NCBI GenBank assembly: GCA_016204695.1 | Contig: JACQKD010000001.1 | Span: 4,976-68,975, forward strand | Length of the DNA stretch: 64,000 nucleotides | Direction of reading: 5' to 3' | Source: Candidatus Kaiserbacteria bacterium | Lineage (GTDB): Bacteria > Patescibacteriota > Minisyncoccia > Phycocordibacterales > UBA918 | Shown: in pieces, positions 1 through 64,000 of the stretch | How positions within the stretch are numbered: the stretch's first letter is position 1 | Layout of the letters: each line of letters starts with the position of its first letter | Translations under genes and position numbers: made by a program | Notes under the pieces: model-generated | What the model was told of the DNA's origin: nothing | Database searches by the model: none | What the model saw: only the letters and a program-made list of their open reading frames with translations

Positions 1-2889
1 ACAGTCAACTTCCAGGGTCTTCATGCCGCTTTCGCCAACAATACGGCCGCCAGTTACGGACCATATACGACATCCGCTCAGATTCTTGCGCTAGCGACCG
101 AAAACTTCAGCAGTACGGCGAAAGGATCGGCACTCACCTTCTCAACTACCGATAATACAACGACGACTCTCGACGAGCGGATGCGTATTGACCAAAACGG
201 CAACGTCGGCATCGGGACGACGGGACCGGGAGCAAACTTAGATATTGTTGGCGCTTCTGGTATGGGGAGCTTCAATCTCGGTTCCACTGCAAGTTCGGGA
301 TATCAAGCTCAGATCAGTTTCATGGACACGGATAATAGTGTCGCCGGGGACGGGGTTGGTGGAAGAAGAGTGGGAATTATAGAACTAGCGAAAGTAGCCG
401 GCTCCGCAGGTCAAGATGGCGCAAATATGCTTTTGTACACGCATCAAGCAAATGGGAGTTTGAAGAATCCTCTGACGTTAATGGGAACGGGGGATGTGAT
501 AATGAACGCTGGCAACATCGGCATCGGGACGACGGATACGACTACCGGCGGGTTTAGCAATAAGATGGTTGTTAAACAGTCGGCGAATGCCAACTGGAGA
601 GGGATCGCCGTAGAGGGAACTGACGACACCGTGCTCTCTATGGATTATCTCGGCTCAAATGTATTTGGTCTCTTCACCAGCTATCGAAGTGGTGGCGGAT
701 ACTCACATATATCCTTCGGACCCGGTGGTACTGAAAAAATGAGAATCACAACCGACGGCAACGTCGGCATCGGGGAAACGGTACCAGTCAATCGCTTGCA
801 TATCCAAGGTTCCGGAACGAGTGGTCAAGTTACAGCGGCTATGCTTCTGGAAAACTCATCTTCAGGAACACTTGGTTTCGACATTACTGGAGCAGCTGGT
901 TCAAGCTACGCTAGATTCCAGTATGGTGGCGGTCCTGGCACCGGTACAAACAGTATGACCGGCACGGCAATGATTATCGGCTTGGAAGGTTCGATAGCCG
1001 GCGACATCGGCATCGGGACGACGGGGCCGGGGGCTAGATTGGATGTTGATAGCACTGACAGTTCGCAGGTAATCGTACGGAGAACCTCAGGATCAGGTGT
1101 GAGTACGGATCATGCCATCGCCTTTATTAATGGTTCAGCTACGGATTACGTAGGCAAAATCGGTCATCTTGGTTCACTGACTGGGGGGTGGACTTTTGAT
1201 ATGTGGACTGATGAAAATTATCCTTTGACTTTTTGGAATAACAGTACTGAAAAAATGAGAATAGATCAAACTGGCCACGTCGGCATCGGAACGACGAGTC
1301 CGAGTTCAGTGTTACCGAACGGATTTACGGGAGCAAACGGAAAAATTCTCGCGCTTGAATCCGCAGGGAGTAACGGAAGCACGGGAATATTCTTGAGACG
1401 CGGCGCAAGCCCAACCGATGTGGGACTTGACATGTGGTCTGACAGTGCAAACGGGCCGGTGTATTTGGACAGCAGGTATGTCATCACCACCAGTAATGGA
1501 GGATTTAGATTTAGGACGCAAACAGCCGGTACGCCCGTAGAGGCTGTCGCCATCAACGGAGCCGGCAACGTCGGCATTGGCACCAACGCGCCGGCATATC
1601 CGCTTGATGTGAATGTAAACGGAAGTTATGCAAGATTTTATACGAGTTCAGGCGCAAGTACGGTTATGATTACTTCTTCCACCGGAAACGCGGCAACACT
1701 GGCATTCAATGTCAACAGTTCGGTCATTAATGTACAGAAACTGAGCACCGGCCCACTCATGATCAACGACTCGAGCTTCAATACGCTCATCAACCGAGAC
1801 GGCGGCAGTGTCGGGATGGGAGATCCAACTCCCGACTTCAAACTCGATGTCTGGGGCACTATCTGTCAGGACACGGACTCCAACGACACATGCGATGGCG
1901 CAGTAACCTCGGACGCACGGCTCAAGACGAACGTGGAGAATATTGACGACCCGCTCGCAAAGCTCGCCCTCCTGCGAGGCGTGTCATTCGACTGGGACGA
2001 GACCAATCCCGTCACTGAACACCTCGGCAGAGGTACTCGCCAGATCGGCGTCATCGCCCAGGAAGTCGAGGCGGTCTTCCCCTCTTTGGTCTATACCGAC
2101 ATGCAGGGATACAAGATGGTTGACTATCAGAAACTTGTCGGGCCGCTTATCGAGGGGGTGAATGTGCTCAATATGAAAATAGACGACATCGCGACGACGA
2201 CCGACATTGACACACTTCTTGCCGCATCCGGATATGAAGGATTTGCGGATTCGAGCAGTCTGGTGACCGATGCCATTACCGCCGTCTCCATTCTTATCGA
2301 CGGAAGCATCAAAAAGATACAAGGCGGCGTCTATGCGGCTGTGGGCATGTTCGACACGCTCATCAGCGATATGCTCATCGTGACGCAGGCCGATATTGAA
2401 CGGGCGCGCATCGAGCATCTGGAGACCGAGGAGCTGTGCGTCGGGGACGTGTGCGTCCTTGAGGACGATTTCCTGCGGGTGTTCGGCGATGGTACGGGAA
2501 CAAGCACGGCACAGACGGGTGCGGAAAGTTCCGACACTTCCTCACCAAGTGCTTCTACAGGAAGTACGGCAAGCAGTACACCGAGCGATGCAAATGATAC
2601 TGGGACAACTACGCCTGTGCCGGAAACGACTCCTTTGGACGCGGGAGACACCGCAAGCGATACCGGCGGCTCGGGGACGACCGAATCCGGAACGACGACT
2701 GCATCGGAAGCTACATCGGAGCCGGCATCTGACACAGCCGCGGATGCGGGGAGCGCCACGGCCGCAGAAGAATCGGCAGGTGCCGATTCTTCTGCGGCCG
2801 AGCCTTCTTCTGAACCTCCTTCGGAGTCTGCCGCATCTTCCGAGCCGTCCGGGGACGCGGGGACCGATTCTGCTCCGACAGGTGGGTAG
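1..2889 (+). CDS. Fibre/tail-spike-like surface protein, 5'-partial. It has periodic repeats and a C-terminal peptidase S74 intramolecular-chaperone domain followed by a low-complexity S/T/P/E/A tail.
   Basis: The frame is open from nt 1, so the gene enters the window from upstream. The motif (E/K)(R/K)MRIxxxGNVGIGTT.P recurs at about 85-90 aa (about 260 bp) periodicity, at nt ~196, 509, 754, 1003, 1274 and 1565. The C-terminal region TSDARLKTNVENI...LRGVSFDWDE...IGVIAQEVEAVFPSLV...GYKMVDYQKLVGPLIEGV matches the endosialidase chaperone / peptidase S74 autoprocessing consensus (Ser-x-x-Arg-x-Lys dyad, GFIAQEVE-like core). The last ~130 aa are acidic Ser/Thr/Pro-rich low complexity. Confidence 0.75.
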   Translation, partial: TVNFQGLHAAFANNTAASYGPYTTSAQILALATENFSSTAKGSALTFSTTDNTTTTLDERMRIDQNGNVGIGTTGPGANLDIVGASGMGSFNLGSTASSGYQAQISFMDTDNSVAGDGVGGRRVGIIELAKVAGSAGQDGANMLLYTHQANGSLKNPLTLMGTGDVIMNAGNIGIGTTDTTTGGFSNKMVVKQSANANWRGIAVEGTDDTVLSMDYLGSNVFGLFTSYRSGGGYSHISFGPGGTEKMRITTDGNVGIGETVPVNRLHIQGSGTSGQVTAAMLLENSSSGTLGFDITGAAGSSYARFQYGGGPGTGTNSMTGTAMIIGLEGSIAGDIGIGTTGPGARLDVDSTDSSQVIVRRTSGSGVSTDHAIAFINGSATDYVGKIGHLGSLTGGWTFDMWTDENYPLTFWNNSTEKMRIDQTGHVGIGTTSPSSVLPNGFTGANGKILALESAGSNGSTGIFLRRGASPTDVGLDMWSDSANGPVYLDSRYVITTSNGGFRFRTQTAGTPVEAVAINGAGNVGIGTNAPAYPLDVNVNGSYARFYTSSGASTVMITSSTGNAATLAFNVNSSVINVQKLSTGPLMINDSSFNTLINRDGGSVGMGDPTPDFKLDVWGTICQDTDSNDTCDGAVTSDARLKTNVENIDDPLAKLALLRGVSFDWDETNPVTEHLGRGTRQIGVIAQEVEAVFPSLVYTDMQGYKMVDYQKLVGPLIEGVNVLNMKIDDIATTTDIDTLLAASGYEGFADSSSLVTDAITAVSILIDGSIKKIQGGVYAAVGMFDTLISDMLIVTQADIERARIEHLETEELCVGDVCVLEDDFLRVFGDGTGTSTAQTGAESSDTSSPSASTGSTASSTPSDANDTGTTTPVPETTPLDAGDTASDTGGSGTTESGTTTASEATSEPASDTAADAGSATAAEESAGADSSAAEPSSEPPSESAASSEPSGDAGTDSAPTGG

Positions 2890-2906
2890 TATGATATACT
2901 TCAACT

Positions 2907-3128
2907 ATGACTACAAAACAGCTTGAAAAAGCCATTGAAAAGGTGCGGCTCCTCTCGCGAGAGCGGCAAGTAGCCGCGGCTTCGGCACTTGAGCTCATAG
3001 CTCATCCAGACGATGCCTTGACCTCCTCTGAAATCAAGGGAGTGAAGCAAGCGCGAGCCTCCGTTCACGCCGGAAGGTATGCCGACAATAGAGCAGTCAC
3101 TGCGTTTTTCCGTCGTTTTAGTGTATGA
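2907..3128 (+). CDS. Putative antitoxin partner of the downstream ParE/RelE-family toxin (small helical protein).
   Basis: 73-aa ORF immediately upstream of a ParE-like toxin gene. It is preceded by gATATACT (-10) with 6 nt to the ATG, which is leaderless-like. There is no strong family match by eye. Confidence 0.4.
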   Translation: MTTKQLEKAIEKVRLLSRERQVAAASALELIAHPDDALTSSEIKGVKQARASVHAGRYADNRAVTAFFRRFSV

Positions 3129-3135
3129 ACCGGAT

Positions 3136-3238
3136 GAGGTTCCGATGCGAAGACTTGGAGCATCGGAAGACCTTGCGCGCCTGTTTTGTGAACGAAGCGA
3201 GACAAAACAGGCGCAAGGTGTACTGAACCTGTAAGGTT
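3136..3238 (+). repeat. Structured ~100-nt repeat element, copy A (candidate ncRNA or MITE-like element). A second copy lies at 16008-16117.
   Basis: About 90 nt align with copy B (gcgaagacttggagcatcggaagaccttgcgcgcctgttttgt...acaaaacaggcgcaaggtgtactgaacctgtaagg). It contains a near-perfect 18-20 bp hairpin (accttgcgcgcctgttttgt / acaaaacaggcgcaaggt) and a second hairpin (ccgatgc...gcatcgg) whose stem differs between the copies while keeping pairing. Confidence 0.6.
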
Positions 3239-3251
3239 CTCTGAACTCGCC

Positions 3252-3509
3252 TTGCATGATCTGGACGAGATTGCGGCGTATCTTGCGAATGAGAGTGAAA
3301 CACTCGCAAAGAGGGTCATCAACAACCTTGAGGGGTTTTGTTTTGTACTGGGCATTATGCCGGAGTTGGGTCGTCCATCGGAAATAGTGGGAGTGCGCAA
3401 ACTGGTTACTACGCGCTACCGTTATAAAATAATCTATGAGATTCGTACTGCTAAAAAAGAAGTCGTGATTCTGCGAGTCTATCACAGCACTCGAAAGATG
3501 CAGTATTAG
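3252..3509 (+). CDS. ParE/RelE-family type II toxin. It is N-terminally truncated or uses a TTG start.
   Basis: LHDLDEIAAYLANESETLAKRVINNLEGFCFVLGIMPELGRPSEIVGVRKLVTTRYRYKIIYEIRTAKKEVVILRVYHSTR matches the ParE consensus (DLxxIxxYI...P..GR.....R.L.....Y.I.Y.I....V.ILRV.H..R). Only a TTG start is available. An in-frame TGA at 3189-3191 lies inside the upstream repeat element. Confidence 0.65.
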   Translation: MHDLDEIAAYLANESETLAKRVINNLEGFCFVLGIMPELGRPSEIVGVRKLVTTRYRYKIIYEIRTAKKEVVILRVYHSTRKMQY

Positions 3510-3584
3510 GCAGTATGCATTCGAAATCAAGCGCATGCACAGCGGACATGGCGACTGTCTGCATGCGTGGGATATACTGTATCT

Positions 3585-4619
3585 ATGAAAAAGGTACGCG
3601 TGGCGATAAACGGGTTTGGGAGGATAGGGCGGGCGTTTTTCCGCATGGCCGAAGGTCGGGATGACCTGGAGATTGTGGCAATAAACGACCTCGGTTCGCT
3701 TGAGAATCTTGCGTACTTATTAAAATATGACACTGCCTACGGGCGCAGTCCGTTTGGGGTCGAGGTGAAAGATGGCAACCTCGTTGCGGCGGGGAAGACG
3801 GTACGCTTCGTGAGCGAGCGGGAGCCGGCACAGCTTCCATGGAAAGAGCTTGATATTGATGTGGTGGTGGAGGCGACGGGCATTTTCACGACCTACGAAG
3901 CCGCGAAGGCGCATCGTGATGCGGGCGCAAAGCGCGTGGTGCTCACCGCTCCGGCGAAGGATGAGCCGGAGAAAGCGGGAGTGAAGGGCGCGACCGTGCT
4001 CATGGGCATCAACGACGAACACCTTGCGGACTATGAAATCACCTCGAATGCGTCATGTACGACCAATGCCGCAAGTCCCTTGGTCGCCATTCTCGACGAA
4101 GCGATTGGCATCGAGCGCGCGCTTCTGAATACGACGCATGCGTATACCGCGTCGCAGTCGCTCGTTGACGGTCCGAATAAAAAAGACCTCCGCGATGGCC
4201 GTGCCGCCGCACATAACATGATTCCGAGTACCACCGGCGCGGCCATCGCAGTGACCAAGGCGTATCCCAAGCTCGAAGGAAAATTCGACGGGCTGTCGGT
4301 GCGCGTGCCGGTCATCGTCGGGTCGCTCGTTGACGTGACATTTGTCGCGTCGCGGGCGACGACGGTGGAGGAGGTCAATAATGCACTCAAAGCCGCCGCG
4401 GCATCCGAGCGGTGGCGGGGGATTTTCGCAGTGACGGAAGAGCCGCTGGTATCAAGCGATATCATCGGCGCGACCTATGCCTCCATCGCCGACCTCGGCA
4501 ATACGCTCGTCGCAGATGGCACGCTCGTCAAGGTGCTCGCGTGGTACGACAACGAAACCAGTTACACCCACACGCTTGTCGAGCATGTCGTTGCGCTCGG
4601 CAAGACGGTTGGTGCATAG
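3585..4619 (+). CDS. gap: Glyceraldehyde-3-phosphate dehydrogenase (type I).
   Basis: VAINGFGRIGR NAD-binding motif, SNASCTTN active-site Cys motif and WYDNE C-terminal motif. TATACT -10 sits 6 nt before the ATG at 3585. Confidence 0.95.
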   Translation: MKKVRVAINGFGRIGRAFFRMAEGRDDLEIVAINDLGSLENLAYLLKYDTAYGRSPFGVEVKDGNLVAAGKTVRFVSEREPAQLPWKELDIDVVVEATGIFTTYEAAKAHRDAGAKRVVLTAPAKDEPEKAGVKGATVLMGINDEHLADYEITSNASCTTNAASPLVAILDEAIGIERALLNTTHAYTASQSLVDGPNKKDLRDGRAAAHNMIPSTTGAAIAVTKAYPKLEGKFDGLSVRVPVIVGSLVDVTFVASRATTVEEVNNALKAAAASERWRGIFAVTEEPLVSSDIIGATYASIADLGNTLVADGTLVKVLAWYDNETSYTHTLVEHVVALGKTVGA

Positions 4620-4659
4620 GTGTAGCGCCTCTACCAAGAATAGACTTTTTCAATTTCTC

Positions 4660-5115
4660 ATGAAAATACTCTTCGGGACGGATCATGCGGGGTTTGAAAT
4701 GAAAGAGGCGCTCGTTGCGTTTGTACGGAACGAGCTCGGGCATGAAGTCGAAGACATGGGCGCGTATGAGTATGACGAGGGTGATGACTATCCCGATTTC
4801 GTCTCGAAGGTAGCCGCTCGCGTCGCCGCAGGCGACGCGAGCGAAATCCGCGGTGTTATCCTCGGCGGCTCCGGCCAAGGGGAGGCCATGGTTGCCAACC
4901 GCAGGAAAGGCGTGCGCGCCGCAGTCTATTATGGCGGCAATCAAGGTATTCCGGCGCTTTCGCGCGAGCACAACGATGCGAACGTACTTTCGCTCGGCGC
5001 GCGCTTCCTGTCGCTCGAAGAGGCGAAAGAAGCGGTGACGACATGGCTCGACGCGCGATTCGGCGGCGAAGAACGTCATGTTCGCCGGATCAGAAAAATC
5101 GATACCTCGTTATGA
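4660..5115 (+). CDS. rpiB: Ribose-5-phosphate isomerase B (RpiB/LacAB family).
   Basis: MKILFGTDHAGFEMKE...GVILGGSGQGEAMVANR...ANVLSLGARF is the typical RpiB signature. Confidence 0.9.
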   Translation: MKILFGTDHAGFEMKEALVAFVRNELGHEVEDMGAYEYDEGDDYPDFVSKVAARVAAGDASEIRGVILGGSGQGEAMVANRRKGVRAAVYYGGNQGIPALSREHNDANVLSLGARFLSLEEAKEAVTTWLDARFGGEERHVRRIRKIDTSL

Positions 5116-5651
5116 GTCTTGTCATATATCGTACATCGCAGGGCAGGATCTTCGAATACTTTGTCATTTTTTCTCTTATCGCGCTCGCAAGCGCCGGCGC
5201 GGCTGTTTTTTTGGGAGGTCAATTTGCACAGGCGCGCGATGCCCAGCGCATCGGAGACATCGGGACCCTTCGCAATGCGCTTGAGCTCTATCGTGTGGAC
5301 CACGGAGCCTATCCGAGCGTACCATCGGCGACTAGTGTCGACGCTTCGTGGGGCGTTCTTGAAGAAACTCTGCGCCCATATATATCTCTGATACCCCAGG
5401 ATCCGATCAACAAGATGTCGGAGGAGGGCGCGGCGCCGTTTGTCTACGGATATTACAGCGCCAAGAAACGTGATACGGCAGATACCGTCGTGCGTGGTCC
5501 TGACAACTACGTGATCACTTTTCGGCTTGAAAAACCGGAGAAAGCCTTTCGCCACTCGGCGATCAACATTGGTGTGGTCACGACGCACGGATTCTCTTCG
5601 CCGCTTGAGCTCACCGACAGCGCCGGCGTATATCTTGTCCGGGCTCCATAA
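5112..5651 (+). CDS. Divergent pilin-like (pseudopilin-like) protein with a degenerate prepilin signal.
   Basis: N-terminal TM helix followed by AQARDAQRIGDIGTLRNALELYRVDHGAYP, which resembles the conserved pilin helix of the two bona fide pilins in this window (SARAKAR...L.QI..ALE.YY.DNG.YP). It lacks the canonical G|FTLIE cleavage motif (has QG|RIFEY). Overlaps the rpiB stop by 4 nt. Confidence 0.45.
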   Translation: MSLVIYRTSQGRIFEYFVIFSLIALASAGAAVFLGGQFAQARDAQRIGDIGTLRNALELYRVDHGAYPSVPSATSVDASWGVLEETLRPYISLIPQDPINKMSEEGAAPFVYGYYSAKKRDTADTVVRGPDNYVITFRLEKPEKAFRHSAINIGVVTTHGFSSPLELTDSAGVYLVRAP

Positions 5652-5659
5652 ACATCGAT

Positions 5660-6343
5660 ATGCTCACGCCTTCCGTCATACCCGCAATCATTCCGCAGTC
5701 ACTTGCGCATCTTCGAGCATGCATCGGCCGGCTTGCGGGGGCGGCGCGCGAGATACAGATAGACATTGTCGACGGGATATTCGTTCCGGAAAAAAGCTGG
5801 CCGTATCTCGACGGAGATCGAGATGCGAATATCGCAGAACTTGCCGCCGCCGTGCCGGAAGATCTTTCGTACGAACTTGACCTCATGGTCGCGGGTCAAT
5901 CGCTTGATCTCTCCTCCTGGCTTGCGCAAAACCCAGGACAGGTCGTATTGCATGTCGAGAGTTTTTCAGATGATGCCGGTCTTGCGCAGGCAATCACCGA
6001 GACGCACATGTACGGCCGGATGGTCGCGCTTGCGCTCAACAATGACACACCGCTTGAACGGCTCGCGCCTCACTTGCTCGACATTGACGGTGTGCAATGC
6101 ATGGGTATCGCCGAGATCGGCGCGCAGGGGCGGTCGTTTGACGAACGCGTGCTCAATCGCATTCGGGAAATACGCTCGAAGTATCCCGAGCTGTCTATCG
6201 GCGTGGACGGCAGTGTGAATGAAGAAACAATCATGCGGTTAAAGGAGGCCGGCGCAAATCGCTTTGTCGTCGGCTCCGCGGTCTTCGATACTCCCGATCC
6301 GGCCCAAGCGTACGACGCACTCTCCAAGCTTGTCGCTCTATGA
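5660..6343 (+). CDS. rpe: Ribulose-phosphate 3-epimerase.
   Basis: IDIVDGIFVP ... IGVDGSVNEETI...GANRFVVGSAVF matches the RPE (TIM barrel) family. Confidence 0.85.
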   Translation: MLTPSVIPAIIPQSLAHLRACIGRLAGAAREIQIDIVDGIFVPEKSWPYLDGDRDANIAELAAAVPEDLSYELDLMVAGQSLDLSSWLAQNPGQVVLHVESFSDDAGLAQAITETHMYGRMVALALNNDTPLERLAPHLLDIDGVQCMGIAEIGAQGRSFDERVLNRIREIRSKYPELSIGVDGSVNEETIMRLKEAGANRFVVGSAVFDTPDPAQAYDALSKLVAL

Positions 6344-7362
6344 AAAACTTCCGAACAGTACTCGCAGTGACAGCCGTACTGTGTATCTCTCTTGTGCTTG
6401 CGCGTACGTCCGAGACCGGCGCGCACATACTCGGCCAGCTTGCCGGTGTAATCGGGATAGATATGGAGAGCGTGTATCGATATCAGGAGATGCGCGGTAT
6501 CAATCGCGATCTGGGGGTCGGAGATTCCGGCGAGGATGTGCGGTTGGTGCAGGAGGCGCTTGTTGCCCTCACGGAAAATTTTCCCGAAGAGAACATAACC
6601 GGTTACTTCGGCGCCAAGACTTCGGCGGCGCTCGCGGAGTATCAGAAAGAAACGGATCTTCCCGTCACCGGCACGGTGGACACGGCGACCCAGACGCATT
6701 TCAATACTCTTTATTTTACAAAACTGTGTCCGCAGGCGAGGAAGAAGGGTCCCTTCAAGAACGAGATACTCGTCGAGGTCAACAAGGACACGGCGCTCCC
6801 GAAAAAGTACGTGCCGCACAATCTTATCGACGTCTCGAGTATCGTGAAGACGACGAGTGTCGCATGTCTCAAACGGGAAGTCGTATCGTCGCTGAAGAAA
6901 ATGATGCGCGATGCCTCACGCGACGGCGTGACGCTTGCGGTTACCTCCGGCTTCCGGCGGCCGGAGATCCAAGGCATACTGCAGGATATTTGGACCGCCG
7001 TTATCGGCGAGGAAGCGACGGAGAGGAGTGTGGCCGAACCGTCCCATTCGGAACACCAGCTTGGCACGACGATTGACCTCTCGGGAGCGTCAAACGGATT
7101 TCGCGGCGGCGACAGCGGTTTTGGCGGGACGCCGGAAAGCGAATGGCTCCAGACGCATGGACACGAATACGGATTTGTCATGAGCTACCCGGCGGGAAAG
7201 GAGAATGTTACCGGCTATATCTATGAGCCGTGGCATTATCGTTTCCTCGGCAAGGAAGCCGCCCGGGAGATTTTTAAAAAGAAGATAAGCGTTGAGGAGT
7301 ATTTCGGTTCTCACAGCGGACGTGCATCCGGGGACGACGACACGGGAGACGACGAGGGATGA
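6340..7362 (+). CDS. Secreted D-alanyl-D-alanine carboxypeptidase (VanY / peptidase M15B) with an N-terminal peptidoglycan-binding domain.
   Basis: Signal/TM N-terminus. PG_binding_1-like segment (GDSGEDVRLVQEALVAL...ITGYFGAKTSAALAEYQKETDLPVTGTVD). M15 motifs SGFRRPEIQ, SEHQLGTTIDL and EPWHYRF. Start overlaps the rpe stop. Confidence 0.8.
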   Translation: MKNFRTVLAVTAVLCISLVLARTSETGAHILGQLAGVIGIDMESVYRYQEMRGINRDLGVGDSGEDVRLVQEALVALTENFPEENITGYFGAKTSAALAEYQKETDLPVTGTVDTATQTHFNTLYFTKLCPQARKKGPFKNEILVEVNKDTALPKKYVPHNLIDVSSIVKTTSVACLKREVVSSLKKMMRDASRDGVTLAVTSGFRRPEIQGILQDIWTAVIGEEATERSVAEPSHSEHQLGTTIDLSGASNGFRGGDSGFGGTPESEWLQTHGHEYGFVMSYPAGKENVTGYIYEPWHYRFLGKEAAREIFKKKISVEEYFGSHSGRASGDDDTGDDEG

Positions 7363-7423
7363 TACGCGACATCTTCACATATCACTTCCTTACAGCTCTC
7401 GCTTTTTGCGGTACACTGTGACC

Positions 7424-8320
7424 ATGCAGTTTCTCTCCGATGAGGACGTATTCGGACTCGAAAAGAAGGCGAACGAGATTCGCCAGAGCGTGATTGAGAT
7501 GCTCGTTGCCGCCGGAAGCGGACATACCGCCGGGCCGCTTGATATGGCGGATGTGTTCACGCTCCTTTATTTTCATATCTTGCACCACCGGCCGAATGAG
7601 CCGCTTTGGTCCGAACGCGACCGGCTCATACTTTCAAACGGGCACATTTGTCCGGTACTCTACGCGACACTCGCGCACGCCGGCTATTTTCCAAAAGAAG
7701 AGCTGATGACTTTGCGCAAATTCGGTACGCGATTGCAGGGACATCCGCACCGTGAAGCGCTTCCGGGACTTGAGACGACATCCGGCCCGCTCGGCTCCGG
7801 ACTTTCCCAAGCGCTCGGCATGGCGCTCGCCGAGCGGATGGACAATCCGTATTCAAGCAAATACTTTTACTGTCTCACCGGCGACGGGGAGCTTGACGAG
7901 GGACAAATATGGGAGGCGTTCATGCATGCGGGCAAGGAACAGCTCCATAATCTCATCGTCATCATCGACCGCAATGGCATTCAGATTGACGGGTACACGA
8001 CCGACGTGATGCCGCTTGAGCCGCTCGCCGAAAAGCTCTCCGCGTTCAACTGGGACGTACAAGAAGTGGACGGACACAACATGCGGATGCTCAACGACGC
8101 CATCGGCAAGGCGCAGTCAGTGTACAGCCAGCCGTCGGTCATCATTGCGCACACCATCCCCTCGCGCGGCGTGGATGTGTTTGAGCGCGACTTCCGTTGG
8201 CACGGCAATCCTCCCGGTAAAGGCCCGGAAGACCGCGTCAAGCGCGGTGAACAAGCGGAGGTTGCGCTTCGGAGACTGCGGACTCTTGCCGGACATATTA
8301 CCGCTCCTGATCATTCGTAA
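7424..8320 (+). CDS. Transketolase, N-terminal (TPP-binding) subunit of a split transketolase.
   Basis: GSGHTAGPLDMADVF, SNGH, GDGELDEGQIWEA motifs. Followed directly by the C-terminal subunit gene. Confidence 0.9.
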   Translation: MQFLSDEDVFGLEKKANEIRQSVIEMLVAAGSGHTAGPLDMADVFTLLYFHILHHRPNEPLWSERDRLILSNGHICPVLYATLAHAGYFPKEELMTLRKFGTRLQGHPHREALPGLETTSGPLGSGLSQALGMALAERMDNPYSSKYFYCLTGDGELDEGQIWEAFMHAGKEQLHNLIVIIDRNGIQIDGYTTDVMPLEPLAEKLSAFNWDVQEVDGHNMRMLNDAIGKAQSVYSQPSVIIAHTIPSRGVDVFERDFRWHGNPPGKGPEDRVKRGEQAEVALRRLRTLAGHITAPDHS

Positions 8321-8329
8321 TTTTCAAGT

Positions 8330-9313
8330 ATGCCCGCGGAACACCTCAACAAAAAACTCTTTGACGAAGACATTGAGCGCGTACCCAATCGCGACGGTTT
8401 CGGCGAGGGCTTGCGCGAGGCGGGCGAGCGCGACAAACAAGTGGTCGCGCTCTGCGGCGACCTCACCGAGTCCACGCGGATGAGTATTTTTGCCGAGCAG
8501 TTTCCCGAGCGGTTCGTGCAGGTCGGCGTCGCCGAGCAATCGATGGCGTCGGTCGCTTCCGGCATGGCGGCGATGGGAAAGGTGCCGTTTATGGCTTCAT
8601 ACGCGATGTTTTCACCGGGACGCAATTGGGAGCAGATTCGCACGACGATTGCATACAACAACACGAACGTGAAAATAATCGGCTCGCATGCGGGTGTCTC
8701 CGTCGGTCCCGACGGCGCGACGCACCAGGCGATCGAAGACATCGCGCTTACGCGCGTCATGCCGAACATGACGGTGGTGGTGCCGTGCGACTCGATTGAG
8801 GCGAAGAAGGCGACGCTTGCGGCCGCAAGCCACATCGGTCCGCTCTACATCCGCCTCGCCCGCGAAAAGACCCCGGTCGTCACGACTGCCGACTCCCCTT
8901 TTGTTGTCGGGAAAGCGGAGGTGTATCTTTCTCCCGAAGGAAAAGAGAAAAAGATTGGAATCATCGCGTGCGGGACGATACTTCATAATGCGTTGCTCGC
9001 GGGCAAACGACTCAATGATGAAGGTATCGGCACGTCGGTGATGAACCTCGCGACCATCAAACCGCTCGATGAAGAAGCAGTACTTGCGTACGCGAAAGAA
9101 CACGAGGTTATTGTGACCGTCGAAGAACACCAAATCGCCGGAGGCATGGGTTCCGCCGTTGCCGAACTGCTCTCGGAAAAACATCCCCTGCGCGTCGTGC
9201 GTATCGGAGTCCGCGACCAATTCGGCCAGTCCGGCGAACCGGACGAACTGCTCAAACACTACGGCATCGATGTTGACAGCCTCTATGAGGCCGCAAAGAA
9301 TCGTGCAGTATAG
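8330..9313 (+). CDS. Transketolase, C-terminal (pyrimidine-binding/C-terminal) subunit.
   Basis: FPERFVQVGVAEQSMASVASGMA...IGSHAGVSVGPDGATHQAIEDIA is typical of the transketolase central/C-terminal domains. Confidence 0.9.
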   Translation: MPAEHLNKKLFDEDIERVPNRDGFGEGLREAGERDKQVVALCGDLTESTRMSIFAEQFPERFVQVGVAEQSMASVASGMAAMGKVPFMASYAMFSPGRNWEQIRTTIAYNNTNVKIIGSHAGVSVGPDGATHQAIEDIALTRVMPNMTVVVPCDSIEAKKATLAAASHIGPLYIRLAREKTPVVTTADSPFVVGKAEVYLSPEGKEKKIGIIACGTILHNALLAGKRLNDEGIGTSVMNLATIKPLDEEAVLAYAKEHEVIVTVEEHQIAGGMGSAVAELLSEKHPLRVVRIGVRDQFGQSGEPDELLKHYGIDVDSLYEAAKNRAV

Positions 9314-9323
9314 TTATAGAAAC

Positions 9324-9836
9324 ATGAACATGCAATCCGGAAATAGAGGACGCGGCTTCACCCTGATCGAACTCCTCGTCGTTATCGCCATCATCGGGCT
9401 CCTTGCGAGTGTCGTGATGGCGAATTTGAATAGTGCGCGGGCGAAAGCGAGAAATGTCCGGAGACAGGCCGACCTCAGTCAGATACAACGCGCACTTGAG
9501 TTTTATTACGATACGAATGGGCGATATCCTGCCTATGACGGAAGCCAGAGTGGCCTTCCGAATTGTGGCGGTTGGGCGCTAAACCATCCTTCGTACATGA
9601 CTTGCTGGAACGATTTGCAGGCGCGTCTTGCCCCGTATCTCTCCCAGTTGCCGGTCGATCCGACTCCAACCAACACACCGTATCACTATACTGCCAACTG
9701 GTGGTATAACGGCTCGGGATATGTTGCGTTCCAGGGCGGCGTCGGCCAAGGATTTGCATTACTCGCTTACCCTGAACCGGGTCTGGGATTCGGCATGGGA
9801 TGCTGGCCGGGATATTACACCGTATGTGTGAAGTAA
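9324..9836 (+). CDS. Type IV pilin (prepilin N-terminal cleavage/methylation domain).
   Basis: MNMQSGNRGRG|FTLIELLVVIAIIGLLASVVMANLNSARAKARNVRRQADLSQIQRALEFYYDTNGRYP shows the class III signal with Phe+1 and Glu+5. TATAGT -10 lies 9 nt before the ATG. Confidence 0.85.
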   Translation: MNMQSGNRGRGFTLIELLVVIAIIGLLASVVMANLNSARAKARNVRRQADLSQIQRALEFYYDTNGRYPAYDGSQSGLPNCGGWALNHPSYMTCWNDLQARLAPYLSQLPVDPTPTNTPYHYTANWWYNGSGYVAFQGGVGQGFALLAYPEPGLGFGMGCWPGYYTVCVK

Positions 9837-9854
9837 AAGACAACAATAGCTCGG

Positions 9855-10862
9855 CTACCGCAGGATTTTTATCGACTGATAAACATCGGGAGCTTCTTTG
9901 AGGTACTTTTCAATTTCTGCTCGCGAGAGCAATCCCTTCTGTGCGCCGATATACTGGACGACGGACATGGAGTTGATGGGACCCCATGTGAGTGCTTCCT
10001 GTACCGACTTTCCGAGCGCGAGCGCTGTCGTGAATGTGGAAGCGAAAGAGTCGCCCGCGCCGGTACGGTCGACGGGCGGCTGGGGGTCGGGGTACATCGG
10101 CATGAACCATACTTCATTTTCGGCAAGCGCGTATGAACCCTTCGGTCCGTCGGTGATGACCGGCAGGTTCGGGCCGAGAGCTTTCAGAGCTTTCAATAAA
10201 GTCGGTATGTCGTCTTCTTTTGAGTTGAGTATTTGTCGCGCCTCTTCCTTGTTGCAAAAAAATATCTCGGTGACTTCGTAGAGGTCTTTGAGCGCTTCGT
10301 AGCCGACGCGAATCTGGAATGTGCCGGGCTGGAAGACGAGTTTCGTCTCGGGATGTTCTTTTACATACGCGGCGATTTCATGATGGAACGGCATTGCGTC
10401 ATCGCCGACCGATGAAAAATAGATGTACCGCGGCGGCGCATCGAAATGCGGCAGACGGTACGGGTACGCTTCGTGCTTGATGAGGATGGTGCGTTCCGCG
10501 CCGTAACGAAGGACATAGTGGTAGTTGGTCTTTTTGCCTTCGTGCATTTGGACGTAGTCGGTCGAAACACCTTCGGCGCGGAGCGTGTCGAGGCAGTCCT
10601 TGCCATAGCGGTCGTGGCCGATGTTGGTGACGAGCGCGGACTTGAGGCCGAGGCGACGCGCGGCGACCGATGCGTTCGGTGCGTTACCGACGGCGTTGAC
10701 CACAGTTACGTCGGTATATGGCAACTTCTCGCCGAAGTTCATCATCAGCTGGCAGGGCTTGCCTTCTATGTCGCAGACGACTTGCGCGTCCTTTTGCGAA
10801 AGCTGGATGAACGCATCTACTGTGATGTCGCCGATTGCGACAAAATCGTATGACTGTGACAT
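9855..10862 (-). CDS. PfkB-family carbohydrate kinase (ribokinase-like).
   Basis: DFVAIGDITVD N-terminal motif and the TGAGDSF anion-hole motif near the C-terminus. Extended -10 TGCTATACT lies 9 nt upstream of the ATG on the minus strand. Confidence 0.8.
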   Translation of the reverse strand: MSQSYDFVAIGDITVDAFIQLSQKDAQVVCDIEGKPCQLMMNFGEKLPYTDVTVVNAVGNAPNASVAARRLGLKSALVTNIGHDRYGKDCLDTLRAEGVSTDYVQMHEGKKTNYHYVLRYGAERTILIKHEAYPYRLPHFDAPPRYIYFSSVGDDAMPFHHEIAAYVKEHPETKLVFQPGTFQIRVGYEALKDLYEVTEIFFCNKEEARQILNSKEDDIPTLLKALKALGPNLPVITDGPKGSYALAENEVWFMPMYPDPQPPVDRTGAGDSFASTFTTALALGKSVQEALTWGPINSMSVVQYIGAQKGLLSRAEIEKYLKEAPDVYQSIKILR

Positions 10863-10931
10863 GTTGTGTTGAGTATAGCATTGCGATGCGTGTGCTATCA
10901 TATTTTGTATACAACTAATCTTTGAAGCGGT

Positions 10932-11906
10932 ATGGGTTCAGTATTTGTGACGAGGAGGATTCCGGAGGAAGGCCCCGCCGCGCTTCGCGCGGCGGGACAC
11001 GAGGTGACTGTAAGCGAGAAAGACGGCGTACTTACCCGGGAAGAATTACTCACGGCGCTCAAAGAAAAACAGTATGCTGCGGTGCTCTGCAATCTCGACG
11101 ACAAGATTGATGCCGAGGTAATGGAAGCGGCGGGCGAGCAGTGCAAAATCTTCGCAAATTTTGCGGTAGGGTTCGATAACTTTGATACTGAAGCCGCCAA
11201 GAAGCGCGGAGTGGCGATGACCAATACCCCCGGCGTGCTTACCGACACGGTTGCGGAGCATGCTTTCGCGCTTTTGCTTGCGATTGCGCATCGGGTGGCG
11301 GAGGCGGACCGCTTCACCCGCGCCGGCAAGTACGAAGGATGGGGACCGATGTTGCTCCTGGGGACGGACGTGTCTCGCAAGACCATCGGTATTGTCGGCT
11401 TGGGGAGGATAGGGTCTCGCGTTGCTCACCATGCCGCTCTCGGGTTTGACATGCGGGTGCTCTATTACGACGTGAAGCGTAACGAAGAATTTGAGCGGGA
11501 GATACGTGCGGAGTTTCGAGAGAATCCCGACGATATTTTCAAAGAGGCGGACTTCATCTCCGTGCATGTGCCGCTTCTTGATTCCACGCGACATCTCGTC
11601 AATGCCGAACGGCTCGCCTTGATGAAGCCGACAAGCTACCTCGTCAATACGTCGCGCGGACCGGTTATCGATGAGGCGGCATTAGTGGAAGCGCTCAAAA
11701 AGGGAAGCATCGCCGGAGCGGCGCTTGATGTGTTTGAACACGAACCTGCGCTTGCTCCCGGTCTCGCCGATTTCGAAAATGTCATTCTGACTCCGCATAT
11801 TGCATCGGCTACGAGGGAGACACGTGCCGCGATGGCAAAAGTGGCTGCGGAAAATATCATCGCGGTGCTCTCCGGCGGGGCGCCCAAAAATCCTGTTATA
11901 CAATAG
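10932..11906 (+). CDS. D-isomer-specific 2-hydroxyacid dehydrogenase (glyoxylate/hydroxypyruvate reductase-like).
   Basis: GIVGLGRIGSRVA NAD-binding motif and the catalytic region ...NTSRGPVIDEAALVEALKKGSIAGAALDVFEHEP...LTPHIAS. Confidence 0.85.
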   Translation: MGSVFVTRRIPEEGPAALRAAGHEVTVSEKDGVLTREELLTALKEKQYAAVLCNLDDKIDAEVMEAAGEQCKIFANFAVGFDNFDTEAAKKRGVAMTNTPGVLTDTVAEHAFALLLAIAHRVAEADRFTRAGKYEGWGPMLLLGTDVSRKTIGIVGLGRIGSRVAHHAALGFDMRVLYYDVKRNEEFEREIRAEFRENPDDIFKEADFISVHVPLLDSTRHLVNAERLALMKPTSYLVNTSRGPVIDEAALVEALKKGSIAGAALDVFEHEPALAPGLADFENVILTPHIASATRETRAAMAKVAAENIIAVLSGGAPKNPVIQ

Positions 11907-11912
11907 AGGAAC

Positions 11913-12437
11913 ATGAAATATTTTTCCGGCAGAGGAATCAACGTGAAGCCGCACAGCGGCTTCACGTTGATTGAGCTCCTCGTCGTCATCGCCATCATCG
12001 GTCTTCTGGCGAGCGTAGTGATGGCGAATTTGAACAGTGCGCGGGCGAAGGCACGGGATGCGCGGCGGCGCGCGGACATGAAAGAGCTGTATAAAGCGCT
12101 TGAACTTTACTACGATACCAATGGCGCATACCCATCAACAGGGAACGCGTGGATAGGCAATTGTGCATCGTACGGAAGTTATGGCACGTCAGGAGCAAGC
12201 GGATATATCCCGAACTTGGCACCGACCTATATACCGACGCTTCCACTTGATCCAAAATACAACGGTTCCAGCGGTTGCTATCTCTACAACTCTAATGGCG
12301 TCGAGTATAAATTACTTGCCCATTATACTGTCGAAAGTATCTGTCCGGTGCCGTCATCTGATGCGTTCTGGGATCCGGTGCGAAATGGTCAGTGTACATT
12401 CCAAATCTCGACCTCAGGCGCGCGTTCAACGTACTGA
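11913..12437 (+). CDS. Type IV pilin (second paralog).
   Basis: G|FTLIELLVVIAIIGLLASVVMANLNSARAKARDARRRADMKELYKALELYYDTNGAYP. The N-terminal 33 aa are identical to the pilin at 9324, with about 100 bp of nucleotide similarity. Confidence 0.85.
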   Translation: MKYFSGRGINVKPHSGFTLIELLVVIAIIGLLASVVMANLNSARAKARDARRRADMKELYKALELYYDTNGAYPSTGNAWIGNCASYGSYGTSGASGYIPNLAPTYIPTLPLDPKYNGSSGCYLYNSNGVEYKLLAHYTVESICPVPSSDAFWDPVRNGQCTFQISTSGARSTY

Positions 12438-12483
12438 TCGCTCGTTTTGTGATTATATGTAATTGTGCTAGGATGCTCTGCGT

Positions 12484-13140
12484 ATGACTGCCACATTACA
12501 GGCGCAGGTGCGGACCGAGCGCGGGAAGCGCGCGCGCGCTTTGCGCGCGCGCGGCGTGCTTCCCGCCGTTCTCTACGGCCCGAAGGAAGATTCGGCTGCC
12601 CTTTCTCTGTCTCTGCGCGAGTTTGAAAAAGTCTTTAAAGAAGCGGGCGAGTCCACTGTGATTACTCTTACCGGTCTTGACGAAGACAAAGACGTGCTCG
12701 TGCAGGATATCGCCTACGATCCGGTCACCAGTGCGCCGCTCCATGTTGATTTGTATGCAATTGAAAAGGGCAAGAAAGTGACGGTCAATGTGCCGCTTGA
12801 ATTCGTCGGCGAGGCGCCGGTCGTAAAACTTGGCGGCCTCCTGACAAAAGTGCTCCATGAGCTTGAAATCGAGGCCATGCCGAAAGATTTGCCGCACCAG
12901 ATTGAAGTCGATGTTTCATCCATCAGTGATTTCGACAGTCAGATAACCGTCGCGGAGATTGTCGCGCCGGCGGGCGTCTCTATTCTCAATGATCCGGAAG
13001 AAGTCGTGGTGGTCGCGGAGGAGGCAAAAGAAGAGGCAGAAGCGCCGGTGGAGCAGGTGGATATGGACGCAATTGAGGTCGAAGAGAAGGGCAAGAAGGA
13101 GGGAGAGGAGGGTGAAAACGAGGCAAAATCTGAAGAATAA
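12484..13140 (+). CDS. rplY: 50S ribosomal protein L25 / general stress protein Ctc, with an acidic C-terminal tail.
   Basis: LQAQVRTERGKRARALRARGVLPAVLYG...DVLVQDIAYDPVTSAPLHVDL matches the L25/Ctc family. The Glu/Lys-rich tail is typical of Ctc forms. Confidence 0.85.
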   Translation: MTATLQAQVRTERGKRARALRARGVLPAVLYGPKEDSAALSLSLREFEKVFKEAGESTVITLTGLDEDKDVLVQDIAYDPVTSAPLHVDLYAIEKGKKVTVNVPLEFVGEAPVVKLGGLLTKVLHELEIEAMPKDLPHQIEVDVSSISDFDSQITVAEIVAPAGVSILNDPEEVVVVAEEAKEEAEAPVEQVDMDAIEVEEKGKKEGEEGENEAKSEE

Positions 13141-13148
13141 CACCGATC

Positions 13149-13207
13149 TGCGGTGCGGGGTTCTTGTGAAAATGTACAAGAATAGTGTACCCCCGCTTTT
13201 CTGAAAG
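13149..13207 (+). terminator. Intrinsic terminator after rplY (nested hairpin plus T-tract).
   Basis: gcggggttcttgt gaaaatgt acaagaa tagtgta cccccgc followed by ttttct. Confidence 0.6.
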
Positions 13208-13237
13208 CTTTGGTATACTGGAAGCGTCATAGCCTAT

Positions 13238-14584
13238 ATGCGACCTTTTTTGTCTGTGGTGGTGTGTGCGCTTGTTGCCGGGGCGCTTTTTGTGTATTTG
13301 CCCGCTGTTTATGCCCAAAATCCCGATCTGACTCCCGAACAGCGTGCGGCCCTTGAGAAACAATTGGCCGAACTTGAAGAAGAGATGAAGCGCACCGATG
13401 CGACGATTGCGGGTCTGCGCACCGAAGGGGAGTCTCTCAAACGCGACATCGGCATACTCGAAGGAGAGATCAAGAAAGCGAAACTGAAAGTCCGTACCAC
13501 CGAGATCAAGATCCAACAGCTCTCCAAGGGTATCAACATCCATGCCGCCACCATCGAAGAACTCTCGGAGAAAATAAAGAGCGAGCAAGAGTCGCTTGCC
13601 CAGATCCTGCGAAAGACGCGCGAAATCGACAACTACTCTCTCGTTGAAGCTGTGTTTTCATCGGAAGATATTTCCAAATTTTTCAGCGACCTTGATTCGT
13701 TTGTTTCCATCAAGGAGGCTCTGCAAGCCTCATTTGAAGAACTGCGTGCCGCGCGCGAAGAGACCTCCGGCGCGAAGGTTGCGCTTGAAGGCGAACGTAC
13801 CGAGGCCCAAATCTTGCGGTCTGAATTGGTGCTGGCCCAGAAAGAAGTAGAGCAGAAGGAGGCACAGAAGCGCACCCTGCTCAAGGAGACGCAGGGACAG
13901 GAAGGTATGTACAAGGGACTGAAGGCGACGCAGGAAAAGCTGGCGGCCGAGATCAGAGCACGTCTCTTTCCCTTGCGCGATGCGCAGGGAATCCCCTTCG
14001 GTACCGCAGTGCAGTACGCCAAGACCGCATCGGCGCAGACCGGCGTGCGCGCCGCGCTCATTCTTGCGATTCTGTCACAAGAATCCGACCTTGGGGCCAA
14101 TGTGGGCCAGTGCCTGATCACCGACCTCGCGACCGGTGACGGAAAGGGGAAAAATACCGGTACGCCGTTTGCAGGCGTGATGAAGGTTCCGAGAGACACC
14201 GTACCGTTTGAGCGGATCACCAAAGGAGTTGGCCGCGACTGGTCCAACACGCCCGTTTCCTGTCCACAACCGGGCGGCTACGGCGGGGCGATGGGTCCGA
14301 CACAGTTCATTCCTTCCACATGGGAGCTCTATGAAGGACGCCTTGCCTCGGTACTCGGCGTCGCAGCGACCGACCCATGGAATCCTTCGCATGCGATCAC
14401 GGCGACCGCTCTCTATCTCACGGATGTCGGCGCGGCCGGAGGCACCTACAGCGCGGAGCATACCGCCGCCGCCAAATACAACGCCGGGGGCAATTGGGCG
14501 ACCCTCGGTCAGGTCTACGCCAACTCTGTCATGGGGAAAGCCGCGCAATTCCAAAAAGACATCGATTTCCTTGAGGCGAATTAG
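13238..14584 (+). CDS. Secreted coiled-coil protein with a C-terminal lytic transglycosylase (MltB/lysozyme-like) domain.
   Basis: Signal peptide. About 270 aa of heptad-like coiled coil (EnvC-like). C-terminal ILSQESDLG ... [13 protein letters not shown] matches the MltB-type transglycosylase signature (E-S-x-x-G ... GPMQFMP.TW). Confidence 0.7.
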
Positions 14585-14652
14585 CAACTGCGAATGTTGA
14601 AACGGTCCCGTTGCCAAGAGCCGCTCTTTCTTGTATAGTGCTGCCACTAAAT

Positions 14653-14922
14653 ATGAAGACAGAAATTCATCCGGACAACTATCGGCTGGTCATTTTCCAC
14701 GACAATTCAAGCGGGGAGCGGTTTCTTATCGGCTCCACGATTGCTACGACTGAGACGGACAAGTGGGATGATGGTGTCGAGTATCCTCTGACGCATGTCG
14801 AGGTTTCGAGCGCGTCGCATCCTTTCTACACCGGAGCGGAGAAGATCATGGATACCGCCGGGCGCGTAGAGAAATTCAAGGCGCGCATGAAAGCGGCCGG
14901 AACGCGTACGAAGAAGGCGTAA
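14653..14922 (+). CDS. rpmE: 50S ribosomal protein L31, type B (no zinc ribbon).
   Basis: [15 protein letters not shown]...GSTIATTE...[13 protein letters not shown] matches L31. The Cys ligands are absent, as in type B paralogs. Confidence 0.8.
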
Positions 14923-15007
14923 CGGAGGACAGCAAAGGAACGATTCCGTTTTGCGGAATCGTTCCTTTGCTGTTTCTTTGGGCAGGGTATGGCATACTTT
15001 TGTAACC

Positions 15008-16000
15008 ATGAGCGAAGACATGCAAAAAACAGCATACGACGTCGACGCCTTCCGGACGGATCACCGGACGCAGTTTCTGGCCGATCAGTATGATGCGCTT
15101 GTGGCGCGACAGGCGGAGCTTGCCGACATGGTGGCGGAGGACGAGACCATGCGGGAACTCGCGGAAGAAGAAAGGAAAGACCTTACCGTGCAACAAAAGT
15201 CGCTTCTTGAAGAGATGGTTCGTATTCTTGTATCGGCTCGAGAAGACGAAGAAAAGCCGTATGGGGTGGTGCTTGAAGTGCGCGCAGGCGCAGGCGGTGA
15301 AGAGGCGGCGCTGTTTGCCGAGGAACTCGCGGAGATGTATACGAAATACTCCGCCCGCGAGGGGTGGAAGGTGGCGGTATTGGCGGAGTCGCGGGCATCA
15401 CAAGGAGGGTATAAGGAAGCCGCGTTTGAGATTGTGGGCAAGGAGGCGCACGAGGCGTTACGGTACGAAACCGGCGTTCATCGAGTCCAGCGGATTCCGG
15501 TGACGGAAAAAGCCGGCCGCATCCATACGTCGACCGCTTCGGTGGCCGTGCTTCCCTTGCGCAAAAAGCCCACGATCGAGATCTCTCCCTCGGATATCCA
15601 AATGGAGTTTTCTCGTTCCGGAGGAGCCGGCGGACAGAATGTGAACAAAGTGGAGACGGCCGTACGGCTCGTGCATGTGCCGACCGGCATCGAGGCTCGC
15701 TCGCAGTCGGAGCGCTCCCAGCAAAAGAATCGAGAAAAAGCGATGGCGGTGCTTGTCGCCAAGCTCGAATCACTCCACGAGGAAGAAGAAGTAAAAAAAC
15801 ACGCGGCGGTTCGGCGCAGTCAAATCGGCACCGGCGACCGCTCGGAGAAGATTCGCACGTACAACATGCCGCAGTCCCGTATCACCGACCACCGCATCAA
15901 GGAATCCTGGCACAATATCGAGGAAATCCTCGCGGGCGGACTTGACCCCGTCATTGCCGCCCTGCGGACGGCGGCATCCGATGGCGGGGTGGTTGCATGA
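15008..16000 (+). CDS. prfA: Peptide chain release factor 1.
   Basis: PVT tripeptide anticodon motif ([14 protein letters not shown]) and the GGQ motif ([25 protein letters not shown]). Confidence 0.9.
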
Positions 16001-16007
16001 GCAGGTT

Positions 16008-16117
16008 GGCTGTGATACGGTGAGAAGCGAAAGCTTGGAGCTTCGCAAGACCTTGCGTGCCTGTTTTGTAAGCGAAGCGAAACAAAAGAGCCGCAAGGTG
16101 TACAGCGCCTGTAAGGC
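16008..16117 (+). repeat. Structured ~100-nt repeat element, copy B. It lies between the prfA stop and the rpsB promoter.
   Basis: Aligns over about 90 nt with copy A at 3147-3236. Substitutions in the first hairpin are compensatory (A: ccgatgc/gcatcgg; B: gaagc/gcttc around the same gaaRRcttgga loop). Confidence 0.6.
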
Positions 16118-16170
16118 GGAGATAGGCTGACTCTTTTCAAGGAGCTCTGGTTTTTATACTTTAAATTTAC

Positions 16171-16923
16171 ATGGATTCACATACAACCGAGGAAACACAG
16201 GATAACTCGCTCGTCGAGCGTCTTTTTCGCGCCGGCGCTCACTACGGTTTTTCGAAATCCCGGCGCCATCCCACGGCCGCTCCCTACCTGTTTTCGACCA
16301 AGCAGGGCACGGATATTTTTGATCTTGAGAAGACCAGCCGCCTGCTCGCTGACGCAAAAGAATATCTTTCCGATATCGCGGCAAAGGGCGGCGTCGTTCT
16401 GTTGGTGGGCACCAAGGAGGAAGTCAAGGAGATCGTCAAGTCATGCGCGATAGAGCTCTCCATGCCGTCGGTCACCAATCGTTGGATCGGCGGTACGCTG
16501 ACCAACTTTTCCCAGATACAGAAGCGCATCAACTATCTTGCGAACCTGCGAGCGGAGCAAGCGTCGGGAGAACTTGATCGCAAATATACAAAAAAAGAGC
16601 GTTTGCTTTTAGGACGCGAAATGGAGAGACTGGTGCTCAATTTTGGCGGTATCACGGCAATGGAGCGTCCGCCGGCGGTACTGCTTGTCGTCGATCCGCG
16701 GCATGAAGCGCTTGCGGTCCGGGAAGCGCGGGATATGCACATCCCCGTCATTGCCATCATGAGTTCCGATTGTAATGCTGATCGTGTGGACTGGCCGGTG
16801 TATCTGAATGACGCGCACCGCTCGAGTGTGGCGCTTGCGCTTGATGAACTGGCGGCGGGATACAAGAACGGACTTACCCGTGCGCAAGCCGCTCCGGCCG
16901 CTCGCGAAGGACGCGCATCCTAG
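16171..16923 (+). CDS. rpsB: 30S ribosomal protein S2.
   Basis: LFRAGAHYGFSKSRRHP..., VLLVGTKEE..., NRWIGGTLTNF are S2 signatures. TATACT -10 lies 10 nt upstream. Confidence 0.95.
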   Translation: MDSHTTEETQDNSLVERLFRAGAHYGFSKSRRHPTAAPYLFSTKQGTDIFDLEKTSRLLADAKEYLSDIAAKGGVVLLVGTKEEVKEIVKSCAIELSMPSVTNRWIGGTLTNFSQIQKRINYLANLRAEQASGELDRKYTKKERLLLGREMERLVLNFGGITAMERPPAVLLVVDPRHEALAVREARDMHIPVIAIMSSDCNADRVDWPVYLNDAHRSSVALALDELAAGYKNGLTRAQAAPAAREGRAS

Positions 16924-16953
16924 TCGACTGTTTTAGAAGTTTAGTTTCGTATT

Positions 16954-17541
16954 GTGGCTGACATATCGGCAGAAGACATAAAAGCGTTGCGTGACGAGAC
17001 CGGGATCTCGGTCATGCAATGCAAGAAAGCCCTCGAAGAAGCGGGAGGCGATATGGAGAAGGCGCGCATTATTCTGCGGAAGTACGGGAACGAACAGGCG
17101 TCGAAGAAGTCCGATCGAACGCTCGGGGCCGGCGCCATTGCCGCCTATGTTCATACGACAGGCCAAGTGGCGGCGCTTGTCCGGCTTTCCTGCGAGACGG
17201 ATTTTGTCGCTAAAAACGAGGAATTTACGGCACTTGCCCGTGATATTGCCATGCATGTGACGGCGCTGTCACCACTCTATATTACCCGCGAGGAAATTCC
17301 CGAAGCCGCGTTTGAAAAAGCGAAGGAAGTGTTCAGAGACGAGATTGCGGACAAGCCTGCCGAATTGCAGGAGAAAATTTTGTCCGGGAAACTCGACGCG
17401 TACTTTAAAGAACAGATTTTACTTGAGCAATCGTTTGTGAAAGATCCGGATCGTACCGTAGGAGGGCTGGTGGAGTCGGCAATCCAGAAATTCGGCGAGC
17501 GTATCGTCGTCTCGGCCATGAGCCGCTTGTCGGTGCGCTAG
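16954..17541 (+). CDS. tsf: Elongation factor Ts (short form), GTG start.
   Basis: ISAEDIKALRDETGISVMQCKKALEEAGGDMEKA (UBA-like N-terminus) and ...VRLSCETDFVAKNEEF match the EF-Ts signature. Confidence 0.9.
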   Translation: MADISAEDIKALRDETGISVMQCKKALEEAGGDMEKARIILRKYGNEQASKKSDRTLGAGAIAAYVHTTGQVAALVRLSCETDFVAKNEEFTALARDIAMHVTALSPLYITREEIPEAAFEKAKEVFRDEIADKPAELQEKILSGKLDAYFKEQILLEQSFVKDPDRTVGGLVESAIQKFGERIVVSAMSRLSVR

Positions 17542-17547
17542 ACTGCT

Positions 17548-17967
17548 ATGACCGCGCCGCTTATCACCGTACTTATCAGTGGCGGCTGTACCCTGCTTCT
17601 TTTGACGCTTTTTCGCGCCGAGCGCAGACGAGGCATGCGGTACGCGAGTGGCGTACGAGTCCTTTTTGATCGATCGCTTGAAGACGCACAAATCCGGTGG
17701 AAAGACGCGTACCGACGCCTCATGGGCCACACTGTGCGACAGTCGGTGCGGTATTTGTTTCACCGGATTTTGACTTCCCTGCTCCGTCGTCTCGGGCGAC
17801 TTGAAGCGTTCTTGTGGTCCGCGGTGCATATCAACAGGCGTCGGGCGAATCGCGCTGAAGAATCTCCTTCCTCGCATTTCTCCGCGATTGCCGAGCACAA
17901 GCGCGAAACCGAACTTTCCGAGGAGGAACGACAGCAGAAGCGCGACGAAGCGCTCAATGGCAAATAG
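17548..17967 (+). CDS. Hypothetical small membrane protein (N-terminal TM, basic remainder).
   Basis: ORF abutting the tsf stop. One hydrophobic helix, then Arg-rich sequence. No recognisable family. Confidence 0.3.
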   Translation: MTAPLITVLISGGCTLLLLTLFRAERRRGMRYASGVRVLFDRSLEDAQIRWKDAYRRLMGHTVRQSVRYLFHRILTSLLRRLGRLEAFLWSAVHINRRRANRAEESPSSHFSAIAEHKRETELSEEERQQKRDEALNGK

Positions 17968-17997
17968 CTCTGGATTTTGTGATACATTAGGGCGAAC

Positions 17998-18074
17998 GCC
18001 GCCTTAGCTCAGTTGGTAGAGCAACGCACTTGTAATGCGTAGGTTTCCCCGGTTCGAGTCCGGGAGGCGGCTCC
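17998..18074 (+). tRNA. tRNA-Thr (anticodon TGT), CCA encoded.
   Basis: GCCGCCT acceptor pairs with AGGCGGC. D-arm GCTCAGTTGGTAGAGC. Anticodon stem ACGCA/TGCGT with loop CTTGTAA. T-arm CCCGGTTCGAGTCCGGG. Extended -10 TGTGATACAT lies about 8 nt upstream of the 5' end. Confidence 0.85.
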
Positions 18075-18134
18075 ATAGTATGGTATTGTACTCCACCAGA
18101 AGAGAGGGGTTGGTTATTCACTTGTAGAGGAGAA

Positions 18135-18878
18135 GTGTCTATGACAAGGCCTCGAGCAGTGGTGTTTGCATCTGGAAGGAAAAGGGGAGGTGGTAGCGGG
18201 TTTAAAAAACTCGTCGAAGCTTCCCGAGAGGATATCTTGGAAGCTGACATTGTCGCTGTGGTTTCCCAGCATCAAAATGGAGGTGTACACGAACGTGCTG
18301 TCCTTTTGAACATACCGTTTATATTATTCCCCCGAGGGAGTCATCAGCTACCAGATCCGTACAACCAGATCGCGCGAGCCTGCCATGCAGATTTCTGCTT
18401 TCTTTCGGGATGGACATTGTATGTGTACGGAATTGACCCACGCAAGTGGATCAATATTCATCCCGCTCGGCTTCCTATCCATGGTGGGCAGGGGTGGCAC
18501 GGTATCGCCGTCCACGAACGAGTGCTTGCCGCATTTCGAAGTGGGGATGTCAGGACGACTGCCGTGAGTATGCATTTCGTTACGCCGAAGTATGATGACG
18601 GCGAAGCAGTCTTTTTTGAACAGGAAGTCGAGATCAAAGAAGACGATGATCCACATACACTTGCCGCCCGGGTGAACGAGGTAGAGCATAGGTTTCAAGC
18701 GAGGGTGTCAGATCTTGTTGTCAGGGGCGAGGTCGGCTGGGATGGCGCGGATCCGCGTTCTATACGGACTCCCGCTGGATACATACGGAAGCGCCCCGTG
18801 ACGTTTGTCGACGACGAGCGGCTTGTCTTCCCTTCTGTCGTGCGAAAGGGAGTCCTGTTCTATGTGACGCATCGGTAA
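18135..18878 (+). CDS. Formyltransferase-fold protein (PurN / sugar N-formyltransferase-like).
   Basis: RAVVFASGRKRGGGSGFKKL... N-terminus and INIHPARLPIHGG (Asn-His) plus a downstream Asp-containing SMHFVTPKYDDGEAV, as in the PurN/Fmt N-terminal catalytic domain. Only 247 aa and adjacent to a GT2 gene. Confidence 0.55.
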   Translation: MSMTRPRAVVFASGRKRGGGSGFKKLVEASREDILEADIVAVVSQHQNGGVHERAVLLNIPFILFPRGSHQLPDPYNQIARACHADFCFLSGWTLYVYGIDPRKWINIHPARLPIHGGQGWHGIAVHERVLAAFRSGDVRTTAVSMHFVTPKYDDGEAVFFEQEVEIKEDDDPHTLAARVNEVEHRFQARVSDLVVRGEVGWDGADPRSIRTPAGYIRKRPVTFVDDERLVFPSVVRKGVLFYVTHR

Positions 18879-18934
18879 CTGTCCCGAGTCATCACGCGGT
18901 TTCATAGAACCGCGTGATGACAAATCTCCAGCTC

Positions 18935-18955
18935 TGGTAGCTGGATTTTTTGCGT
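18935..18955 (+). terminator. Terminator hairpin after the formyltransferase gene, preceded by a perfect 12-bp palindrome at 18889-18922.
   Basis: ccagct ctggt agctgg atttttt. Upstream palindrome gtcatcacgcgg-N10-ccgcgtgatgac. Confidence 0.5.
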
Positions 18956-20577
18956 TGTATGCAGTATTCTCCTTAGTACGACTCATGGAGGAAGGGAGAC
19001 AAACTATCGTGCGCCTGCCGTATTCTCTGCGGCCCGACTTCAAGGTCGGCAGGGCGGAAGAATTGAGCGGCAAAGACCGCGTGCTCTATCGATTTCTTGA
19101 AATTCTGCCGGGCGCCGTCTCGTGGCTGACCCTTATCGGCGTGGTGTTCGCCTCGATGTATGCGCCGGTCTTTGCGGCGTATTTCATCATCGCCTTCTCG
19201 CTCTATTGGCTTCTGAAGACTATTTTTCTCTCGGCGCATTTGCGGCATAACTGGCGGCACCTGCGGCACCACATGAAGCTTGATTGGAAGGCGATACTCG
19301 CGCCGCTTCCGCATGACCATATCTACCACCTCGTGCTGTTTCCGTTTTATAAAGAGCCGGAGGAGGTGCTCGAAGCGACGATCAACTCCCTCTATTGCTC
19401 GGACTATCGCAATGACCGGATGATCGTCATTCTGCCGGTCGAAGCGCGCGCGGGAGAGAGCGCCCTCGCAAACGCCCGCCGTCTCGAAGAGCGGTGGAAG
19501 GGGAAGTTCGCGCATTTCCTGGTCTCCGTGCATCCGGCGGATATCCCCGGAGAGATGGCCGGCAAAGGGTCGAATGTTGTCTGGGCGATCGAAAAAGCGC
19601 GCGTCGAAATATTGGATCGACACAACATCCCGTATGACGACGTGCTCGTCTCCAACCTCGACAGCGATACGGTCGTCTATCCGCAGTATTTCAACTGCTT
19701 GACCTGGCATTTCCTCACCGCGGAAAAGCCCCACAAGACTTCGTTCCAGCCGGTGCCCATTTTCAATAACAACGTCTGGGACGCGCCCGCAATCTCGCGC
19801 GTGACCGCGATGTCGAGCACCTTCTGGGAGATGATCCAGCAGGAACGGCCCGAACGCATGGCGACCTTCTCGTCGCATTCGGTGAGCTTCCGCGCGGTCT
19901 ATGAGATCGGCTACTGGCAGGTCAACATGGTGAATGAAGACTCGCGCATTTATTGGAATCTGCTTGTCGCCAACAATGGCGACTACAGCGTAACGCCGCT
20001 TTCCTATCCGCTCTCGATGGATGCGAACGTCGCGCCGACACTCCTGCGAACGATCAAAAATATCTATCTCCAGCATCGCCGGTGGACCTATGGCGTGGAA
20101 AATTTTGTCTATATCGCCTACCATTTCATCAAGAACAAACAGATTCCGCGCGGCAAGCGCTTGCGCATTCTTCTCACGCAGGCCGAAGGGTATTGGTCGC
20201 TCGTGACCAACCCCATCATGCTCTTTCTCCTCGGGTGGTTGCCGCTTTTTCTCGGCGGGAGGGCATTTCACGAGACGGTGCTTTCATACAATCTGCCGAT
20301 CGTCGTGCGCAACCTCCTGATCCTCGCGATGTTGGGACTCGTTGTCTCTTCGATGATCTCGCTGACTCTCTTGCCTCAGCGTCCGCATGACCGGAGCCGC
20401 TTCATCTATGTCGTGCTCGCGCTCCAATGGATCTTGGTGCCGATCACAATGATTTTCTTCAGTGCATTGCCCGGTCTTGATGCGCAGACGCGGCTTATGC
20501 TCGGCAAATATCTCGGCTTCTGGGTGACACCGAAGACGAGGCCGAATGTACAAGGAGCGCCGAGTCCCGTTCTCTGA
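18955..20577 (+). CDS. Integral-membrane family-2 glycosyltransferase (processive, cellulose/chitin-synthase-like).
   Basis: Multiple TM helices flank a cytoplasmic GT-A domain with NLDSDT (DxD) and QHRRWTYG (QxxRW) motifs. Confidence 0.75.
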   Translation: MYAVFSLVRLMEEGRQTIVRLPYSLRPDFKVGRAEELSGKDRVLYRFLEILPGAVSWLTLIGVVFASMYAPVFAAYFIIAFSLYWLLKTIFLSAHLRHNWRHLRHHMKLDWKAILAPLPHDHIYHLVLFPFYKEPEEVLEATINSLYCSDYRNDRMIVILPVEARAGESALANARRLEERWKGKFAHFLVSVHPADIPGEMAGKGSNVVWAIEKARVEILDRHNIPYDDVLVSNLDSDTVVYPQYFNCLTWHFLTAEKPHKTSFQPVPIFNNNVWDAPAISRVTAMSSTFWEMIQQERPERMATFSSHSVSFRAVYEIGYWQVNMVNEDSRIYWNLLVANNGDYSVTPLSYPLSMDANVAPTLLRTIKNIYLQHRRWTYGVENFVYIAYHFIKNKQIPRGKRLRILLTQAEGYWSLVTNPIMLFLLGWLPLFLGGRAFHETVLSYNLPIVVRNLLILAMLGLVVSSMISLTLLPQRPHDRSRFIYVVLALQWILVPITMIFFSALPGLDAQTRLMLGKYLGFWVTPKTRPNVQGAPSPVL

Positions 20578-20594
20578 TATTTGTTTGTTTTCCT

Positions 20595-21545
20595 ATGGCA
20601 CCCGCATCCATCATCCCTACACTTTCTCGGTCTCGCAGGCGTATCTATTTCCGCCTCGCGGTCTTGGTGTTCGTTTTCGCCATCCCGTTTCTCTTTTTGT
20701 ACGCCACGGGTTATCGGATTGACGGGTTTTCCAGTCTCACGAGTACCGGCGGCATCTATGTCGGCACGGGGCAGGCGGACGCGTCGATCTACATTGACGG
20801 TGAGTTGGTACACGAGACCGGGACATTCCGCCGCGCGTTTTATGTGCAGGACCTGATTCCCGGATCATATACGATACTCGTTTCAAAAGAAGGATATCAT
20901 CCGTGGAAGAAAGTGCTTCCTGTCGAAGCGTATCGGGTGACGGAAGCCCAGGCGTTCAATCTGCCCGAAGAGCCGCTGTTGGTGCTGATCCCTCCGACGT
21001 TTACGATCCAGACGCCGAACGCGACCACAACCGCGACATCCACCGTCTTCCTTTCGAACCCCGTGTATGAGGAAATAACGGCATCGTTTGCCACGACCAC
21101 GCAGGCGGGTCTTATCCAGCAGGCGCCGCGCGCGTCCGCTTCCGCCGAAGAGCGACTTATCTCTACGGTTGCCGTTTCCAAGACCGCGACGACGACCAAG
21201 GAGTTTCGCGGGATGCAACTCTATGATGCGGGCGAGCGGGTCGTCGCGCGATGGGTGCGCGAGAGGGACACCGCCCCATTCTACTTGTGTGCGGAGGAAG
21301 GTGTCTGCATGAGCGAAGTGTCGCTCACTACGGACGGAGAGAAGCCCTCGTACTTCGACTTTCTCCCGGGTACGAGCGATCTGGCGATTGTGACGTTGTC
21401 CTCCGGCGTATACGTGGTCGAGCTTGATAACCGGTCGGGGCAAAACATCCAGCCGCTGTTTCCGACTCCGGGTGCCGACTTTCGTATCGTCGGTGGCGGC
21501 ATCTATGTCAAGTCGGGCCAATCGATCTACAAGGTGGAGATATAG
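20595..21545 (+). CDS. Membrane-anchored PEGA-domain protein.
   Basis: N-terminal TM. The segment GIYVGTGQADASIYIDGELVHETGT...GSYTILVSKEGYHPWKKVL resembles the PEGA domain. A Thr-rich linker follows. Confidence 0.5.
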   Translation: MAPASIIPTLSRSRRRIYFRLAVLVFVFAIPFLFLYATGYRIDGFSSLTSTGGIYVGTGQADASIYIDGELVHETGTFRRAFYVQDLIPGSYTILVSKEGYHPWKKVLPVEAYRVTEAQAFNLPEEPLLVLIPPTFTIQTPNATTTATSTVFLSNPVYEEITASFATTTQAGLIQQAPRASASAEERLISTVAVSKTATTTKEFRGMQLYDAGERVVARWVRERDTAPFYLCAEEGVCMSEVSLTTDGEKPSYFDFLPGTSDLAIVTLSSGVYVVELDNRSGQNIQPLFPTPGADFRIVGGGIYVKSGQSIYKVEI

Positions 21546-21569
21546 GAAGTTTTCCGTATAATGGGAGCT

Positions 21570-22277
21570 ATGACAGAAGAAGGACACCTGCATCCGCTCT
21601 CGCATGTCGTACGAGATATTGAGATGATTTTCGCCGAGCTTGGATTTTCATATGTTGACGGCCCCGAGTTTGAGACGGAATATTATAATTTTGACGCGCT
21701 CAACATGCCGAGCGACCACTCTTCGCGCGACATGCAGGACACCTTCTGGGTGAAGCAGAGGAATGAAAAAAATGAGCGGCAATTACTCCGCACACAGACT
21801 TCGTCCGTGCAGATCCGCGCGATGGAAAAGCTCAAACCTCCCTTTCGGGTCGTGGTAACCGGCGGGCGCGTGTTTCGTAACGAAGCCACCGATGCCACGC
21901 ACGAAGCGCAGTTCTATCAGCAGGAGGCGCTCTACGTCGACAAGAATGTGAACCTTGCACAACTCAAAGGCACGCTCTCGTATTTTTGTAGGCGATTCTT
22001 CGGTGAGGAGTCGGCCGAGATACGATTTCGCCCGAGCTACTTCCCGTTTGTCGAGCCGGCGCTTGAAGTCGACATGCGGTACAAGGGCAAGTGGCTTGAG
22101 ATCGCCGGCTCCGGCCTCGTGCATCCGAATGTCCTGCGGAACGTCGGTATCGATCCGAGCGAGTGGCAAGGATTCGCCTTTTCGTTTGGCATCGACCGGC
22201 TTGCCATCTTGCGGCACGGCATCGATGATATTCGTCTGTTTTACAACGGCGACCTTCGTCTCGTTCAGCAATTTTAA
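21570..22277 (+). CDS. pheS: Phenylalanine--tRNA ligase alpha subunit (short form). An alternative start is at 21561.
   Basis: HPLSHVVRDIEMIF..GF..GPEFETEYYNFDALNMPSDHSSRDMQDTF ... FRPSYFPFVEPALEVD...GSGLVHPNVL are class II core motifs. TATAAT at 21557-21562 overlaps the first ATG and lies 7 nt before the second ATG (21570). Confidence 0.9.
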   Translation: MTEEGHLHPLSHVVRDIEMIFAELGFSYVDGPEFETEYYNFDALNMPSDHSSRDMQDTFWVKQRNEKNERQLLRTQTSSVQIRAMEKLKPPFRVVVTGGRVFRNEATDATHEAQFYQQEALYVDKNVNLAQLKGTLSYFCRRFFGEESAEIRFRPSYFPFVEPALEVDMRYKGKWLEIAGSGLVHPNVLRNVGIDPSEWQGFAFSFGIDRLAILRHGIDDIRLFYNGDLRLVQQF

Positions 22278-22282
22278 TTTTT

Positions 22283-24184
22283 ATGCTTGTCTCATACAAA
22301 TGGTTGCAAACGTATTTCGATACATCACTTCCCGAGCCGGAGAAACTCGGCGAGCTTTTGACGATGCGGGTGCTTGAACTCGACGGTCTTGAACAGAAGC
22401 AGAAAGATACCGTACTCGACATAAAGGTTCTCGCTGATCGCGCGCATTATTGCCTCTCGCATCGGGGTGTCGCCGGGGAAGCCGCCGCCATCACCGGATT
22501 GGTTCGGAACATTCCGGAAAAGCCGAATGTTGACGTACAAGAAAGTATAGACAAACCCCTCGTCAATGTCCTCGACGAAGAATGCGGACGATATGTTGCG
22601 CGGCGTATTGAAGGAGTCACAGTTGGCCGCTCTTCCGCACGGATAGTCGAATCTCTCGAGACGCTTGGTCAGCGGTCAATCAACAACATCGTCGACGCGA
22701 CCAACTTCGTGATGCTTGACATGGGCCAGCCGCTCCACGCATTCGATGCGGACAAACTTGTCGGCGGCATCACGGTGCGCAAAGCCCGCGACGGTGAACG
22801 GATGACGACGCTTGACGGGAAGGATGTCGTGCTCGATTCTTCGGTACTGCTCATTGCCGATGACGAAGGACCATTGGCGATTGCCGGAATAAAGGGAGGC
22901 ACGCGCGCGCAGGTTGACGAGAGTACAAAAAATATCATCCTTGAATCGGCCTACTTTAGGCCGGGCTCTACTCGGAAAACTTCCATGAAGCTCGGCATTC
23001 GCACCGATGCTTCGAAGCGCTTCGAGGTGGGGATTACGCCGGAATACGCGCCGGTTGCTCTCGCGGAGGTGACTGCGCTTATTCTTGCCGGCTCGCCCTC
23101 TGCGAAGGCCGGGCCGGTGCTTGATATCTACCCGCAACCGGCGCAGAAGACCGTCCTGTCAGTCGATCTCTCGGACATCAACAAGCGTCTCGGTATCGAG
23201 GTGCCTCGGGAAGAAGCGGTCGCTATTCTCAAACGACTCGGTATCGAAGTCGAGGAAAAAGGAAACGAGCTTGTGCTCACCATCCCGTACGAACGTCTCG
23301 ACCTTGCAATCCCCGAAGACATTGCCGAGGAAGTCGGACGGCTCTATGGGTACGAAAAGCTCGAAAATCAACTCCCTCCGTCGGGCGTAACCTCGACAAT
23401 CGACAAGCGCAATTATTATACGGAAAAAATCAAAGACATCCTTGCGGGACTCGGGTTTTATGAAGTGTATTTATATTCGCTTGTCGCCGAGGGAGATTTT
23501 GAAATCGAGCTTCCGCTTGCCGAGGACAAGAAGTTTCTCCGAACAAGTCTCGTGCCGGGTATTTCCCGCGCCCTCAAGTTTAATGCGAACAACGCGCCGC
23601 TTCTCGGACTCGACCAAATAAAGCTCTTTGAGTTTGGAAAAGTTTTTCCCAAAGATGGAGAAGTACTCATGCTCGGGCTCGGCGTCGAGAATGCCCCCGG
23701 ATACAAAGGAGGGAAGCCGCAGGAAGAGATACGGAAGGCGATGGAAAAGCTGGCGGAGGCGCTCGGTCTGCCGTCTTCCGCATTGTCGCAGGCGCAAACA
23801 GGAGAAGGCGGTATTGTCGAGTGGCCGCTCGACGCATTGCTCGAAAAACTTCCCGAACCGCCGCAAGCAACACCCCGCTACGAAATCAATCGCGCCGTCC
23901 GCTTTCAAAAATTTTCTCCGTACCCGTTCATTGCGCGGGACATCGCGATGTGGGTTGATGAGGGTGTAAGTGCTTCGGACATAGAAACGGTGCTGAAAGC
24001 AACCGCCGGAGACCTCCTCGTTCGTCTCTCGTTGTTTGACGAGTACAAAAAAGATGCTCGCATCTCCTACGCCTTCCGCCTCGTCTTCCAGTCCATGGAC
24101 CGCACTCTCACGAACGAAGAAATAAACGCCGTCATGACTCAAGTCACCCAAGCCGTCACCGCCAAAAACTGGGAAGTGCGATAA
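22283..24184 (+). CDS. pheT: Phenylalanine--tRNA ligase beta subunit (short form without the N-terminal tRNA-binding domain).
   Basis: MLVSYKWLQTYF... B3/B4 region. C-terminal FDEYKKDARISYAFRLVFQSMDRTLTNEEIN is the FDX-ACB anticodon-binding-like C-terminus. Confidence 0.9.
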   Translation: MLVSYKWLQTYFDTSLPEPEKLGELLTMRVLELDGLEQKQKDTVLDIKVLADRAHYCLSHRGVAGEAAAITGLVRNIPEKPNVDVQESIDKPLVNVLDEECGRYVARRIEGVTVGRSSARIVESLETLGQRSINNIVDATNFVMLDMGQPLHAFDADKLVGGITVRKARDGERMTTLDGKDVVLDSSVLLIADDEGPLAIAGIKGGTRAQVDESTKNIILESAYFRPGSTRKTSMKLGIRTDASKRFEVGITPEYAPVALAEVTALILAGSPSAKAGPVLDIYPQPAQKTVLSVDLSDINKRLGIEVPREEAVAILKRLGIEVEEKGNELVLTIPYERLDLAIPEDIAEEVGRLYGYEKLENQLPPSGVTSTIDKRNYYTEKIKDILAGLGFYEVYLYSLVAEGDFEIELPLAEDKKFLRTSLVPGISRALKFNANNAPLLGLDQIKLFEFGKVFPKDGEVLMLGLGVENAPGYKGGKPQEEIRKAMEKLAEALGLPSSALSQAQTGEGGIVEWPLDALLEKLPEPPQATPRYEINRAVRFQKFSPYPFIARDIAMWVDEGVSASDIETVLKATAGDLLVRLSLFDEYKKDARISYAFRLVFQSMDRTLTNEEINAVMTQVTQAVTAKNWEVR

Positions 24185-24238
24185 GTGTTAGAAAGTAGCG
24201 ACAAAGAGCGGTATTTTTGCTATACTACAGACAACAAA

Positions 24239-26359
24239 ATGGCTAAAAACACATCTCCCAAAACGCTAAAAGTAAAGGTTTCTGAAAAAGTGAAGGTTTA
24301 TGATGCCACGAGCATTACCGTGCTTGAAGGGCTTGACCCGGTGCGCAAGCGGCCGGGCATGTACATCGGTACGACCGGTACGGATGGTCTCCACCATCTT
24401 ATTTGGGAAGTTTTTGATAACTCCCGCGACGAGGCGATGGGCGGATTTGCCGACCGTGTCGAGGTCGTGCTTCTGCCGGACAATCGCATTCGTGTCGTCG
24501 ACAACGGCCGCGGCAATCCGGTGGATATGCACAAGCAGACGAATGTGTCCGCGCTTGAGACCATCATGACGACGCTTCACGCCGGAGGAAAATTTGGCGG
24601 CGAAGGGTACAAGGTTTCCGGCGGACTCCATGGTGTCGGCGTGTCGGTGGTCAACGCGCTCTCGACGTATGTCCGCGCCGACGTCTACCGCGACGGCGGT
24701 CACTTCGTGCAGGAATATGAAATCGGCAAGCCGAAGGCGAAGGTGAAAAAGGTCGGCGCGTCGGACCTCAACGGCACGATTATCACCTTCGAGCCGGATA
24801 TCTCCATCTTCAAAGAAATTTCATTCGAGTGGAATCGTATCGTCGCGCACTTGCGCCAGCAGGCGTATTTGGTCAAAGGGATGCACTTGCGGGTGATTGA
24901 CGCGCGAGAGACGAAAGTGCCGAATCTCGACAACACGTTTTGGTTTGCCGACCTCGGTGTTGAAGCGCCGTCGCAGACGTTCTACTTCGAAGGCGGTTTG
25001 CGCTCTCTCGTCGCATTCCACAATCAGTATCAGAAGCCCATTCACCGACACATTTTTTATGTCGAGAAAGAAAATGTTGACGCGGCGGTGCTTTCGGTCG
25101 AAGTCGCATTGCAGTATGTGGACGACATCTCCGCGCGCATCACCGCCTTTGCCAACAATATCCACAACGCCGAGCACGGCACGCACGTCACCGGCTTCAA
25201 GACCGCGCTCACCCGCACGCTGAATAATTACGCGCGCAAGAACAATTTTATAAAAGAAAAAGACGAGTCGTTCACCGGCGAAGATGTGCTCGAAGGCATC
25301 ACCGTCGTCATCTCGGTGAAGATGCCGGAAATACAATTTGAAGGACAGACCAAGAGCAAACTCGGTTCGGTGGAGGCGCGCAGTGCGGTCGAGACGGTCT
25401 TCGGCGACGCCTTTGCGACATTTCTTGAGGAGAACCCGGACGACGCCAAGGCGATCGCAAACAAAGTCATCATTGCGGTGAAGGCGCGCAAGGCCGCAAA
25501 GGCGGCGAAGGACTCCGTGCTCCGCAAGGGCGCGCTTGAGGGCATGACGCTTCCGGGCAAACTCGCCGATTGTCAGACCAAGAGCGCGGAAGAATCGGAG
25601 CTCTTCATCGTGGAGGGCGACAGCGCCGGAGGAAGTGCGAAAATGGGACGCGATCGAAGGACGCAGGCGATCTTGCCTCTGCGGGGGAAGATACTCAATG
25701 TCGAGAGAGCGCGCATCGACAAGATGCTCGATTCCGAGCAGATTAAAAATCTCGTGATTGCGCTCGGGACCGCCATCGGCGATGTCTTCGACCTTTCGAA
25801 ACTGCGCTATCACAAGATAATCATCGCGACTGATGCGGATGTCGACGGTGCGCACATCCGCACGCTTCTTCTCACTCTTTTCTATCGCTACTTCCGGCCG
25901 GTCATAGACGGCGGATATGTCTATATCGCCCAGCCGCCGCTCTACAAAATCCAAAAAGGGAAGGCGACCACGTATGCGTACACGGATGCCGAAAAATTTG
26001 AAATTCTCGGTGAGGAGGGCGAGTCGGCGCAGATCGAGGGAAGTGCTCCGGAGATGGAGGTCGAAGGAGGGAATGAGTCCGTTGAAGAGGAGGATGCCGA
26101 TTCGTCAGTCGACGAAGAAGGAGAAACGTCAAAGCGGAAAATAAAAACGCACATCCAGCGGTACAAAGGACTCGGAGAGATGAACGCCGAAGAATTGTGG
26201 GAGACGACCATGAATCCCGAGAACCGCATCTTGAAGCAGGTGCATGTCGAGGACGCCGCAGACGCCGACCGCGTGTTCGACATCCTCATGGGCACCGATG
26301 TCGGCAGTCGCAAGTCTTTCATCCAGTCGAACGCCCACATGGCGAATTTGGATATTTGA
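24239..26359 (+). CDS. gyrB: DNA gyrase subunit B.
   Basis: GLDPVRKRPGMYIGTTG, HHLIWEVFDNSRDEAMGG (GHKL ATPase), the Toprim EGDSAGGSAKMGRDR..QAILPLRGKILNVE, and C-terminal GLGEMN. It contains a ~45-aa acidic insertion before the C-terminal tail. Confidence 0.95.
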   Translation: MAKNTSPKTLKVKVSEKVKVYDATSITVLEGLDPVRKRPGMYIGTTGTDGLHHLIWEVFDNSRDEAMGGFADRVEVVLLPDNRIRVVDNGRGNPVDMHKQTNVSALETIMTTLHAGGKFGGEGYKVSGGLHGVGVSVVNALSTYVRADVYRDGGHFVQEYEIGKPKAKVKKVGASDLNGTIITFEPDISIFKEISFEWNRIVAHLRQQAYLVKGMHLRVIDARETKVPNLDNTFWFADLGVEAPSQTFYFEGGLRSLVAFHNQYQKPIHRHIFYVEKENVDAAVLSVEVALQYVDDISARITAFANNIHNAEHGTHVTGFKTALTRTLNNYARKNNFIKEKDESFTGEDVLEGITVVISVKMPEIQFEGQTKSKLGSVEARSAVETVFGDAFATFLEENPDDAKAIANKVIIAVKARKAAKAAKDSVLRKGALEGMTLPGKLADCQTKSAEESELFIVEGDSAGGSAKMGRDRRTQAILPLRGKILNVERARIDKMLDSEQIKNLVIALGTAIGDVFDLSKLRYHKIIIATDADVDGAHIRTLLLTLFYRYFRPVIDGGYVYIAQPPLYKIQKGKATTYAYTDAEKFEILGEEGESAQIEGSAPEMEVEGGNESVEEEDADSSVDEEGETSKRKIKTHIQRYKGLGEMNAEELWETTMNPENRILKQVHVEDAADADRVFDILMGTDVGSRKSFIQSNAHMANLDI

Positions 26360-26371
26360 GCGTTGTTGCAA

Positions 26372-26413
26372 GCAGACCGAAAAATCCGCCTAAGGCGGAT
26401 TTTTCGGTCTGCT
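26372..26413. terminator. Perfect inverted-repeat hairpin between convergent gyrB and the surface-protein gene. Likely a bidirectional terminator.
   Basis: gcagaccgaaaaatccgcc taa ggcggatttttcggtctgc. The T-tract is on the plus side and the A-tract on the other. Confidence 0.7.
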
Positions 26414-26433
26414 TTCCGTCTCGATCCATTCTC

Positions 26434-27510
26434 TTAATCCTCGATATCGACTGTCTTTGAGAAAGAATTGTTGGCCGCGTTGATGTCGCCGCCTCCTGTT
26501 ACGGTCGCCGAGATGCGCTCGCTACCGTCTTTGCTGACGTCGTCAAATTGCAGGGTGATGATCTGGCGTTCGTTCGGTTTCAGAGGAGCGTTCGCACTTG
26601 ATTTGTATGTAAAGTCGGCATCGGTCGGAAGTGTTGCGGAGAAATACCAAACATCCGATGTTTTGGTGCCGATATTTTTCACTTCAAAGCGCAGTGCGCC
26701 GCGTTCGTCTTCTTCAAGCGAAGAATGAGGGGTAAAGATTTTTGTGCTCGTGTCGTATGTGCCGACGCCGATGAAGGTGGCCGCGAGATCGGTGAACCCG
26801 CTCGGATCGGACTCCGGCATCTTCGTAACGACCACCGGCACGGTCCGGTATTGTACGGGAGGTATGTCCGCCGATGGCGGCTCCGGATCAGATGTTTCTT
26901 CCGGTTCCGGTGTTGGTTCGGGCCGGGGCTCCGGCGGCGCGGAGTCGTTGTTGTCCTCTTCGGCGACGGTACCGTTGTCTGTCGTGGCAAGACCGTCCTC
27001 GCTGACTGCCGGATTGACGACGGTCACTTTGGCGGTCTGTGCTTGCGGCTCTTCGCCGTCGGGAGTGAATTCGATCGTGTAGGGTACGTCCGCGTAGCGA
27101 CTGCGTTCGGAGGAAAAGACGACCGCGGCCGATTCCGTATTTTTTCCAAGCGGCACGTTTGTGTCGCATTCGACTTTCGAAAGATTCCCCGACTCGTCTC
27201 GTATTTCGGCAACTACGCCGTCGGTGCATTGGTACGAAAATGCGTACGTTCCATCCGCGCCGGCTCGTGTCCAGGAAACGGTCAAAATCTCTCCCGTATT
27301 GAGAAGGGTCGTATCAGTGGAAAGGGTGAATTGTGTCTGCTCGTTGCGGAAACTCGCGGCGATCGAGCCGAGCGTGTCAAACGCCGCGGGAGCGAGCCGC
27401 ACCGCCTGCACGGCGAGCCATGCCACAAAGACAAGAGCAACGATGAAGCCGATAATGGCGAGGGTTTTGATAATAGTGGTCTTTTGCCGTTCGTTTTCCG
27501 TGCCGTTCAT
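26434..27510 (-). CDS. Membrane-anchored surface/secreted protein (N-terminal TM, Pro/Glu-rich linker). Hypothetical.
   Basis: N-terminal hydrophobic anchor IIKTLAIIGFIVALVFVAWLAV. PEPRPEPTPEPEETSDPEPP linker. No C-terminal sorting signal. Confidence 0.5.
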   Translation of the reverse strand: MNGTENERQKTTIIKTLAIIGFIVALVFVAWLAVQAVRLAPAAFDTLGSIAASFRNEQTQFTLSTDTTLLNTGEILTVSWTRAGADGTYAFSYQCTDGVVAEIRDESGNLSKVECDTNVPLGKNTESAAVVFSSERSRYADVPYTIEFTPDGEEPQAQTAKVTVVNPAVSEDGLATTDNGTVAEEDNNDSAPPEPRPEPTPEPEETSDPEPPSADIPPVQYRTVPVVVTKMPESDPSGFTDLAATFIGVGTYDTSTKIFTPHSSLEEDERGALRFEVKNIGTKTSDVWYFSATLPTDADFTYKSSANAPLKPNERQIITLQFDDVSKDGSERISATVTGGGDINAANNSFSKTVDIED

Positions 27511-27604
27511 AGTGCGGAGAACCTACCATGGTATGCAGTAGGTGTCAAGCTGGTGTAGGTTGACAAGTATTCAATATTGATGCATTGTTTCCCGACTACG
27601 GCCT

Positions 27605-28264
27605 ATGCCTCCCCCGGACAACAACGGACTCTTCGAACGCATTCTTGCTCACAAACTTTCTTTTTTTGTTGTGTTTTTCATCGTGTTTCTGGTGAGTTAC
27701 GGCGTCCTCTATGCCGTCGACTTCATTCCCGAAGCGCCGGAGGAGAAAGAAGAGCCCGTGCCAGCAGTCACGACAGATCCCGAGCCGGCGCCGCTTGTCG
27801 TCACCGACCCGTATCCTAAGCGGATGATCATCGAGGCGCTTGAGAAAGACATCGTGATCCAAAATCCCGAGAGCCGCACCGTGGCGGATCTCGACAAGGC
27901 ACTGCTCACCGGCGCGGTGCGGCATCCCGATTCGGCCACCTTTGCCGAGGATGGGACGATGTTTCTCTTCGGCCATTCAAGCTATCTGCCGCATGTGTTC
28001 AATAAAAACTTTCAGGCATTCAATGATGTCCAGAAACTCGTGTGGGGCGACATCATCAAAGTGCAGTCGTCCAACGTCGAGTACCGCTATCGCGTCAACA
28101 AAGTGTATAAGACTAAGGCCGAAGATGCTTCGGTGACCCTCGGCGGCACGAAGAAGAAGCTTACGCTCGTTACCTGCAATTCCTTCGGCTCAAAGGACGA
28201 GCGGTTTGTCGTCGAGGCGGATCTTGTCGAGACGGTGGCGCTTGCAGAAAACGGCTCTCCATAA
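27605..28264 (+). CDS. Sortase-family transpeptidase.
   Basis: N-terminal TM. Conserved His (MFLFGHSSY), catalytic TLxTC box (KKLTLVTCNSFG) and downstream Arg (ERFVVEADL). Confidence 0.75.
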   Translation: MPPPDNNGLFERILAHKLSFFVVFFIVFLVSYGVLYAVDFIPEAPEEKEEPVPAVTTDPEPAPLVVTDPYPKRMIIEALEKDIVIQNPESRTVADLDKALLTGAVRHPDSATFAEDGTMFLFGHSSYLPHVFNKNFQAFNDVQKLVWGDIIKVQSSNVEYRYRVNKVYKTKAEDASVTLGGTKKKLTLVTCNSFGSKDERFVVEADLVETVALAENGSP

Positions 28265-28437
28265 ACCTGAAATGGGGTGGTTGACTGTTTTCCGAAGAGA
28301 CATCGAACATTGACAAAGAGCAAAATGAGGTATAGCGTTCGGCGCAAAGTTCCTCTCTGTCCGGTGGGGGCAGAGCTTGTTGTTTGATTTGTCATGAATT
28401 GGCCGCGTAAAGGCGTGGCCGTGGAAAGAGGAAAGCC

Positions 28438-29349
28438 ATGAAAAAAGTTGACTCACGGTCTTTTTTTGCCGGTTCTATTTTTTGTTTGTTACTGTGGTGG
28501 CTGATTAGGGTGGCCGTTGGGGCGGACCAGGGATGGAGGCCTTGGTTCGTCAAAAAAGTTCCGCAGTCGCGCGAGGCCTTTGCCCGCGCGATTGAGACGG
28601 ATGACCGCACGATGCTCCGTGTCCCGGCCGGACTGTTTGCCGCGACATGGGGCGGTCGCGGCATGGACCTACCGGTCGGGCCTGACCCGGCAAGTTGGGG
28701 AAGTTTTTTGAGGAGCTCCGAGGTAACCGAGGTGGCATGCACCCCGGAGCTCCTCCGGACTCTCTTTCTTGCCCGGGTTCGTCCTGACATAGGTGAGGTG
28801 GATTTCGCCCTTGAGAGGGAGGCGTGTCTCCCTGGTGAGATGTTCCTCGCGTGGCGGGGGACACCGTTTGTCTCACTGGGTTGCGGGAATCCGGTGAGGC
28901 TGCGAGTGCCTCGCCCGCCTGCCTCGCCTGCTGTTCCGCCCACGACGACGGTTGTTGTGCCGCCCCATCCGCCACCACCGCCGGTTGCGGAGTGCGTTGA
29001 GCTTCACTCTTTCTATCGCGGGAAAGTCGTTTTTCCGACGATAGAAGACCGACCCGCGTGGTTCCACTGCAATCCGTGGTCGGATTGTGTCGTGGACTGT
29101 CTGGACTGGGTGAGCGGCCGGAACGCTCGCCCGTTCCCACGGCTGGGGAGCGACGCGGCCCGGAGCCAGCAGGAAGCGGCTCGGGTTCGCGAGCTCACCG
29201 GCCAAGGGAGCCGTGGCGGGCACGCGGCACTTGAGGGCGCGACCATGATGCCCGTGAGCCGGCACGGACCGACGGTGTTTTGCAAAAAGGGGACCCATGA
29301 GTATTGGGTCCTTTGGCCGGACGGCCGAGTCACGAAAGGACTCGACTGA
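28438..29349 (+). CDS. Secreted hypothetical protein with a compositional-outlier gene (about 68% GC). Trp/Arg/Pro/Cys-rich.
   Basis: Signal peptide plus a Shine-Dalgarno (agaggaaag 7 nt before the ATG). A TTGACA-N15-TATAGC promoter lies about 120 nt upstream. A Pro-rich stretch PPTTTVVVPPHPPPPP occurs. No family recognised. Confidence 0.4.
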   Translation: MKKVDSRSFFAGSIFCLLLWWLIRVAVGADQGWRPWFVKKVPQSREAFARAIETDDRTMLRVPAGLFAATWGGRGMDLPVGPDPASWGSFLRSSEVTEVACTPELLRTLFLARVRPDIGEVDFALEREACLPGEMFLAWRGTPFVSLGCGNPVRLRVPRPPASPAVPPTTTVVVPPHPPPPPVAECVELHSFYRGKVVFPTIEDRPAWFHCNPWSDCVVDCLDWVSGRNARPFPRLGSDAARSQQEAARVRELTGQGSRGGHAALEGATMMPVSRHGPTVFCKKGTHEYWVLWPDGRVTKGLD

Positions 29350-29497
29350 TCCGGTGGTTAGTTGGTGGCGGGGGCTTCACATGCCTTGCCTTACGCCACC
29401 AACTAACCTTCTTTACTATTCTCGCGTGCCCCCTATTACATAAGAGGCAGGTGGGAGTACAGAGGAGAAAGAAATAGTACTTACTAGCGTTTATACA

Positions 29498-32400
29498 TTG
29501 TCTGCCGCTGTTATGGAAAAAATTTTCAGTACGAAAGGTCTTGTTACGGTAGGATTTTCAGTATTCATTGCCGCTCTGGTTGTCTTTACCGTACTGCCGC
29601 GCTTACCCGATATCCAAGCGGCAACGGGTGTTGACTTCAGTCTCGGAGCACTTGCTGTTGATGCATGTTGCGATGACGGAGGTGACGACGGTGGCGGCGA
29701 CACTGGTGATGGTGACGACGGAAGCGGTGGCGGTGGGGACAACGGAGGTGGAGGTGGTGGCGGAGGTGATTGTTGCGGCGGCGGTGAGACACCTCCTCCT
29801 CCAACTCTTTCTGTTTCTTGTACTCCAAGTGATTCTTCAATTCAGACCGGCGGCACGGTGACCTGGCGCGCGACAGTGAGCGGCGTCGACGGCGCGGCGA
29901 CTTTCTCGTGGGCTGATACGGCGGGCGGCACGGCCGCAACAGGCTCGACGCACTCTTGGTCGCGCACCTATAATTCCGCCGGCGCAGTGGGAGCTTCGGT
30001 GATTGCGGTGACGACCACCGGCCAGCGTGCCGAGGCATCCTGCGGGAGCGTTGTGGTGCGACCGATTCCTCAAACCCTCTCTGTTTCCTGCACCCCAAGC
30101 GCGTCCTCAATCCGCACCGGTGAGACGGTGACCTGGCGTGCGACAGTGAGCGGCGTCGACGGCGCGGCCACTTTTTCATGGGCTGACACGGCGGGCGGCA
30201 CGGCCGCAACCGGCTCAACACATTCATGGTCGCGCACCTATAATTCCGCCGGCGCAGTGGGAGCTTCGGTGATTGCGGTGACGACCACCGGCCAGCGTGC
30301 CGAGGCATCCTGCGGGAGCGTCACAGTGACGACGACTCCGCCTCCATCTGTTCCGCTTACCGTCACCTGCCAGGCATCCGTCTCCTCGATTCAAAGCGGC
30401 GGCTCCGTCACATGGACGGCATCTCCGTCGGGCGGCAGTGGCGCCTATCAGTTCAGCTGGTCTGACACCGACGGCGCGCAATTTTCAAGTGGTACGGCGC
30501 ACTCGTGGACTCGGACATATACGACGGCTGGCACCAAGGGTGCTTCTGTCGCTGTCGCCGATACGTTGGGGAACACAAAGACCGCATCCTGCGGGAGCGT
30601 TGTGGTGCGACCGATTCCTCAAAATCTCTCCGTCTCTTGTACCCCGAGCGCATCCTCGATCCAAACCGGCGGTACGGTTACATGGAGAGCGACAGTCAGC
30701 GGCGTTGACGGCGCGGCTTCTTTCTCGTGGGCTGACACGGCGGGCGGCACCGCATCCACGGGCGCAACAAACTCATGGTCGCGCACATACAATACTGCGG
30801 GAACCATCGGCGCATCGGTGATCGCGGTCACAACGACCGGCCAGCGCGCGGAAGCATCCTGCGGGAGTGTTGTGGTGCGAACAACGCCTCCTCCGCCTTC
30901 CGAAACTCCCACCGGCACCATTTCCGCAAACCCCAACCCGTGCCGCATCGCACAGGGAGGGACGCAGTGTGCTTCCAACATCACTTGGTCTACACAGCAC
31001 ACGACGAATGCCACCGTGTGTGTGGATGGTTCACTCTTTGCGAATGCGACATTCGGCAGTCAAAATGCTCCGTGGATTCAGGCAAATCATAACTACGTCT
31101 TTACCCTTTTCAACGGCGGCAGTTGCGGTGGCACAGTACTTGACCGCGTGACGGTGACGGCGATTCCGCCGGCGGCCCAGGGCGCTCCGACCTGTACGCT
31201 TACCGCAAATCCTTCCTCGATCAATTCCGGAAACACGGCGATGCTCTCGTGGACGACGACGGGCGCGACAAGCGGTTCCATTAATAATGGCGTTGGGGCG
31301 ATGATTCCGATCGCAAACGGCTCAAAGAGTGTCTCTCCGACGAATAATACGACATATACCGCGACGGTAACGGGTCCCGGAGGCAGTGCGGATTGTTCAA
31401 CATCTGTGACCGTACTGCCGGTGGTGGGAGACCCTGTGGCTCGGTGCGACTTTTTCAGCGCAAGTCCGAGCGTGGTTGACCGCGGCGGCATCACGACGCT
31501 CCGATGGGAAACGACGAATGCTTCGCGAGTGTCTATCAACGGCGCGGGCGCAAGCGCGGTAGACGGCAGTATGGATGTGCAAGTGCAGAACGACACGACC
31601 TACACGCTCACCGCTCATGGATTTACCAATGATACCTGTTCAACGACGGTGACGGTGCGGCCGACGGTCATGCGCACGCTCGTCGTGCAAAAGCTCGGCA
31701 ACGGCACCGGGTCGGTGACGACGACCGGCTTGGATTGTCCGGCAGGGAACACTATTTGCAGTAATCAGTACAGTCAGGGAACCAATCTCGTGCTGAACGC
31801 GGCGGCATCCGCCGGTTCCACATTTGCGGGCTGGGGCGGCGACTGTTCGGCGAATGGCGCAGTAACGATGGACACCAACAAGACCTGTACGGCGACATTC
31901 GTACTTGCGCCTGTCGGTGCGCCGACTTGCAGTATTTCAGCGGCTCCCGCTTCCATCGCGTCCGGTTCTTCGACGACGCTCTCATGGACGACGGCCAATG
32001 CAACGAGCGGCTCTATCGACAACGGCGTCGGCGCGATGATTCCGATCGCGGGCGGCTCACGGAGTGTCACTCCATCAGGCACCACCACATACACCGCGAC
32101 GGTGAGCGGCTCCGGAGGAACGGCGAATTGCGCCGTCACGGTAGTGGTGTCTCCGCAATCCGAATCGCTTCGCTGTGATTCCTTCAGCGCAAGCCCAAGC
32201 TCCATTGATGAAGGGGATACGACGACGCTTCGTTGGGAGACCACCGGCGCGACGAGTGTGGAAATCTCGGATGGCATCGGTTCGGTCGGCTCCGACGGAA
32301 GCAGGACGGTGAGCCCGGATAATGACACGACCTATACGCTTGTTGCTCGACGCGGAAGCGACACCGCTACCTGCTCGACGAGCGTGAATGTGGACGAGAA

Positions 32401-33655
32401 CAATGGCGGAGGAGGAGGTTCGTCAAGCTCCTCACCACGCTGTGAGCTCTTCCGCGCATCGGACGATGACATCACCGCCGGCGAGCGAGTGACGCTCCGC
32501 TGGAGGACGGAGGACGGCAGTGAGTTGCGTATCGAAGATGACCGCGACAACGAGATATTCGAGACCAATGACGATGACGATGTCGACGACGGCGAAGTAA
32601 CCGTGCGTCCGACGCGCGACACTCGCTACACGCTCACCGTCGAGCGCGGAAGCCGCGATGATGAATGTACGACGCGCATCGACGTTGAAGACCGGGAAGT
32701 CTCACTCATTCTTGACCGCGATCAACAGCCGCTGACCTCCATCTCCCTCTCACAGGTGCCGTATACCGGCTTTGACGCAGGACCGTTTCTGACGACTGTC
32801 TTCTACGTCCTCCTTGCGCTCTGGGCCGCATCGGTGACCTATGTGCTCGTTATCAAAAAGGGTTCCGTATTCGGTGTCGCTCTGCGTCGGCAGGCGCCCT
32901 ACCGGCCCGCACATGCGGTGGCGATTCCCCATGGCGAGTACCGATCAAACGTCCGGTACCCGCGGATGTACGCGGAAGCCACCGCCACTGCTGTGAATTC
33001 CTCCCCGTTTGCCGCTCCGGTGCGCGGATATGGCGCGGTGGCGATGACCGACGATGAAGTCGAGCCGGAGACCGAAGATGCCGATACCTACCTCAAGGAA
33101 CGTGCGCACGAGCTCAATCTCATTCTTTCCAATGATGCGGTGCGCTTCATTTTGGAACGCGCGAATTCAAGGGAAGATCGCATGACGTTTCTTGATGAGG
33201 TGAGCGCTCGCGCGAAGGCGATCTATCCTCGCGAAGACGGCTGGGTCGTCGTCAATCGCGAGCGTATTGAAATGCTCGCCGCGAGCCAGCCCGTGTCTGC
33301 GGCGTCACCGGTTTCTGTTGAAGAAGAGCCGAAGGATATCGCAAAGTTGATGCGGGTGCCCACGCTTGCCGAGGCGATTGTAACGGGCAATGTCACTGCG
33401 GCATATACCGCCCTTGGCGATCTGCCGCTTGTCGCGCTCGCCGACGCAGTGGGCGATCTCGATGCGCTCTTTCGAGTACGGCATGACGAAGAGATTGATG
33501 TCCCCGGGACCCTTGTGGAAGCGGCGGCTCGTCTCTCGGACGACCAACTTGAAGAAGTGATCCAATCGCTTGCAAGCGCCATTGATGGCGTATATCGCGA
33601 CGAGGCGGCGGCCGTGAAGCTTGCCATCATAAAGGCGATCAAGGCGGTCGCGTAA
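29498..33655 (+). CDS. Giant repeat-containing cell-surface protein (putative adhesin). It has an N-terminal signal anchor, a Gly/Asp/Cys low-complexity segment, 4 PKD/Ig-like repeats, about 5 Cys-bounded beta-domain repeats, a Listeria/Bacteroides-repeat-like module, an acidic Asp-rich region, a TM segment and a 270-aa cytoplasmic tail.
   Basis: 1385 aa. Repeats SVSCTPS..S.IQTGGTVTWRATVSGVDGAATFSWADTAGGTA.TG..HSWSRTYN.AG..GASVIAVTTTGQRAEASCGSV occur four times. A second repeat family C..SA.P.SI..G.TT.L.W.TT.A.S..I.NG.G.... is present. The segment ..SQVPYTGFDAGPFLTTVFYVLLALWAASVTYVLVIKKG (pentapeptide-TM-KK) is followed by a long tail. Confidence 0.7.
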   Translation: MSAAVMEKIFSTKGLVTVGFSVFIAALVVFTVLPRLPDIQAATGVDFSLGALAVDACCDDGGDDGGGDTGDGDDGSGGGGDNGGGGGGGGDCCGGGETPPPPTLSVSCTPSDSSIQTGGTVTWRATVSGVDGAATFSWADTAGGTAATGSTHSWSRTYNSAGAVGASVIAVTTTGQRAEASCGSVVVRPIPQTLSVSCTPSASSIRTGETVTWRATVSGVDGAATFSWADTAGGTAATGSTHSWSRTYNSAGAVGASVIAVTTTGQRAEASCGSVTVTTTPPPSVPLTVTCQASVSSIQSGGSVTWTASPSGGSGAYQFSWSDTDGAQFSSGTAHSWTRTYTTAGTKGASVAVADTLGNTKTASCGSVVVRPIPQNLSVSCTPSASSIQTGGTVTWRATVSGVDGAASFSWADTAGGTASTGATNSWSRTYNTAGTIGASVIAVTTTGQRAEASCGSVVVRTTPPPPSETPTGTISANPNPCRIAQGGTQCASNITWSTQHTTNATVCVDGSLFANATFGSQNAPWIQANHNYVFTLFNGGSCGGTVLDRVTVTAIPPAAQGAPTCTLTANPSSINSGNTAMLSWTTTGATSGSINNGVGAMIPIANGSKSVSPTNNTTYTATVTGPGGSADCSTSVTVLPVVGDPVARCDFFSASPSVVDRGGITTLRWETTNASRVSINGAGASAVDGSMDVQVQNDTTYTLTAHGFTNDTCSTTVTVRPTVMRTLVVQKLGNGTGSVTTTGLDCPAGNTICSNQYSQGTNLVLNAAASAGSTFAGWGGDCSANGAVTMDTNKTCTATFVLAPVGAPTCSISAAPASIASGSSTTLSWTTANATSGSIDNGVGAMIPIAGGSRSVTPSGTTTYTATVSGSGGTANCAVTVVVSPQSESLRCDSFSASPSSIDEGDTTTLRWETTGATSVEISDGIGSVGSDGSRTVSPDNDTTYTLVARRGSDTATCSTSVNVDENNGGGGGSSSSSPRCELFRASDDDITAGERVTLRWRTEDGSELRIEDDRDNEIFETNDDDDVDDGEVTVRPTRDTRYTLTVERGSRDDECTTRIDVEDREVSLILDRDQQPLTSISLSQVPYTGFDAGPFLTTVFYVLLALWAASVTYVLVIKKGSVFGVALRRQAPYRPAHAVAIPHGEYRSNVRYPRMYAEATATAVNSSPFAAPVRGYGAVAMTDDEVEPETEDADTYLKERAHELNLILSNDAVRFILERANSREDRMTFLDEVSARAKAIYPREDGWVVVNRERIEMLAASQPVSAASPVSVEEEPKDIAKLMRVPTLAEAIVTGNVTAAYTALGDLPLVALADAVGDLDALFRVRHDEEIDVPGTLVEAAARLSDDQLEEVIQSLASAIDGVYRDEAAAVKLAIIKAIKAVA
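29807..30895 (+). repeat. Tandem array of four ~270-276-bp coding repeats inside the giant surface-protein gene.
   Basis: Units start at about 29807, 30077, 30353 and 30625. Units 1 and 2 are about 95% identical at nucleotide level. Unit 3 has diverged. Unit 4 is close to unit 1. Confidence 0.85.
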
Positions 33656-33671
33656 GAAGATTTAAAATTTT

Positions 33672-33716
33672 AAGGGCACCAAAAAATCCGCCTCCGGCGG
33701 ATTTTTTGGTGCCCTT
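33672..33716. terminator. Inverted-repeat hairpin after the giant surface-protein gene. Its sequence is related to the hairpin at 26372-26413.
   Basis: aagggcaccaaaaaatccgcc tcc ggcggattttttggtgccctt. Shares the core AAAAATCCGCC-N3-GGCGGATTTTT with the hairpin at 26372. Confidence 0.7.
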
Positions 33717-33803
33717 TACCAGTGATCACTTCTACTATAATGTAGCGGCGGCGAGGTAGTGGTTGTCTGGGCCAAATGTATATAACCCGAAGGAGGGAAG
33801 GGT

Positions 33804-33995
33804 ATGAGGAAGAAAATCAGGCCTATCTTGTTGGCATGGTGGTTTCTTCTGCAATGGGATCGGAGCGCAGGGTTCCAGGGTCCGTTTGACTCGGAACAAG
33901 CCTGTGCGAAGATACGGCAGGTAATCATCGTCGATCGAGACAGAAGGACGTTTCAGCACTTTTTGGTCGGAGAATGTATTTCCGATCAGGGTTAA
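33804..33995 (+). CDS. Small hypothetical protein (63 aa, hydrophobic N-terminus) with a strong Shine-Dalgarno.
   Basis: gaaggagggaagggt ATG. TATAAT sits about 65 nt upstream. No homology recognised. Confidence 0.25.
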   Translation: MRKKIRPILLAWWFLLQWDRSAGFQGPFDSEQACAKIRQVIIVDRDRRTFQHFLVGECISDQG

Positions 33996-34031
33996 CCTAC
34001 ACTCGTCAAACAGTACTACCTCCGCTTCCAT

Positions 34032-34069
34032 AACAGCCGAGGGGATCGCTTGCGATCCCCTCGGCTGTT
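34032..34069. terminator. Hairpin downstream of thrS (minus strand).
   Basis: aacagccgaggggatcgc ttgc gatcccctcggctgtt immediately 3' of the thrS stop. Confidence 0.6.
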
Positions 34070-34071
34070 CC

Positions 34072-35826
34072 TCATTTCTTCTCCGTAATTTCTTTCTTGA
34101 GCCGCTCGATGAGGGCGTCGACGCTACTCTCGCCGAGCTTGCCGTTGTCGCGGCTTTCGATGGTGACCTGCTTGCCCTCCACTTCCTTGTCACCAATGAC
34201 AAGCGCGTACGGCGACTTCGAGAGTTTCCAGTCGCGTATCTTTTTGCCGAGTGTTTCGTTTCGTTCGTCGAGCTCCGCGCGGATGCCCGCGGCTTTGAGC
34301 GATTCCGACACCTCCTGCGCGAACGCCATGTGGTGCTCGCCAATCGGCAGAACCGCCGCCTGCACCGGCGAGAGCCAGAGCGGGAAGTTGCCCGCGGTGT
34401 GCTCAATATAGACGCTCAAGAATCGTTCCAAGGAACCCGCGATAGCCAAGTGAATCATGACAGGCATCTTGTCCTTCCCGTCGGTGTCGGTATAGACGAG
34501 TCCGAAACGCGCCGGCTGGACGAAGTCGAGCTGTCCGGTCGCAAGCTGGTGCTCGCGGCCGATGGCGTCCATTGCCATGAAGTCGATTTTCGGCCCGTAG
34601 AAAGCGGCTTCGCCCGGAGCGATGAAGTACTCAAAATTGCTCGACTTGGCGATGTTCTCAAGCTGTGACTGCGCGCGCTCCCAGAGCGCCTCGTCGCCGA
34701 GGTATTTTTCCGGCTCTGCCGGGTCGCGGAAAGAAAGTCGTGCGCGGAACTGCATGCCCATGACGCGATAGAATTCCACAACCATTTCCATGATTGACTG
34801 GTATTCGCTTTCAATCTGGTCGACGGTGCAGAAGATGTGGCTATCGTCTTGAGTGATCGCACGCACCCGTGAGAGGCCGCCAAGCTCGCCGGTTTTCTCG
34901 TCACGGTAGACTTCCGTCGTACTCATGTAGCGGATGGGGAGGTCGCGATAACTTCTCGGCCGCGAGACGTAGATCTGTTGATGGTGCGGACAGTTCATGG
35001 GCTTCAGCACAAACTGGTCTTTCGTTTCCTGGCTCTTCACGAGGAAGAGTTCGTGGCCGAATTTGTCCCAGTGGCCGGAGACTTTGTACAGGTCGTTTTT
35101 GGTGATGTGGGGAATCCAGACCTTCTGGAATCCTCGCGCGAGCCGGAGACCTTGCGAGAACGCGTTTATTTCTTCTCGCAATATCGTGCCTTTGGGCGTG
35201 AACAGCGGCAGACCGCTACCGACGAGGTCGGAAGTGGCGAAGAGGTCAAGCTCTCGGCCGAGCTTGCGATGGTCGCGTTTTTTGGCTTCCTCCTGCATGC
35301 GGAGGTATGCATCGAGGGCTTCTTTCGTTTCAAAGGCGAGGCCGTAGATGCGAGTGAGCATGGGCTTCGTCTCGTCGCCTCGCCAGTACGCGCCCGCGAC
35401 GCGGTCGAGCTTGAAGGAGTCCGGGGCTATATCTTGCGCGGGATGCTCCGCGTGTCCTCCTTTGCAGAGGTCGATAAATCCGTCAATCGTATAGAACGTG
35501 AGCGTTTTGCCTTCACCGGCAAATTCGTCTATGAGCTCACACTTGTATTCGTTCCATGAGAATTCTTTTTTCGCTTCTTCAGCGGATACCTCTCTACGCT
35601 CGAATGCCGTCCAGCTTTTCAGTTTCTCTCGCATTTTTTCCTCAATCTTCGGAAGGTCGCTTTCCGAGATCGGGGAGGGAAGCTCGAAGTCCTGATAGAA
35701 CCCGTCTTCGACGGCCGGTCCTATGGCATTCTTCGCGCCCGGGTACAGCTCACGGACGGATGCGGCCAAAAGGTGCGCGAGTGTGTGGCGGATATGATCA
35801 AGCGATTCCTTCGGTTTGTCGTTCAT
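34072..35826 (-). CDS. thrS: Threonine--tRNA ligase (short form lacking the TGS and N-terminal editing-associated domains).
   Basis: HTLAHLLAASV..., class II motifs (FRDE-like ...RYMSTTEVYRDEKTGELGGLSRVRAITQDDSHIF), HLAIAGSLERF, and the anticodon-binding C-terminal domain. Confidence 0.95.
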   Translation of the reverse strand: MNDKPKESLDHIRHTLAHLLAASVRELYPGAKNAIGPAVEDGFYQDFELPSPISESDLPKIEEKMREKLKSWTAFERREVSAEEAKKEFSWNEYKCELIDEFAGEGKTLTFYTIDGFIDLCKGGHAEHPAQDIAPDSFKLDRVAGAYWRGDETKPMLTRIYGLAFETKEALDAYLRMQEEAKKRDHRKLGRELDLFATSDLVGSGLPLFTPKGTILREEINAFSQGLRLARGFQKVWIPHITKNDLYKVSGHWDKFGHELFLVKSQETKDQFVLKPMNCPHHQQIYVSRPRSYRDLPIRYMSTTEVYRDEKTGELGGLSRVRAITQDDSHIFCTVDQIESEYQSIMEMVVEFYRVMGMQFRARLSFRDPAEPEKYLGDEALWERAQSQLENIAKSSNFEYFIAPGEAAFYGPKIDFMAMDAIGREHQLATGQLDFVQPARFGLVYTDTDGKDKMPVMIHLAIAGSLERFLSVYIEHTAGNFPLWLSPVQAAVLPIGEHHMAFAQEVSESLKAAGIRAELDERNETLGKKIRDWKLSKSPYALVIGDKEVEGKQVTIESRDNGKLGESSVDALIERLKKEITEKK

Positions 35827-36082
35827 ATAACGTTGATTACTGTGTTGGGATAAAAGTACCACGAAGACCGGCCAAACGAAAACGCCTCCCAAGGGGAGGC
35901 GTTTTCGTTTTGTTTTTGGTACAAAAACAACCTCCCCGCTATATAGCGGTCGTGGCGGTTGTAGTCGTGCCAGTAATGTGCATCCGATACATTTTACAAC
36001 CTCTGCATTTTTGAAGCAACAAAAAGGTGTTGACGACGAAGCTTTTCGAGATTATTTTGTGGCCAGGAAGGAGGTGATCTGG

Positions 36083-36268
36083 ATGGCACAATGGAGAAGG
36101 AACGATGGTACTTCCCGTATTGAGCGAGTGGTGGGGTCTCCCGCATCTTCGGCTAGGAAGCGGAGAGTATGGCCATGGGTACTGCTTGCAGCCGCATTAG
36201 CGACTAGCCCATGGTGGTTCCGCCTTCTCAAGTTGTTTGAGTGGGGGATGAGCTTTCCCAAAGGCTAA
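36083..36268 (+). CDS. Small Trp-rich hypothetical protein (61 aa) with a strong Shine-Dalgarno and its own terminator.
   Basis: aggaaggaggtgatctgg ATG. 7 Trp in 61 aa (MAQWRR...VWPWVLLAAALATSPWWFRLLKLFEWGMSFPKG). Hairpin ggggcgccgat cccaa gtcggcgcccc plus a T-tract at 36276-36306. Confidence 0.3.
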   Translation: MAQWRRNDGTSRIERVVGSPASSARKRRVWPWVLLAAALATSPWWFRLLKLFEWGMSFPKG

Positions 36269-36309
36269 TATGTTCGGGGCGCCGATCCCAAGTCGGCGCC
36301 CCAGAGTTT

Positions 36310-39300
36310 TTATACCAAACTTTTTACCATCTCGGCGACGATGGAGGGCTGGCCGTTGCGGTAGGAGAGGCGGCCTTTCACGGCAATGCAGTTTTGCGCC
36401 TGCAACACCTCCTGCTTGTCTTTCAGGAGGGAGGGGAAGACGACCATCTCGATCGAGTGCTCCCAGTCGGCGAGGCGAATGAATGCCATATGGTCGCCTT
36501 TCTTGGTCATGATTTCCTTCATGTCTTCGATGAGGCCGGAGGTGGTCACGGGGATGCCTTCGCGTTCATCAGTCACGACAGCGTAAATACTCTGATATTT
36601 TTTCATCGCGTCTTTGCAAGAATCCAAAGGATGGCCGGAGACGAAGACTCCGAGGAGTTCCTTCTCCCACAGTAGTTTTTGGCTTGCGGGCGCAGTCGGC
36701 ATGGGCGCAAGCGTTAGGCCGGCATCGGCAGTGGTTGCGAGCGTGGCAAAAAGAGAATCGTGTGCGGATGCAAGTTGTGCGGCCTGCTCGTGGTTGAAGT
36801 CGAGCAGTCGGTCGAGGTTGCCCATCAGCGCACCACGCTCGGCGAAGCGGTCGAGTGTTCCCGCCATGATGAGCGCCTCCAGGGATTTCTTGTTGAGATT
36901 TTTGTCCTGTACTCGGGTGAGGAAGTCGGCAAGCGAGATATACGGGCCGTTCGCTTTGCGTTCCCTGATGATGGACTCCGCGATGCCTTCACCGAAGTTT
37001 TTGATGGTGGTCAGCCCGAAACGAATGATCTTTTTGTCCTCATTATTTGGCACGACCGAAAAGCCCGCGAAGCTTTCATTTATGTCCGGCGGCAGTATCT
37101 CGATGCCCATGCGCTCGCACTCGTGGATGATTTCGGAGATTTTCTCGATATTGCCGGAGTCGGCGGTGAGCACTGCCGACATGTATTCGACGGGGAAATT
37201 CGCCTTCATGTATGCGGTCTGGTAGGCGACGCGGCCATAGCTTGCGGCATGCGCTTTTCCGAAGCCATACGCGGCGAATGGCTCGATAAATTTCCAAAGT
37301 ATTTGAGCCTTTGTCTCGGTCATTCCATTTTTTATGAGGCTCACGATAAGTTTTTCTTTTTCGGCGGCCATTACTTTTGGAATCTTTTTCCCCATCGCCT
37401 TGCGCAACATATCTGCTTCAAGCCATGAGTAGCTAGCGAGTTTGATAGCAGTGAGGAGTACATCGTCCTGATAGACGAGGAGCCCGTAGGAAAATTCGAG
37501 GTACTCTTTCATTCGCGGGTCAAGATAATTGATCAAATGTGGATTATGCTTGCGCTCGATGTATTGCGGGATGGATTCCATCGGACCGGGACGGTAGAGG
37601 GCGACCATGGCGTTGATATCGTGGATAGATGACGGACGCAGGTCTTTGAGGAAGTGCGTCATTCCGGAGCCGTTGAGCTGGAAGAGCCCCATGGTTTCGC
37701 CGCGCGCGAGCATCTCGAACGTCTTTTTGTCATCAAGCGGAATGTTTTCAATGTCGATTTCAATGCCGCGTATCGCGCGCACGCGGTCGACGGCGTCGGC
37801 GAGTATGGAAAGATTTTTGATGCCGAGAAAGTCGAATTTCAAAAGGCCGACGCCGTCTTCGCCGACCGTGTGCATGTCGTACTGGGTGATGAGGTTGCCG
37901 CCGGCGTCTTTGTCTGATTTTGGTTCATACTGGAGCGGGACGAAGTCGGTGAGCGGCGCGGGCGCGATGACGACGCCGGCGGCATGCACGCCGACGTGCC
38001 GCACGCGCCCCTCTATCTTTTTTGCAAGGTCAATCACCTCGCGCGTTTCCGCGTCTTTTTCGTACAGTTCCTTGAGGTCGGGCTCAAGCGCAAGCGCGCG
38101 CTCAATTGTCATGGGAAATCCTTGCGACCCGAAGGGAATGAGCTTGGCGATGCGGTCGCCGGTCGCGTACGGGTGATTGAGCGCGCGCGCCACATCCCGC
38201 ACGACCGCGCGCGCGAGCATTTTTCCGAAGGTGCCGATCTGGGCGACTTTGTCCGCGCCGTATTTTTCTTTCGCGTACGCGATGATTTCGTCGCGGCGGT
38301 TGTCGGCGTAGTCCATGTCGATATCGGGTGCCGATGGCCGTTCCGGATTGAGAAATCGCTCAAACGGAAGCTTGTATTCAATCGGATTGACGTTCGTAAT
38401 GCCGAGCACATACGTCGTGAGCGAGCCTGCGACCGAGCCGCGGATGGTGGTCAAAATCTTCCGTTTGCGCGCCTCGCGAAGCAGGTCGCCGACGACGAGA
38501 AAGTACTTCGCATACCCCTTCATCTTGATGATGTCGAGTTCGTAGGCGATGCGTTCGCGGATGACCGGGTCCTCCGGGTCGAGCCCGCGCCATACGATGC
38601 CTTTGTATGCGAGTTCGGACAGCTCCTCGTCCGGAGACTTGCCGCTTTCGATGATGTAGTCGGGGAAGTACCATGTGCCGATTTCTATCTCGACATTGCA
38701 TTGCTCGGCGATTTTCACGCTGTTTTCAAGCGCAGAGGGAATGTCTTTGAAATATTCTTGCGCTTTTTTCTGGGAAATAAATGAAAAATCTTCCTCGTAT
38801 TCGTCAAAACCGTCGGTCGTTTCGACGGTGCCGCCGGTCTGGATTTTCACCATCGTCTCGCGCGCGAGCCGGTCTTCCGGGTTGATGTAGTAGACGTCGT
38901 GGGTGGCGACAAGCGGCGTATTCGTATGTTCCGCGAGCGTGCGGATGTTTTCCTGCAATTCTTCGTGGCCGGGTATTTCCGGATGATGGGTAATTTCAAG
39001 ATAGCAGTCATCGCCGAATTGCGACTTGTACCACGAGATGAGCGCGTGCGCTTTCTCCGTATCTTGGGCTTTGAGCGAGTGCGATGTCTCTCCGGCAAAC
39101 GAGGGAATGATGCAGACGAGGCCGTCTCTGTATTTTTCGATAAGTTCGCGGTCGAGGCGCGGGCGATAATAGAAGCCGTCAATGTACGACTCGGTGACGA
39201 GCTTGATGAGATTTTTGTATCCCGCCGTAGTCTTGGCGAGAAGCACGATACGCGCACGCGGCTTGTCTATCTGCGCCTCGCGGTCATGCCGCGTGCGCGG

Positions 39301-39513
39301 CGCCAGATACGCGTCAATGCCGATGATGGGCTTGATGCCTTCCTTCTTGCATTGCTGATAAAACTCCACCGCGCCGTACAGATTGCCGTTGTCCGTGAGC
39401 GCAAGCGCATCCATTCCATCGGCCTTGGCCGCCTCCACCAGCTCCCGCACCGTCGGCAGGGCATTCAGAAGCGAGTAATGGCTATGTGTGTGGAGATGGA
39501 CGAAAGAGGACAT
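36310..39513 (-). CDS. dnaE: DNA polymerase III alpha subunit.
   Basis: N-terminal PHP domain (FVHLHTHSHYSLLNALP). Polymerase core motifs (..GLLKFDFLGIKNLSIL.., ..YQDDVLL..). OB-fold C-terminus. TATAAT lies 9 nt upstream of the ATG on the minus strand. Confidence 0.95.
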   Translation of the reverse strand: MSSFVHLHTHSHYSLLNALPTVRELVEAAKADGMDALALTDNGNLYGAVEFYQQCKKEGIKPIIGIDAYLAPRTRHDREAQIDKPRARIVLLAKTTAGYKNLIKLVTESYIDGFYYRPRLDRELIEKYRDGLVCIIPSFAGETSHSLKAQDTEKAHALISWYKSQFGDDCYLEITHHPEIPGHEELQENIRTLAEHTNTPLVATHDVYYINPEDRLARETMVKIQTGGTVETTDGFDEYEEDFSFISQKKAQEYFKDIPSALENSVKIAEQCNVEIEIGTWYFPDYIIESGKSPDEELSELAYKGIVWRGLDPEDPVIRERIAYELDIIKMKGYAKYFLVVGDLLREARKRKILTTIRGSVAGSLTTYVLGITNVNPIEYKLPFERFLNPERPSAPDIDMDYADNRRDEIIAYAKEKYGADKVAQIGTFGKMLARAVVRDVARALNHPYATGDRIAKLIPFGSQGFPMTIERALALEPDLKELYEKDAETREVIDLAKKIEGRVRHVGVHAAGVVIAPAPLTDFVPLQYEPKSDKDAGGNLITQYDMHTVGEDGVGLLKFDFLGIKNLSILADAVDRVRAIRGIEIDIENIPLDDKKTFEMLARGETMGLFQLNGSGMTHFLKDLRPSSIHDINAMVALYRPGPMESIPQYIERKHNPHLINYLDPRMKEYLEFSYGLLVYQDDVLLTAIKLASYSWLEADMLRKAMGKKIPKVMAAEKEKLIVSLIKNGMTETKAQILWKFIEPFAAYGFGKAHAASYGRVAYQTAYMKANFPVEYMSAVLTADSGNIEKISEIIHECERMGIEILPPDINESFAGFSVVPNNEDKKIIRFGLTTIKNFGEGIAESIIRERKANGPYISLADFLTRVQDKNLNKKSLEALIMAGTLDRFAERGALMGNLDRLLDFNHEQAAQLASAHDSLFATLATTADAGLTLAPMPTAPASQKLLWEKELLGVFVSGHPLDSCKDAMKKYQSIYAVVTDEREGIPVTTSGLIEDMKEIMTKKGDHMAFIRLADWEHSIEMVVFPSLLKDKQEVLQAQNCIAVKGRLSYRNGQPSIVAEMVKSLV

Positions 39514-39680
39514 GGTGGGGACATTATAAGTCCTTTAAAGTAAAACGAGAATTGCTTTATACGCCGCTCTTGTTTTTGGTATAGAAACGTGTTTTAGTGT
39601 GCCTGGATTTAGATGGGCACCCACACCCCCCAAAAGCGAAGTAGAGAGTATGCAACTTGTGTGCTGGGAGGAGAGAGACC

Positions 39681-40262
39681 ATGACAGATGAGGAATATGA
39701 TCTAGGCTATGCCATGTTAGAGGGACATTGGCGGGTGCGGTTGATCTGTGGCAGTATGCCGCAGATTCACGTTGCGCTTCAAAGTATAGTCGTTCCGATG
39801 CTCACAGAACACTGTATTGCTTTCCTCCCGCGGCTGGTAGAGGGGGAAAGTGAAGATCCGCTTGGCGACTTGGCACGACAGATGTACGAGTACTTGCGTG
39901 CCGGGCGGACGATTCATTTGCCGAACAGAGATCAGATCGTTGATTTCTCTCCCGCTTTTTGCGGAGCTGTGGAGCGTGAAGCATTTATCGAGAATGCCTG
40001 CCAAGACGGGAAGTTTCTCAGCAGGGCGTTTGGGGAGCTGGCCCGCTGTATTCCAGAAACCTACACCATGATTCTTGCGCTTCGTGCGGGCTTCATGTGG
40101 AGAAACTACACGCCTATGTGGATGTATTTTCTTCATGATTTCTTGAAAACCGAGATCGATGCGCGATTAATTATTGGATTGGAGTACAGAGAGGCACTCG
40201 AGATGATGTTTTATTTTTCGGACTTTGATGTAGTCAAGCGAATAGGGGGGTACATACTGTAA
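39681..40262 (+). CDS. Hypothetical protein (about 194 aa) with lower GC (about 52%). Shine-Dalgarno-led.
   Basis: gggaggagagagacc ATG. Codon usage is richer in A/T third positions than neighbouring genes. No family recognised. Confidence 0.4.
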   Translation: MTDEEYDLGYAMLEGHWRVRLICGSMPQIHVALQSIVVPMLTEHCIAFLPRLVEGESEDPLGDLARQMYEYLRAGRTIHLPNRDQIVDFSPAFCGAVEREAFIENACQDGKFLSRAFGELARCIPETYTMILALRAGFMWRNYTPMWMYFLHDFLKTEIDARLIIGLEYREALEMMFYFSDFDVVKRIGGYIL

Positions 40263-40371
40263 TTTATCCACTGCTATTTCCCAATGGCCCCACCTCTTTG
40301 TACGAGATACAGGGAGGGTGGGGTCATTATGTTTCTGATAACCGGTCAGTCATTTCTGATATTCTAGGAGG

Positions 40372-40977
40372 ATGCAATTTCTTGTGGGTGTTGACGAAGC
40401 GGGGCGCGGGGCGCTTGCGGGGCCGGTGGCGGTGGGGGTGGCGATGGTTCCTCGCGATTTTGATTTTGCGCTCGTGCCGGGAGTGAAAGATTCGAAACAG
40501 TTGTCGCCAAAAGAGCGCGAGCGCATTTATGCGCTCGCGCGAGGTTTGCAAAAAGAAGGATTGCTCGATTTCAAAGTGGCGATGGTGGGAGCGGAGATGA
40601 TTGACCGGGTCGGGATTACCCGCGCAGTCGCCTTGGCGACTGCGCGGGCGTTGTATCGACTTTCATGCAACCCTGCTTTCACCGATGTTCGTCTTGACGG
40701 GCTTCTTCATGCCCCGCCCGTTTTCATCCGCCAGCAGACCATCATCCGAGGCGACCAAACCGAGCCGGTCATTTCACTCGCGTCCATCATGGCCAAAGTC
40801 ACCCGCGACCACCACATGGTGCGTCTCGCGTGCCGCTATCCGCTCTACGACCTCGCCCGCCACAAAGGATATGGTACCCTCCTTCATCGCGACCGTCTCG
40901 CCGCCCACGGCCTCTCCGACCTCCACCGCAGATATTTTTGTAAGGGATTTTGTCAAGGAACGCAGGTTGCGGAGTAG
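40372..40977 (+). CDS. rnhB: Ribonuclease HII.
   Basis: VGVDEAGRGALAGPVAVG..., DSKQLSPKERE, ASIMAKVTRDHHM, GYG are RNase HII motifs. SD aggagg lies upstream. Confidence 0.9.
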   Translation: MQFLVGVDEAGRGALAGPVAVGVAMVPRDFDFALVPGVKDSKQLSPKERERIYALARGLQKEGLLDFKVAMVGAEMIDRVGITRAVALATARALYRLSCNPAFTDVRLDGLLHAPPVFIRQQTIIRGDQTEPVISLASIMAKVTRDHHMVRLACRYPLYDLARHKGYGTLLHRDRLAAHGLSDLHRRYFCKGFCQGTQVAE

Positions 40978-41006
40978 CCCCTCTTTTGCTATAGTCCTCT
41001 CACTAT

Positions 41007-41387
41007 ATGGTCGTCCGAATGAGACATAACCGCTCGCAGGTCCGTCAGGACCGGAGCCATCAAGCGCTCAAAGAGCGGACGCTTTCGGTGTGTTCGCATT
41101 GCAAGGCGCTTCATCTGCCGCACCACATGTGCTTGTCGTGCGGGTGGTACAACGGCCGCCAAGTGATGGACCTCGAAGCCGAGAAGGCAAAGCGTGACCG
41201 GCGGCTCAAAGAGAAGCGCGAGCGTATCGGCGTAGAGACGGGAGCAGAGCATCAGCCCGCTCCCGTGCCGGCTGTCGAAACCAAAGACGAAAAGCAACCG
41301 AAAGAAAAAGCTCGGAAGGCGCGCGGAGCGGCCGCCAAGCGCCTCAAGGACGAGTCGCTTTCGCAATCCGAAATTGGCTCAAACTGA
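41007..41387 (+). CDS. rpmF: 50S ribosomal protein L32 with a long Lys/Glu-rich C-terminal extension.
   Basis: VRMRHNRSQVRQDRSHQAL...CSHCKALHLPHHMCLSCGWYNGRQV (L32 zinc-ribbon core), then a ~65-aa charged tail. Confidence 0.8.
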   Translation: MVVRMRHNRSQVRQDRSHQALKERTLSVCSHCKALHLPHHMCLSCGWYNGRQVMDLEAEKAKRDRRLKEKRERIGVETGAEHQPAPVPAVETKDEKQPKEKARKARGAAAKRLKDESLSQSEIGSN

Positions 41388-41471
41388 CCCATCGACTTTC
41401 CACACTTCGCTCCGCATCCGGCGGAGCGTTTTTCCGTCCTCTGTGTTAGGATAGACGCAGGAATCACGAGT

Positions 41472-42380
41472 ATGGCAAATCGGCACCTTTCGAGAAGCAT
41501 TGTTCTGCAGTCGCTTTTCGAGTGGGATTTAAATAATATAGAAAAAAGCGATATCAAAAGCGTGCTCGAACGCAATATTGAAGAGTTCGCACCGAACAAG
41601 TCCGACCTACCGTTCATGGAGCGCCTTATCGACGGCGTGCTCGGCAAACAGAAAGAATTAAATCTTATCATTGAAAAGGCAGCGCCCGAGTGGCCGATCG
41701 ACCGCATCTCGCCGGTCGATCGCAACATTTTGCGTCTCGGTCTTTATGAGCTGTTGTTTGCCGACCGGAGCGAGGTCCCGGCCAAGGTCGCAATCAACGA
41801 AGCGATCGAGCTTGCCAAACAATTCGGCGGAGACAACTCCGGCAGATTCGTCAACGGCGTGCTCGGCGCAGTGTATAAAGAGATAGGCGAGCCCGGCAAG
41901 GATGAAAGCAGTAAGCGAAAGCGCAAGGATGTGCCGTATGAAGAGATGCCGGTCGAGCATCTTGCGGGTGCCGTGGTTTATGCATACGACGAGCAGGGCG
42001 AAATGTATTTGGCGCTCGTCCATGATATCTTCGGGCACTGGACACTCTCGAAAGGTAAAATTGAAGATGGCGAATCGATCGAGGATGGGGCGAAGCGCGA
42101 AATAAAAGAAGAGATAGGGCTCGATATGGAGATTGAGGCGAAGCTCGGCGAGAACGAGTATATTGCGTCCGATCCGGAAGTCGGAAAGAAACGCAAGCAT
42201 GTCACGTACTTTCTAGCGGAGTCGCCCTTTAAGGACGTGACGCTTGAAAAAAAAGGCGGACTCGACGACGCGAAGTGGTTCAGGGCTGCGGAAATTCTCG
42301 ATCTCAACTTCTACGAAGACATTCTGCCGATCGTGACCAAGGCCGTGACAATGCTTGTCGGCAAGAAACGTTCGAGTTAG
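41472..42380 (+). CDS. nusB: Fusion protein with an N-terminal transcription antitermination factor NusB domain and a C-terminal NUDIX hydrolase domain.
   Basis: NusB region [52 protein letters not shown] matches E. coli NusB ([30 protein letters not shown]). After a KRKRK linker comes the Nudix box [30 protein letters not shown] (GX5EX7REUXEEXGU). It is a single uninterrupted ORF. Confidence 0.8.
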   Translation: [302 protein letters not shown]

Positions 42381-42390
42381 ACTCCGTGCC

Positions 42391-43098
42391 ATGTCCGCAA
42401 ACGACAGAGATAAGCTTGATACATTGCAACAGGTGCTCGGCGTCACATTTGCCGACGTTACCTATTTGCTTTCTGCGGTTACGCATCGCTCGTTTCTGAA
42501 TGAAAACCGCGAGGCGACTCAGTCGCATAACGAGCGGCTTGAGTTTTTGGGAGACGCGGTACTTGAACTTATCGTCACCGATTTTCTTTTTGCGAAATAT
42601 CCGGACAAGCAGGAGGGCGAGCTCACTGCGATCCGAGCCGCACTTGTCAATACCAACACGCTTTCGTCACTTTCAACATCGCTCGGCGTTAATGAGTATT
42701 TGCTTCTCTCGAAAGGGGAAGCGAAGGATGTTGGCCGCGCGCGGCAATATATACTTGCCAATACCTTCGAAGCTATCGTCGGCGCGATGTATCTCGACCA
42801 AGGATACGAGCTCGCGCGCGACTTCGTCGCGCGCGAGCTCTTCCCGCGAACCGACGAGATTGTCGAAAAGCGTCTTTGGCAAGACCCGAAGAGCCGCTTT
42901 CAGGAGCGCGCGCAGGAAGTCACCGGCATCACGCCGTCGTATCAGACGCTCAAAGAGCAGGGTCCCGACCACGACCGCACATTTACCGTCGGCGTATTTC
43001 TCGGCAAGGATTGCATCGCGCAGGGCGAAGGTCGCGCCAAACAGGAAGCAGAACAAAAAGCTGCGGAAAATGGGTTGATAGAAAAAGGATGGACGTAG
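42391..43098 (+). CDS. rnc: Ribonuclease III.
   Basis: HRSF..NERLEFLGDAVLEL (RNase III signature ERLEFLGDA), a second catalytic region NTFEAIVGAMYLD, and a C-terminal dsRBD. Overlaps the end of the upstream ORF by about 10 nt. Confidence 0.9.
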   Translation: MSANDRDKLDTLQQVLGVTFADVTYLLSAVTHRSFLNENREATQSHNERLEFLGDAVLELIVTDFLFAKYPDKQEGELTAIRAALVNTNTLSSLSTSLGVNEYLLLSKGEAKDVGRARQYILANTFEAIVGAMYLDQGYELARDFVARELFPRTDEIVEKRLWQDPKSRFQERAQEVTGITPSYQTLKEQGPDHDRTFTVGVFLGKDCIAQGEGRAKQEAEQKAAENGLIEKGWT

Positions 43099-43191
43099 AG
43101 GGGGGCGTATGGAAACGGCCGCAAAAGTCCGAAGGACTTTTGCGGCCGTTTCCATTACGAAATTTATTACGAGGGATGATACAATCTCTGC

Positions 43192-45504
43192 ATGTATTTG
43201 CAGTCGCTTGAGGTAAGCGGGTTTAAGTCTTTTGCAAAAAAAGCGGAGCTTGAGTTTTCGACGCCAATTACGGGGATCGTGGGGCCCAACGGCTCCGGCA
43301 AGTCGAACGTCGTCGAGGCGTTTCGTTTCGTGCTCGGCGAACAGTCCATTAAGTCCATGCGCGGCAAGAAGGGAGAAGACCTCATTTGGGGCGGCGGAAC
43401 GAGCCTGGCGCGGGCAAACCGCGCGTCGGTGAAAATCGTGCTCAACAATGAAAGCCGCCTCTTCCCGATTGATTTCGACACTGTGACCGTCGAGCGCGTG
43501 GTCAACCGCGACGGCGAAAACGAATACTCCATCAATGGCTCGCGCACGCGCTTGCGTGACGTGCAGGAATTGCTTTCCGCCGCCAATATCGGCTCGACCG
43601 GCCACCACATCATTTCGCAAGGTGAAGCAGACCGCATCCTCTCGGCAAATCCGAAAGAACGCCGCGAGATGATCGAGGACGCGTTAGGTCTGAAGCTCTA
43701 TCAATACAAAAAAGCCGAGAGCGAGAAGAAACTCGAAAAGACGAAAGAAAATATCGCGCAGGTCACTTCGCTCCGCAAGGAGATCCAGCCGCATCTCCAC
43801 TTCCTTGAGCGGCAGGTGAAAAAGCTCGAAAAGTCTACGGAGCTTCGCGACCGGCTCACGGCGTTTTATAAAGCATACCTCCTGCGCGAGGAGCTCTATC
43901 TTGAACATCACACAAAGCGTTTGCGGGAAGAGGAGCGGGCGCCCGAGGCGGAGCTCGCGGTGCTGAAACACGAGCTCGCAAAAGCGAAACAGACGCTCGC
44001 CGAGGCCGAAAAGGATGAGAAGCGCGACGCGCTCGTGCGGCTTGAAGCACAGCTTTCGGTGCTTCGCCATAAACGGCAGGAGGTACTGCGTGAGAGCGGC
44101 CGCGTCGAGGGACAGCTTGGGTATCTTGAGCGGCAGGCGGCCGACCACGCGCGCAAAAAAGAACGCGAAACGCATCCGCCCGTGCCGTTTGCCGAGGTGA
44201 CGCGGGTGGTGGACCAGGTCGAGCAAGTCGCACAGAGCGCGCACGGGGAGGAAGACACGGCGGGATTGCGGCGCGTGATTGAGAGCATGGTGCGCACATT
44301 GCGGTCATTTCTCAATGAGACCGCGCGCATACACACGGACACTCCGGAGGAGACGCGCCTTGAGCGGGAGCTCGGCAAGCTCCGCGAAGAGAAGGAGCAC
44401 AATGAACGTACGCTTGCGGCGATTGACGGAGAAGAGCAGTCGCTTTCCCGTGAGTACGAGACGCTGAAACGGTCTATTGAAGCCGAGGCGAGCGAGAGCC
44501 GTGCCGCCGAGCGGGAAGTCTTTCGCATCATGGGGCGCGAGCGCGAGCTGATTGAGATAAAGAACCGCGTTACCCGCGAGACGCAGATGCTCGAACGCGA
44601 TCGGGAAGAATTCACCCGCGAGCTCAAAGAAGGCGCGATACTCGTCGGGTTTGAGATTACCCGCTACCGCGAGCACACCGTCGACCCGGACGGCATGTCG
44701 CTTACCGCGGTTGTTGTTGTCGATGAAGATCGTTCCGTACAGCTCGGCCGCCGCCGCGAGCTTGAGAAAATGAAGATTCGTCTCGAAGAGCTCGGCGCGA
44801 GCGGCGGCGGTGAAGTGATGAAAGAGTATGAGGAGGTCAAAGGCCGCGAAGCATTTCTTTCTCGCGAGATTGCCGACCTTGAACAATCAATCGAGAAGCT
44901 CGCGGAGCTGATTGTTGACTTGACCGAAAAATTAAACGAAGAATTTGTCGGCGGCATCGAGAAAATCAATACCGAGTTCAACCGCTTTTTCATGCTGATG
45001 TTCGGCGGCGGCTCGGCAAATCTTTTGCGCATCAAGCCAAAGGTGCGCAGGAAGAAGAGCGACCTTGAAGGACTACTTGCCGGCGATGGCGAGGGGGGCG
45101 ACCTGCCGGACGACGGAGGCGAAGATGAGGATTCGTCGGTTGACGGAGAAGAAGGTGTCGACATAGATGTGAAGCTCCCGAACAAGCGCGTGCGGGGCTT
45201 GGAAATGCTCTCCGGCGGCGAGCGGGCGCTGACCTCTATCGCGCTCATTTTTGCGATGAGTCAGGTCAATCCGCCGCTCTTTGTCATTCTTGACGAGACC
45301 GACGCCGCGCTCGACGAAGCCAACAGCCGGCGCTACGGCGACATGATCGAGTCGCTTGCGAAGAAGTCCCAGCTCATTTTGATAACTCACAATCGCGAAA
45401 CCATGTCCCGCGCCGGCGTCCTCTACGGCGTCACCATGGGCGGCGACGGCATTTCCAAACTCCTCTCCGTCAAACTCGAAGAAGCCGTCGCCGTGGCGAA
45501 GTGA
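43192..45504 (+). CDS. smc: SMC-family chromosome segregation ATPase (short, 770 aa).
   Basis: Walker A GPNGSGKSN. C-terminal signature LSGGERALTSIALIFAM and Walker B/D-loop ILDETDAALD. Long coiled-coil middle. The position after rnc is canonical. Extended -10 TGATACAAT lies 6 nt before the ATG. Confidence 0.85.
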   Translation: MYLQSLEVSGFKSFAKKAELEFSTPITGIVGPNGSGKSNVVEAFRFVLGEQSIKSMRGKKGEDLIWGGGTSLARANRASVKIVLNNESRLFPIDFDTVTVERVVNRDGENEYSINGSRTRLRDVQELLSAANIGSTGHHIISQGEADRILSANPKERREMIEDALGLKLYQYKKAESEKKLEKTKENIAQVTSLRKEIQPHLHFLERQVKKLEKSTELRDRLTAFYKAYLLREELYLEHHTKRLREEERAPEAELAVLKHELAKAKQTLAEAEKDEKRDALVRLEAQLSVLRHKRQEVLRESGRVEGQLGYLERQAADHARKKERETHPPVPFAEVTRVVDQVEQVAQSAHGEEDTAGLRRVIESMVRTLRSFLNETARIHTDTPEETRLERELGKLREEKEHNERTLAAIDGEEQSLSREYETLKRSIEAEASESRAAEREVFRIMGRERELIEIKNRVTRETQMLERDREEFTRELKEGAILVGFEITRYREHTVDPDGMSLTAVVVVDEDRSVQLGRRRELEKMKIRLEELGASGGGEVMKEYEEVKGREAFLSREIADLEQSIEKLAELIVDLTEKLNEEFVGGIEKINTEFNRFFMLMFGGGSANLLRIKPKVRRKKSDLEGLLAGDGEGGDLPDDGGEDEDSSVDGEEGVDIDVKLPNKRVRGLEMLSGGERALTSIALIFAMSQVNPPLFVILDETDAALDEANSRRYGDMIESLAKKSQLILITHNRETMSRAGVLYGVTMGGDGISKLLSVKLEEAVAVAK

Positions 45505-45567
45505 AATGGTATTGACCGGTGGTGTATACTGGAACGTACGGGGGATTACGAAGATAACATAAACCAC

Positions 45568-45744
45568 CATGACAAACTGCAAAAAATGCGGCAAGGAAAC
45601 CAAGGGATTCAAGTGCGATGTCGATACGTGCGGCATGGAAGCGGAACAGCATGATGCTAATCATGCATGCGGAGGCGAGCACTGCGTGCCGAAGTGTTCT
45701 GCGTGCAATGAAGCGGAAACAAAGTGCACCTGCTCCGCAGAATA
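45568..45744 (+). CDS. Candidate Cys-rich micro-protein (58 aa, 10 Cys, zinc-ribbon/metal-binding-like). Not in the supplied ORF track because it is shorter than 60 aa.
   Basis: MTNCKKCGKETKGFKCDVDTCGMEAEQHDANHACGGEHCVPKCSACNEAETKCTCSAE, with spacing CxxC...CxxxxC...CxxxHC...CxxC...CxC. Lies between the two copies of the smc 3' end. Confidence 0.3.
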
Positions 45745-45795
45745 GGTCGCGGCATCTCATCGCCGTGTCAATGTATCTGAAATACGACCGCGGGA

Positions 45796-45852
45796 GCGGT
45801 CGCATTTCTTTGTCCCTCTCCGTCAAACTCGAAGAAGTTGTTGCGGTGGCGA
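45796..45852 (+). repeat. Direct duplicate of the smc 3' end, located about 300 bp downstream of the real smc stop.
   Basis: 45447-45504 (ggcatttccaaactcctctccgtcaaactcgaagaagccgtcgccgtggcgaag tga) versus 45796-45852 (cgcatttctttgtccctctccgtcaaactcgaagaagttgttgcggtggcgaaa cag). The second copy lacks the stop codon. Confidence 0.8.
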
Positions 45853-45866
45853 AACAGGGCTCAAGT

Positions 45867-46424
45867 TCAATTGGTGGCACTCCGTTCTCCAGCTATCTCA
45901 ACAATCTTCTTGATATCCTGAATAAGTTTCATTTGTTCCGCAGTAATACCTTCAATGATGGAATTAAATTCGCTACCAGCAAGATAAACTGTTACCTCAG
46001 CTTCAAAGACTTTTAATTCTTTTGTTCCGTCAAACATGTGGTGTACGGCCTCTCTCCTGATGCCGTTGAATTTGTTAATATTCTTTATTAAGATTCGGTC
46101 GCATCTCAATCGAGCAAATATACCAACAAGTTGCCCCAATGTTTCTTCATCTTTCAAGATCAGTTTTTCATCTTCAAAAATATCTTCAACTCTAAGAAGC
46201 TTCAAGATCCTTCGTCGAGCAACATATCCATCAATCACAAATTTCATCAAATGCTCGATGAGTTGCGCATATACAAAGATAGTCTCTATCATAAAACCTG
46301 CTTGTATCAGGTTGTCCAATCTTTCGCGTGCCATGCTAGAACCCTTAACCAAAAGGGTTTGATGGGCAGCAATGCCAGAGATTTCATTATCAATCTGGAG
46401 ACCGATATGCTTTGATGTAGACAT
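45867..46424 (-). CDS. Hypothetical protein in an AT-rich islet (about 35-40% GC). Possible HEPN-like domain (R-x4-H motif).
   Basis: Strong compositional contrast with the flanks. IRREAVHHMFDG near the C-terminus fits the HEPN Rx4-6H signature. No other family recognised. Confidence 0.35.
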   Translation of the reverse strand: MSTSKHIGLQIDNEISGIAAHQTLLVKGSSMARERLDNLIQAGFMIETIFVYAQLIEHLMKFVIDGYVARRRILKLLRVEDIFEDEKLILKDEETLGQLVGIFARLRCDRILIKNINKFNGIRREAVHHMFDGTKELKVFEAEVTVYLAGSEFNSIIEGITAEQMKLIQDIKKIVEIAGERSATN

Positions 46425-46482
46425 GGCAAAAGGGTAACTATGTACAAAGATTAGCCTTATGTAACTCAGTACATAGTTCCCC

Positions 46483-48441
46483 TTACACCAACACAAAATC
46501 GAGTTGGCGGTCGTGGAGGTTGGCGGAGGCGAGACGGATGCGGATGGGGTCGCCGAGCTGGTATTTTTTGCCGCTTCGGTCGCCTTTGACCTGATAGTTT
46601 TTCGGGTCGTGCGTGAACGTGTCGCCTTTTATACTGATGAGCTTGACCATGCCTTCGGCCTTACTTTCTTTTTCTTCCACATACATGCCGTACTCGGAAA
46701 CGCCGGTGATGACGCCGTCGAATTCTCGGCCGACTTTGTCAGCCATGTACTCGACTTGTTTGAACTTGATGGATTCGCGCTCGGCGCTCACGGCCTTCAT
46801 CTCTTGTTCGGAAGACTGGATTGCGAGATGCTCGTAATGCGCCCGCTCGTCGCTTGCGATCGGCTGGCCGTCGAGATGCATGCGCAGGAGGCGATGTACC
46901 ATGAGGTCGGGATAGCGGCGGATGGGCGAAGTGAAGTGCGTATAAAACTTGAATGCGAGGCCGAAGTGCCCGATGTTTTTGGTCGTATAGACGGCCTTTG
47001 CCATCGAGCGGATGGTCGCGGTCTTGATGAGATTTTCCTCGGGCTTACCCTCGACTTCTTTGAGCAACTTGTTGATGTCGGTCGCTTCAACGATGCCGCC
47101 CTCCGAACGGAACTCATAGCCGAGCGCATGAAGGAAGATGGCGAGGTCCTCGATTTTCTCCGGTTTCGGCGCGTCGTGGACGCGGTAGACGAAGGCCGCG
47201 TCGCGGTTGCCGTTTTTGCGGAGATTGTAGATATGCTCGGCGACCTTCCTGTTCGCAAGCAACATGAAGTCTTCAATCATGAGCATGGTCTCGATGCGCT
47301 CTTTGACATATACGGCAATCGGCTTTTTGTTCTCGTCGAGCTCGAATTTGACTTCGGGCTGTTCGAAGGCGATGGCGCCGTCGATGTATCGGATTTTTCG
47401 CAGGATGCGTGAGACTTCCATGAGCGTCTTGAGCTCTGCGGCGAGCGGCCCGTTTCCGGTCTCGAATACTTCTTGTGCTTCCTGATAGGTGAAGCGCTTG
47501 TCGGAGTGGATGACGGTCTGTCCGTACCATTCGCTCACGACTGCACCTTGCGGGGTCATTTCAAACACGGCGGAGAAGGCGAGTCGGTCTTCATCGGGAC
47601 GAAGGGAGCAGAGGTCGTTTGAGAGCACTTCGGGAAGCATGGGAATGACGCGGTCGACGAGGTAAATGGATGTGCCGCGCTCCTGCGCCTGTGCGTCGAT
47701 GGGGTCGCCCTCGCGGACATAGTAGGAGACGTCGGCGATATGAATGCCGATTTCGTAGTTGCCGTTCGGCAATGCGCGAAACGAGAGTGCGTCGTCAAAG
47801 TCTTTGGCATCGGCGGGGTCGATGGTGCAGGTCGGCACACCGCGGAAGTCTTTTCGCTTGGGGTCGGCGAGCGCCTCGGCAAAAATCTTCGCCTGATTCT
47901 CGTGAAGCGCTTTCGCCGCTTGGTCGACTTCGGGAGGAAAGCCGGTCGCGAATCCGCCACTGCGGATGATGGCGCGCATTTCGGTCTCGTGCTCGCCCGC
48001 CTTGCCGAGCACTTCGATGATGTCGGCGGCGGGAGAGGCGGCGGGGTCGGTCCATCCTGCGTCGTCGAGTGCGGCCGCGACTTTCATTCCGAGATGTTCC
48101 GGTCCGGCGTTTGTGAGCAGGAACTGCCAGTGGAGGTGGCGGTTGTCCGGGCGGAGGCGATAGGTGACGCCCCGCATCTCAACTTCGCCGATGTATTCGC
48201 TCCGCGCCCGCTCGACGACGCGCACGACGCGGCCCGTTTGCCTTTCGCCCTTGTCTGTCTTCGTGAGACCCGGATCAAGCGTGATCTCGACTACGTCGCC
48301 GTCGAGCGCAAGCCCCACCGCTTCGGGAGGAATCATGACGTCCTCTTCGCGGTCGGGGATCTTCACAAAACCCGTGCCTTTGCTTCCGCGTATCGCGATC
48401 ACCCCTCTGTGCGCGTCCGGCGCGCCGATATTTTCATCCAT
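46483..48441 (-). CDS. rnr: Ribonuclease R (RNB-family 3'-5' exoribonuclease). The start may be 48489.
   Basis: N-terminal cold-shock-like OB folds. RNB motifs (CTIDPADAKDFDDALS, ...IGIHIADVSYYV..., TSIYLVDRVIPMLPE). C-terminal S1 domain. Confidence 0.9.
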   Translation of the reverse strand: MDENIGAPDAHRGVIAIRGSKGTGFVKIPDREEDVMIPPEAVGLALDGDVVEITLDPGLTKTDKGERQTGRVVRVVERARSEYIGEVEMRGVTYRLRPDNRHLHWQFLLTNAGPEHLGMKVAAALDDAGWTDPAASPAADIIEVLGKAGEHETEMRAIIRSGGFATGFPPEVDQAAKALHENQAKIFAEALADPKRKDFRGVPTCTIDPADAKDFDDALSFRALPNGNYEIGIHIADVSYYVREGDPIDAQAQERGTSIYLVDRVIPMLPEVLSNDLCSLRPDEDRLAFSAVFEMTPQGAVVSEWYGQTVIHSDKRFTYQEAQEVFETGNGPLAAELKTLMEVSRILRKIRYIDGAIAFEQPEVKFELDENKKPIAVYVKERIETMLMIEDFMLLANRKVAEHIYNLRKNGNRDAAFVYRVHDAPKPEKIEDLAIFLHALGYEFRSEGGIVEATDINKLLKEVEGKPEENLIKTATIRSMAKAVYTTKNIGHFGLAFKFYTHFTSPIRRYPDLMVHRLLRMHLDGQPIASDERAHYEHLAIQSSEQEMKAVSAERESIKFKQVEYMADKVGREFDGVITGVSEYGMYVEEKESKAEGMVKLISIKGDTFTHDPKNYQVKGDRSGKKYQLGDPIRIRLASANLHDRQLDFVLV

Positions 48442-48520
48442 AGCGTTAAATATGCTCCGAGTATAAATGAAAACGGGATTATTGACCATGGCGTTATTTT
48501 CTGGTACTGTCGAAGCCATT

Positions 48521-48982
48521 ATGTTGAAGATGCGATTACAGCGAGTCGGCCGCAAGCATAGCCCCGCCTACCGGGTGCTTATCGTCGATTCCCGTCAGGG
48601 CCCGAAGAGCGGCAAGTATATTGACCAAGTCGGCTCGTATGAACCGAAAGAGGGTCGGATCACGATCGACGGTGAGAAGGCGAAGGAGTGGATTGCCAAG
48701 GGTGTGCAGGTTTCCGGCACCGTCCATAACATGCTCATAGACCGGAAGATTATCGAAGGAAAGAAGATCAACGTACTTCCGAGAAAGTCGCCGATCAAGA
48801 AAGAGGATGGGGGTGCGCCGGTAGCGGAAGCTCCCGCCGTGCAAGCGCCGGACGCAACGTCCGCCGAAGCGCCTGAAACTTCTCCCGGAGAAGTTTCCGT
48901 TGAAGAAACTCCATCCGAATCCGCCAGCCGGCGGACTGCCGAAGAAACACCCGTAGAGCCGGTTGGTTCCGAGCCGTCATAA
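48521..48982 (+). CDS. rpsP: 30S ribosomal protein S16 with a C-terminal Pro/Ala/Glu-rich extension.
   Basis: MLKMRLQRVGRKHSPAYRVLIVDSRQGPKSGKYIDQVGSYEP is the S16 signature. Confidence 0.9.
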   Translation: MLKMRLQRVGRKHSPAYRVLIVDSRQGPKSGKYIDQVGSYEPKEGRITIDGEKAKEWIAKGVQVSGTVHNMLIDRKIIEGKKINVLPRKSPIKKEDGGAPVAEAPAVQAPDATSAEAPETSPGEVSVEETPSESASRRTAEETPVEPVGSEPS

Positions 48983-49108
48983 CGGCAATGTTCGCGCGTT
49001 TGTATTTGTGCGCTTTGGCATGTTGACGCACATGTCACCCTTTCGTATCATTAGTCTCGAACGAACGTTGCAATGTGCCGCTTAACAGAGTAGCTAGCAT
49101 AGAGATGT

Positions 49109-49453
49109 ATGGAACTTGATCGTCAATTTCTGGAATATGTGGTAAAGGCGCTTGTGGATCATCCCGATGACGTGAGGATTAACCGGACCGTAGATGAGAT
49201 GGGAGTACTGCTCACCATGGACGTGCATCCCGAAGATATGGGGAAGATTATCGGACGCTCGGGCAACACCGCAAAGGCGATCCGCACCCTCCTGCGCGTA
49301 GTCGGCATGAAGAACGATGCGCGGGTCAACCTCAAAATCAACGAGCCGGAAGGCGGCATGGGGGGCGGCCGCAACGGTGGCATGGGGAACGGAAACGGCT
49401 CCTCTTCCGCTCCGAAAACTCTCGACGAAGCCATCGACGATTTGAAGATGTAA
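49109..49453 (+). CDS. khpA: KH-domain RNA-binding protein (YlqC/KhpA, UPF0109 family).
   Basis: LVDHPDDVRINRTVDEMGVLLTMDVHPEDMGKIIGRSGNTAKAIRTLLRVVG is the KH GxxG core (GRSG). Its position after rpsP is canonical. Confidence 0.75.
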   Translation: MELDRQFLEYVVKALVDHPDDVRINRTVDEMGVLLTMDVHPEDMGKIIGRSGNTAKAIRTLLRVVGMKNDARVNLKINEPEGGMGGGRNGGMGNGNGSSSAPKTLDEAIDDLKM

Positions 49454-49454
49454 T

Positions 49455-49493
49455 TTTTTAAAAAACAAAAACCGCCGAGCCGCAAAGCGGCTT
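49455..49493 (+). terminator. Intrinsic terminator after the KH-protein gene.
   Basis: aaaaaccgccgagccgc aaa gcggcttggtggttttt tgtttg. Confidence 0.65.
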
Positions 49494-49540
49494 GGTGGTT
49501 TTTGTTTGACTTTGTCACGTTCCTCTCCAATAATTCCACT

Positions 49541-49969
49541 ATGACAAAAGGAATCGACTATACGGGGATTGCCGTCGTGTACATCTGTCACGACGGGAAG
49601 GGAAACATCCTCATGCACAAGCGGACGGAACGGTGCCGCGACGAGCATGGGTGTTGGGATTGCGGCGGAGGCGGTGTAAAGCTCGGCGAAAAAATCGAAG
49701 ACGCGTTGGTGCGGGAAGTGAAAGAAGAATATTTGGTGGAACCGCTTGAGTATGCATTGCTCGGGCATCGGGAGCTGTTTCGTGAACATGCGGGCCAGCC
49801 CACGCACTGGATCGCATTTGACTTCAAGGTACTCGTCGATCCGGAACGTGTGGGTATCGGCGAGCCGGACAAGGCGAGCGATATCGGCTGGTTTCCCTTC
49901 CGCAATTTACCCGATCCCTTGCACTCGGCCATACCGGATACGTTTGCCGATTATGATCATCATTTCTGA
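49541..49969 (+). CDS. NUDIX hydrolase (paralog 1).
   Basis: Nudix box GGGGVKLGEKIEDALVREVKEEYLVE. AATAAT -10 lies 6 nt before the ATG. Confidence 0.8.
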   Translation: MTKGIDYTGIAVVYICHDGKGNILMHKRTERCRDEHGCWDCGGGGVKLGEKIEDALVREVKEEYLVEPLEYALLGHRELFREHAGQPTHWIAFDFKVLVDPERVGIGEPDKASDIGWFPFRNLPDPLHSAIPDTFADYDHHF

Positions 49970-49985
49970 CAGCGTTTCATCTTGT

Positions 49986-50420
49986 ATGAATCATCTTGAG
50001 AAAGTGAAAGAGCTCGAATTGCCGTACGACCAGTTTGTGCTCGTCGGCGGCTCCATTCTCGACATTCACGGCATTCGAAAGAGTGATGATATGGACGTTG
50101 TGGTCAGCTCACAAGCATTTCAGACACTGAAAGGTCGGGGTTGGCCAGTTGACCCAGTTTTTAAAGAGAAATGGGGGCGGGAGCGGCTCGTGCAGGATGT
50201 GTTCGAAATATACACTGATCTCTATTTTCAAAAAATAGACTACTACCTTCCGTTTGAGGTCTTAAAGGAAATGTCCAAGCAGATGAAGGGCGTATACATT
50301 CAGTCACTCGGTGCGTTACTCTTAATAAAGTTCGATATTGGGCGCGAAAAGGATATGATAGATATCAAATTGATCGAGGAGTATCTGTTGGGGCAACGAA
50401 GGGCGGGTATGCAGAATTGA
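49986..50420 (+). CDS. Nucleotidyltransferase-fold protein (minimal NTase, Lnu/ANT-like GS...DxD motif).
   Basis: FVLVGGSILDIHGIRKSDDMDVVV has G-S followed by D-x-D at the typical pol-beta-superfamily spacing. 144 aa. Confidence 0.45.
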   Translation: MNHLEKVKELELPYDQFVLVGGSILDIHGIRKSDDMDVVVSSQAFQTLKGRGWPVDPVFKEKWGRERLVQDVFEIYTDLYFQKIDYYLPFEVLKEMSKQMKGVYIQSLGALLLIKFDIGREKDMIDIKLIEEYLLGQRRAGMQN

Positions 50421-50440
50421 GAATCCATGGTCGCATCGCT

Positions 50441-50866
50441 ATGAAAACAGGCATTGATTGTATCGGAGTGGTCGTCATCCACTACTGTAATGACGGGCGG
50501 GGGAATTTTGCTATGCTGAAACGCTCGTCAAAAAGCCGCGACGCCCACGGGTATTGGGATTTCGGAGGAGGTACTGTCGAGTTTGGCGAGCGGTTGGAGG
50601 ATGCGTTGGTGCGCGAAATGAAAGAAGAACTCGGAACGGAGCCCATTTCTTACGAGCAGATCGGCACCAAAGACATTATTGACGTCGATAACAAAAAGCA
50701 TTGGATAGGGGTATTTTATACGGCTCGCGTCAACAGGGAAAAAGTGTTCAATGCCGAGCCGGATTCTCACGATGAGTTGGGGTGGTTCACGCTTGATAAT
50801 CTGCCGAGTCCGACACGTCCCATTATGGCCGAACAACTGAAGGATTTTAGGAAATATTTAACATAA
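50441..50866 (+). CDS. NUDIX hydrolase (paralog 2).
   Basis: Nudix box GGGTVEFGERLEDALVREMKEELGTE. About 45% identical to paralog 1 (MTKGIDYTGIAVVYICHDGKGN versus MKTGIDCIGVVVIHYCNDGRGN). Confidence 0.8.
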   Translation: MKTGIDCIGVVVIHYCNDGRGNFAMLKRSSKSRDAHGYWDFGGGTVEFGERLEDALVREMKEELGTEPISYEQIGTKDIIDVDNKKHWIGVFYTARVNREKVFNAEPDSHDELGWFTLDNLPSPTRPIMAEQLKDFRKYLT

Positions 50867-50868
50867 TC

Positions 50869-51546
50869 ATGCATTTTCATGTGGTGACATTGTTTCCGGA
50901 GGTGTGCAAAGCGTATACGGACGCGTCTATTTTGGGCCGCGCGCAGAAGGGCAAGGGCAAAGCAAAAAAGATAACCGTCTCGTATTACAACCCCCGCGAC
51001 TATACGAAAGATAAACATCGCAAAGTGGACGACCGGCCGTACGGCGGAGGTCCGGGCATGGTGATGTATGCCGAGCCGATTTTGAAAGCGGTGGAAAAAG
51101 CTGTCGGCAAAAATAAGAGCACAAGGAAACCGAAGGTTCTCATCATGTCCCCGCGAGGAACATTGTTTGACCAACATTACGCGAAGAAACTTGCAAAATC
51201 ATACAAAGACGTCGTGCTCATCGCCGGGCATTACGAAGGTATCGACGCACGGGTGAAAAAGATACTGAAAGCGGAGGAGGTCTCGGTCGGTCCATATGTG
51301 CTCACCGGCGGCGAGCTTCCGGCGCTCTCAATCATTGACGCGGTCGCGCGCAATATTGCCGGCGTACTCGGCAAGGGTGAATCTCTCGAAGACACCCGAG
51401 CCGCAAGTGGCGAGATGTACACCCGCCCGGAAATGCTCACCTACAAAGGCAAAAAATACCGTATCCCAAAAATCCTCCTTACCGGCCACCACAAAAACAT
51501 CGAGCAATGGCGGCAAAAACGGTCGTTGTCCCAGGACGGCGGTTGA
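50869..51546 (+). CDS. trmD: tRNA (guanine37-N1)-methyltransferase.
   Basis: MHFHVVTLFPE, DDRPYGGGPGMVM, LIAGHYEGIDAR, VLTGGELPA are TrmD SPOUT motifs. Confidence 0.9.
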   Translation: MHFHVVTLFPEVCKAYTDASILGRAQKGKGKAKKITVSYYNPRDYTKDKHRKVDDRPYGGGPGMVMYAEPILKAVEKAVGKNKSTRKPKVLIMSPRGTLFDQHYAKKLAKSYKDVVLIAGHYEGIDARVKKILKAEEVSVGPYVLTGGELPALSIIDAVARNIAGVLGKGESLEDTRAASGEMYTRPEMLTYKGKKYRIPKILLTGHHKNIEQWRQKRSLSQDGG

Positions 51547-51786
51547 CGAGGTTTGGATGGTCTGGTACACTCTGGGTATTGATTGAGTTTCGGCTGGGAG
51601 GGGTCCGGGGCGGCGAATGGGTGTTTTTATACGGGGTAAGACAATTTGAGGTGCTGTCACTAAACACTCGGTAAGGAGAGGTCCGGGTCAACGCATATTT
51701 GTGCGGCTTTTTTCGTGTATCGCAAATGTTGATAAGTTTTGTTGCATTTATCAGTTGGGGTGATCTAGCTCACAGAGCTCAAAACT

Positions 51787-54700
51787 ATGGCTGTAAAAAC
51801 TTCGCATATCGTCAAGCAAGCGGCTCTGCCGAAAAAATATTTCAAACGGTATCGCGCTCCGCGGGTTGCGCTTCCCGACCTCATCGAGCCGCAGAGGGAA
51901 TCTTTCAAGTGGCTCGCTGAAGTGGGACTCAAAGAAGTCTTCAAAGAATTCTCTCCGATCAGCGACTACTCCGGCAAGAAATTCGAGCTCCATTTCAAGA
52001 AATACACAATCGGCACGCCGAAGTGCACGCCCGAATATGCGAAAGAAAATAAGCTTACTTACGATGCGCCCCTGCGCGCCACGGTGACGCTCACGAACAA
52101 GACGTTCGGCGGCGAGAAAGAGCAGGAGATCTTTCTTGCGGACATTCCGCTGATGACCGAGCATGGCACGTTCATCATCAACGGCGTCGAGCGCGTCATC
52201 GTGCCGCAACTCGCGCGCTCCTACGGCATCTTTTTTACCGCCGCGGAAACGAAAGGCAAGACCTACTTCGGCGCGAAGGTCATCCCTCTGCGCGGCGCGT
52301 GGATTGAGATTGAATCGGAGGCCGATGATGTGATCTATGTGAAAATCGATCGCAAGCGGAAGTTTCCGGTCACGTCGCTCTTGCGGGTGCTCGGTGCCGA
52401 AACCGACGCACAGATACTCGCCCTGTTTAAGGACGTCCCGCACGGGAAGGAATATCTGACCGAAACGCTTAAGAAAGATCCCGCGAAAACGACCGACGAC
52501 GCCTATGTCGAGATATACAAGCGCCTGCGTGACGGGGATCTTGCGACGGTGGAGAATGCGCGCGAGTTTGTGAAATCTATTTTCAGTGAGGAACGGTACG
52601 ATCTCTCCGAAATCGGCCGATACCATTTTAATCACCGTTTCGGTCTGCCGATCACGCCGAAGGATGCGTCGCATCGAGGCGTGTATCTCGATGACTTTGT
52701 CGTGATTCTCAAGCACGTCATCGAGCAGAATCAGGTGCCGGAAGCGCAGCCGGACGACATCGACCATCTCGGTTTTCGTCGCGTGCGGTACTTCGGCGAG
52801 ATGATCGTTCAGCGCGTGCGAGTCGGCATGACGCGCATGAAGCGCAACATCCAGGACCGCATGTCGACGATCGAGTCGGAGACATCTCTGCCGATTCAGC
52901 TTATCAACCCGCGACCGTTGCAGGCCGCGATCAAAGAGTTTTATACGACAAACCAGCTCGCGCAGTTTATGCAACAACAGAACGTGCTTGCGGAGCTTGA
53001 GGGACTGCGCACGCTCTCGGCGCTCGGTCCCGGAGGTCTCACGCGCGAGCGTGCGGGCTTCGACGTGCGCGATGTGCATCCGAGCCATTACGGCCGCCTC
53101 TGTCCGATCCATACGCCGGAAGGTCCGAATATCGGCCTTATTGTACGCCTCTCGATGTACGCGCGCGTCAACCGCTTCGGCATCATCGAGACGCCGTACG
53201 CAAAGGTGGGGAAGGGAGTGGTGACCGACGAGATTGTCTTTCTCAATGCGCATGAAGAAGAACAGCACACGATCGCACATGCGGCTACCGAGCTTGACGA
53301 GAACAGCAAGATTATTGCGAGCGTCGTAGAAGTTCGCCGCAACGGCGAGCCCTATGTCGCGCCGCGCGACGAAGTGGACTTCATGGATATCGCGACCAAT
53401 CAGGCGTTCTCGGTCGCGACCTCGATGATTCCGTTTCTCAACCATGACGACGCCAATCGCGCGCTCATGGGCTCGAACATGCAGAAGCAGGCGGTACCCT
53501 GCCTCGTGCAGGAGGTGCCGATCGTCGCAACCGGCATCGAGGAACTTGCGGCGCGCGATACCGGACGCATCATCGCCGCGCACGAGGCGGGGGAGGTCAC
53601 CGCAGTCGACGCCAAGCATATCGTGGTGAAAAACAAAGCGGGCAAAAGCGAGACCTACCCGCTCACCGTTTTCCAACGCACCAACGACTTTTCCGCTTTC
53701 TACCATCGCCCGACGGTGTCTCTCGGACAGACTGTAAAGCGGGGTGATATTCTCGCAGACACCTCTTCGACCGAGCATGGCCAAATCGCGCTCGGCCAGA
53801 ACGCGCTGGTCGCCTTCATGAGCTGGAGCGGCGCCAACTACGAGGACGCGATCATCATTTCCGAACGGCTCGTCAAAGACAGCAAATTCTCTTCCATTCA
53901 TATGGACGAGCTTGAAGTGTCGGTTCGCGATACCAAGCTCGGACCCGAAGTGACGACCTCCGACATTCCCAATGTCAGCGACCAAAAACTGCGCAATCTC
54001 GACGAAAACGGCATCATCCGCGTCGGCGCGGAGGTGCGTCCGGGTGACATTCTTGTCGGCAAAGTGACACCGAAAGGCGAGACTCAACTCACTCCCGAAG
54101 AGCGTCTCTTGCGCTCGATCTTCGGCGAGAAAGCGAAGGACGTAAAGGACACTTCCTTGCGGCTTGAAGCGGGCAAGCGCGGGCGTATCGTGGGCGTAAA
54201 GGTATTCAGCCGCGAGCAGGGCGATCAGCTTGAGAGCGGTGTCATCAAACGCATTCACATCACGATCGCACAGGTGCGCAATGTCTCCGTCGGCGACAAG
54301 CTTGCCGGCCGTCACGGCAACAAAGGCGTGATTTCGCGCATTCTTCCGGAGGAAGACATGCCGTATACGGAAGACGGCCGTCCGATTGATGTTATTCTCA
54401 CGCCGCTCGGCGTGCCGAGCCGTATGAACCTCGGACAAATTCTCGAGTTACATCTCGGTATGGCCGCGCATACACTCGGCTATCAGGCGATCGTGCCGCC
54501 GTTTGCGGGCGCAACCGAAGAAGAGATCAAGGAAGAACTCGTCAAGGCCGGCTTGCCGGAAGACGGCAAGCTCTGGCTTCGCGACGGTCGCACGGGCGAG
54601 ACATTTGCGCAGAAGATTGCCGTGGGCTACATGTATATTCTGAAACTCCACCACATGGTCGAAGACAAGATCCACATGCGTTCGATCGGTCCGTACTCGC

Positions 54701-55011
54701 TCATCACCCAACAGCCGCTCGGCGGCAAGGCGCAGATCGGCGGCCAGCGCTTCGGTGAAATGGAGGTGTGGGCTCTGCTCGGCTACGGCGCGGCCTACAC
54801 GCTTCGGGAGATGCTCACGATCAAATCCGACGATATCGTCGGCCGCTCGGCGGCGTTTGACGCCATCGTGCGCGGCGAACGCATCAGTCATCCGCATACC
54901 CCGGCGTCGTTTAACGTCATGATCAACCAGCTTCGCGGTCTTTCGCTTGATGTCGAACTTGCGCGGGATGACGACCGACAACGTGTCGAACCGAGTGATC
55001 GGGACAAGTAA
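51787..55011 (+). CDS. rpoB: DNA-directed RNA polymerase subunit beta.
   Basis: Full-length rpoB signatures, including the GDKLAGRHGNKGVISRI and ...NLGQILELHLG... motifs. 1074 aa. Confidence 0.97.
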   Translation: MAVKTSHIVKQAALPKKYFKRYRAPRVALPDLIEPQRESFKWLAEVGLKEVFKEFSPISDYSGKKFELHFKKYTIGTPKCTPEYAKENKLTYDAPLRATVTLTNKTFGGEKEQEIFLADIPLMTEHGTFIINGVERVIVPQLARSYGIFFTAAETKGKTYFGAKVIPLRGAWIEIESEADDVIYVKIDRKRKFPVTSLLRVLGAETDAQILALFKDVPHGKEYLTETLKKDPAKTTDDAYVEIYKRLRDGDLATVENAREFVKSIFSEERYDLSEIGRYHFNHRFGLPITPKDASHRGVYLDDFVVILKHVIEQNQVPEAQPDDIDHLGFRRVRYFGEMIVQRVRVGMTRMKRNIQDRMSTIESETSLPIQLINPRPLQAAIKEFYTTNQLAQFMQQQNVLAELEGLRTLSALGPGGLTRERAGFDVRDVHPSHYGRLCPIHTPEGPNIGLIVRLSMYARVNRFGIIETPYAKVGKGVVTDEIVFLNAHEEEQHTIAHAATELDENSKIIASVVEVRRNGEPYVAPRDEVDFMDIATNQAFSVATSMIPFLNHDDANRALMGSNMQKQAVPCLVQEVPIVATGIEELAARDTGRIIAAHEAGEVTAVDAKHIVVKNKAGKSETYPLTVFQRTNDFSAFYHRPTVSLGQTVKRGDILADTSSTEHGQIALGQNALVAFMSWSGANYEDAIIISERLVKDSKFSSIHMDELEVSVRDTKLGPEVTTSDIPNVSDQKLRNLDENGIIRVGAEVRPGDILVGKVTPKGETQLTPEERLLRSIFGEKAKDVKDTSLRLEAGKRGRIVGVKVFSREQGDQLESGVIKRIHITIAQVRNVSVGDKLAGRHGNKGVISRILPEEDMPYTEDGRPIDVILTPLGVPSRMNLGQILELHLGMAAHTLGYQAIVPPFAGATEEEIKEELVKAGLPEDGKLWLRDGRTGETFAQKIAVGYMYILKLHHMVEDKIHMRSIGPYSLITQQPLGGKAQIGGQRFGEMEVWALLGYGAAYTLREMLTIKSDDIVGRSAAFDAIVRGERISHPHTPASFNVMINQLRGLSLDVELARDDDRQRVEPSDRDK

Positions 55012-55034
55012 TTACTCATTTTTTGATATAGCTT

Positions 55035-58000
55035 ATGGCATTCAAAGCGCACATTCCGACACAGTTCGACTACGTTTCGCTCAAGCTTGCGTCTCCCGAC
55101 CGTATTCTCGAATGGTCGCACGGCGAAGTCACGAAGCCCGAGACGATCAACTACCGCACCCAGCGTCCGGAGCGACACGGGCTTTTCGACGAGCGGATCT
55201 TCGGCCCGGTTGAGGACTATGAGTGCTCCTGCAAAAAGTATCGCGGCATCCGCTACAAGGGCATCGTCTGCGAGAAGTGCGGCGTCGAAATCACGCGCGC
55301 TATCGTGCGCCGCGAGCGCATGGGTCATATCGATCTGTGCGTACCGGTCTCGCACATCTGGTTTTTGCGGGGCGTACCGTCGCGCATTGCGCTCATACTC
55401 GGCATTCCCGCCGCCGACGTGGAGAAGGTCATCTATTTTGCGGGTTACATCATCAAGTCGGTCAATGCCGATGAACGGGTGCGGCTTCTCAAAGAACTCG
55501 ACACCGAATACAAAACAAAGCTCAAAGAGCTTACATCCGACACGGCGCGCGACGATCTCAAATCACGACTCGACGAGATCAAGCAGGAGATCGAAGGTAT
55601 GCGTGTCGGCATGGTACTCGACGAAGCGCGATACCATAAATATTCCGTCAGATACAGCACCCTGTTTGAGGCGCGCATCGGCGCGGAAGCGATCTATGAT
55701 CTTTTTCGCAGTCTGGACTTGCCTGCACTGCGCAACCGGCTTGAGGAAGAGCGTACGAAGGCAGGGGCGGCGGAGCGCGCCAAACTCGACAAGCGCCTCT
55801 CTCTCTTACGCGGCATGATCACTGCCGGCGTACATGCGGATTGGATGTTCCTGACGCGAATCCCCGTCATTCCGCCGGCGCTTCGCCCGATGGTGGCGCT
55901 TGAAGGCGGCCGCCATGCATCATCGGACCTCAACGATCTCTATCGCCGCGTCATCAACCGCAACAATCGCCTTAAGAAACTGCTTGATATTCATGCGCCG
56001 GACGTCATTCTCCGAAACGAAAAGCGCATTCTGCAGGAAGCGGTCGACGCGCTCGTCGACAATTCGATCCGTCACGGCAACACCGCGTACTCCGCGATGA
56101 GCCAGGCCCAGCGGCGTCCGCTGAAGTCGCTCTCCGATTATCTCAAAGGCAAACAGGGGTATTTCCGCCAGAATTTGCTCGGCAAGCGCGTCGATTATTC
56201 CGGCCGCTCGGTGATCGTCATCGGGCCGGATCTCGCGCTCGACCAATGCGGACTTCCGAAGCATATGGCGCTTGAGCTTTTCCGTCCGTTCGTGATTTCC
56301 CAGCTCCTGAAACAAGAGCTCGCATATAACATCCGCGGCGCCGGCAGGCTCATCGAGGACTCGGTGCCGGAAGTGTGGGCGATACTCGAAGATGTGATCA
56401 AGGACAAGCATGTGCTCTTAAACCGCGCACCGACTCTGCACCGTCAGGGCATCCAGGCGTTCCGTCCGGTGCTGATCGAAGGCAATGCGATCCAGGTGCA
56501 CCCCTTGGTCTGTCGTGCATTCAACGCGGACTTCGACGGCGACCAGATGGCCGTGCATGTGCCGCTCTCGCCCGAAGCGCAGATGGAAGCGCGCGAGATT
56601 ATGTCCGCCAATAAAAATATTCTGAAGCCTGGGTCAGCGGAACCCGTCGTATCGGAGAAGCTTCTCGATATGGCGCTCGGTTGCTACTGGATGACGAAGA
56701 TCATTCCCGGCGCCAAGGGCGAAGGGAAGGCCTTCGAGTCGCCGAACGCCGCCATCACCGCGCATGATTTCGGGATTGTGGATTTCCGCGCAAAGATCAA
56801 AGTGCTCGGCACCGACAATCGCAAGTATTCGCGGTTTGCGGGACAGCTCTTTGAGACGTCCGTCGGACGACTTCTGTTCAACAGCGTCCTGCCGGCGCAT
56901 CACGCATACATCAACGATGTCATTTCGCAAAAATCACTCTTTGGCATTGTTGTCGACGTCATCGACGCCGAAGGCGTCGATGCGGTTCCGAAAATTATCG
57001 ACAAGATCAAGCATATCGGCTTCACTTACGCGACGCGCTCCGGTGTGACGTGGGGCATCGATGATGTCGTGGTGCCGAAGGAGAAAAAGGAGATTCTCGA
57101 TCACGCTCGAGAAGAGGAGCGGCACGTTATGGAGCAGTTTCTCGACGGTCTGCTCTCGCGCGACGAGCGCCGCCGCTTCGTCGTTGAAATATGGCACCGC
57201 ACGAAGACCGAACTCGAAAAGGTGATCCCCGGTACGCTTGATCCGCAAGGGTCGGTGCACGATATGTGGCAGTCGGGTGCTCGAGGTTCACTCGGGCAGA
57301 TCGCGCAGATGGCGGGCATGAAGGGTCTCATCGTTAATACGCGGGGCGAAACATTGGAGTTTCCGGTTACCTCGTCCATGAAAGAAGGCATGAGTCCGAT
57401 CGAGTACTTCATCACCACGCACGGCTCGCGCAAGGGTCTTGCGGACACCGCGCTCCAGACGGCCAAGGCCGGCTACCTCACGCGCCGCCTCTTCGATGTT
57501 GCGCAGGATGCAGTTATCACCGAGGCGGACTGCAAGACCAAACAGGGCATCACCGTCAGCCGTACGAGCGCTTCGGGCATTCAAGTTGCGTTCTCCAAAG
57601 CTATCCGCGGTCGCGTGGTCGCCGCCGACATTGTCGACGCGGGCGGTACGCCGCTCTTTGGTAAAGGACACATGCTCTCCCGATCGGATGCAATCGCGGT
57701 CGAGCAGGCCGATGTTGCCGAGGTATCGGTGCGCTCGCCGATGGCCTGCAAGACGCTTCGCGGCGTCTGTCAGCAGTGCTACGGCGTCGATCTGACGACC
57801 AATAAGCTTGTCGATATCGGCGAGGCGGTCGGCACGGTCGCGGCGCAAGCAATCGGCGAGCCGGGGACCCAGCTCACCATGAACACCAAGCACGCCGGAG
57901 GTACCGCCTCTGTCGGCGGCGACGTGACGCAGGGTCTTCCTCGCGTTGAGGAAGTCTTTGAGAAACGTGCGCCGAAGATCCCGGCGGTCGTCTCAAAGAC

Positions 58001-58676
58001 CGACGGCATAGTGATCGAGGTCCGTACTGAAGGCCGCGATAAAACGGTTGTCGTTACGCCGGAAGTCGGCTCGAACGCGGCCTCGAAGAAACGCGATAAC
58101 ATCGAATATCCGATCCACTATCGCCGCACGTTGCTTGTGCGCGAAGGTGAGAGCGTGCGGCAGGGACAGCTCCTGACCGACGGCTCGGCGATACTTTCGG
58201 AAATTTTCAAATACGGCGGCGAGCATGCACTGCAGGAGTACATCATCGCCGAGACATCGAAGCTCTACGAGCTTCAGGGCGTGACCATCGCGCGCAAGCA
58301 CATCGAGCTCATCGTCAAGCAAATGCTCTCGCGATACAAAGTGACCGATCCGGGAGACAGCCAGTACACGGTCGGCGATATCGTCGAAGAATGGCATCTT
58401 GAAAAGACGAACCGGGAGCTGAAAGCGGACGGCAAAGAGCAGGCAAAGGCGGACAAGCTTGTGCTCGGGATCACCGAAGTGTCGCTTACCCGCAGAAGTT
58501 TTCTCTCGGCCGCATCGTTCCAAAACACGACTCGCATTCTCATCAATGCGGCGGTGCGCGGAAGCGAAGACCGGCTCGTCGGCCTCAAAGAGAATGTCAT
58601 CATCGGTCGGCTTATTCCGGCGGGAACCGGTTTTCCGGGAAGTACGAAGCAGAAGATGATTGAAACACTCGGATAA
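55035..58676 (+). CDS. rpoC: DNA-directed RNA polymerase subunit beta'.
   Basis: Zn-binding CSCKKYRGIRYKGIVCEKCGVE, NADFDGDQMAVHVPLS catalytic motif, and trigger-loop/bridge regions. 1213 aa. Confidence 0.97.
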   Translation: MAFKAHIPTQFDYVSLKLASPDRILEWSHGEVTKPETINYRTQRPERHGLFDERIFGPVEDYECSCKKYRGIRYKGIVCEKCGVEITRAIVRRERMGHIDLCVPVSHIWFLRGVPSRIALILGIPAADVEKVIYFAGYIIKSVNADERVRLLKELDTEYKTKLKELTSDTARDDLKSRLDEIKQEIEGMRVGMVLDEARYHKYSVRYSTLFEARIGAEAIYDLFRSLDLPALRNRLEEERTKAGAAERAKLDKRLSLLRGMITAGVHADWMFLTRIPVIPPALRPMVALEGGRHASSDLNDLYRRVINRNNRLKKLLDIHAPDVILRNEKRILQEAVDALVDNSIRHGNTAYSAMSQAQRRPLKSLSDYLKGKQGYFRQNLLGKRVDYSGRSVIVIGPDLALDQCGLPKHMALELFRPFVISQLLKQELAYNIRGAGRLIEDSVPEVWAILEDVIKDKHVLLNRAPTLHRQGIQAFRPVLIEGNAIQVHPLVCRAFNADFDGDQMAVHVPLSPEAQMEAREIMSANKNILKPGSAEPVVSEKLLDMALGCYWMTKIIPGAKGEGKAFESPNAAITAHDFGIVDFRAKIKVLGTDNRKYSRFAGQLFETSVGRLLFNSVLPAHHAYINDVISQKSLFGIVVDVIDAEGVDAVPKIIDKIKHIGFTYATRSGVTWGIDDVVVPKEKKEILDHAREEERHVMEQFLDGLLSRDERRRFVVEIWHRTKTELEKVIPGTLDPQGSVHDMWQSGARGSLGQIAQMAGMKGLIVNTRGETLEFPVTSSMKEGMSPIEYFITTHGSRKGLADTALQTAKAGYLTRRLFDVAQDAVITEADCKTKQGITVSRTSASGIQVAFSKAIRGRVVAADIVDAGGTPLFGKGHMLSRSDAIAVEQADVAEVSVRSPMACKTLRGVCQQCYGVDLTTNKLVDIGEAVGTVAAQAIGEPGTQLTMNTKHAGGTASVGGDVTQGLPRVEEVFEKRAPKIPAVVSKTDGIVIEVRTEGRDKTVVVTPEVGSNAASKKRDNIEYPIHYRRTLLVREGESVRQGQLLTDGSAILSEIFKYGGEHALQEYIIAETSKLYELQGVTIARKHIELIVKQMLSRYKVTDPGDSQYTVGDIVEEWHLEKTNRELKADGKEQAKADKLVLGITEVSLTRRSFLSAASFQNTTRILINAAVRGSEDRLVGLKENVIIGRLIPAGTGFPGSTKQKMIETLG

Positions 58677-58892
58677 TGCGGTGGCAATCAGGAGCCGATC
58701 AGTTGCCTTGTCCGAGACAAGAGTGCTACGACGTCAAGAAAACAATGTCGGCTCCGCGACGAAAAACTCAAAACTCGCTTTGCTCAAACAGTTGAGTTTT
58801 TCTGCTCCGCCTTGTTGTTTTCTAGTCGTCTTCGCAATTGTCTCTTCAAGGCAACTGATCGGCTCTTCTGCCCGCGGGATTATAATTACCTC

Positions 58893-60647
58893 ATGAGCAC
58901 TCCCGTCGAACAAATCAAAGAACGGCTCGACATCGTGGAGGTGATCGGCGGATATGTGCAGTTGCAGAAAGCCGGTCGTCATTTCAAGGGCAAGTCGCCC
59001 TTCACGAACGAGAAAACGCCTTCCTTTTTCGTCTCGCAGGAGCGCGGCATGTATTACTGTTTTTCTTCCGGCAAAGGGGGGGACATGTTCACGTTTATTC
59101 AGGAAATGGAAGGGGTGGACTTCCGGGGCGCGCTCAAGATCCTCGCCGAGCGGGCGCATGTTGATCTTGTTCCGCAGGATCCGAAAAAACGCAACGAAGA
59201 AGAGACGCTCTATGCTTTGCTTGACGCCGCCACGTCGTACTTTGAAACGTCTCTCAAAGAACACGAAAAGATCCGCGCGTATCTACGCAAGCGCGGGGTG
59301 AGCGATGCGTCCATCGCGAAATGGCGGATCGGATACGCGCCGGACGGGTGGCGCAATCTCAAGGATCATCTGTCCGGGCGGGGTTTCACCGACGCCATGA
59401 TGCTTCGATCGGGTCTCACCAAGCGGCAGGCCGAAGGAGGCAACTCGCTCTACGACGTATTCCGCGACCGCGTGATGTTTCCCATTGCCGATCCGGCAGG
59501 ACGCATCGTCGCGTTTTCCGGCCGCGCGATGTCCGCCGATCCTGCGCTTCCGAAGTATGTCAACTCCCCGGAGACGGAATTGTATGAAAAGTCTCGCATT
59601 CTCTTCGGCTACCATATCGCCAAGCGCAGTATCCGCCAGAGCAATTTCTCGCTCATCGTCGAAGGGCAGTTTGATCTCGTCCTTTCGCATCAAGCGGGAT
59701 TCAGTAACACGGTTGCGCTCTCCGGCACGGCGCTCTCACTGCATCACACCGCGCTCTTGGAGCGGCTGTCGTCTCGCGTCGTACTCGCGCTCGACGCCGA
59801 CCGGGCGGGGATCAATTCCGTTCGCCGCTCGGCGGAGATCATGCTTGCTCGCGGCATGGACGTGAAAGTGGCCGTACTGCCGATGGGTAAGGATCCCGCC
59901 GACATGGTTGCCGAGGATCCGGCTCTTCTCAAGGCCGCCATACGCGGCGCGGTCACCGTCGTTGAGTTTCTCATACGGATTTTGAAAGACAATACTCGAG
60001 ACGAACGCGCCTTTCGCCTGCGGGTGCGAGACGAAGTTCTGCCTCTTGTCGTGCGCATTCCGAGCAGTATCGATCGTGAACACTTCGAGCAAATAATCAG
60101 TGAAGCGCTATCGGTGACGCCTGATTCCGTACATGCGGAGGTGGAGCGGATCGCACAGATCGATCGGAATGCGCCGGCAAGCCGCACGAGATCGGAGGTC
60201 GGCACTCCGCCGTTACCGGCGGTCGTACGATCTAAAGAGCCGGAGGAATATCGAACGGACGAATTGATCCGGTTTCTCTACGGCATCATTATATGGCAGG
60301 AGACCGGCGACAAGACCGGTTTCGATGCCGCTGTGATATCTGCGGCATTGGAACAAGCGGTCGGGGAAACGATATGGAACCAACTGGTCGCTCTTGAGGA
60401 AAAAGATAAAAACAAACTTATCTTTGAGGCGGAAGTGTACGGAGCGGAACTTTCCCTGTCGGAGCTCCTTGAGCGGTCTCACGAATATCTCAAGGAGATA
60501 GAAGTCAGGATACTCAAGCACAGATTGACGGATGCCCGGGAAAAGCTCCGGCAGGCCGAATCAACGCGGGATGACGTACAGATGGCGGCGGCGCTTGAAG
60601 AATGCGCCTCGCTACAGAGGCGTTTGAGCGCGCTGGGAGACGCATAG
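58893..60647 (+). CDS. dnaG: DNA primase, with a degenerate zinc-binding domain.
   Basis: Primase N-terminus where the CHCC Zn ligands are mostly replaced ([16 protein letters not shown]...[12 protein letters not shown]). TOPRIM core ([25 protein letters not shown]...LALDADRAG). TATAAT lies 6 nt before the ATG. Confidence 0.9.
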
Positions 60648-60691
60648 AACAATTGGATTATCCGTTATTCTTCTGTATAGTGAACGGCAAT

Positions 60692-62062
60692 ATGGCAAAA
60701 ATTTCTAAAACAAAGTCGGTCAAAAAACGGGCGCCTGCCAAAAAGACGGCCAAGGCGAGGGGTGCCGGGGCGTCGAAAAAGCTCCGAAAGAAGTCGGGGC
60801 GGACTCCCAAGGTTGCCGGTAAGCGCACAGTATCGCTTCGGAAGAAGCCGTCGGCAAGAACGGCCAAAAGAGTCCGTGCCGGCAAAAAAGTCGTCCGGAA
60901 ATCGTCTCCCGTCAAAGGACGTGCTTCAAAAGGGACGAGTCAACAAAAACGTCCGGCAAAGCTCCGCCAGCTGGCGGATCGCAAGCGCGTATCGCCTGCG
61001 GATGAAGCGAAGGCGTTCGAACTGATCGAGAAGGGCCGCACTCGCGGATATGTCACCTACGATGAGATATTGAGGTCTTTCCCGACCATCGAAAATAATG
61101 TCGTTTTTCTCGAAGAACTCTATGAGCGGCTCGCAACCGCCAGTATCGACGTGCTTGAAAGCGGCGGCATGCTCGGCGAGGATATGGGGGAAGAATTGCT
61201 TGATCGCCGCAATATCTACCGCCGCAGTGACAGCGGGTATGATTCGATCCAGATGTATCTGCGCGAGATCGGACAGTACCCGCTCCTGAATGCCGCACAA
61301 GAGCGCGACTTCGCCAAGCGCATCGTCGACGGCGACACCGAGGCGCGCAATCTGCTCGCTCGCGCCAATCTCCGCCTTGTGGTGTCTATTGCGAAAAAAT
61401 ATGCCGGACGAAGTCCCGACTTGACCCTGCTCGATCTCATTCAAGAGGGCAATCTTGGGCTTTTTAAAGCAGTCGACAAGTTCGACTATACGAAGGGATA
61501 CAAGTTTTCAACATACGCGACATGGTGGATCCGTCAGGCGATCACGCGCGCGCTCGCCGACCAGTCGCGCACCATCCGCATTCCCGTGCACATGGTCGAG
61601 ACGATGGCTAAATACAAGCAAGTTTCACGCCGTCTCGCACAGGACCTCGGCCGTGACCCGATGCCGGAGGAGATCGCCACCGAAATGGGTATCGAAGTCG
61701 AAAAGGTCTACCAGATCGAAAAAATCAGCCAGGACACCATCTCGCTCGAACTTCCGATCGGAGATGACGACGACCGCTCCCGCCTCTCGGACTTTATCGC
61801 CGACGACAAGATTCTCGCGCCCGATCAAGAAGTCGCCCATCGCATCCTTGCCGACCAGGTGCAGGAGATTCTCGACACGCTCTCGGACAAAGAGCGCAAG
61901 ATTCTCGAAATGCGCCACGGACTCACCGACGGCATGTACCACACACTCGAAGAAGTGGGACAAGAGTTCGGCGTTACTCGCGAGCGCATCCGCCAGATCG
62001 AAGCCAAAGCTCTCGAAAAAATCCGCCTCCACGACAAAGCCCGCCGCCTGAAGTCGTATTAA
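60692..62062 (+). CDS. rpoD: RNA polymerase sigma-70 factor RpoD with a ~100-aa Lys/Arg-rich N-terminal region.
   Basis: Regions 1.2 to 4.2 are intact ([47 protein letters not shown], ...[21 protein letters not shown]). The N-terminus [24 protein letters not shown]... is strongly basic. Confidence 0.95.
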
Positions 62063-62135
62063 TTTCAATAAATTGCTCTAATCCCCACAGCGCCGTTGCT
62101 ACACCCGGCGTATGTTGTATGATATGTAATAGGTA

Positions 62136-62164
62136 TTGACAGCATCGTGATAGAATGCTACAAT
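62136..62164 (+). promoter_or_regulatory. Consensus sigma70-type promoter (TTGACA-N17-TACAAT) with no plus-strand gene downstream. It points antisense to tRNA-Ser.
   Basis: ttgaca gcatcgtgatagaatgc tacaat. The spacer is itself an imperfect palindrome. Confidence 0.4.
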
Positions 62165-62190
62165 ACATAAAGTTTAGAGGGTCAAGTCTG

Positions 62191-62278
62191 TGCGGGGAAC
62201 GGGATTCGAACCCGTAAATAATCCGCCAGGATTTGTAGTTTTCAAGACTACTGCGTATTCCAGTTCCGCCATCCCCGC
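62191..62278 (-). tRNA. tRNA-Ser (anticodon TGA), type II with a long variable arm. CCA not encoded.
   Basis: Minus-strand GCGGGGA...TCCCCGC acceptor. Anticodon stem GTAGT/ACTAC with loop CTTGAAA. Variable arm AATCCTGGCGGATT. T-arm ACGGGTTCGAATCCCGT. 88 nt. Confidence 0.8.
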
Positions 62279-62311
62279 ATGGATCTGACTCCCTAAAGTT
62301 AAAAAAGAACA

Positions 62312-62671
62312 CTAAGAACCCCCTGCGTCGCTTGATGTGGGGGGTTCTGTTTGCGAAGCAGCACGGTATGCACCGCGTCCAATATTTACGACTTGATGGT
62401 TTGACCTAAGGTAAGAGAGAATGCCGCCAACTTTCTTCCGAGAAATCTCGGGTTGTATACGCCGCATGTGGTTAAGTACATCTTCCGCGGTTATACCCGT
62501 GGGCCCTGCATTTAGAATTACCTTTAAGACCTCTGAAGGATACGAAAAGCCCGGCGGTAATTTGATCTCTGCCTCTGGCGAGACAATTTCACGCAGACGA
62601 GCTTCAATTCGCTTCTTTTCTTCAAGAAGAGTTTCTATCTCCTTAAGCTTTTCGTCAGGTGACTTTGCCAT
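62312..62671 (-). CDS. Hypothetical protein with an N-terminal coiled coil and a C-terminal winged-helix-like region.
   Basis: TTGACA-N17-TAGCAT promoter, then 8 nt to the ATG on the minus strand. No family assignment. Confidence 0.45.
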   Translation of the reverse strand: MAKSPDEKLKEIETLLEEKKRIEARLREIVSPEAEIKLPPGFSYPSEVLKVILNAGPTGITAEDVLNHMRRIQPEISRKKVGGILSYLRSNHQVVNIGRGAYRAASQTEPPTSSDAGGS

Positions 62672-62807
62672 TACGACACATGCTAGCGTAGTTGGCCTAG
62701 TATGTCAAGTAAGTTTCCAAGAAAACCAATTTTGCCGACATCAAGGGGTTGTACTTTTATGATTCTTATGGTGCTTCTGTCGTTACTAATTTTGCTATAC
62801 TCCTGTG

Positions 62808-62954
62808 ATGGCCGAAAAGGAATCCCATAAAGAAGTACAAAAGGCCTTTGACGAGGCGTATGGGCGGCTGAATGAGGCGCAGAGGAAGGCGGTGGATATC
62901 ATCGAGGGGTGTAAGTCACGCCTCCTCTGGACATTTCATACAAAAAACGTATAA
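62808..62954 (+). pseudogene. Truncated duplicate of the 5' end of the uvrD/pcrA-like helicase gene (48 codons, then a stop). It carries a copy of the helicase promoter.
   Basis: 62786-62925 matches 63645-63780 (tgctatactc..gatggc.gaaaagg.....gaggcgtat...ctgaatgaggcgcagaggaaggcggtggata). The translation MAEKESHKEVQKAFDEAYGRLNEAQRKAVDIIEG parallels MAEKGIKQGSAGAFEEAYKHLNEAQRKAVDTVEG. Confidence 0.7.
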
Positions 62955-62963
62955 TATGAATAT

Positions 62964-63269
62964 ATGAAAACACAACTTACACGAGATAGGAAAGAGCCGA
63001 CACCTGTCGTCAAGCTCGGTGCGAGCGGGCAGATGGTGATTCCAAAGAAGCTCTCAACGGCGCTTGGCTTGAGAGGGGGGGATTACCTCAATGTTGAATT
63101 GTACCGAGGCAATCGTTTGTTGGTGACCCCAAAAGTACTCGTCGATCGGCATCCCGAAATTGACCGGCGTCTTGCCGAGGCGGAGGAGGATGTGCGCGCC
63201 GGACGCATGAGCGGGCCATTTGATACTATTGACGAACTCAAGCGACATCTCGACTCCGTGAAGCTATGA
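62964..63269 (+). CDS. AbrB/MazE/SpoVT-family antitoxin.
   Basis: VVKLGASGQMVIPKKLSTALGLRGGDYLNVELYRGNRLLVTP is a swapped-hairpin AbrB-type DNA-binding domain. TATAAT lies 8 nt before the ATG. Confidence 0.7.
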   Translation: MKTQLTRDRKEPTPVVKLGASGQMVIPKKLSTALGLRGGDYLNVELYRGNRLLVTPKVLVDRHPEIDRRLAEAEEDVRAGRMSGPFDTIDELKRHLDSVKL

Positions 63270-63508
63270 TGCGGACGCACGCGACCAGCCGCTTTGACCA
63301 CTCGTACGCCAAAGCACCGCGTGCCATCAAACAGGCATTCCTTAAGCAGGCGGCGTTTCTTGTCCGAGACATCCGTCACCCGTCGTTGCGGGCAAAAAGA
63401 TATGACAATATTCGCTGGCAAGCCCGCGTGACAAGAGATTGGCGTTTTTACTTTAGGATTGAGAAAGACATATATATTTTGCTCGATATCATCCGCCATC
63501 CGAAATAA
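63266..63508 (+). CDS. RelE/ParE-superfamily toxin, the partner of the AbrB-type antitoxin.
   Basis: Overlaps the antitoxin stop by 4 nt. ...KQAAFLVRDIRHPSLRAKRYDNIRWQARVTRDWRFYFRIEKDIYILLDIIRHPK fits the RelE fold consensus (..L......K.L.G....R.R.GDYR..Y.I......I..I.HR). Confidence 0.6.
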   Translation: MMRTHATSRFDHSYAKAPRAIKQAFLKQAAFLVRDIRHPSLRAKRYDNIRWQARVTRDWRFYFRIEKDIYILLDIIRHPK

Positions 63509-63660
63509 TCAATTATGAGAAAACGTCTGAAGGCAAAACATCATTCGTGTTCGCTTTGCAAGCCGCGTAAAACAGGCCGTTCCTGTCGTTGGTCCAATCG
63601 ACAATTGGAATATTTGCGTAATTGGGAGACAGAGAGGCGTACTCTGCTATACTCTGCTGA

Positions 63661-64000
63661 TGGCGGAAAAAGGAATCAAACAGGGGTCGGCGGGCGCATT
63701 CGAGGAGGCGTATAAACATCTTAACGAGGCGCAGAGGAAAGCCGTGGATACTGTGGAGGGACCGGTGATGGTGATTGCGGGGCCGGGGACGGGGAAGACG
63801 CAGATATTGGCGCTTCGGATCGCGAACATTTTGAAACGGACGGACGCCTCGCCTACCTCCATACTCGCGCTGACCTTCACCGAGTCCGGTGTCGCATCCA
63901 TGACTGCAAGGCTCGTATCGCTTATCGGCGAGGCGGGGTATCGCGTGCGCGTGCATACGTTCCATGGATTTTGCAATGAGATCATTCGGCTGTATCCGGA
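63661..64000 (+). CDS. UvrD/PcrA/Rep-family DNA helicase, 5' part. It continues beyond the window and is not in the supplied ORF track.
   Basis: LNEAQRKAVDTVEGPVMVIAGPGTGKTQILALRIANIL (Walker A, motif I) ... ILALTFTESGVASMTARL (motif Ia) ... TFHGFCNEIIR (motif II region). Extended -10 TGCTATACT lies 5 nt before the ATG. Confidence 0.8.

Follow-up and report, generated by a model that had tools for sequence, protein, structure and literature searches.

The 64,000-nucleotide stretch of DNA from Candidatus Kaiserbacteria bacterium analyzed here in full (the window) contains two copies of a folded repeat, one within an interrupted parE toxin gene (copy A) and the other in the spacer between prfA and rpsB (copy B) (Table 1). 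The two copies align without gaps over 93 nt with 85% identity (positions 3144 to 3236 of A and 16024 to 16116 of B). Both are on the plus strand, and they are the sole matches in the window to a covariance model built from relatives found in other genomes (see below), with scores of 45.9 bits for A (positions 3127 to 3266) and 47.6 bits for B (positions 16013 to 16157) and E values of ~1e-10, which are rough for this model. The two-copy repeat proposed in a first-pass annotation was therefore borne out by both the alignment and the model. The folding energy of copy A was -49.4 kcal/mol (z score of -5.6 relative to shuffled sequence), and that of copy B was -41.4 kcal/mol (z score of -2.4). 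Copies from two other Kaiserbacteria genomes match copy B with 91% and 89% identity, versus 81% for A, which rules out that A and B are recent duplicates of one another. A second family of this kind in the window was rejected, as the single candidate, with 3 mismatches, was at chance level.

Table 1. Genes and structural features at the two sites occupied by the repeat (positions counted from the first nucleotide of the window)
Feature	Position	Strand	Remarks
ORF in antitoxin position	2907..3128	+	73 aa; no Pfam match; upstream of the interrupted parE
parE, 5' fragment	3125..3142	+	MNRMRF
AGGTTC direct repeat, left copy	3137..3142	+	Native parE codons 5-6 (Arg-Phe); right copy at 3234-3239, inside P3
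Copy A, solo form, ~100 nt	3140..3239	+	97-nt insertion when compared with the empty site (3143-3239; the register can shift within AGGTTC)
Copy A, hairpin P1	3140..3168	+	3140-3148/3160-3168; TTCCGATGC / GCATCGGAA; 11-nt loop GAAGACTTGGA
Copy A, long hairpin P2	3170..3219	+	Base ACCTTGCG/CGCAAGGT; apex loop GAACGAAGCGAG
Copy A, GTAC junction between P2 and P3	3220..3223	+	Invariant among pattern-selected copies
Copy A, hairpin P3	3225..3239	+	GAACC (3225-3229)-TGTAA-GGTTC (3235-3239)
parE, 3' part	3240..3509	+	SELALHDLDEI...; joined to 3125-3142, gives a 95-aa ParE
prfA	14951..16000	+	PCRF and RF-1 domains; upstream neighbor of copy B
Ancestral prfA stop codon, TGA in GTGTGATAC	16013..16015	+	Conserved in relatives; the prfA gene of the window stops earlier, at 15998-16000
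Copy B, solo form	16021..16119	+	Shared 5' end ACGGTGAG from 16017
Copy B, hairpin P1	16021..16047	+	16021-16028/16040-16047; TGAGAAGC / GCTTCGCA; one A.G mismatch; loop GAAAGCTTGGA
Copy B, long hairpin P2	16050..16099	+	G.G mismatch common to the copies at loci L076 and L094; one further C.C mismatch
Copy B, hairpin P3	16106..16118	+	CGCC (16106-16109)-TGTAA-GGCG (16115-16118)
rpsB	16171..16923	+	Ribosomal protein S2; downstream neighbor of copy B

The conserved core of the element consists of hairpin P1, the long hairpin P2, a GTAC junction, and hairpin P3 with a TGTAA loop. The first-pass annotation had described two hairpins, corresponding to P1 and P2, and both exist in A and in B. The possible closing helix that it had also proposed was wrong, as the 3' segment forms the local hairpin P3 in A, in B, and in ~100 relatives. 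P1 is capped in both window copies by an 11-nt loop, GAARRCTTGGA. The compensatory changes claimed for the P1 stem from the comparison of A with B come down to one truly compensated pair (T-A replaced by A-T); the convincing evidence for covariation is that of the wider family.

Removal of 97 nt (positions 3143 to 3239) downstream from the ATG at 3125 restores a single ORF of 95 aa, which matches the ParE family of Pfam (PF05016) at profile positions 2 to 88 of 89. The restored protein aligns without gaps with six intact homologues of 95 aa, whose sequences start with MNRVRFSELAL, the identity ranging from 53 to 74%. The site reads ATGAACCGGGTGAGGTTT|TCTGAA in the DNA of the intact gene at locus L098, and the 97-nt block of the window is located at exactly that point, with AGGTTC on either side, so that parE is broken after codon 6 (codon 6/7). 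Comparison with intact genes shows copy A to be, on the evidence of these alignments, a lineage-specific insertion in parE. The insertion is predicted to have inactivated a toxin gene, upstream of which the ORF in antitoxin position is still present. The location of this copy in a toxin-antitoxin operon, as initially annotated, is accordingly retained in part only, since the copy does not simply lie inside the operon and parE itself is interrupted. The database entry for the ParE of the window is a truncated 85-aa protein of Candidatus Kaiserbacteria bacterium. The empty parE site contains GGTGAGG, with which B-type copies begin, together with GTGAGGTT(C), which matches the 3' end of the element (GTAAGGTTC) at 8 of 9 positions. 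GGTTC is also the universal T-loop motif of tRNAs.

Copy B begins within ~5 nt of the ancestral stop codon of prfA, and the gene coordinates confirmed the initial description of its context, after prfA and before rpsB. The gene order L31-prfA-rpsB-tsf is kept in relatives with S2 proteins 88%, 75%, and 68% identical to that of the window. The prfA-rpsB spacers of these relatives comprise 105, 45, and 41 nt, respectively, versus 170 nt in the window, and the covariance model detected no element in these three spacers. The comparison shows copy B to be a lineage-specific insertion just after the ancestral prfA stop codon. Since it is on the sense strand, copy B is probably carried on the prfA-rpsB transcript; no evidence supporting a regulation of rpsB by copy B was found. 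The GTGTGATAC motif upstream of B was rejected as an rpsB promoter because it corresponds to the conserved C-terminal codons and stop codon of prfA. The copy at L053 was rejected as an orthologue of B, as it is located between genes identified by eye as RNase Y-like and HU-like and not between prfA and rpsB.

Scanning contigs of one genome per species with a pattern built around the P2 base identified 91 stretches, a sample of the family that is skewed to that sequence because an exact P2 base was demanded. Except for three chance matches, all were from Patescibacteria (Kaiserbacteria, Paceibacterota/Parcubacteria, and metagenome-assembled genomes labelled Saccharibacteria). The covariance model, built from 25 of the pattern-matched stretches, gave 113 matches in the pattern-found loci, indicating that many genomes hold additional, more divergent copies. 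The family amounts to ~100 further copies in roughly 60 species-level Patescibacteria genomes. Rfam 15, used at the gathering threshold on the window and on 32 loci, returned tRNAs alone, and a search of both window sites at E≤10 returned only chance-level matches of the miRNA or CRISPR type (E>0.1). Neither the window copies nor the full-length relatives matched a known family, and a known RNA family is thereby ruled out. No description of this element family was found in a literature search, and the family is apparently undescribed so far; no RNA database lists it, despite its presence in that many genomes.

Covariation was strong among the further copies. RNAalifold analysis of 25 sequences predicted 46 pairs, including 28 with compensatory changes. 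For 102 distinct sequences, the proportion of paired cells was 96.6% in P1, 97.8% in P2, and 95.6% in P3, far above the values obtained for controls by shuffling (70.6%, counted over the whole structure) or by sliding of the partners (35 to 50%). Changes on both sides were present at 8 of 8 pairs of P1, 12 of 14 pairs of P2, and 5 of 7 pairs of P3. Divergent members show covariation at the P2 base as well, although the search pattern had fixed it, with ACCTTGCG/CGCAAGGT replaced by GGTTGCC/GACAACC, CCCCGATG/CATCGGGG, or ACTCATTG/CAATGAGT. Some members of the family contain inserted helices of variable length, and apex loops often contain GCGAAGC. The internal helices contain more G.U than A.C combinations (42 versus 17; p=0.0015) in an alignment that was fitted by a model of the folded strand and favors its own structure, and 68 of 102 copies have a conserved U.G pair at the P3 base. 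The G.U excess and the conserved U.G pair indicate that the fold is specific to one strand, which is sense to the host gene. Together, these results show that compensatory change maintains the internal helices and that the fold is strand specific and RNA-like. Covariation with strand bias also occurs in folded single-stranded DNA sites, such as the attC sites of integrons, so that the pattern does not prove that the element acts as an RNA.

The usual home of the family is the 3' end of tRNA genes. A tRNA gene was present upstream and on the same strand, with the element 20 to 60 nt downstream, for 66 of 96 pattern matches, and inclusion of the model matches brought the count to 76 tRNAs representing 14 amino-acid specificities; all counted downstream-adjacent copies share the strand of their tRNA. 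This association was missed in the first-pass annotation because the window copies are devoid of a tRNA-derived frame, as they are of a tRNA neighbor. The last 15 to 27 nt of the adjoining tRNA recur on either side of the tRNA-linked copies, in antisense orientation on the 5' side and as a direct copy on the 3' side. The antisense copy, or 5' arm, corresponds exactly to the reverse complement of the T-loop, the 3' strand of the T-stem, the 3' strand of the acceptor stem, N73, and 1 to 8 nt of the trailer (or the encoded CCA), and it is interrupted by P1 precisely opposite the junction between the acceptor stem and the T-stem. The arm complements the 3' strand of the tRNA without copying its 5' strand, as exemplified by tRNA-Tyr (GCGTCGG, with a T.G wobble, versus GCGCCGG in the arm) and tRNA-Glu (GGCCCCA versus GACCCCA). 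The direct repeat on the 3' side comprises 21 to 22 nt in a short form of the element; in a long form, which contains an additional hairpin, P4, it comprises 15 nt. Units were found in tandem at four loci (L061, L006, L091, and L049), and a second, different core was found in the same tRNA-derived frame. Application of ARAGORN and of the Rfam tRNA and tmRNA models to the element resulted only in calls of the genuine tRNAs located upstream.

An inverted copy of the tRNA's own 3' end was absent from 73 of 94 element-free tRNAs, indicating that the arm arrives with the element; for the same reason, the hairpin formed by the tRNA and the arm was rejected as a native terminator feature of tRNA genes. 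In the outer frame of 50 copies, 89 departures from the tRNA were counted in the repeat and 99 in the arm, with only 6 matched changes, in a test that found the arms by their similarity to the tRNA. The arm and the repeat look like independently decaying copies made on arrival of the element. The outer helix was accordingly rejected as a selected RNA stem, the covariation reported by RNAalifold in this region being an artifact of the borrowing of a different tRNA by each copy.

Comparison of loci with collinear flanks in related genomes revealed filled and empty versions of the same site downstream from tRNA-Ser(cga) (filled at L072 and L088, empty at L022 and L082) and tRNA-Arg(tct) (filled at L025, empty at L058). 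In the alignments, the filled site is the empty site plus one unit. This unit comprises a few nucleotides of trailer, a loop, P1 together with the antisense arms, the core, and the tRNA-end repeat, and it is followed by the remainder of the native trailer. The flanks of the two filled tRNA-Ser sites are 82 to 92% identical and the cores are very different, with P2 bases GGGGTTGTTGGC versus AGACCTTGCGAG, a situation suggestive of independent arrivals or turnover and not of vertical descent. Gain is one possible origin of the filled and empty tRNA sites; recombination between the direct repeats, leading to precise loss, is another.

The 11-nt P1 loop of the window copies, which represent a solo subtype, is shared by a few other copies identified by one metagenome scan and the covariance model. 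At L094, a B-like copy of 102 nt is inserted in frame and free of stop codons inside a 645-aa PriA-like ORF, in which it provides 34 codons in a hypervariable linker between blocks that are conserved among orthologues. At L092 and L074, the copy is flanked by an ~43-nt repeat of the part of tRNA-Glu between the anticodon loop and the 3' end and is on the strand opposite to the tRNA. Stand-alone copies at four loci (L053, L009, L030, and L076) are followed by terminator-like hairpins, which are also found directly 3' of some tRNA-linked copies. These hairpins and the arm split by P1 would also fit a processed tRNA-like RNA used by the host.

In neither A (TTCCGATGC.../...TGTAAGGTTC) nor B (TGAGAAGC.../...TGTAAGGCGG) is one terminus an inverted copy of the other, and the inverted repeats of A and B are internal hairpins. 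A target duplication of fixed length was not found: it would be 6 nt for A (AGGTTC), 15 to 27 nt for tRNA-linked copies, and nothing clear for B and L094. The right copy of AGGTTC is the element's own P3 strand. A uniform duplication for solo copies was rejected because the boundaries defined by AGGTTC for A and by GATA(C)GG for B disagree, implying that at least one of these repeats results from coincidence or homology and not from duplication. ACGGTGAGAAGCGAA is identical at the 5' ends of B and L094 and overlaps the native ...ACGG in both hosts, these junction homologies being short and in part deduced from diverged relatives.

Proteins encoded in the vicinity of the element were also analyzed. 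Clustering of the ORFs in 8-kb loci around 91 copies revealed neither a recurrent protein family nor a recombinase, and the representative of the largest cluster was an antisense ORF overlapping the element. Pfam analysis of 47 ORFs of the window identified only housekeeping functions, including RNase III, an RNB-family exoribonuclease, RNase HII, and TrmD, and no recombinase, reverse transcriptase, or transposase. A linked enzyme was rejected on these grounds. Three scans of viral contigs gave no match or random matches of 15- to 16-mers, and the covariance model had no match in 82 viral contigs; a phage or plasmid parent was rejected, as no viral contig carried the element.

Our preferred reading, to which we give somewhat better than even credence, is that A and B are the solo form of a nonautonomous mobile element of ~100 nt with an RNA fold kept for its own propagation and with insertion guided by homology. 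The absence of both window copies from relatives favors a mobile repeat over a plain ncRNA. The initial designation, a novel ncRNA or MITE-like repeat, holds for a novel, structured repeat of the mobile type; it fails for a classical MITE, which would display terminal inverted repeats, a target duplication of fixed length, and a parent insertion sequence. None of the results named in the first-pass annotation as contradicting its proposal was encountered: related Patescibacteria contain many additional copies, these copies covary strongly, and Rfam gave no matching family. The window copies are probably useless to the host, since A has inactivated a toxin gene and B rides in the prfA-rpsB spacer. 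We infer the following mode of movement. The element would be cotranscribed with the host gene, and selection would preserve the RNA fold needed for its propagation via a factor supplied in trans. New copies would be written in by homology between the ends of the element and the target rather than by the fixed staggered cut of a transposase. The target of copy A would be GGTGAGG...AGGTTC, in which GGTTC is the T-loop motif, and the shared segment would reach 15 to 27 nt at tRNA genes.

A more ambitious formulation, which is possible but on balance doubtful, is that the family constitutes a new class of protein-less elements that home to tRNA 3' ends, write a tRNA-like frame from the target, and carry interchangeable cargo (at least two unrelated cores), with guidance by base pairing of the element, as an RNA or a folded single-stranded DNA, to the target instead of by an enzyme encoded in cis. 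The window copies would then be off-target events at GGTTC and GGTGAGG. Staggered cuts, fold-back synthesis, Campbell integration, template switching, and tRNA-primed reverse transcription were considered and rejected, as none of them explains an antisense arm interrupted by P1 for each new tRNA. The production of this split arm is accounted for by none of the three main readings, namely, the preferred one and the two that follow.

It is unlikely, in our opinion, that the element is a structured ncRNA or cis leader used by the host behind its tRNAs and matured by RNase P, RNase Z, and the CCA-adding enzyme, with the window copies as stand-alone genes and B acting on the prfA-rpsB transcript. 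The strong compensatory covariation and the G.U bias are expected of such an RNA, as is the location of all downstream-adjacent copies on the strand of the tRNA, but neither window copy is kept at the orthologous site in relatives, A destroys a gene, and the copy at L094 lies within a coding sequence. The branching of P1 opposite the junction of the acceptor stem and the T-stem is reminiscent of the body of a tRNA; however, the outer acceptor/T helix is uncompensated and pairs through N73 and the encoded CCA, which should stay single stranded in a tRNA mimic, and a closing stem, if functional, has no reason to copy the adjoining tRNA. A processing scaffold with interchangeable cargo would accommodate the different second core in the same frame, and the terminator-like hairpins after several tRNA-linked and stand-alone copies and the insertion of helices of variable length are also found with functional RNAs or compatible with them. 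Such a scaffold is difficult to reconcile with orthologous tRNA sites that are filled or empty, the filled ones containing unrelated core variants.

An element acting at the DNA level appears improbable to us. It would be either a folded single-stranded site of the attC or CTX attP type or a miniature island or scar left by integrases recombining at the T-loop or the anticodon loop of tRNA genes, with the duplex formed by the arm and the repeat mimicking the target. The T-loop and the anticodon loop are the two classical crossover positions of integrases, and the direct repeats run to the tRNA 3' end from the T-loop in the main type and from the anticodon loop in the L074/L092 type, leaving the tRNA intact; the solo copies A, B, and L094, however, have no tRNA-derived repeats. 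Tandem units (L061, L006, and L049) are expected from Campbell-type integration of a circle, but a double-stranded circle of 100 to 190 bp would be very small. The Watson-Crick complementarity of the arm is perfect and reaches past the tRNA into the trailer, and the GCGAAGC sequence that is frequent in apex loops forms an unusually stable DNA mini-hairpin. Against this reading also stand the lack of a linked recombinase gene in the 91 loci and among the 47 window ORFs and the lack of a match to the model in the 82 viral contigs, which had been fetched with the 15- to 16-mer patterns; the switch to a new tRNA is left unexplained here too. Finally, chance similarity or the decaying segmental duplication of one genome, with no family and no selected structure, is hardly credible: it would fit the presence of just two copies in the 64-kb window, their 81 to 85% identity, and the two mismatches in P2 of B, but not the ~100 homologous copies in roughly 60 other genomes, a covariation far above that of shuffled and slid controls, or the closer resemblance of B to copies of other genomes than to A.

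Several known systems resemble the family in part. Rickettsia palindromic elements (RPEs) are ORF-less, strongly folding repeats of ~100 to 150 nt, present in many copies in intergenic regions, near or in RNA genes, and in frame within coding genes. To our knowledge, their mechanism has not been elucidated, and no transposase has been linked to them; we know of no RPE outside Rickettsia, of no definition of RPEs by covarying helices rather than by sequence, and of no RPE with a frame built from the target. The element described here is likewise small, ORF-less, folded, and multicopy, and the in-frame copy in the PriA-like ORF behaves as an RPE. The likeness is behavioral only; the host is Candidatus Kaiserbacteria, the helices covary, and the frame derives from the target. 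Bacterial MITEs (Correia, ERIC, RUP, and Nezha) are small, nonautonomous, interspersed repeats that are often transcribed and folded and that can disrupt genes. Small size, lack of an ORF, multiple copies, and insertion polymorphism are shared with these MITEs. In contrast to MITEs, no parent insertion sequence with matching ends was found in the 91 loci of 8 kb, and the copies are diverse and maintained by compensation instead of being near-identical and recent.

Sublocation classes of tRNA-gene integration by tyrosine integrases were reportedly defined by Williams in 2002. Like islands integrated in tRNA genes, the tRNA-linked relatives directly repeat the 3' part of the tRNA from the T-loop or the anticodon loop onward, leave the tRNA intact, and include tandem units; unlike islands, they are 100 to 200 nt in size, lack an integrase, and contain an antisense tRNA copy and a three-hairpin core, and the family includes solo copies away from tRNAs. 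With attC and the CTX phage attP(+) site, the family shares a folded hairpin that reproduces a duplex target, as well as a strand-specific fold and a structure kept while the sequence varies, traits that are common to RNAs and hence not discriminating. It differs from these sites by the lack of a recurrent adjoining integrase or Xer-type gene, by three branched hairpins instead of a bulged hairpin, and by a target in tRNA genes. IS200/IS605-derived PATE have subterminal hairpins and a fixed target of 4 to 5 nt, and REP/RAYT (REPIN) systems have a GTAG-type REP; both depend on a Y1/HUH transposase in the genome. No Y1/HUH gene was present in the loci or in the window, and the targets of the family vary (parE, the prfA spacer, the PriA linker, and 14 tRNA types), an observation that speaks against a short target of constant sequence. 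TIGR-Tas guide arrays were rejected because their 36-nt units are unrelated.

Downstream from E. coli tyrT are repeats of 178 bp, each containing the last ~19 nt of tRNA-Tyr. These repeats, like the tandem units of the family, follow a tRNA and end in a copy of its 3' end, but they occupy a single locus, have neither a conserved multihairpin core nor an antisense arm, and are not known to have spread to other tRNAs or genomes. A tRNA-like processing frame is exemplified by mascRNA. Plant tRNA-snoRNA dicistronic genes are cut by RNase Z, according to work cited in PMC12045711. Dicistrons of a tRNA and an ncRNA resemble the tRNA-linked copies in that a structured RNA is present just 3' of the tRNA, on the same strand, in a frame that tRNA enzymes could cut. 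They are fixed host genes, unlike the element, which has polymorphic sites, a frame that exactly copies the adjoining tRNA, and bare copies in coding genes. Introns of Patescibacteria tRNAs have been reported at position 35/36 of the anticodon loop, and no group II introns were detected in this phylum (PMC13011429). [quoted passage not shown] A group I intron was rejected, since the published introns are located at position 35/36 and are much larger; with ~100 nt, the core also falls short of the 200 nt or more expected of a group I or group II intron.

The repeats may break assemblies, one contig beginning inside copy B, and they may give rise to spurious "hypothetical" ORFs on the opposite strand and to truncated gene calls, such as the 85-aa ParE of the window. 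Should the frame derive from the target, the family would provide a natural case of nucleic-acid-guided insertion, of practical interest. Patescibacteria genomes are tiny and streamlined, yet roughly 60 species-level genomes carry multiple copies of the element. If the element is mobile, it shows that a parasite without genes can persist in minimal genomes. Its safest landing site would be the end of a tRNA gene, where the tRNA is not broken, with occasional hits in coding genes leading to inactivation, as for the toxin gene, or to read-through, as for the PriA-like ORF.

A second conserved core (...GAGCCGCAGCGATGTTTTGCC...GGCAAAACCGCGAGGCGGGGTCGCG...GTGACCACAA...), unrelated to that of the mobile structured element (family 1), was detected after tRNA genes in loci fetched from other genomes, mostly Patescibacteria (L numbers in the table). 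It is preceded by an antisense arm of the same kind as the one present in the family 1 frame. At L049, a tRNA-Ser locus, this frame is complete, comprising the arm, a P1-like hairpin, the GTGGGATTTGAA arm, the core, and the direct repeat, and the framed core is repeated in tandem. Comparison of the second core with Rfam revealed no family, and the window contained no convincing match to it.

The tRNA 3' end can also be copied in inverted orientation without the family 1 core, because the perfect palindrome at the tRNA-Leu locus L040 has none. This palindrome consists of the whole T-loop-to-3'-end segment of tRNA-Leu(gag) together with the trailer and a terminator hairpin. The reverse complement of the same T-loop-to-3'-end segment then follows as one unbroken stretch; P1 and the second core are absent, as is the core of family 1.

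Certain family 1 copies carry additional modules of two kinds, located between P2 and P3 or in the P3 loop. In two of the loci with a P3-loop insert (L005 and L057), the insert is bounded on either side by CTGTA. The additional modules represent expanded helices or, alternatively, small insertions nested within the copies.

Features identified in the window and in loci from other genomes
Feature	Location	Strand	Context
Second core	L049:1-232	-	downstream of tRNA-Ser(cga) 232-320
Second core	L051		after tRNA-Lys 1782-1855
Second core	L064		after tRNA-Arg 7558-7630
Second core	L079		after tRNA-Lys 3497-3570
Second core	L068, L075
Second core	L030, L063, L081, L090		downstream of family 1 copies
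Perfect palindrome	L040:3790-3875	-	downstream of tRNA-Leu(gag) 3875-3959
Conserved two-hairpin insert (gccgagattttaaaggagcg.agcgactat.aaaatccaagtgc...)	L010, L038, L051, L086		between P2 and P3, after GTAC
~65-75-nt insert	L005, L057, L083, L086		P3 loop, after CTGTA
902-aa ORF	window:181-2889	+	periodic repeats and Peptidase_S74 domain
1385-aa ORF	window:29498-33655	+	300-nt repeats
ORFs with N-terminal methylation (type IV pilin-like) motif	window:9159-9836, 11913-12437	+
Near-identical terminator-like palindromes	window:26339-26445, 33678-33710		ACCGAAAAATCCGCCT.AGGCGGATTTTTCGGT and ACCAAAAAATCCGCCTCCGGCGGATTTTTTGGT
Long spurious ORF antisense to family 1 element	window:2901-3536	-
Long spurious ORF antisense to family 1 element	L032:4035-4601	-

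Upstream of copy B, located in the prfA-rpsB spacer of the window, the prfA stop codon (TGA 15998-16000) lies five codons short of the position at which two relatives conserve their stop (TGA 16013-16015, within GTGTGATAC), and this early stop is shared with the closest relative, L099. In L097, which was assembled independently from the same organism, the contig starts within copy B (window ~16089), 82 nt 5' of rpsB; this start may reflect an assembly break at the repeat.

The 902-aa ORF is a self-processing, tail-fibre-like surface protein in a CPR genome, with repeats of a period of about 250 to 310 nt (motif GN(V/I)GIGTT), a Peptidase_S74 "chaperone of endosialidase" domain (residues 577 to 638), and a tail rich in Ser, Thr, Ala, and Pro. 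The 1385-aa ORF probably also encodes a repetitive surface protein. Its repeat copies (80 to 82% identity) begin at 29765, 30035, and 30584, and it contains a weak InlB B-repeat-like domain. The two pilin-like ORFs, separated by genes for a PfkB kinase and a 2-hydroxyacid dehydrogenase, have in common a 178-nt repeat (9352-9529 versus 11956-12133; 75% identity). The two terminator-like palindromes are likely bidirectional terminators with a common sequence.

Spurious ORFs antisense to the family 1 element were grouped by ORF clustering of the loci into a false "protein family," and gene callers may list such ORFs as hypothetical proteins.

Follow-up and report, generated by a model that had tools for sequence, protein, structure and literature searches.

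We analyzed a 64-kb stretch of DNA, hereafter the window, from an organism annotated as Candidatus Kaiserbacteria (Parcubacteria group). Between the core genes gyrB and thrS, it carries a block of four genes encoding a membrane-anchored protein (p358), a sortase, a high-GC secreted protein (p303) and a 1385-aa surface protein, in agreement with the gene content proposed by an earlier sequence-only reading. Two similar hairpins, H1 and H2, bracket this block. The features, in order of position, are as follows:

24185-26359, + strand: gyrB, upstream core neighbour
26370-26414: hairpin H1, palindromic, with a perfect 21-bp stem and a 3-nt loop
26434-27510, − strand: p358 (358 aa), with an N-terminal transmembrane (TM) anchor and a Pro/Glu-rich linker, divergent from the sortase gene
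27511-27604: 94 intergenic nt separating the divergent p358 and sortase genes, presumed promoters
27605-28264, + strand: membrane-anchored sortase (219 aa; Pfam PF04203, E 1.4e-18)
28438-29349, + strand: p303 (303 aa), ~65% GC, with an N-terminal hydrophobic helix
29498-33655, + strand: 1385-aa surface protein, probable ATG start at 29513
32756-32860, + strand: VPYTG module within the 1385-aa protein, consisting of VPYTG (32756-32770, residue 1087), FDAGP, a TM helix (~32783-32854) and KK
32861-33652, + strand: cytoplasmic tail of the same protein, Cys-free, with a disordered linker, domain A (~33068-33283) and an all-helical domain B (~33344-33649)
33672-33716: hairpin H2, palindromic, with a perfect 21-bp stem and a 3-nt loop
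33804-33995, + strand: 63-aa open reading frame (ORF) with a GGAGG ribosome-binding site
34032-34069: further, unrelated hairpin with a 17-bp stem, directly at the thrS stop codon, a putative terminator for thrS and the 63-aa ORF
34072-35892, − strand: thrS, downstream core neighbour

The bracketing of the surface genes by the hairpins thus stands, but H2 does not lie directly against thrS as had been described: ~315 nt, containing the 63-aa ORF and the second hairpin, separate the two. This ORF and the hairpin at 34032-34069 are extra elements compared to the related genomes L061 and L121, in which an H2-type hairpin is located directly between the two convergent genes. The surface protein p358 comprises two domains joined by the Pro/Glu-rich linker, the second resembling a CARDB/Ig-like domain by eye. 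It had no Pfam match and no sorting signal, and orthologs with 31-53% identity are encoded in every syntenic locus. With 9 Cys, 12 Trp, 28 Arg and 32 Pro residues, p303 is predicted to be a secreted or membrane-tethered, Cys/Trp-rich protein under strong constraint. Its C-terminal half is ~90% identical to that of the L141 ortholog despite many synonymous changes, supporting p303 as a real gene; an AF2 model (pLDDT 54) was too poor for use.

Comparison with related genomes showed that the gene order gyrB> <p358 sortase> p303> VPYTG-protein> <thrS <dnaE recurs in at least eight of them. The complete block, its gene order and core neighbours unchanged, was present in L121, L122, L125, L136, L139, L141 and L142, and part of it in L138 and L061. 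Relative to the window, thrS is 54-74% identical and the sortase 44-68% identical in these block-bearing relatives. Distant relatives differ at the two convergent junctions: the hairpins of L122, L125, L136, L139 and L138 have no or only partial similarity to H1 and H2, and L142 lacks a hairpin after gyrB; the border repeats are, accordingly, not present wherever the block is present. These data bear on the suggestion that the hairpins are boundary repeats of an inserted island, that is, att-like or target-duplication repeats at the two ends of horizontally acquired surface genes. Such an origin would account for related palindromes exactly at the block borders and for the GC content of p303 and the 5′ part of the large gene (60-67% versus 55%). 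Against it, the locus is kept with the same neighbours down to 54% thrS identity, with unrelated hairpins or none at its borders. Pfam and NCBIfam searches of the four block proteins detected no mobility function such as an integrase or transposase. Nor does a tRNA gene adjoin the block, the nearest in the window being at 17998 and 62190. The high GC content is accompanied by high GC at second codon positions, reflecting a Gly/Ala/Pro/Arg/Thr-rich composition, and p303 is under strong purifying selection. We therefore rejected the island, a reading that appears largely refuted by synteny and that we regard as scarcely credible.

H1 (AAGCAGACCGAAAAATCCGCC-TAA-GGCGGATTTTTCGGTCTGCTT) is located 11 nt 3′ of the gyrB stop codon and 20 nt ahead of the stop codon of the convergent p358 gene, while H2 (AAGGGCACCAAAAAATCCGCC-TCC-GGCGGATTTTTTGGTGCCCTT) follows the stop codon of the 1385-aa gene by 17 nt. 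Both occur where they had been noticed before, and they are longer and more alike than first described: their 21-nt arms are identical at 17 positions, among them an 11-nt core next to the loop, and each of the four differences is balanced by a compensating one in the opposite arm. In each, an inner 6-bp stem (TCCGCC/GGCGGA) has A5-6/T5-6 on either side, followed by a 10-bp outer stem. When folded as RNA, both hairpins reach −38 to −39 kcal/mol on either strand (z = −7.7 to −9.1). A search for further copies with the pattern AAAAATCCGCC-N3-GGCGGATTTTT returned exactly two matches in the 64-kb window, even with two mismatches allowed, both of them at the surface locus, and none in 100 shuffles. 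Two Logan assemblies made independently (L119 and L120) contain H1 without any difference, so that it is no assembly artefact.

We infer that H1 and H2 act as bidirectional intrinsic terminators at the convergent junctions gyrB> <p358 and VPYTG-protein> <(small ORF) thrS. Each is a stable, GC-rich stem-loop immediately 3′ of a stop codon, and an inner 6-bp GC stem between A5-6 and T5-6 is the layout expected of a two-way terminator. As in known bidirectional rho-independent terminators, the inner GC-rich stem-loop has an A-run on one side and a T-run on the other, an arrangement in which a hairpin followed by U residues could form from either strand, and this element of very high stability (−38 kcal/mol) is placed a few nucleotides 3′ of convergent stop codons. 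The putative terminators H1 and H2 differ from the known ones in having 10 further base pairs outside the A/T runs, which places the U-run within the full stem, and in being sequence relatives 7.3 kb apart. Neither was listed in a terminator consensus scan of the window because pairing continues for 10 bp past the T-run, leaving it inside the 21-bp stem with none after the full stem. Long perfect hairpins just 3′ of stop codons represent a general style of 3′ end in this group, with 31 examples of at least 12 bp in ~173 kb of the window and relatives. H1 and H2 look like ordinary two-way transcription stops in a locus long conserved on the chromosome, and they would serve to insulate surface-protein genes of ancient standing in this Parcubacteria clade. 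The 10-bp outer stem, dispensable for canonical termination, is nevertheless perfectly conserved.

The resemblance between the two hairpins had been considered unusual on the grounds that terminators of separate origin have no need of a common sequence. As put, this argument is not supported: the 25-nt core of H1 and H2 is a generic, terminator-like sequence that is present in more than 118 genomes across many phyla, bacterial as well as archaeal, and, therefore, can arise independently on its own. Four Paceibacterota genomes (L048, L089, L114 and L118) also contain the exact H1 25-mer including the TAA loop, at a locus unrelated to this one, and metagenomes contained ten unrelated extended versions. 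H1 and H2 might, on this basis, be two unrelated terminators that drifted to a favoured A-run/TCCGCC/triloop arrangement, with outer-stem matches due to chance. We judge such pure convergence rather unlikely, since the hairpins agree in stem length (21), loop length (3) and 6 of 10 outer-stem positions, while generic core occurrences mostly have two or fewer extra stem pairs and seldom long outer stems. Moreover, among the 31 long hairpins of the clade, the core is confined to the H family, and when long hairpin arms of the window and its relatives were compared in 496 pairs, a loop-proximal run of more than 5 nt was shared only within this family, never by unrelated hairpins.

The distribution of the hairpins among relatives points to an origin by copying. 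Hairpins with the same core occur 3′ of gyrB in the window and L141. The window, L061 and L121 also have one 3′ of the VPYTG gene, and H2 is orthologous to those of L061 and L121, which separate this gene from thrS. The gyrB-side arm of L141 (GCGCAC-A6-TCCGCC) is almost the same as the thrS-side arm of L121 (GGGCAC-A7-TCCGCC), an outer-arm match that also argues against convergence, and L121 retains a half-hairpin remnant (GGATTTTTTGGCGCC) 3′ of gyrB. Within the subclade formed by the window, L141, L121 and L061, one hairpin type is, thus, found at both junctions, in line with the idea of a reused terminator module raised in the sequence-only reading. The likeness of H1 and H2 is most readily accounted for if, in the ancestor of this subclade, the terminator of one junction was copied to the other. 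Copying may have proceeded by local duplication or gene conversion, after which both copies would have been kept as perfect palindromes through compensatory change; terminators of many lineages would additionally have reached the 11-nt core independently.

Copying could also have been more widespread, with H1 and H2 belonging to a dispersed, REP-like palindromic family or mobile terminator module and the bracketing being incidental. REP and other dispersed extragenic palindromes, as well as paired uptake-sequence terminators, are perfect palindromes of small size found repeatedly in the intergenic 3′ regions of a genome, where they can double as terminators. H1 and H2 share this form and location, at least five core loci are present in ‘bacterium DOLZORAL124_38_8’ and two in L117, and the contig is at least 140 kb long, of which our copy count covers 64 kb. 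They differ in that these 64 kb contain just two copies, which belong to a single locus. In addition, ~109 kb from L121, L122, L125, L136, L138 and L139 contained no copies beyond the orthologous one, and a metagenome scan for the extended hairpin form gave no relatives. On the basis of these 64 kb and ~109 kb, we consider a dispersed family very improbable.

Turning to the encoded proteins, the sortase was confirmed as such by its match to PF04203 (67.3 bits versus a Pfam gathering score of 26.6) and an intact His-Cys-Arg triad, with H124 (GHSS), C191 (LVTCNS) and R200 invariant in six orthologs. Relatives in the PDB are 2kw8 and 4d70. The protein scored below the cut-off of every NCBIfam model for classes A-F and GN, the best being class D (40.9 versus 165 bits); scores were 36.2 against a cut-off of 39.35 for TIGR01076 and 24.5 bits against 158 for TIGR03784. 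In every syntenic locus, the sortase gene is positioned one to three genes upstream of the VPYTG gene. Sortases are common in CPR bacteria (PMC6744442), and ‘sortase motifs’ have been noted on CPR surface proteins (PMC5220378).

The 1385-aa protein begins with a signal/TM segment and a Gly/Asp/Cys-rich stretch, followed by ~12 Ig-like domains, the VPYTG module and the cytoplasmic tail. Each Ig-like domain is bracketed by a Cys pair, the first repeats are near-identical 270-nt units and Pfam located a Flg_new_2 match at residues 750-802. All 30 Cys residues precede the motif and none follows the TM segment, which fits an outside/inside topology. The module (VPYTG-FDAGP-FLTTVFYVLLALWAASVTYVLVI-KK), with its TM helix at positions 12-35 in a structure model, combines an [LIV]PxTG-like motif with hydrophobic and basic segments and is the sole [LIVAFM]PxT[GASN]-plus-TM motif in the 64-kb window. 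Instead of occupying the extreme C terminus, as in a classical sorting signal, the motif is followed by 294 residues. This architecture, a sorting-signal-like module with a long tail as already remarked upon in the sequence-only reading, proved near-invariant in a large uncharacterised family of 537 representatives (50% clustering) defined by the motif-TM module. Of 142 family representatives, 140 contain [VILTM]P[YHQE]TG, with 136 of these 140 fitting [LIV]PxTG. The signal is never C-terminal, as 149-407 residues (median 290) follow it in all 140; no classical short-tailed member could be confirmed in the family, the short-tailed P0033 being probably a split gene. An extended motif, RDQQPL..ISLxQVPYTGF[DE]AGP, is nearly invariant, and the TM helix is conserved.

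The sortase most likely recognises [VIL]P[YH]TG just outside the TM helix of the multi-Ig-like protein. Cleavage after the Thr of VPYTG would release an ectodomain that could then be linked to the cell wall, leaving a membrane-tethered remnant with the conserved two-domain cytoplasmic tail; cleavage, wall attachment and any role of the tail are inferred. We consider it probable that the overall picture, with copied bidirectional terminators at an ancient locus and a sortase acting on the VPYTG protein, is correct. The less ordinary part of the locus is the sortase-type signal VPYTG ahead of a conserved intracellular domain of ~290 residues. This tail may instead indicate that VPYTG is no sortase site and that the sortase substrates are encoded elsewhere. 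The large protein would then be a stable membrane protein of type I, and its conserved juxtamembrane segment would work together with the TM helix and the cytoplasmic domains, perhaps as a tether across the envelope or in signalling. Besides the constant presence of the tail in the motif-bearing representatives and its confident modelling as two domains, such a role would suit the TM helix and its flanks (RDQQPL...FDAGP), which vary far less than the corresponding parts of ordinary sortase substrates. L137, the most distant family member, has no sortase within ~9 kb upstream or 5 kb downstream, and the NCBIfam models, which we take to include those for LPXTG anchors, gave no match on the large protein. 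This alternative seems possible but the less probable one given the near-universal fit to [LIV]PxTG, the placement of the motif right before a TM helix and basic pair, its uniqueness in the window and the intact-triad sortase close by in every syntenic locus.

Structure prediction of the tail yielded two confidently folded domains, and there was no sequence similarity to any solved structure. The best Foldseek matches were clamp-loader gamma, delta and delta′ chains (8giy_B, E 4.6e-4, ~208 aligned columns) at low TM-scores (0.27). Pfam reported one weak Hda_lid match over domain A (E 0.093) and no other AAA match. In the model, the tail resembles the AAA+ lid and collar-like domain pair of these clamp-loader subunits but differs by lacking the AAA+ ATPase core, a weak resemblance of fold only.

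In the preferred reading, with the sortase acting on VPYTG, the locus shares with Gram-positive sortase/LPXTG systems the Pfam Sortase domain, the His-Cys-Arg triad and an N-terminal membrane anchor on the enzyme side and the N-terminal signal, Ig-like repeats, [VIL]PxTG, TM helix and Lys-Lys on the side of the candidate substrate. It differs in the sortase, far below every NCBIfam class model cut-off, and in the internal position of the signal, the 149-407 conserved cytoplasmic residues after it, the extended near-invariant motif and the conserved TM helix. One-sortase/one-substrate pairs such as that of TIGR03784, presumably the ‘class GN / marine’ sortase with an adjacent target (NCBIfam/TIGRFAMs), are similar in that one sortase gene neighbours the gene of one protein with a family-specific variant of the sorting motif, and the pairing is conserved. 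Compared by description, these pairs differ from the present locus in sortase subfamily, in motif and in the cytoplasmic domain added here.

The gene content that the sequence-only reading had assigned to the surface-protein block and its borders was recovered as described, comprising gyrB, a 358-aa protein (p358), a sortase, a 303-aa protein (p303), a 1,385-aa protein with a VPYTG motif (hereafter the VPYTG protein) and thrS. The proposal that matching hairpins on both sides are the boundary repeats of an inserted island did not hold, as gene order is kept in many relatives, and in the more distant of these the border hairpins differ or are absent. The conserved order is pheS-pheT-gyrB> <p358-like, sortase>, p303-like>, ..., VPYTG-protein> <thrS <dnaE. 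Among sequence stretches from other assemblies, the block was present in the window order in L121 (gyrB 83% and thrS 74% amino acid identity) and in L122, L125, L136 and L139 (thrS 54–56%), while the same order was seen on the gyrB side in L141 and L142–145 and on the thrS side in L138 and L061. Checking gyrB to thrS across relatives revealed the block but no insertion, and only the most distant family member, L137, is located elsewhere. The block contains no mobility gene and has no adjacent tRNA. Almost all relatives have long perfect palindromes at the two convergent junctions, and since the sequences of these differ, the locus is older than the hairpin pair; the L142 junction is without a hairpin, its two stop codons overlapping. 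The window hairpins, H1 at the gyrB–p358 junction and H2 after the VPYTG-protein gene, are not island borders. A gene block can be edged by matching palindromes without having been inserted, as terminators can be copied locally. In L142–L145, the P0038 lineage, gyrB encodes ~1,125–1,135 aa with an intein (Pfam Intein_splicing; for example, L143 64–3438); the window gyrB encodes 724 aa without an intein.

Both hairpins were confirmed at their places and resemble each other more than first noted. Each forms a perfect 21-bp stem with a 3-nt loop, and the arms are identical at 17 of 21 positions, with all four differences compensated on the opposite arm. Their 25-nt core pattern (AAAAATCCGCC-N3-GGCGGATTTTT; 11-nt arms) occurs exactly twice in the 64-kb window with up to two mismatches allowed and was absent from 100 shuffles. 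RNA folding of either strand gave −38 to −39 kcal/mol (z about −8 to −9), and the H1 sequence is identical in two independent short-read assemblies (L119 and L120). The description of H2 as bordering thrS stood in part: H2 follows the large gene, but it is separated from thrS by ~315 nt with a 63-aa ORF and by a second hairpin.

Hairpins at the gyrB and thrS sides of the block in the window and its relatives
H1, window 26370–26414, gyrB–p358 junction: AAGCAGACCGAAAAATCCGCC TAA GGCGGATTTTTCGGTCTGCTT
H2, window 33672–33716, after the VPYTG-protein gene: AAGGGCACCAAAAAATCCGCC TCC GGCGGATTTTTTGGTGCCCTT
L061, H2-type, after the VPYTG-protein gene: GAAGGCACGAAAAAATCCGCC
L121, H2-type, after the VPYTG-protein gene, 25-bp stem: ...GGGCACAAAAAAATCCGCC
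L139, seemingly more diverged ortholog of the H2-type hairpin: AGCACGAAAAAAGCCGGGCC
L138, seemingly more diverged ortholog of the H2-type hairpin: AAAAAACTCCCGC
L141, gyrB junction: CGCGCACAAAAAATCCGCC-TAG-...
L122, after gyrB: GATACACAAAAGCGCCGCCCC
L139, after gyrB: TAAAGAAAGCCCGGCGCC
L125, after the VPYTG-protein gene: 27-bp stem
L136, junction hairpin: GCAAAACACCTCATGAC

The gyrB-junction hairpin of L141 is nearer to the thrS-side hairpins than H1 is, and at the L121 gyrB junction only GGATTTTTTGGCGCC is left, a 14/15 match to the right arm of H2. On the simplest reading of these sequences, the thrS-side terminator would have been copied to the gyrB junction in the ancestor of the window, L141, L121 and L061, by local duplication or gene conversion, and both copies would then have been kept as palindromes, with changes in the outer stem (10 bp beyond the core) being compensated. 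H1 and H2 are probably paralogous terminators, and the pair itself is ordinary biology.

An across-genome scan (596 Gb) placed the core pattern in more than 118 stretches among the matches listed, compared to ~0.07 matches expected by chance for a random 22-base word by our own arithmetic. The listed matches encompassed Alphaproteobacteria, Clostridia, Bacteroidota, many CPR lineages and DPANN archaea, and four Paceibacterota genomes (L048, L089, L114 and L118) keep the exact 25-mer of H1, TAA loop included, at a different locus. Simple hairpins with at most two extra paired bases accounted for 77 of the 119 listed occurrences, among which neither an outer-stem consensus nor an enriched word emerged. 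A shared outer stem, hinted at by ‘TAGCAC’ in L001, L005 and L099, was dropped because the flanks lack homology. This short terminator sequence has evolved repeatedly in different phyla. Convergence on a favored terminator sequence is a real, though less likely, explanation for the likeness of H1 and H2. The window and six relatives (~173 kb) hold 31 perfect hairpins with stems of 12 bp or more, of which only H1, H2 and the L121 ortholog of H2 have the core, and across 496 compared arm pairs more than five loop-proximal bases were in common only inside the H1/H2 family. The core is a general terminator sequence across genomes, though not within the clade of the window. A metagenome scan with an extended hairpin (ACNN-core-NNGT) returned ten matches, none related to the window. 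Among unrelated genomes, ‘bacterium DOLZORAL124_38_8’ (PDQG01, a dolphin-oral MAG; L003, L011, L014, L049 and L050) carries the core at at least five loci, and L117 contains two copies 1.5 kb apart (3343 and 4853) with near-identical flanks; in these two genomes, the core may be a reused or duplicated module.

The features of H1 and H2 fit two-way intrinsic terminators, as both sit right after stop codons, are equally stable on both strands and show an A-run/GC-stem/T-run layout, and as long hairpins trail most gene ends in the window. Such terminators would insulate both sides of what would be a chromosomal, vertically inherited surface-protein cassette. Every relative keeps the 10-bp outer stem beyond the T-run perfectly paired, yet transcripts that end in the T-run would lack the 3′ half of this stem, so the pairing is not explained by termination there. 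The combination of outer stem, A4–6, short GC core and triloop recurs at window positions 43109, 35874 and 2759 and in relatives and may represent a lineage-specific terminator or RNA-stability design not particular to this locus. Perfect palindromic hairpins of 13–27 bp directly after stop codons constitute the general 3′-end style of the clade, many of them without a trailing T-run or with the T-run inside the stem.

Further 3′-end hairpins
Window: 2759–2800, 11936–11972, 14929–14973, 18888–18921, 36276–36302 and 43109–43155
L122: 6019–6064
L125: 6603–6660
L139: 5318–5356

Within the block, p358 (minus strand, TM-anchored, with a Pro/Glu linker) is conserved in all syntenic loci and is without a sorting motif. 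The p303 product matches, at 100% identity, the NCBI entry ‘hypothetical protein HY416_00155 [Candidatus Kaiserbacteria bacterium]’, encoded on a 140,686-nt contig; the taxon belongs to the Parcubacteria group of the Patescibacteria/CPR. Its ORF lies in a stretch of 63–67% GC. Residues 138–303 (28850–29349) share ~90% identity with the L141 ortholog, compared to 50–57% for the N-terminal half, and only about half of the identical C-terminal residues use the same codon. Because this identity persists despite many synonymous changes, the alignment identifies p303 as a real, strongly constrained protein. Searches against Pfam and NCBIfam recovered no recognizable family, and the structure model (pLDDT 54) was unusable. 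A structured RNA in the 65% GC stretch (28.4–29.4 kb) was rejected, with no Rfam match and p303 orthologs conserved as protein.

More than half of CPR genomes have been reported to contain sortases (PMC6744442), and ‘sortase motifs’ on CPR surface proteins have been mentioned (PMC5220378). The sortase call in the block proved sound: the 219-aa protein is a bona fide member of the superfamily (Pfam E value 1.4e-18) with an N-terminal TM helix and with His124, Cys191 and Arg200 invariant in six orthologs. Among solved structures, the sortases of Bacillus anthracis and Clostridium come nearest to it (E values of 1e-6 to 1e-7), and none of the NCBIfam class models reached its cut-off. Sortase and candidate substrate form a one-to-one pair whose position is conserved across the Parcubacteria clade. 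To our knowledge, substrates of CPR sortases are essentially uncharacterized.

Across the six reading frames of the window, the sole sorting-signal-like motif is VPYTG at residue 1087 of the large protein (peptide SLSQVPYTGFDAGP, with T1090 and G1091). The C-terminal 336 residues used as query recovered 34 homologs, and a profile search of 1.84 billion representatives (50% clustering) yielded 537 family members at E ≤ 1e-30, mostly 700–1,900 aa long with the module toward the C-terminal end. The sorting-like arrangement with a long tail, first noticed in the window protein, recurred in 140 of the 142 top representatives: these contain [VILTM]P[YHQE]TG (VPYTG itself in 108) followed by F[DE]AGP, a conserved TM helix, a basic pair and always 149–407 further residues. 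No short-tail members were present among these 142. Family protein P0033 was rejected as a canonical short-tail member, as its tail domain lies in the next ORF, probably through a split gene. In L136 (GCA_964527355.1), the VPYTG protein (10001–11257) stops 11 residues after the basic pair (...VIKKKIEQRVK), and the next small ORF (11344–11583) matches cytoplasmic domain A of the window protein (residues 1199–1257); a frameshift, a misassembly or a real gene split could each account for this. The L121 and L125 orthologs were fragmented by gene callers. The first Ig-like repeats (29797–30321 onward) are near-identical 270-nt units (89% over 1.9 copies, with more downstream), and repeat numbers in short-read assemblies may be unreliable. 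A full-text literature search found nothing relevant on a VPYTG or PYTG motif with sortase; the family and its nonterminal signal appear undescribed in the literature searched.

Thirty cysteines precede the motif, paired around each Ig-like domain, and none follows the TM helix, a distribution that fits an outside/inside topology. In an AF2 model of residues 1085–1385 (pLDDT 78.9), a disordered linker connects the TM helix to two domains modeled with confidence. The best PDB matches of the tail in Foldseek were clamp-loader gamma, delta and delta′ chains (~208 columns, E value 4.6e-4, TM-score only 0.27), domain A gave a lone Pfam Hda_lid match (E value 0.093) and a sequence search of the tail profile against PDB yielded nothing significant. 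As a lead only, these matches suggest a lid-plus-collar-like fold without the ATPase core.

The juxtamembrane VPYTG is probably the cleavage site of the sortase, through which the variable Ig-repeat ectodomain would become attached to the wall; the conserved TM-plus-cytoplasmic fragment would be left behind. We infer every step beyond the presence of the motif next to an intact sortase. The main rival, in which the large protein remains whole as a type I membrane protein, is possible if somewhat improbable. Cleavage could have a further purpose, which we consider quite improbable: in a widespread Parcubacteria family, the sortase would deliberately split one polypeptide into a wall-anchored, fast-evolving Ig-repeat ectodomain and a membrane-tethered functional cytoplasmic fragment. 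The latter would carry conserved AAA+-lid/clamp-loader-collar-like domains with their own function, for instance to inform the cell interior of surface-protein processing or to organize the anchoring site. Such splitting would account for the constant retention of the tail and for the fixed position of the locus amid genes of replication and translation. If VPYTG is cleaved, we would know of no earlier sortase substrate class in which a conserved cytoplasmic domain lies behind the signal. The sortase/VPYTG family varies a known system and is a more useful lead than the hairpins: it is large (537 representatives) and unannotated, its candidate recognition motif, VPYTGF[DE]AGP, is precise, and it offers a testable entry into surface building by ultra-small cells.

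Several further elements were observed around thrS.

Features between H2 and thrS and upstream of thrS in the window
33717–34071: ~355-nt segment between H2 and thrS, absent from L061 and L121
33804–33995: 63-aa ORF (MRKKIRPILLAWWFLLQW...) with a GGAGG ribosome-binding site and a TACTATAAT-like −10 box
34032–34069: second hairpin, 17 bp, unrelated to H2, abutting thrS and shared with the 3′ end of thrS
35991–35874, minus strand: classical-looking leader-peptide attenuator before thrS (ATG at ~35826)

The attenuator contains a mini-ORF, MHITGTTTTATTAI*, with seven Thr in 14 codons. A GGGGAGG located 1 nt after its stop can pair with the 5′ arm of the terminator hairpin (35910–35874), with an alternative fold of −23.4 kcal/mol; the Rfam Thr_leader model scored below threshold (34.3 bits versus 55, E value 0.002). 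The L121 leader has MMTTTTSHQLVR* and a terminator at the corresponding place. Leader peptides upstream of thrS have been reported in Streptomyces (PMC8079986). The minus-strand thrS leaders of distant relatives (L122 ~12954–13160, L136 ~13405–13600 and L139 ~13441–13560) are without a Thr-rich mini-ORF and have in common GGTGGAACCGCG...GATCGTCCG(A/T)GC, then a terminator. This motif resembles a T-box core and antiterminator. A T-box assignment, made by eye from GGTGGAACCGCG, was not retained, as Rfam returned none at the gathering threshold or at E ≤ 1. The control mechanism of thrS may have switched within one clade.

What the first reader, a model, noticed from the sequence alone, without database searches (positions are those of the whole stretch)
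41472..42380. NusB fused in-frame to a NUDIX hydrolase
A complete NusB domain has near-identical residues to E. coli NusB in the BoxA-RNA-binding helix ([18 protein letters not shown]....FVNGVL). It is joined by a KRKRK-containing linker to a canonical Nudix box (GX5EX7REUXEEXGU = [30 protein letters not shown]). NusB acts on nascent rRNA/mRNA 5' regions. Nudix enzymes of the RppH/NudC type remove 5' pyrophosphate or NAD caps. A physical fusion would place a 5'-end-modifying activity on the antitermination complex. The gene keeps the conserved position upstream of rnc. Whether this architecture is already catalogued is not known to me.
Basis: partly seen in the sequence, partly recalled or inferred. 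Interest (0 to 1): 0.55.

Follow-up and report, generated by a model that had tools for sequence, protein, structure and literature searches.

The report
NusB fused to Ap4A-hydrolase-like Nudix domain
This candidate-phyla-radiation bacterium, like many of its relatives, makes its transcription factor NusB with an extra nucleotide-binding domain derived from an Ap4A-cleaving enzyme; the family keeps the nucleotide pocket but often loses the catalytic residues, so the add-on probably binds or senses a nucleotide more than it cleaves one.

Summary
ORF 41472-42380 (+) encodes an uninterrupted 302-aa protein: a bona fide NusB (NCBIfam equivalog 130 bits, cut-off 88), a disordered ~25-aa charged linker, and a Nudix domain (Pfam 63.8 bits, cut-off 21) with a perfect Nudix box (aa 195-217). 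It is not a frameshift or assembly artefact. The same architecture occurs in hundreds of independent Parcubacteria/Paceibacteria assemblies, in a conserved rpmF | nusB-nudix - rnc - smc context.

The interpretation needs revising. The Nudix half resembles diadenosine-polyphosphate (ApnA) hydrolases (Aquifex Ap4A hydrolase, TM 0.88), not RppH or NudC. Across the fused family the catalytic glutamates are not conserved: the full set survives in 76%, 54%, 44% and 19-20% of four samples, in order of increasing divergence from the window protein. Standalone relatives keep them 21/21.

In contrast, the counterparts of the adenine-stacking and phosphate-binding residues of Ap4A hydrolase (K194, Y230, K242, Y281) are about 100% conserved.

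The conserved job of the domain is therefore most likely nucleotide or 5'-end binding on the antitermination complex. Hydrolysis is optional and remains possible in this window's box-intact copy. The architecture is annotated only as "NusB", and I found no literature on it.

The parts
41007..41387 (+). Upstream gene rpmF (ribosomal protein L32 with a long K/E/A-rich C-terminal extension)
   Evidence: Pfam Ribosomal_L32p at aa 9-54, E 2e-14. Immediately upstream of the fusion gene in 70 of 77 related loci.
41408..41433 (+). Terminator-like hairpin (8-bp stem with 7 G-C pairs, 5-nt loop, T-run) between rpmF and the fusion gene
   Evidence: CGCTCCGCATCCGGCGGAGCG followed by TTTTT. This is a consensus match only; function was not tested.
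41472..42380 (+). Complete nusB-nudix fusion gene (302 aa plus stop)
   Evidence: A 100% identical protein, P0001, is on record from Candidatus Kaiserbacteria.
41472..41885 (+). NusB domain (aa 1-138), seven helices
   Evidence: Pfam 126 bits, TIGR01951 130 bits. AF2 helices H4-21 to H123-138 with pLDDT about 90-98. Foldseek to M. tuberculosis NusB 1eyv gives TM 0.82-0.85.
41886..41951 (+). Inter-domain linker (aa 139-160). It starts with the conserved junction motif GEPGK (aa 139-143, nt 41886-41900) and contains KRKRK (aa 148-152, nt 41913-41927).
   Evidence: AF2 pLDDT is below 50 for aa 142-150. GEPGK is at least 97% conserved in 81 close-clade sequences and about 85-90% in a more divergent sample. 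The linker is 25-27 aa, with on average 6.8 K+R and 5.8 D+E.
41952..42374 (+). Nudix-fold domain (aa 161-301), ApnA-hydrolase-like
   Evidence: Pfam NUDIX 63.8 bits. AF2 pLDDT is mostly 91-98. Best folds are Aquifex Ap4A hydrolase 3i7u (TM 0.88), Rv2985/MutT1, Ndx1 and CT771. Best PDB sequence hits are CT771 and Ndx1.
42054..42122 (+). Canonical Nudix box [23 protein letters not shown] (aa 195-217), with catalytic positions E201, R209, E210, E213 and E214 intact in this copy
   Evidence: Regex hit. These positions are variable in the family: E210 ranks 111th of 131 Nudix-half positions in conservation. The full set is kept in 7/37, 32/81, 92/121 and 64/119 of four samples.
42051..42320 (+). 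Span holding the presumed nucleotide-binding residues: K194 (42051-42053), Y230 (42159-42161), K242 (42195-42197), Y281 (42312-42314), D283 (42318-42320)
   Evidence: They align with human Ap4A hydrolase K42, Y82, K89, F128 and E130 (NUDT2 sequence verified against 3u53). Roles from PMC4734340: K42 and Y82 engage the P1 phosphate site, K89 is the analogue of a sulphate-binding parasite lysine, Y82 and F128 stack adenine, E130 seems to bond adenine. Conservation is 121/121 and 119/119, with K242 as K or R and D283 as D or N.
42391..43098 (+). Downstream gene rnc (RNase III), first ATG 10 nt after the fusion gene's stop (the mechanical ORF call starts at TTG 42355)
   Evidence: Immediately downstream in 74 of 77 related loci. 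Annotated Ribonuclease_3 + dsrm in related contigs. No terminator-like site lies between the two genes.

Best explanation
The gene encodes this lineage's NusB, the boxA-RNA and S10-binding subunit of the transcription antitermination complex. A C-terminal Nudix domain derived from a diadenosine-polyphosphate (ApnA) hydrolase is permanently tethered to it by a flexible, charged linker of about 25 residues.

Shown: both domains are genuine. The fusion is conserved across Parcubacteria/Paceibacteria-type CPR bacteria in a fixed rpmF | nusB-nudix - rnc - smc context. The Nudix fold is retained even in box-degenerate members. The residues that bind the adenine ring and phosphates in Ap4A hydrolases are essentially invariant, whereas the metal-binding catalytic residues are lost again and again.

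Inferred: what selection maintains is binding of an adenine-nucleotide polyphosphate by the Nudix module while NusB sits on the nascent rRNA leader. The ligand could be a small molecule such as ATP or ApnA, or an A-initiated triphosphate or Np4-capped RNA 5' end. The module would act as a ligand-sensing or 5'-end/partner-anchoring accessory of the antitermination complex. It would be comparable in logic to CF Im25, NrtR or SuhB rather than to a dedicated enzyme.

In members with an intact box, including this window's protein, the domain may also hydrolyse its ligand. That activity is an optional extra, not the reason the fusion persists.
For: Domain identity.

Reality and breadth of the fusion: 120/120 top clusters carry both domains; 80 species genomes with full-length matches; fusions down to 29% identity; 120/120 again with a divergent profile.

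Synteny: rnc downstream 74/77, rpmF upstream 70/77; same context for the divergent P0216.

ApnA-hydrolase affinity: CT771, Ndx1, aq_158 and NUDT2 among sequence hits; 3i7u TM 0.88; Rv2985, MutT1, Ndx1, CT771, C. elegans and human Ap4A hydrolases.

Binding residues:
- Y230 aligns with the ApnA signature Tyr.
- K194, K242, Y281 and D283 align with K42, K89, F128 and E130, whose roles are described in PMC4734340.
- These residues are conserved 121/121 and 119/119.

Catalytic residues:
- The canonical E-RE-EE set is present in 92/121, 64/119, 32/81 (35/80 after filtering) and 7/37 of samples of increasing divergence.
- It is present in 11/56 fused domains against 21/21 standalone relatives, Fisher p = 3e-11.
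- At least 22 independent state changes occur among 80 tips, against a shuffled mean of 26.
- E210 ranks 111th of 131 in conservation.

Fold retention: the box-degenerate P0263 still models as a confident Nudix fold (pLDDT 85.9) and best matches Aquifex Ap4A hydrolase.

Precedents:
- CF Im25 lacks two box glutamates and binds but does not hydrolyse Ap4A and ATP (PMC2425470).
- NrtR uses a Nudix-like effector domain (PMC2330246; 3gz8 ranks 13th).
- SuhB, an inositol mono-phosphatase, is required for stable NusB/E integration (PMC6614801).
- The same Nudix subfamily is fused to other nucleic-acid-binding modules: Sigma70_r4 + DnaA_C HTH with a non-canonical box, and a Rho_N tail.
Against: - There is no experimental datum for any member. 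The ligand is unknown, and binding is inferred only from alignment to Ap4A hydrolases.
- The invariant aromatic and lysine residues could be conserved for fold stability or for a protein-protein or RNA interface rather than for a nucleotide.
- The catalytic residues are not freely drifting. E214 is invariant in the close clade, and E201 and R209 are about 95% conserved in one sample. Also, 76% of the window's nearest relatives keep the whole set. Hydrolysis may therefore be under selection in many lineages, possibly including this one.
- Some Nudix enzymes tolerate non-canonical boxes, so 'degenerate' does not prove 'inactive'.
- The Fitch count rests on a quick NJ tree.
- I could not verify that the genome lacks a second, plain NusB. 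I also could not inspect an rRNA leader or boxA, because there is no rRNA in the window.
Confidence: 0.55

Rival explanations
1. One reading: the Nudix half is an active RNA 5'-end pyrophosphohydrolase or decapping enzyme (working like RppH or NudC). NusB delivers it to nascent transcripts so that it converts 5'-ppp, or removes NAD/Np4 caps, co-transcriptionally.
For: The window's protein has a perfect Nudix box, and most of its nearest relatives do too (92/121). NusB holds the 5' leader close to RNAP, and a flexible 25-aa basic linker could reach an RNA end. ApnA-type chemistry is relevant to RNA ends, because Np4 caps exist in bacteria and are removed by Nudix and other hydrolases (PMC7044304, PMC8833179, PMC13010140). 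The weak Nudt16-like Pfam hit (17.3 bits, below cut-off) is the only decapping-family signal.
Against: RppH and NudC models fail by a wide margin, and RppH and NudC are distant structural neighbours (ranks 39-46). The catalytic set is lost in 24-80% of family members while the fusion, synteny and binding residues persist, so this cannot be the family-wide function. The rRNA leader is removed by RNase III anyway, which weakens the rationale for 5'-end processing (inference).
Confidence: 0.15
2. An ordinary small-molecule ApnA (Ap4A/Ap6A) hydrolase happens to be fused to NusB for co-expression. The two halves work independently, with housekeeping clearance of dinucleoside polyphosphates and no mechanistic coupling to antitermination.
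For: The closest sequence and fold relatives are soluble ApnA hydrolases. The X-loop Tyr signature is present. The box is intact in this copy. The linker is disordered, and the low pTM in a second model (0.49) suggests the domains are loosely coupled.
Against: A housekeeping enzyme should keep its catalytic residues, as the standalone relatives do (21/21), but the fused ones do not (11/56). The fusion is stable over deep divergence (29% identity) with a conserved junction motif GEPGK, which argues for a functional link. No genuinely split version was found. The genome carries another, canonical standalone Nudix (50417-50866).
Confidence: 0.12
3. The domain is a purely architectural module with no nucleotide ligand. 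The Nudix fold serves as a protein-protein or protein-RNA docking surface that stabilises NusB/S10 on RNA polymerase. It would be a built-in substitute for SuhB-type accessory factors.
For: In E. coli, NusB/E needs an enzyme-fold protein, SuhB, for stable integration, and stable assembly boosts RNase III processing (PMC6614801; preprint 10.64898/2026.03.17.712431). The adjacent gene here is rnc. Catalytic residues are dispensable. The junction motif and many surface positions are conserved.
Against: The residues that stay invariant are the counterparts of the adenine sandwich and phosphate-binding lysines of Ap4A hydrolase, which is most simply explained by a retained nucleotide pocket. No partner is known. 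Absence of suhB in these genomes was not tested.
Confidence: 0.15
4. The fusion is an artefact: a missed stop, a frameshift or a chimeric assembly joining two neighbouring genes.
For: One related short contig (L083) has separate NusB and Nudix gene calls.
Against: The window ORF is continuous. An identical protein occurs on 3 contigs. More than 300 distinct full-length fusions come from NCBI, JGI, ENA and Logan assemblies. The L083 'split' is a single in-frame TAA at the conserved Tyr135 codon, and the frame continues through the linker.
Confidence: 0.01

Closest known systems
NusB (E. coli, T. maritima, Aquifex, M. tuberculosis; TIGR01951 / PF01029)
   Same: The N-terminal 138 aa pass the equivalog model (130 bits against 88). 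They are 37% identical to E. coli NusB, with the RNA-binding helix nearly identical, and share the all-helical fold (TM 0.82-0.85 to 1eyv).
   Different: Canonical NusB is a single-domain protein of about 130-150 aa. This one carries a conserved GEPGK junction, a 25-aa linker and a 140-aa Nudix domain. The gene sits between rpmF and rnc rather than in the contexts known from model bacteria (general knowledge).
Nudix ApnA hydrolases (Aquifex aq_158 3i7u, T. thermophilus Ndx1 1vc8, C. trachomatis CT771 4ilq/4mpo, M. tuberculosis Rv2985 / M. smegmatis MutT1, human NUDT2 3u53)
   Same: These are the best sequence and fold matches. The 'WT.PKG' motif is shared, as are the X-loop signature Tyr (Y230 = Tyr82/87), the second stacking aromatic (Y281 = Phe128), and the lysines (K194 = Lys42, K242 = Lys89).
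   Different: Those are free-standing enzymes, or fused to a histidine-phosphatase domain in MutT1, with strictly conserved catalytic boxes. Here the domain is fused to NusB, and across the family the box is frequently non-canonical.
CF Im25 / NUDT21 (pre-mRNA 3'-end processing factor)
   Same: It is a Nudix fold embedded in an RNA-synthesis and processing machine. It lacks catalytic glutamates and binds but does not hydrolyse Ap4A and ATP (PMC2425470). This is the same logic proposed here for box-degenerate members.
   Different: It is eukaryotic, with a different Nudix subfamily and ligand position, and is not fused to NusB. It also recognises RNA sequence (general knowledge, not tested here). 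The window's copy still has all catalytic residues.
NrtR (Nudix-related transcriptional regulators)
   Same: A Nudix-like domain serves as a ligand (ADP-ribose) effector module attached to a nucleic-acid-binding domain that controls transcription (PMC2330246). The NrtR Nudix domain 3gz8 is a close structural neighbour (rank 13).
   Different: In NrtR the Nudix domain is N-terminal to a winged-helix DNA-binding domain, and the protein acts as a repressor at promoters. Here the Nudix domain is C-terminal to an RNA-binding elongation factor. The ligand is presumably an adenine polyphosphate rather than ADP-ribose.
SuhB in the E. coli rRNA antitermination complex (rrnTAC)
   Same: An enzyme-fold protein acts as an accessory of NusB/E. 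It is required for stable NusB/E integration (PMC6614801), and stable assembly boosts RNase III processing. This parallels a NusB-tethered enzyme-derived domain encoded next to rnc.
   Different: SuhB has an unrelated fold (inositol monophosphatase), is a separate polypeptide, and binds NusA AR2. No evidence here shows that the Nudix domain contacts NusA, RNAP or RNA.
RsmB/Sun (16S rRNA m5C967 methyltransferase)
   Same: It is a precedent for a NusB-like RNA-binding domain fused N-terminally to an rRNA-directed enzyme. RsmB models hit aa 26-156 of the window protein (64 bits).
   Different: The hit covers only the NusB-like part and is far below the cut-off (319). The C-terminal domain there is a SAM methyltransferase, not Nudix. 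RsmB is not the antitermination factor.
RppH / NudC
   Same: They share the Nudix fold and box, and would act on 5' ends of RNA.
   Different: Their models fail (32 bits or less against 116 or more; 27 against 158). There is no NudC zinc site or SQPWPFPxS motif. They are distant structural neighbours.
Dcp2 (eukaryotic decapping enzyme)
   Same: The domain order is the same: an all-helical N-terminal regulatory domain, a flexible hinge, and a Nudix domain. Foldseek aligns about 240-265 columns across both halves.
   Different: The rmsd is 11-14 A and identity 13-16%, so the helical domains are not homologous (NusB against Dcp1-binding NRD). This is an architectural analogy only.

Membership tests
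NusB (transcription antitermination factor) | Matches the curated full-length NusB model above its cut-off | tested here: met
   TIGR01951 scores 130 bits against 88.35; Pfam PF01029 scores 126 bits against 23.1.
NusB (transcription antitermination factor) | All-alpha NusB fold | tested here: met
   AF2 gives seven helices with pLDDT about 90-98. Foldseek to 1eyv gives TM 0.82-0.85. PDB sequence hits to T. maritima, Aquifex and E. coli NusB reach E 6e-22 to 6e-17.
NusB (transcription antitermination factor) | Heterodimerises with S10 (NusE) and binds boxA RNA in rRNA leaders | not testable with these tools
   There is no rRNA operon in the window. A boxA-consensus scan gave only scattered 1-2-mismatch hits. 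Conservation of the RNA-binding helix is suggestive only.
Nudix superfamily (PF00293) | Nudix fold and the GX5EX7REUXEEXGU box | tested here: met
   PF00293 scores 63.8 bits against 21.1. There is an exact box match at aa 195-217. The fold has pLDDT above 90 and TM 0.88 to 3i7u. At family level the box is often non-canonical, and one member falls below the Pfam cut-off (P0216, 19.6 bits).
ApnA (Ap4A/Ap6A) hydrolase subfamily of Nudix | Signature Tyr in the X-loop downstream of the box that stacks adenine, plus a second stacking aromatic and phosphate-binding Lys residues | tested here: met
   Y230 = Tyr82(87), Y281 = Phe128, K194 = Lys42 and K242 = Lys89 by alignment. The feature definitions come from PMC5389931 and PMC4734340.
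ApnA (Ap4A/Ap6A) hydrolase subfamily of Nudix | Closest sequence and structure neighbours are characterised ApnA hydrolases | tested here: met
   The margins over other Nudix families are modest (E 1e-10 against 1e-7).
ApnA (Ap4A/Ap6A) hydrolase subfamily of Nudix | Catalytic hydrolysis of ApnA, with catalytic glutamates conserved | tested here: inconclusive
   Activity is not testable here. The residues are intact in the window protein, but across the fused family they are kept in only 19-76% of samples, against 21/21 in standalone relatives.
RppH (RNA pyrophosphohydrolase) | Matches curated RppH equivalog models | tested here: not met
   The best RppH model, NF001936, scores 32 bits against a cut-off of 118, and the others score lower. 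BdRppH 3ees ranks only 46th by fold.
NudC (NAD-cap decapping / NADH pyrophosphatase) | Curated model, SQPWPFPxS motif and zinc-binding cysteines | tested here: not met
   NF001299 scores 27.2 bits against 158. Direct reading shows no SQPWPF-like motif and no Cys in aa 139-302. NudC ranks 39th-40th by fold.
NrtR-type Nudix-related regulators | Nudix-like effector domain fused to a C-terminal winged-helix DNA-binding domain | tested here: not met
   The architecture here is NusB-N-terminal plus Nudix-C-terminal, with no HTH. There is only fold similarity to the NrtR Nudix domain.
RsmB (NusB-like domain + methyltransferase) | Full-length RsmB model including the SAM-methyltransferase domain | tested here: not met
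   The score is 64 bits against a cut-off of 319, covering only aa 26-156.

The most novel reading that the evidence does not exclude
In a major CPR class, the rRNA antitermination factor NusB carries a built-in nucleotide sensor. The sensor is an ex-ApnA-hydrolase pocket that binds ATP or ApnA alarmones, or the A-initiated 5'-ppp/Np4-capped end of the nascent pre-rRNA. Through it, assembly or stability of the antitermination complex, and with it RNase III processing, would be gated by the cell's nucleotide or stress state. This would be a compact substitute for SuhB-type accessory factors and possibly for alarmone control in these reduced genomes. Catalysis would then only tune ligand residence time, which would explain why it is repeatedly lost.
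Probability: 0.22. Interest if true: 0.8.

Novelty: new variant of a known kind. Interest (0 to 1): 0.57.

Why it matters
NusB is one of the most conserved bacterial transcription factors, and textbooks describe it as a small single-domain protein.

Here an entire, very large and uncultivated bacterial class has replaced it with a two-domain version. The added domain shows a clear enzyme-to-binding-module trajectory: the pocket is kept while catalysis is optional.

If the pocket binds ApnA, ATP or an RNA 5' end, this would be the first direct physical link between nucleotide or alarmone (or 5'-cap) status and the rRNA antitermination and processing machine. It would also be a natural system for asking how reduced genomes replace accessory factors such as SuhB.

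There is a practical consequence too. Current annotation calls these proteins just 'NusB', and in eroded members misses the Nudix half altogether, so the architecture is invisible to anyone browsing annotations.

Tried and rejected
- **Frameshift or assembly artefact:** rejected.
- **Genuine split nusB + nudix gene pair as Rosetta-stone evidence:** the only candidate (L083) is an in-frame TAA at the Tyr135 codon on a 2.4-kb contig. It is a nonsense mutation or sequencing error, not a two-gene arrangement.
- **RppH or NudC identity:** rejected by HMM scores, motifs and fold ranking.
- **AlphaFold-database fold search to see whether UniProt holds the architecture:** the library was not available.
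- **Literature on the fusion:** NusB+Nudix+fusion, NusB + candidate phyla radiation, and the Nudix clan review, which has zero mentions of NusB or antitermination. Nothing relevant was found. The library lacks most subscription journals, so absence is not proof.
- **CT771 structural paper by DOI:** not held. Residue roles were taken from PMC4734340 and PMC5389931 instead.
- **Cluster look-up for taxon names of divergent members:** this returned no organism names. Taxonomy therefore rests on record titles of 80 genome loci and a few NCBI names.
- **boxA consensus scan of the window:** 19 hits at up to 2 mismatches against 6.3 expected. They are scattered, A/T-rich and without an rRNA context, so this is inconclusive and I did not use it.
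- **Sigma-70 promoter upstream of the gene:** none found, and CPR promoters may not fit the consensus.
- **Domain docking:** I could not obtain PAE or coordinates, so whether the two domains dock on each other is unresolved. pTM is 0.71 for the window protein and 0.49 for P0263.
Full report
**1.

The window carries an uninterrupted ORF at 41472-42380 on the + strand (302 aa, ATG start, TAG stop).
- Pfam places a NusB domain at aa 7-136 (E 1.6e-36, 126 bits, cut-off 23) and a NUDIX domain at aa 165-282 (E 2.1e-17, 63.8 bits, cut-off 21).
- NCBI's full-length NusB equivalog model TIGR01951 is passed (130 bits against 88).
- The N-terminal half is 37% identical to E. coli NusB, with the VP.[12 protein letters not shown].FG...FVNGVL helix almost identical. 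It hits solved NusB structures down to E 6e-22.
- The strict Nudix box is [23 protein letters not shown] (aa 195-217, nt 42054-42122).

**2. It is not an artefact**

An identical protein is on record from a Candidatus Kaiserbacteria genome.
- The 120 best clusters (77-100% identity; NCBI, JGI, ENA and Logan assemblies) are all 297-327 aa and all carry PF00293+PF01029.
- A scan of one genome per species returned 80 full-length matches (61-78% identity). They come from Kaiser-, Adler-, Nomura-, Lloyd- and Taylorbacteria and other Parcubacteria/Paceibacteria-type MAGs.
- An exhaustive search with the Nudix half alone found full-length fusions down to about 31% Nudix identity, or 29% over the whole protein.
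- A profile of the most divergent members again returned 120 of 120 two-domain proteins. Where a source names them, they are 'NusB' from Candidatus Paceibacterota or Nomurabacteria.
- The single apparent split (L083, separate NusB and Nudix gene calls) is an in-frame TAA replacing the conserved Tyr135 codon, with the reading frame continuing through the linker.

**3. Context**

- In the 80 loci the order dnaE(-) rnhB rpmF | nusB-nudix rnc smc is conserved. rnc lies immediately downstream in 74 of 77 loci, and rpmF immediately upstream in 70 of 77.
- A member only 34% identical (P0216) sits in the same context.
- In the window, a terminator-like hairpin (41408-41428 plus a T-run) follows rpmF. 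The first ATG of rnc lies 10 nt after the fusion gene's stop, with no terminator between. The fusion gene and RNase III are therefore probably co-transcribed (inference).
- This adjacency is a property of this clade, not of bacteria in general (general knowledge).
- It is functionally coherent. [quoted passage not shown]

**4. What kind of Nudix domain it is**

- By sequence, the best solved relatives include CT771 (Ap4A hydrolase) and Ndx1 (Ap6A hydrolase) at the top, with MTH1 in the same score range and the Aquifex and human Ap4A hydrolases further down.
- The AlphaFold model is confident (pLDDT 92.1) and shows two folded domains joined by a disordered segment at aa 142-150.
- Its best structural matches are Aquifex Ap4A hydrolase (TM 0.88), Rv2985 and MutT1 diadenosine polyphosphatases, Ndx1 and CT771. 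The ADP-ribose-sensing Nudix domain of NrtR ranks 13th, and NudC and RppH rank 39th-46th. No solved structure spans both halves.
- RppH and NudC curated models fail by a wide margin, and the NudC motifs are absent.
- The Nudix clan review states that a Tyr in the X-loop downstream of the box marks ApnA hydrolases and contacts adenine.
- After verifying my NUDT2 sequence against 3u53, alignment shows Y230 = that Tyr (Tyr82, numbered 87 in 1XSC), Y281 = Phe128, K194 = Lys42, K242 = Lys89 and D283 = Glu130.
- PMC4734340 assigns those human residues to the P1-phosphate site, adenine stacking and bonding to the adenine amino group. It notes that human Lys89 itself does not engage the sulphate, unlike its parasite analogue.

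**5. The unexpected part: catalytic residues erode while the binding pocket is kept**

In the fused family the residues that define a Nudix enzyme are not what is conserved. The table shows how many sequences keep the full catalytic set E201/R209/E210/E213/E214.

| Sample | Full catalytic set kept |
|---|---|
| Window's nearest relatives (at least 77% identical) | 92 of 121 |
| Independent sample (38-65% identical) | 64 of 119 |
| Species-level close-clade genomes | 32 of 81 (35 of 80 after filtering) |
| Divergent 50%-cluster representatives | 7 of 37 |
| All fused representatives in the Nudix-half search | 11 of 56 |
| Standalone ~140-aa relatives from the same search | 21 of 21 |

- The fused-versus-standalone difference gives Fisher p = 3e-11.
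- E210, the Glu of 'RE', is replaced by K, V, A, I, G or R and ranks 111th of 131 Nudix-half positions in conservation. Only E214 is invariant in the close clade.
- On a tree built without the box columns, at least 22 state changes are needed among 80 tips. That is close to the shuffled expectation (mean 26, range 19-32), so loss is recurrent.
- In contrast, W190, T191, K194, Y230, Y281, D185 and W269 are kept in 121 of 121 and 119 of 119 sequences. K242 is K or R, and D283 is D or N.
- 29 Nudix-half positions and the junction motif GEPGK are at least 97% conserved in the close clade.
- A box-degenerate member (P0263, set E-R-A-K-E) still models as a confident Nudix fold and best matches Aquifex Ap4A hydrolase.
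- In the most eroded members, Pfam no longer calls the Nudix domain (P0216: 19.6 bits against 21.1).

**6. Reading**

Shown: this is the lineage's NusB with a permanently tethered, ApnA-hydrolase-derived Nudix domain. The domain is under strong selection, but the selection targets the counterpart of the nucleotide pocket, not the catalytic metal site.

Inferred: the conserved role is binding of an adenine-nucleotide polyphosphate, free or at an RNA 5' end, on the antitermination complex. Hydrolysis is an optional extra that may persist in box-intact members such as this one.

Precedents for each element exist:
- CF Im25, a Nudix protein of the pre-mRNA 3'-processing machine, lacks two box glutamates and binds but does not hydrolyse Ap4A and ATP.
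- NrtR regulators use a Nudix-like effector domain.
- SuhB, an inositol mono-phosphatase, is needed for stable NusB/E integration in E. coli.
- RsmB carries a NusB-like domain in front of an rRNA-modifying enzyme (partial hits).
- Np4 caps derived from ApnA exist on bacterial RNA, which keeps a 5'-end ligand plausible.
- The same Nudix subfamily also appears with other nucleic-acid-binding modules. These are Sigma70_r4 + DnaA_C HTH + Nudix with a non-canonical box, NusB-Nudix-Rho_N, and a cold-shock-like + NusB + Nudix form. That pattern is consistent with a portable effector module.

**7. Rivals**

- An independent housekeeping ApnA hydrolase is contradicted by the loss of catalytic residues specifically in fused copies. 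The window also holds a separate canonical Nudix gene (50417-50866).
- A ligand-free architectural role is not excluded.
- An artefact is excluded.

**8. Novelty and caveats**

The architecture is in public databases but is labelled only NusB. I found no paper that describes it, and the searchable library is incomplete. I therefore rate it a new variant of a known kind.

Caveats:
- There is no experimental evidence for any member.
- The ligand is unknown.
- The residue mapping rests on sequence alignment at about 20-30% identity.
- The catalytic residues are not fully unconstrained.
- The tree analysis is approximate.
- I could not examine whole genomes for a second nusB, suhB or an rRNA leader.

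Noticed in passing
window 50417-50866 (+): There is a second, standalone Nudix gene (149 aa) with a canonical box, GTVEFGERLEDALVREMKEELGT. It scores 66 bits for Pfam NUDIX and marginally passes Nudt16-like (27.1 against 27); no NCBIfam equivalog passes. It lies directly upstream of trmD (50869-51546) and downstream of S16 (48467-48982), inside what is usually the rpsP-rimM-trmD-rplS region.
   Followed up: partly
window 41007-41387 (+): The L32 (rpmF) ORF is 126 aa. The L32 domain covers only aa 9-54 and is followed by a K/E/A-rich C-terminal extension of about 70 aa. Related loci show variable lengths for this gene.
   Followed up: no
P0132 and P0140 (family members, not in window): Some family members add a third module, a C-terminal Rho_N-like tail (P0132 scores 28.8 bits against a cut-off of 24.9; P0140 scores 18.8 bits, below cut-off). 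This gives NusB-Nudix-Rho_N.
   Followed up: partly
P0222 and P0190 (family members, not in window): The same Nudix subfamily occurs as Sigma70_r4 + Bac_DnaA_C HTH + Nudix (P0222, 379 aa, box set E-R-K-E-E). It also occurs as a 577-aa protein with a long N-terminal extension (weak cold-shock-domain hit) + NusB + Nudix (P0190).
   Followed up: partly
L083 542-1459: An in-frame TAA replaces the conserved Tyr135 codon of the fusion gene on a 2.4-kb contig of assembly GCA_013565675.1, so gene callers report separate 'NusB' and 'Nudix' proteins. It could be a sequencing error, a pseudogene or a read-through or recoded stop. This was not resolved.
   Followed up: partly
window 41886-41900 (aa 139-143): The junction motif GEPGK, immediately after the last NusB helix, is at least 97% conserved in the close clade and about 85-90% conserved in a more divergent sample. 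It lies at the edge of the segment predicted to be disordered. It is absent from the solved NusB sequences aligned. Its role is unknown.
   Followed up: partly
window, 19 sites, e.g. 28310-28322 (-) TGCTCTTTGTCAA: boxA-consensus-like sequences (TGYTCTTTRAMAA, up to 2 mismatches) are about three times more frequent than in shuffles (19 against 6.3; 0 of 100 shuffles reach 19). They are scattered and A/T-rich, and the window has no rRNA operon. The 1-mismatch site at 28310 lies in an intergenic gap.
   Followed up: no
window 39657-40262 (+), 45618-46016 (+), 49094-49807 (-), 49746-50420 (+): These four ORFs of 132-237 aa have no Pfam match. The first sits between dnaE and rnhB, where related loci show variable spacing.
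   Followed up: no
window 46483-48555 (-), 51787-55011 (+), 55035-58676 (+): The neighbourhood is rich in RNA-metabolism genes: RNase R (RNB + CSD + S1), rpoB, and an rpoC-sized ORF. Two tRNAs lie at 17998-18072 (+) and 62191-62278 (-).
   Followed up: partly
P0183 (family member): One fusion protein is named '8-oxo-dGTP diphosphatase' by JGI/IMG, while its relatives are named NusB. This illustrates inconsistent annotation of the architecture.
   Followed up: no
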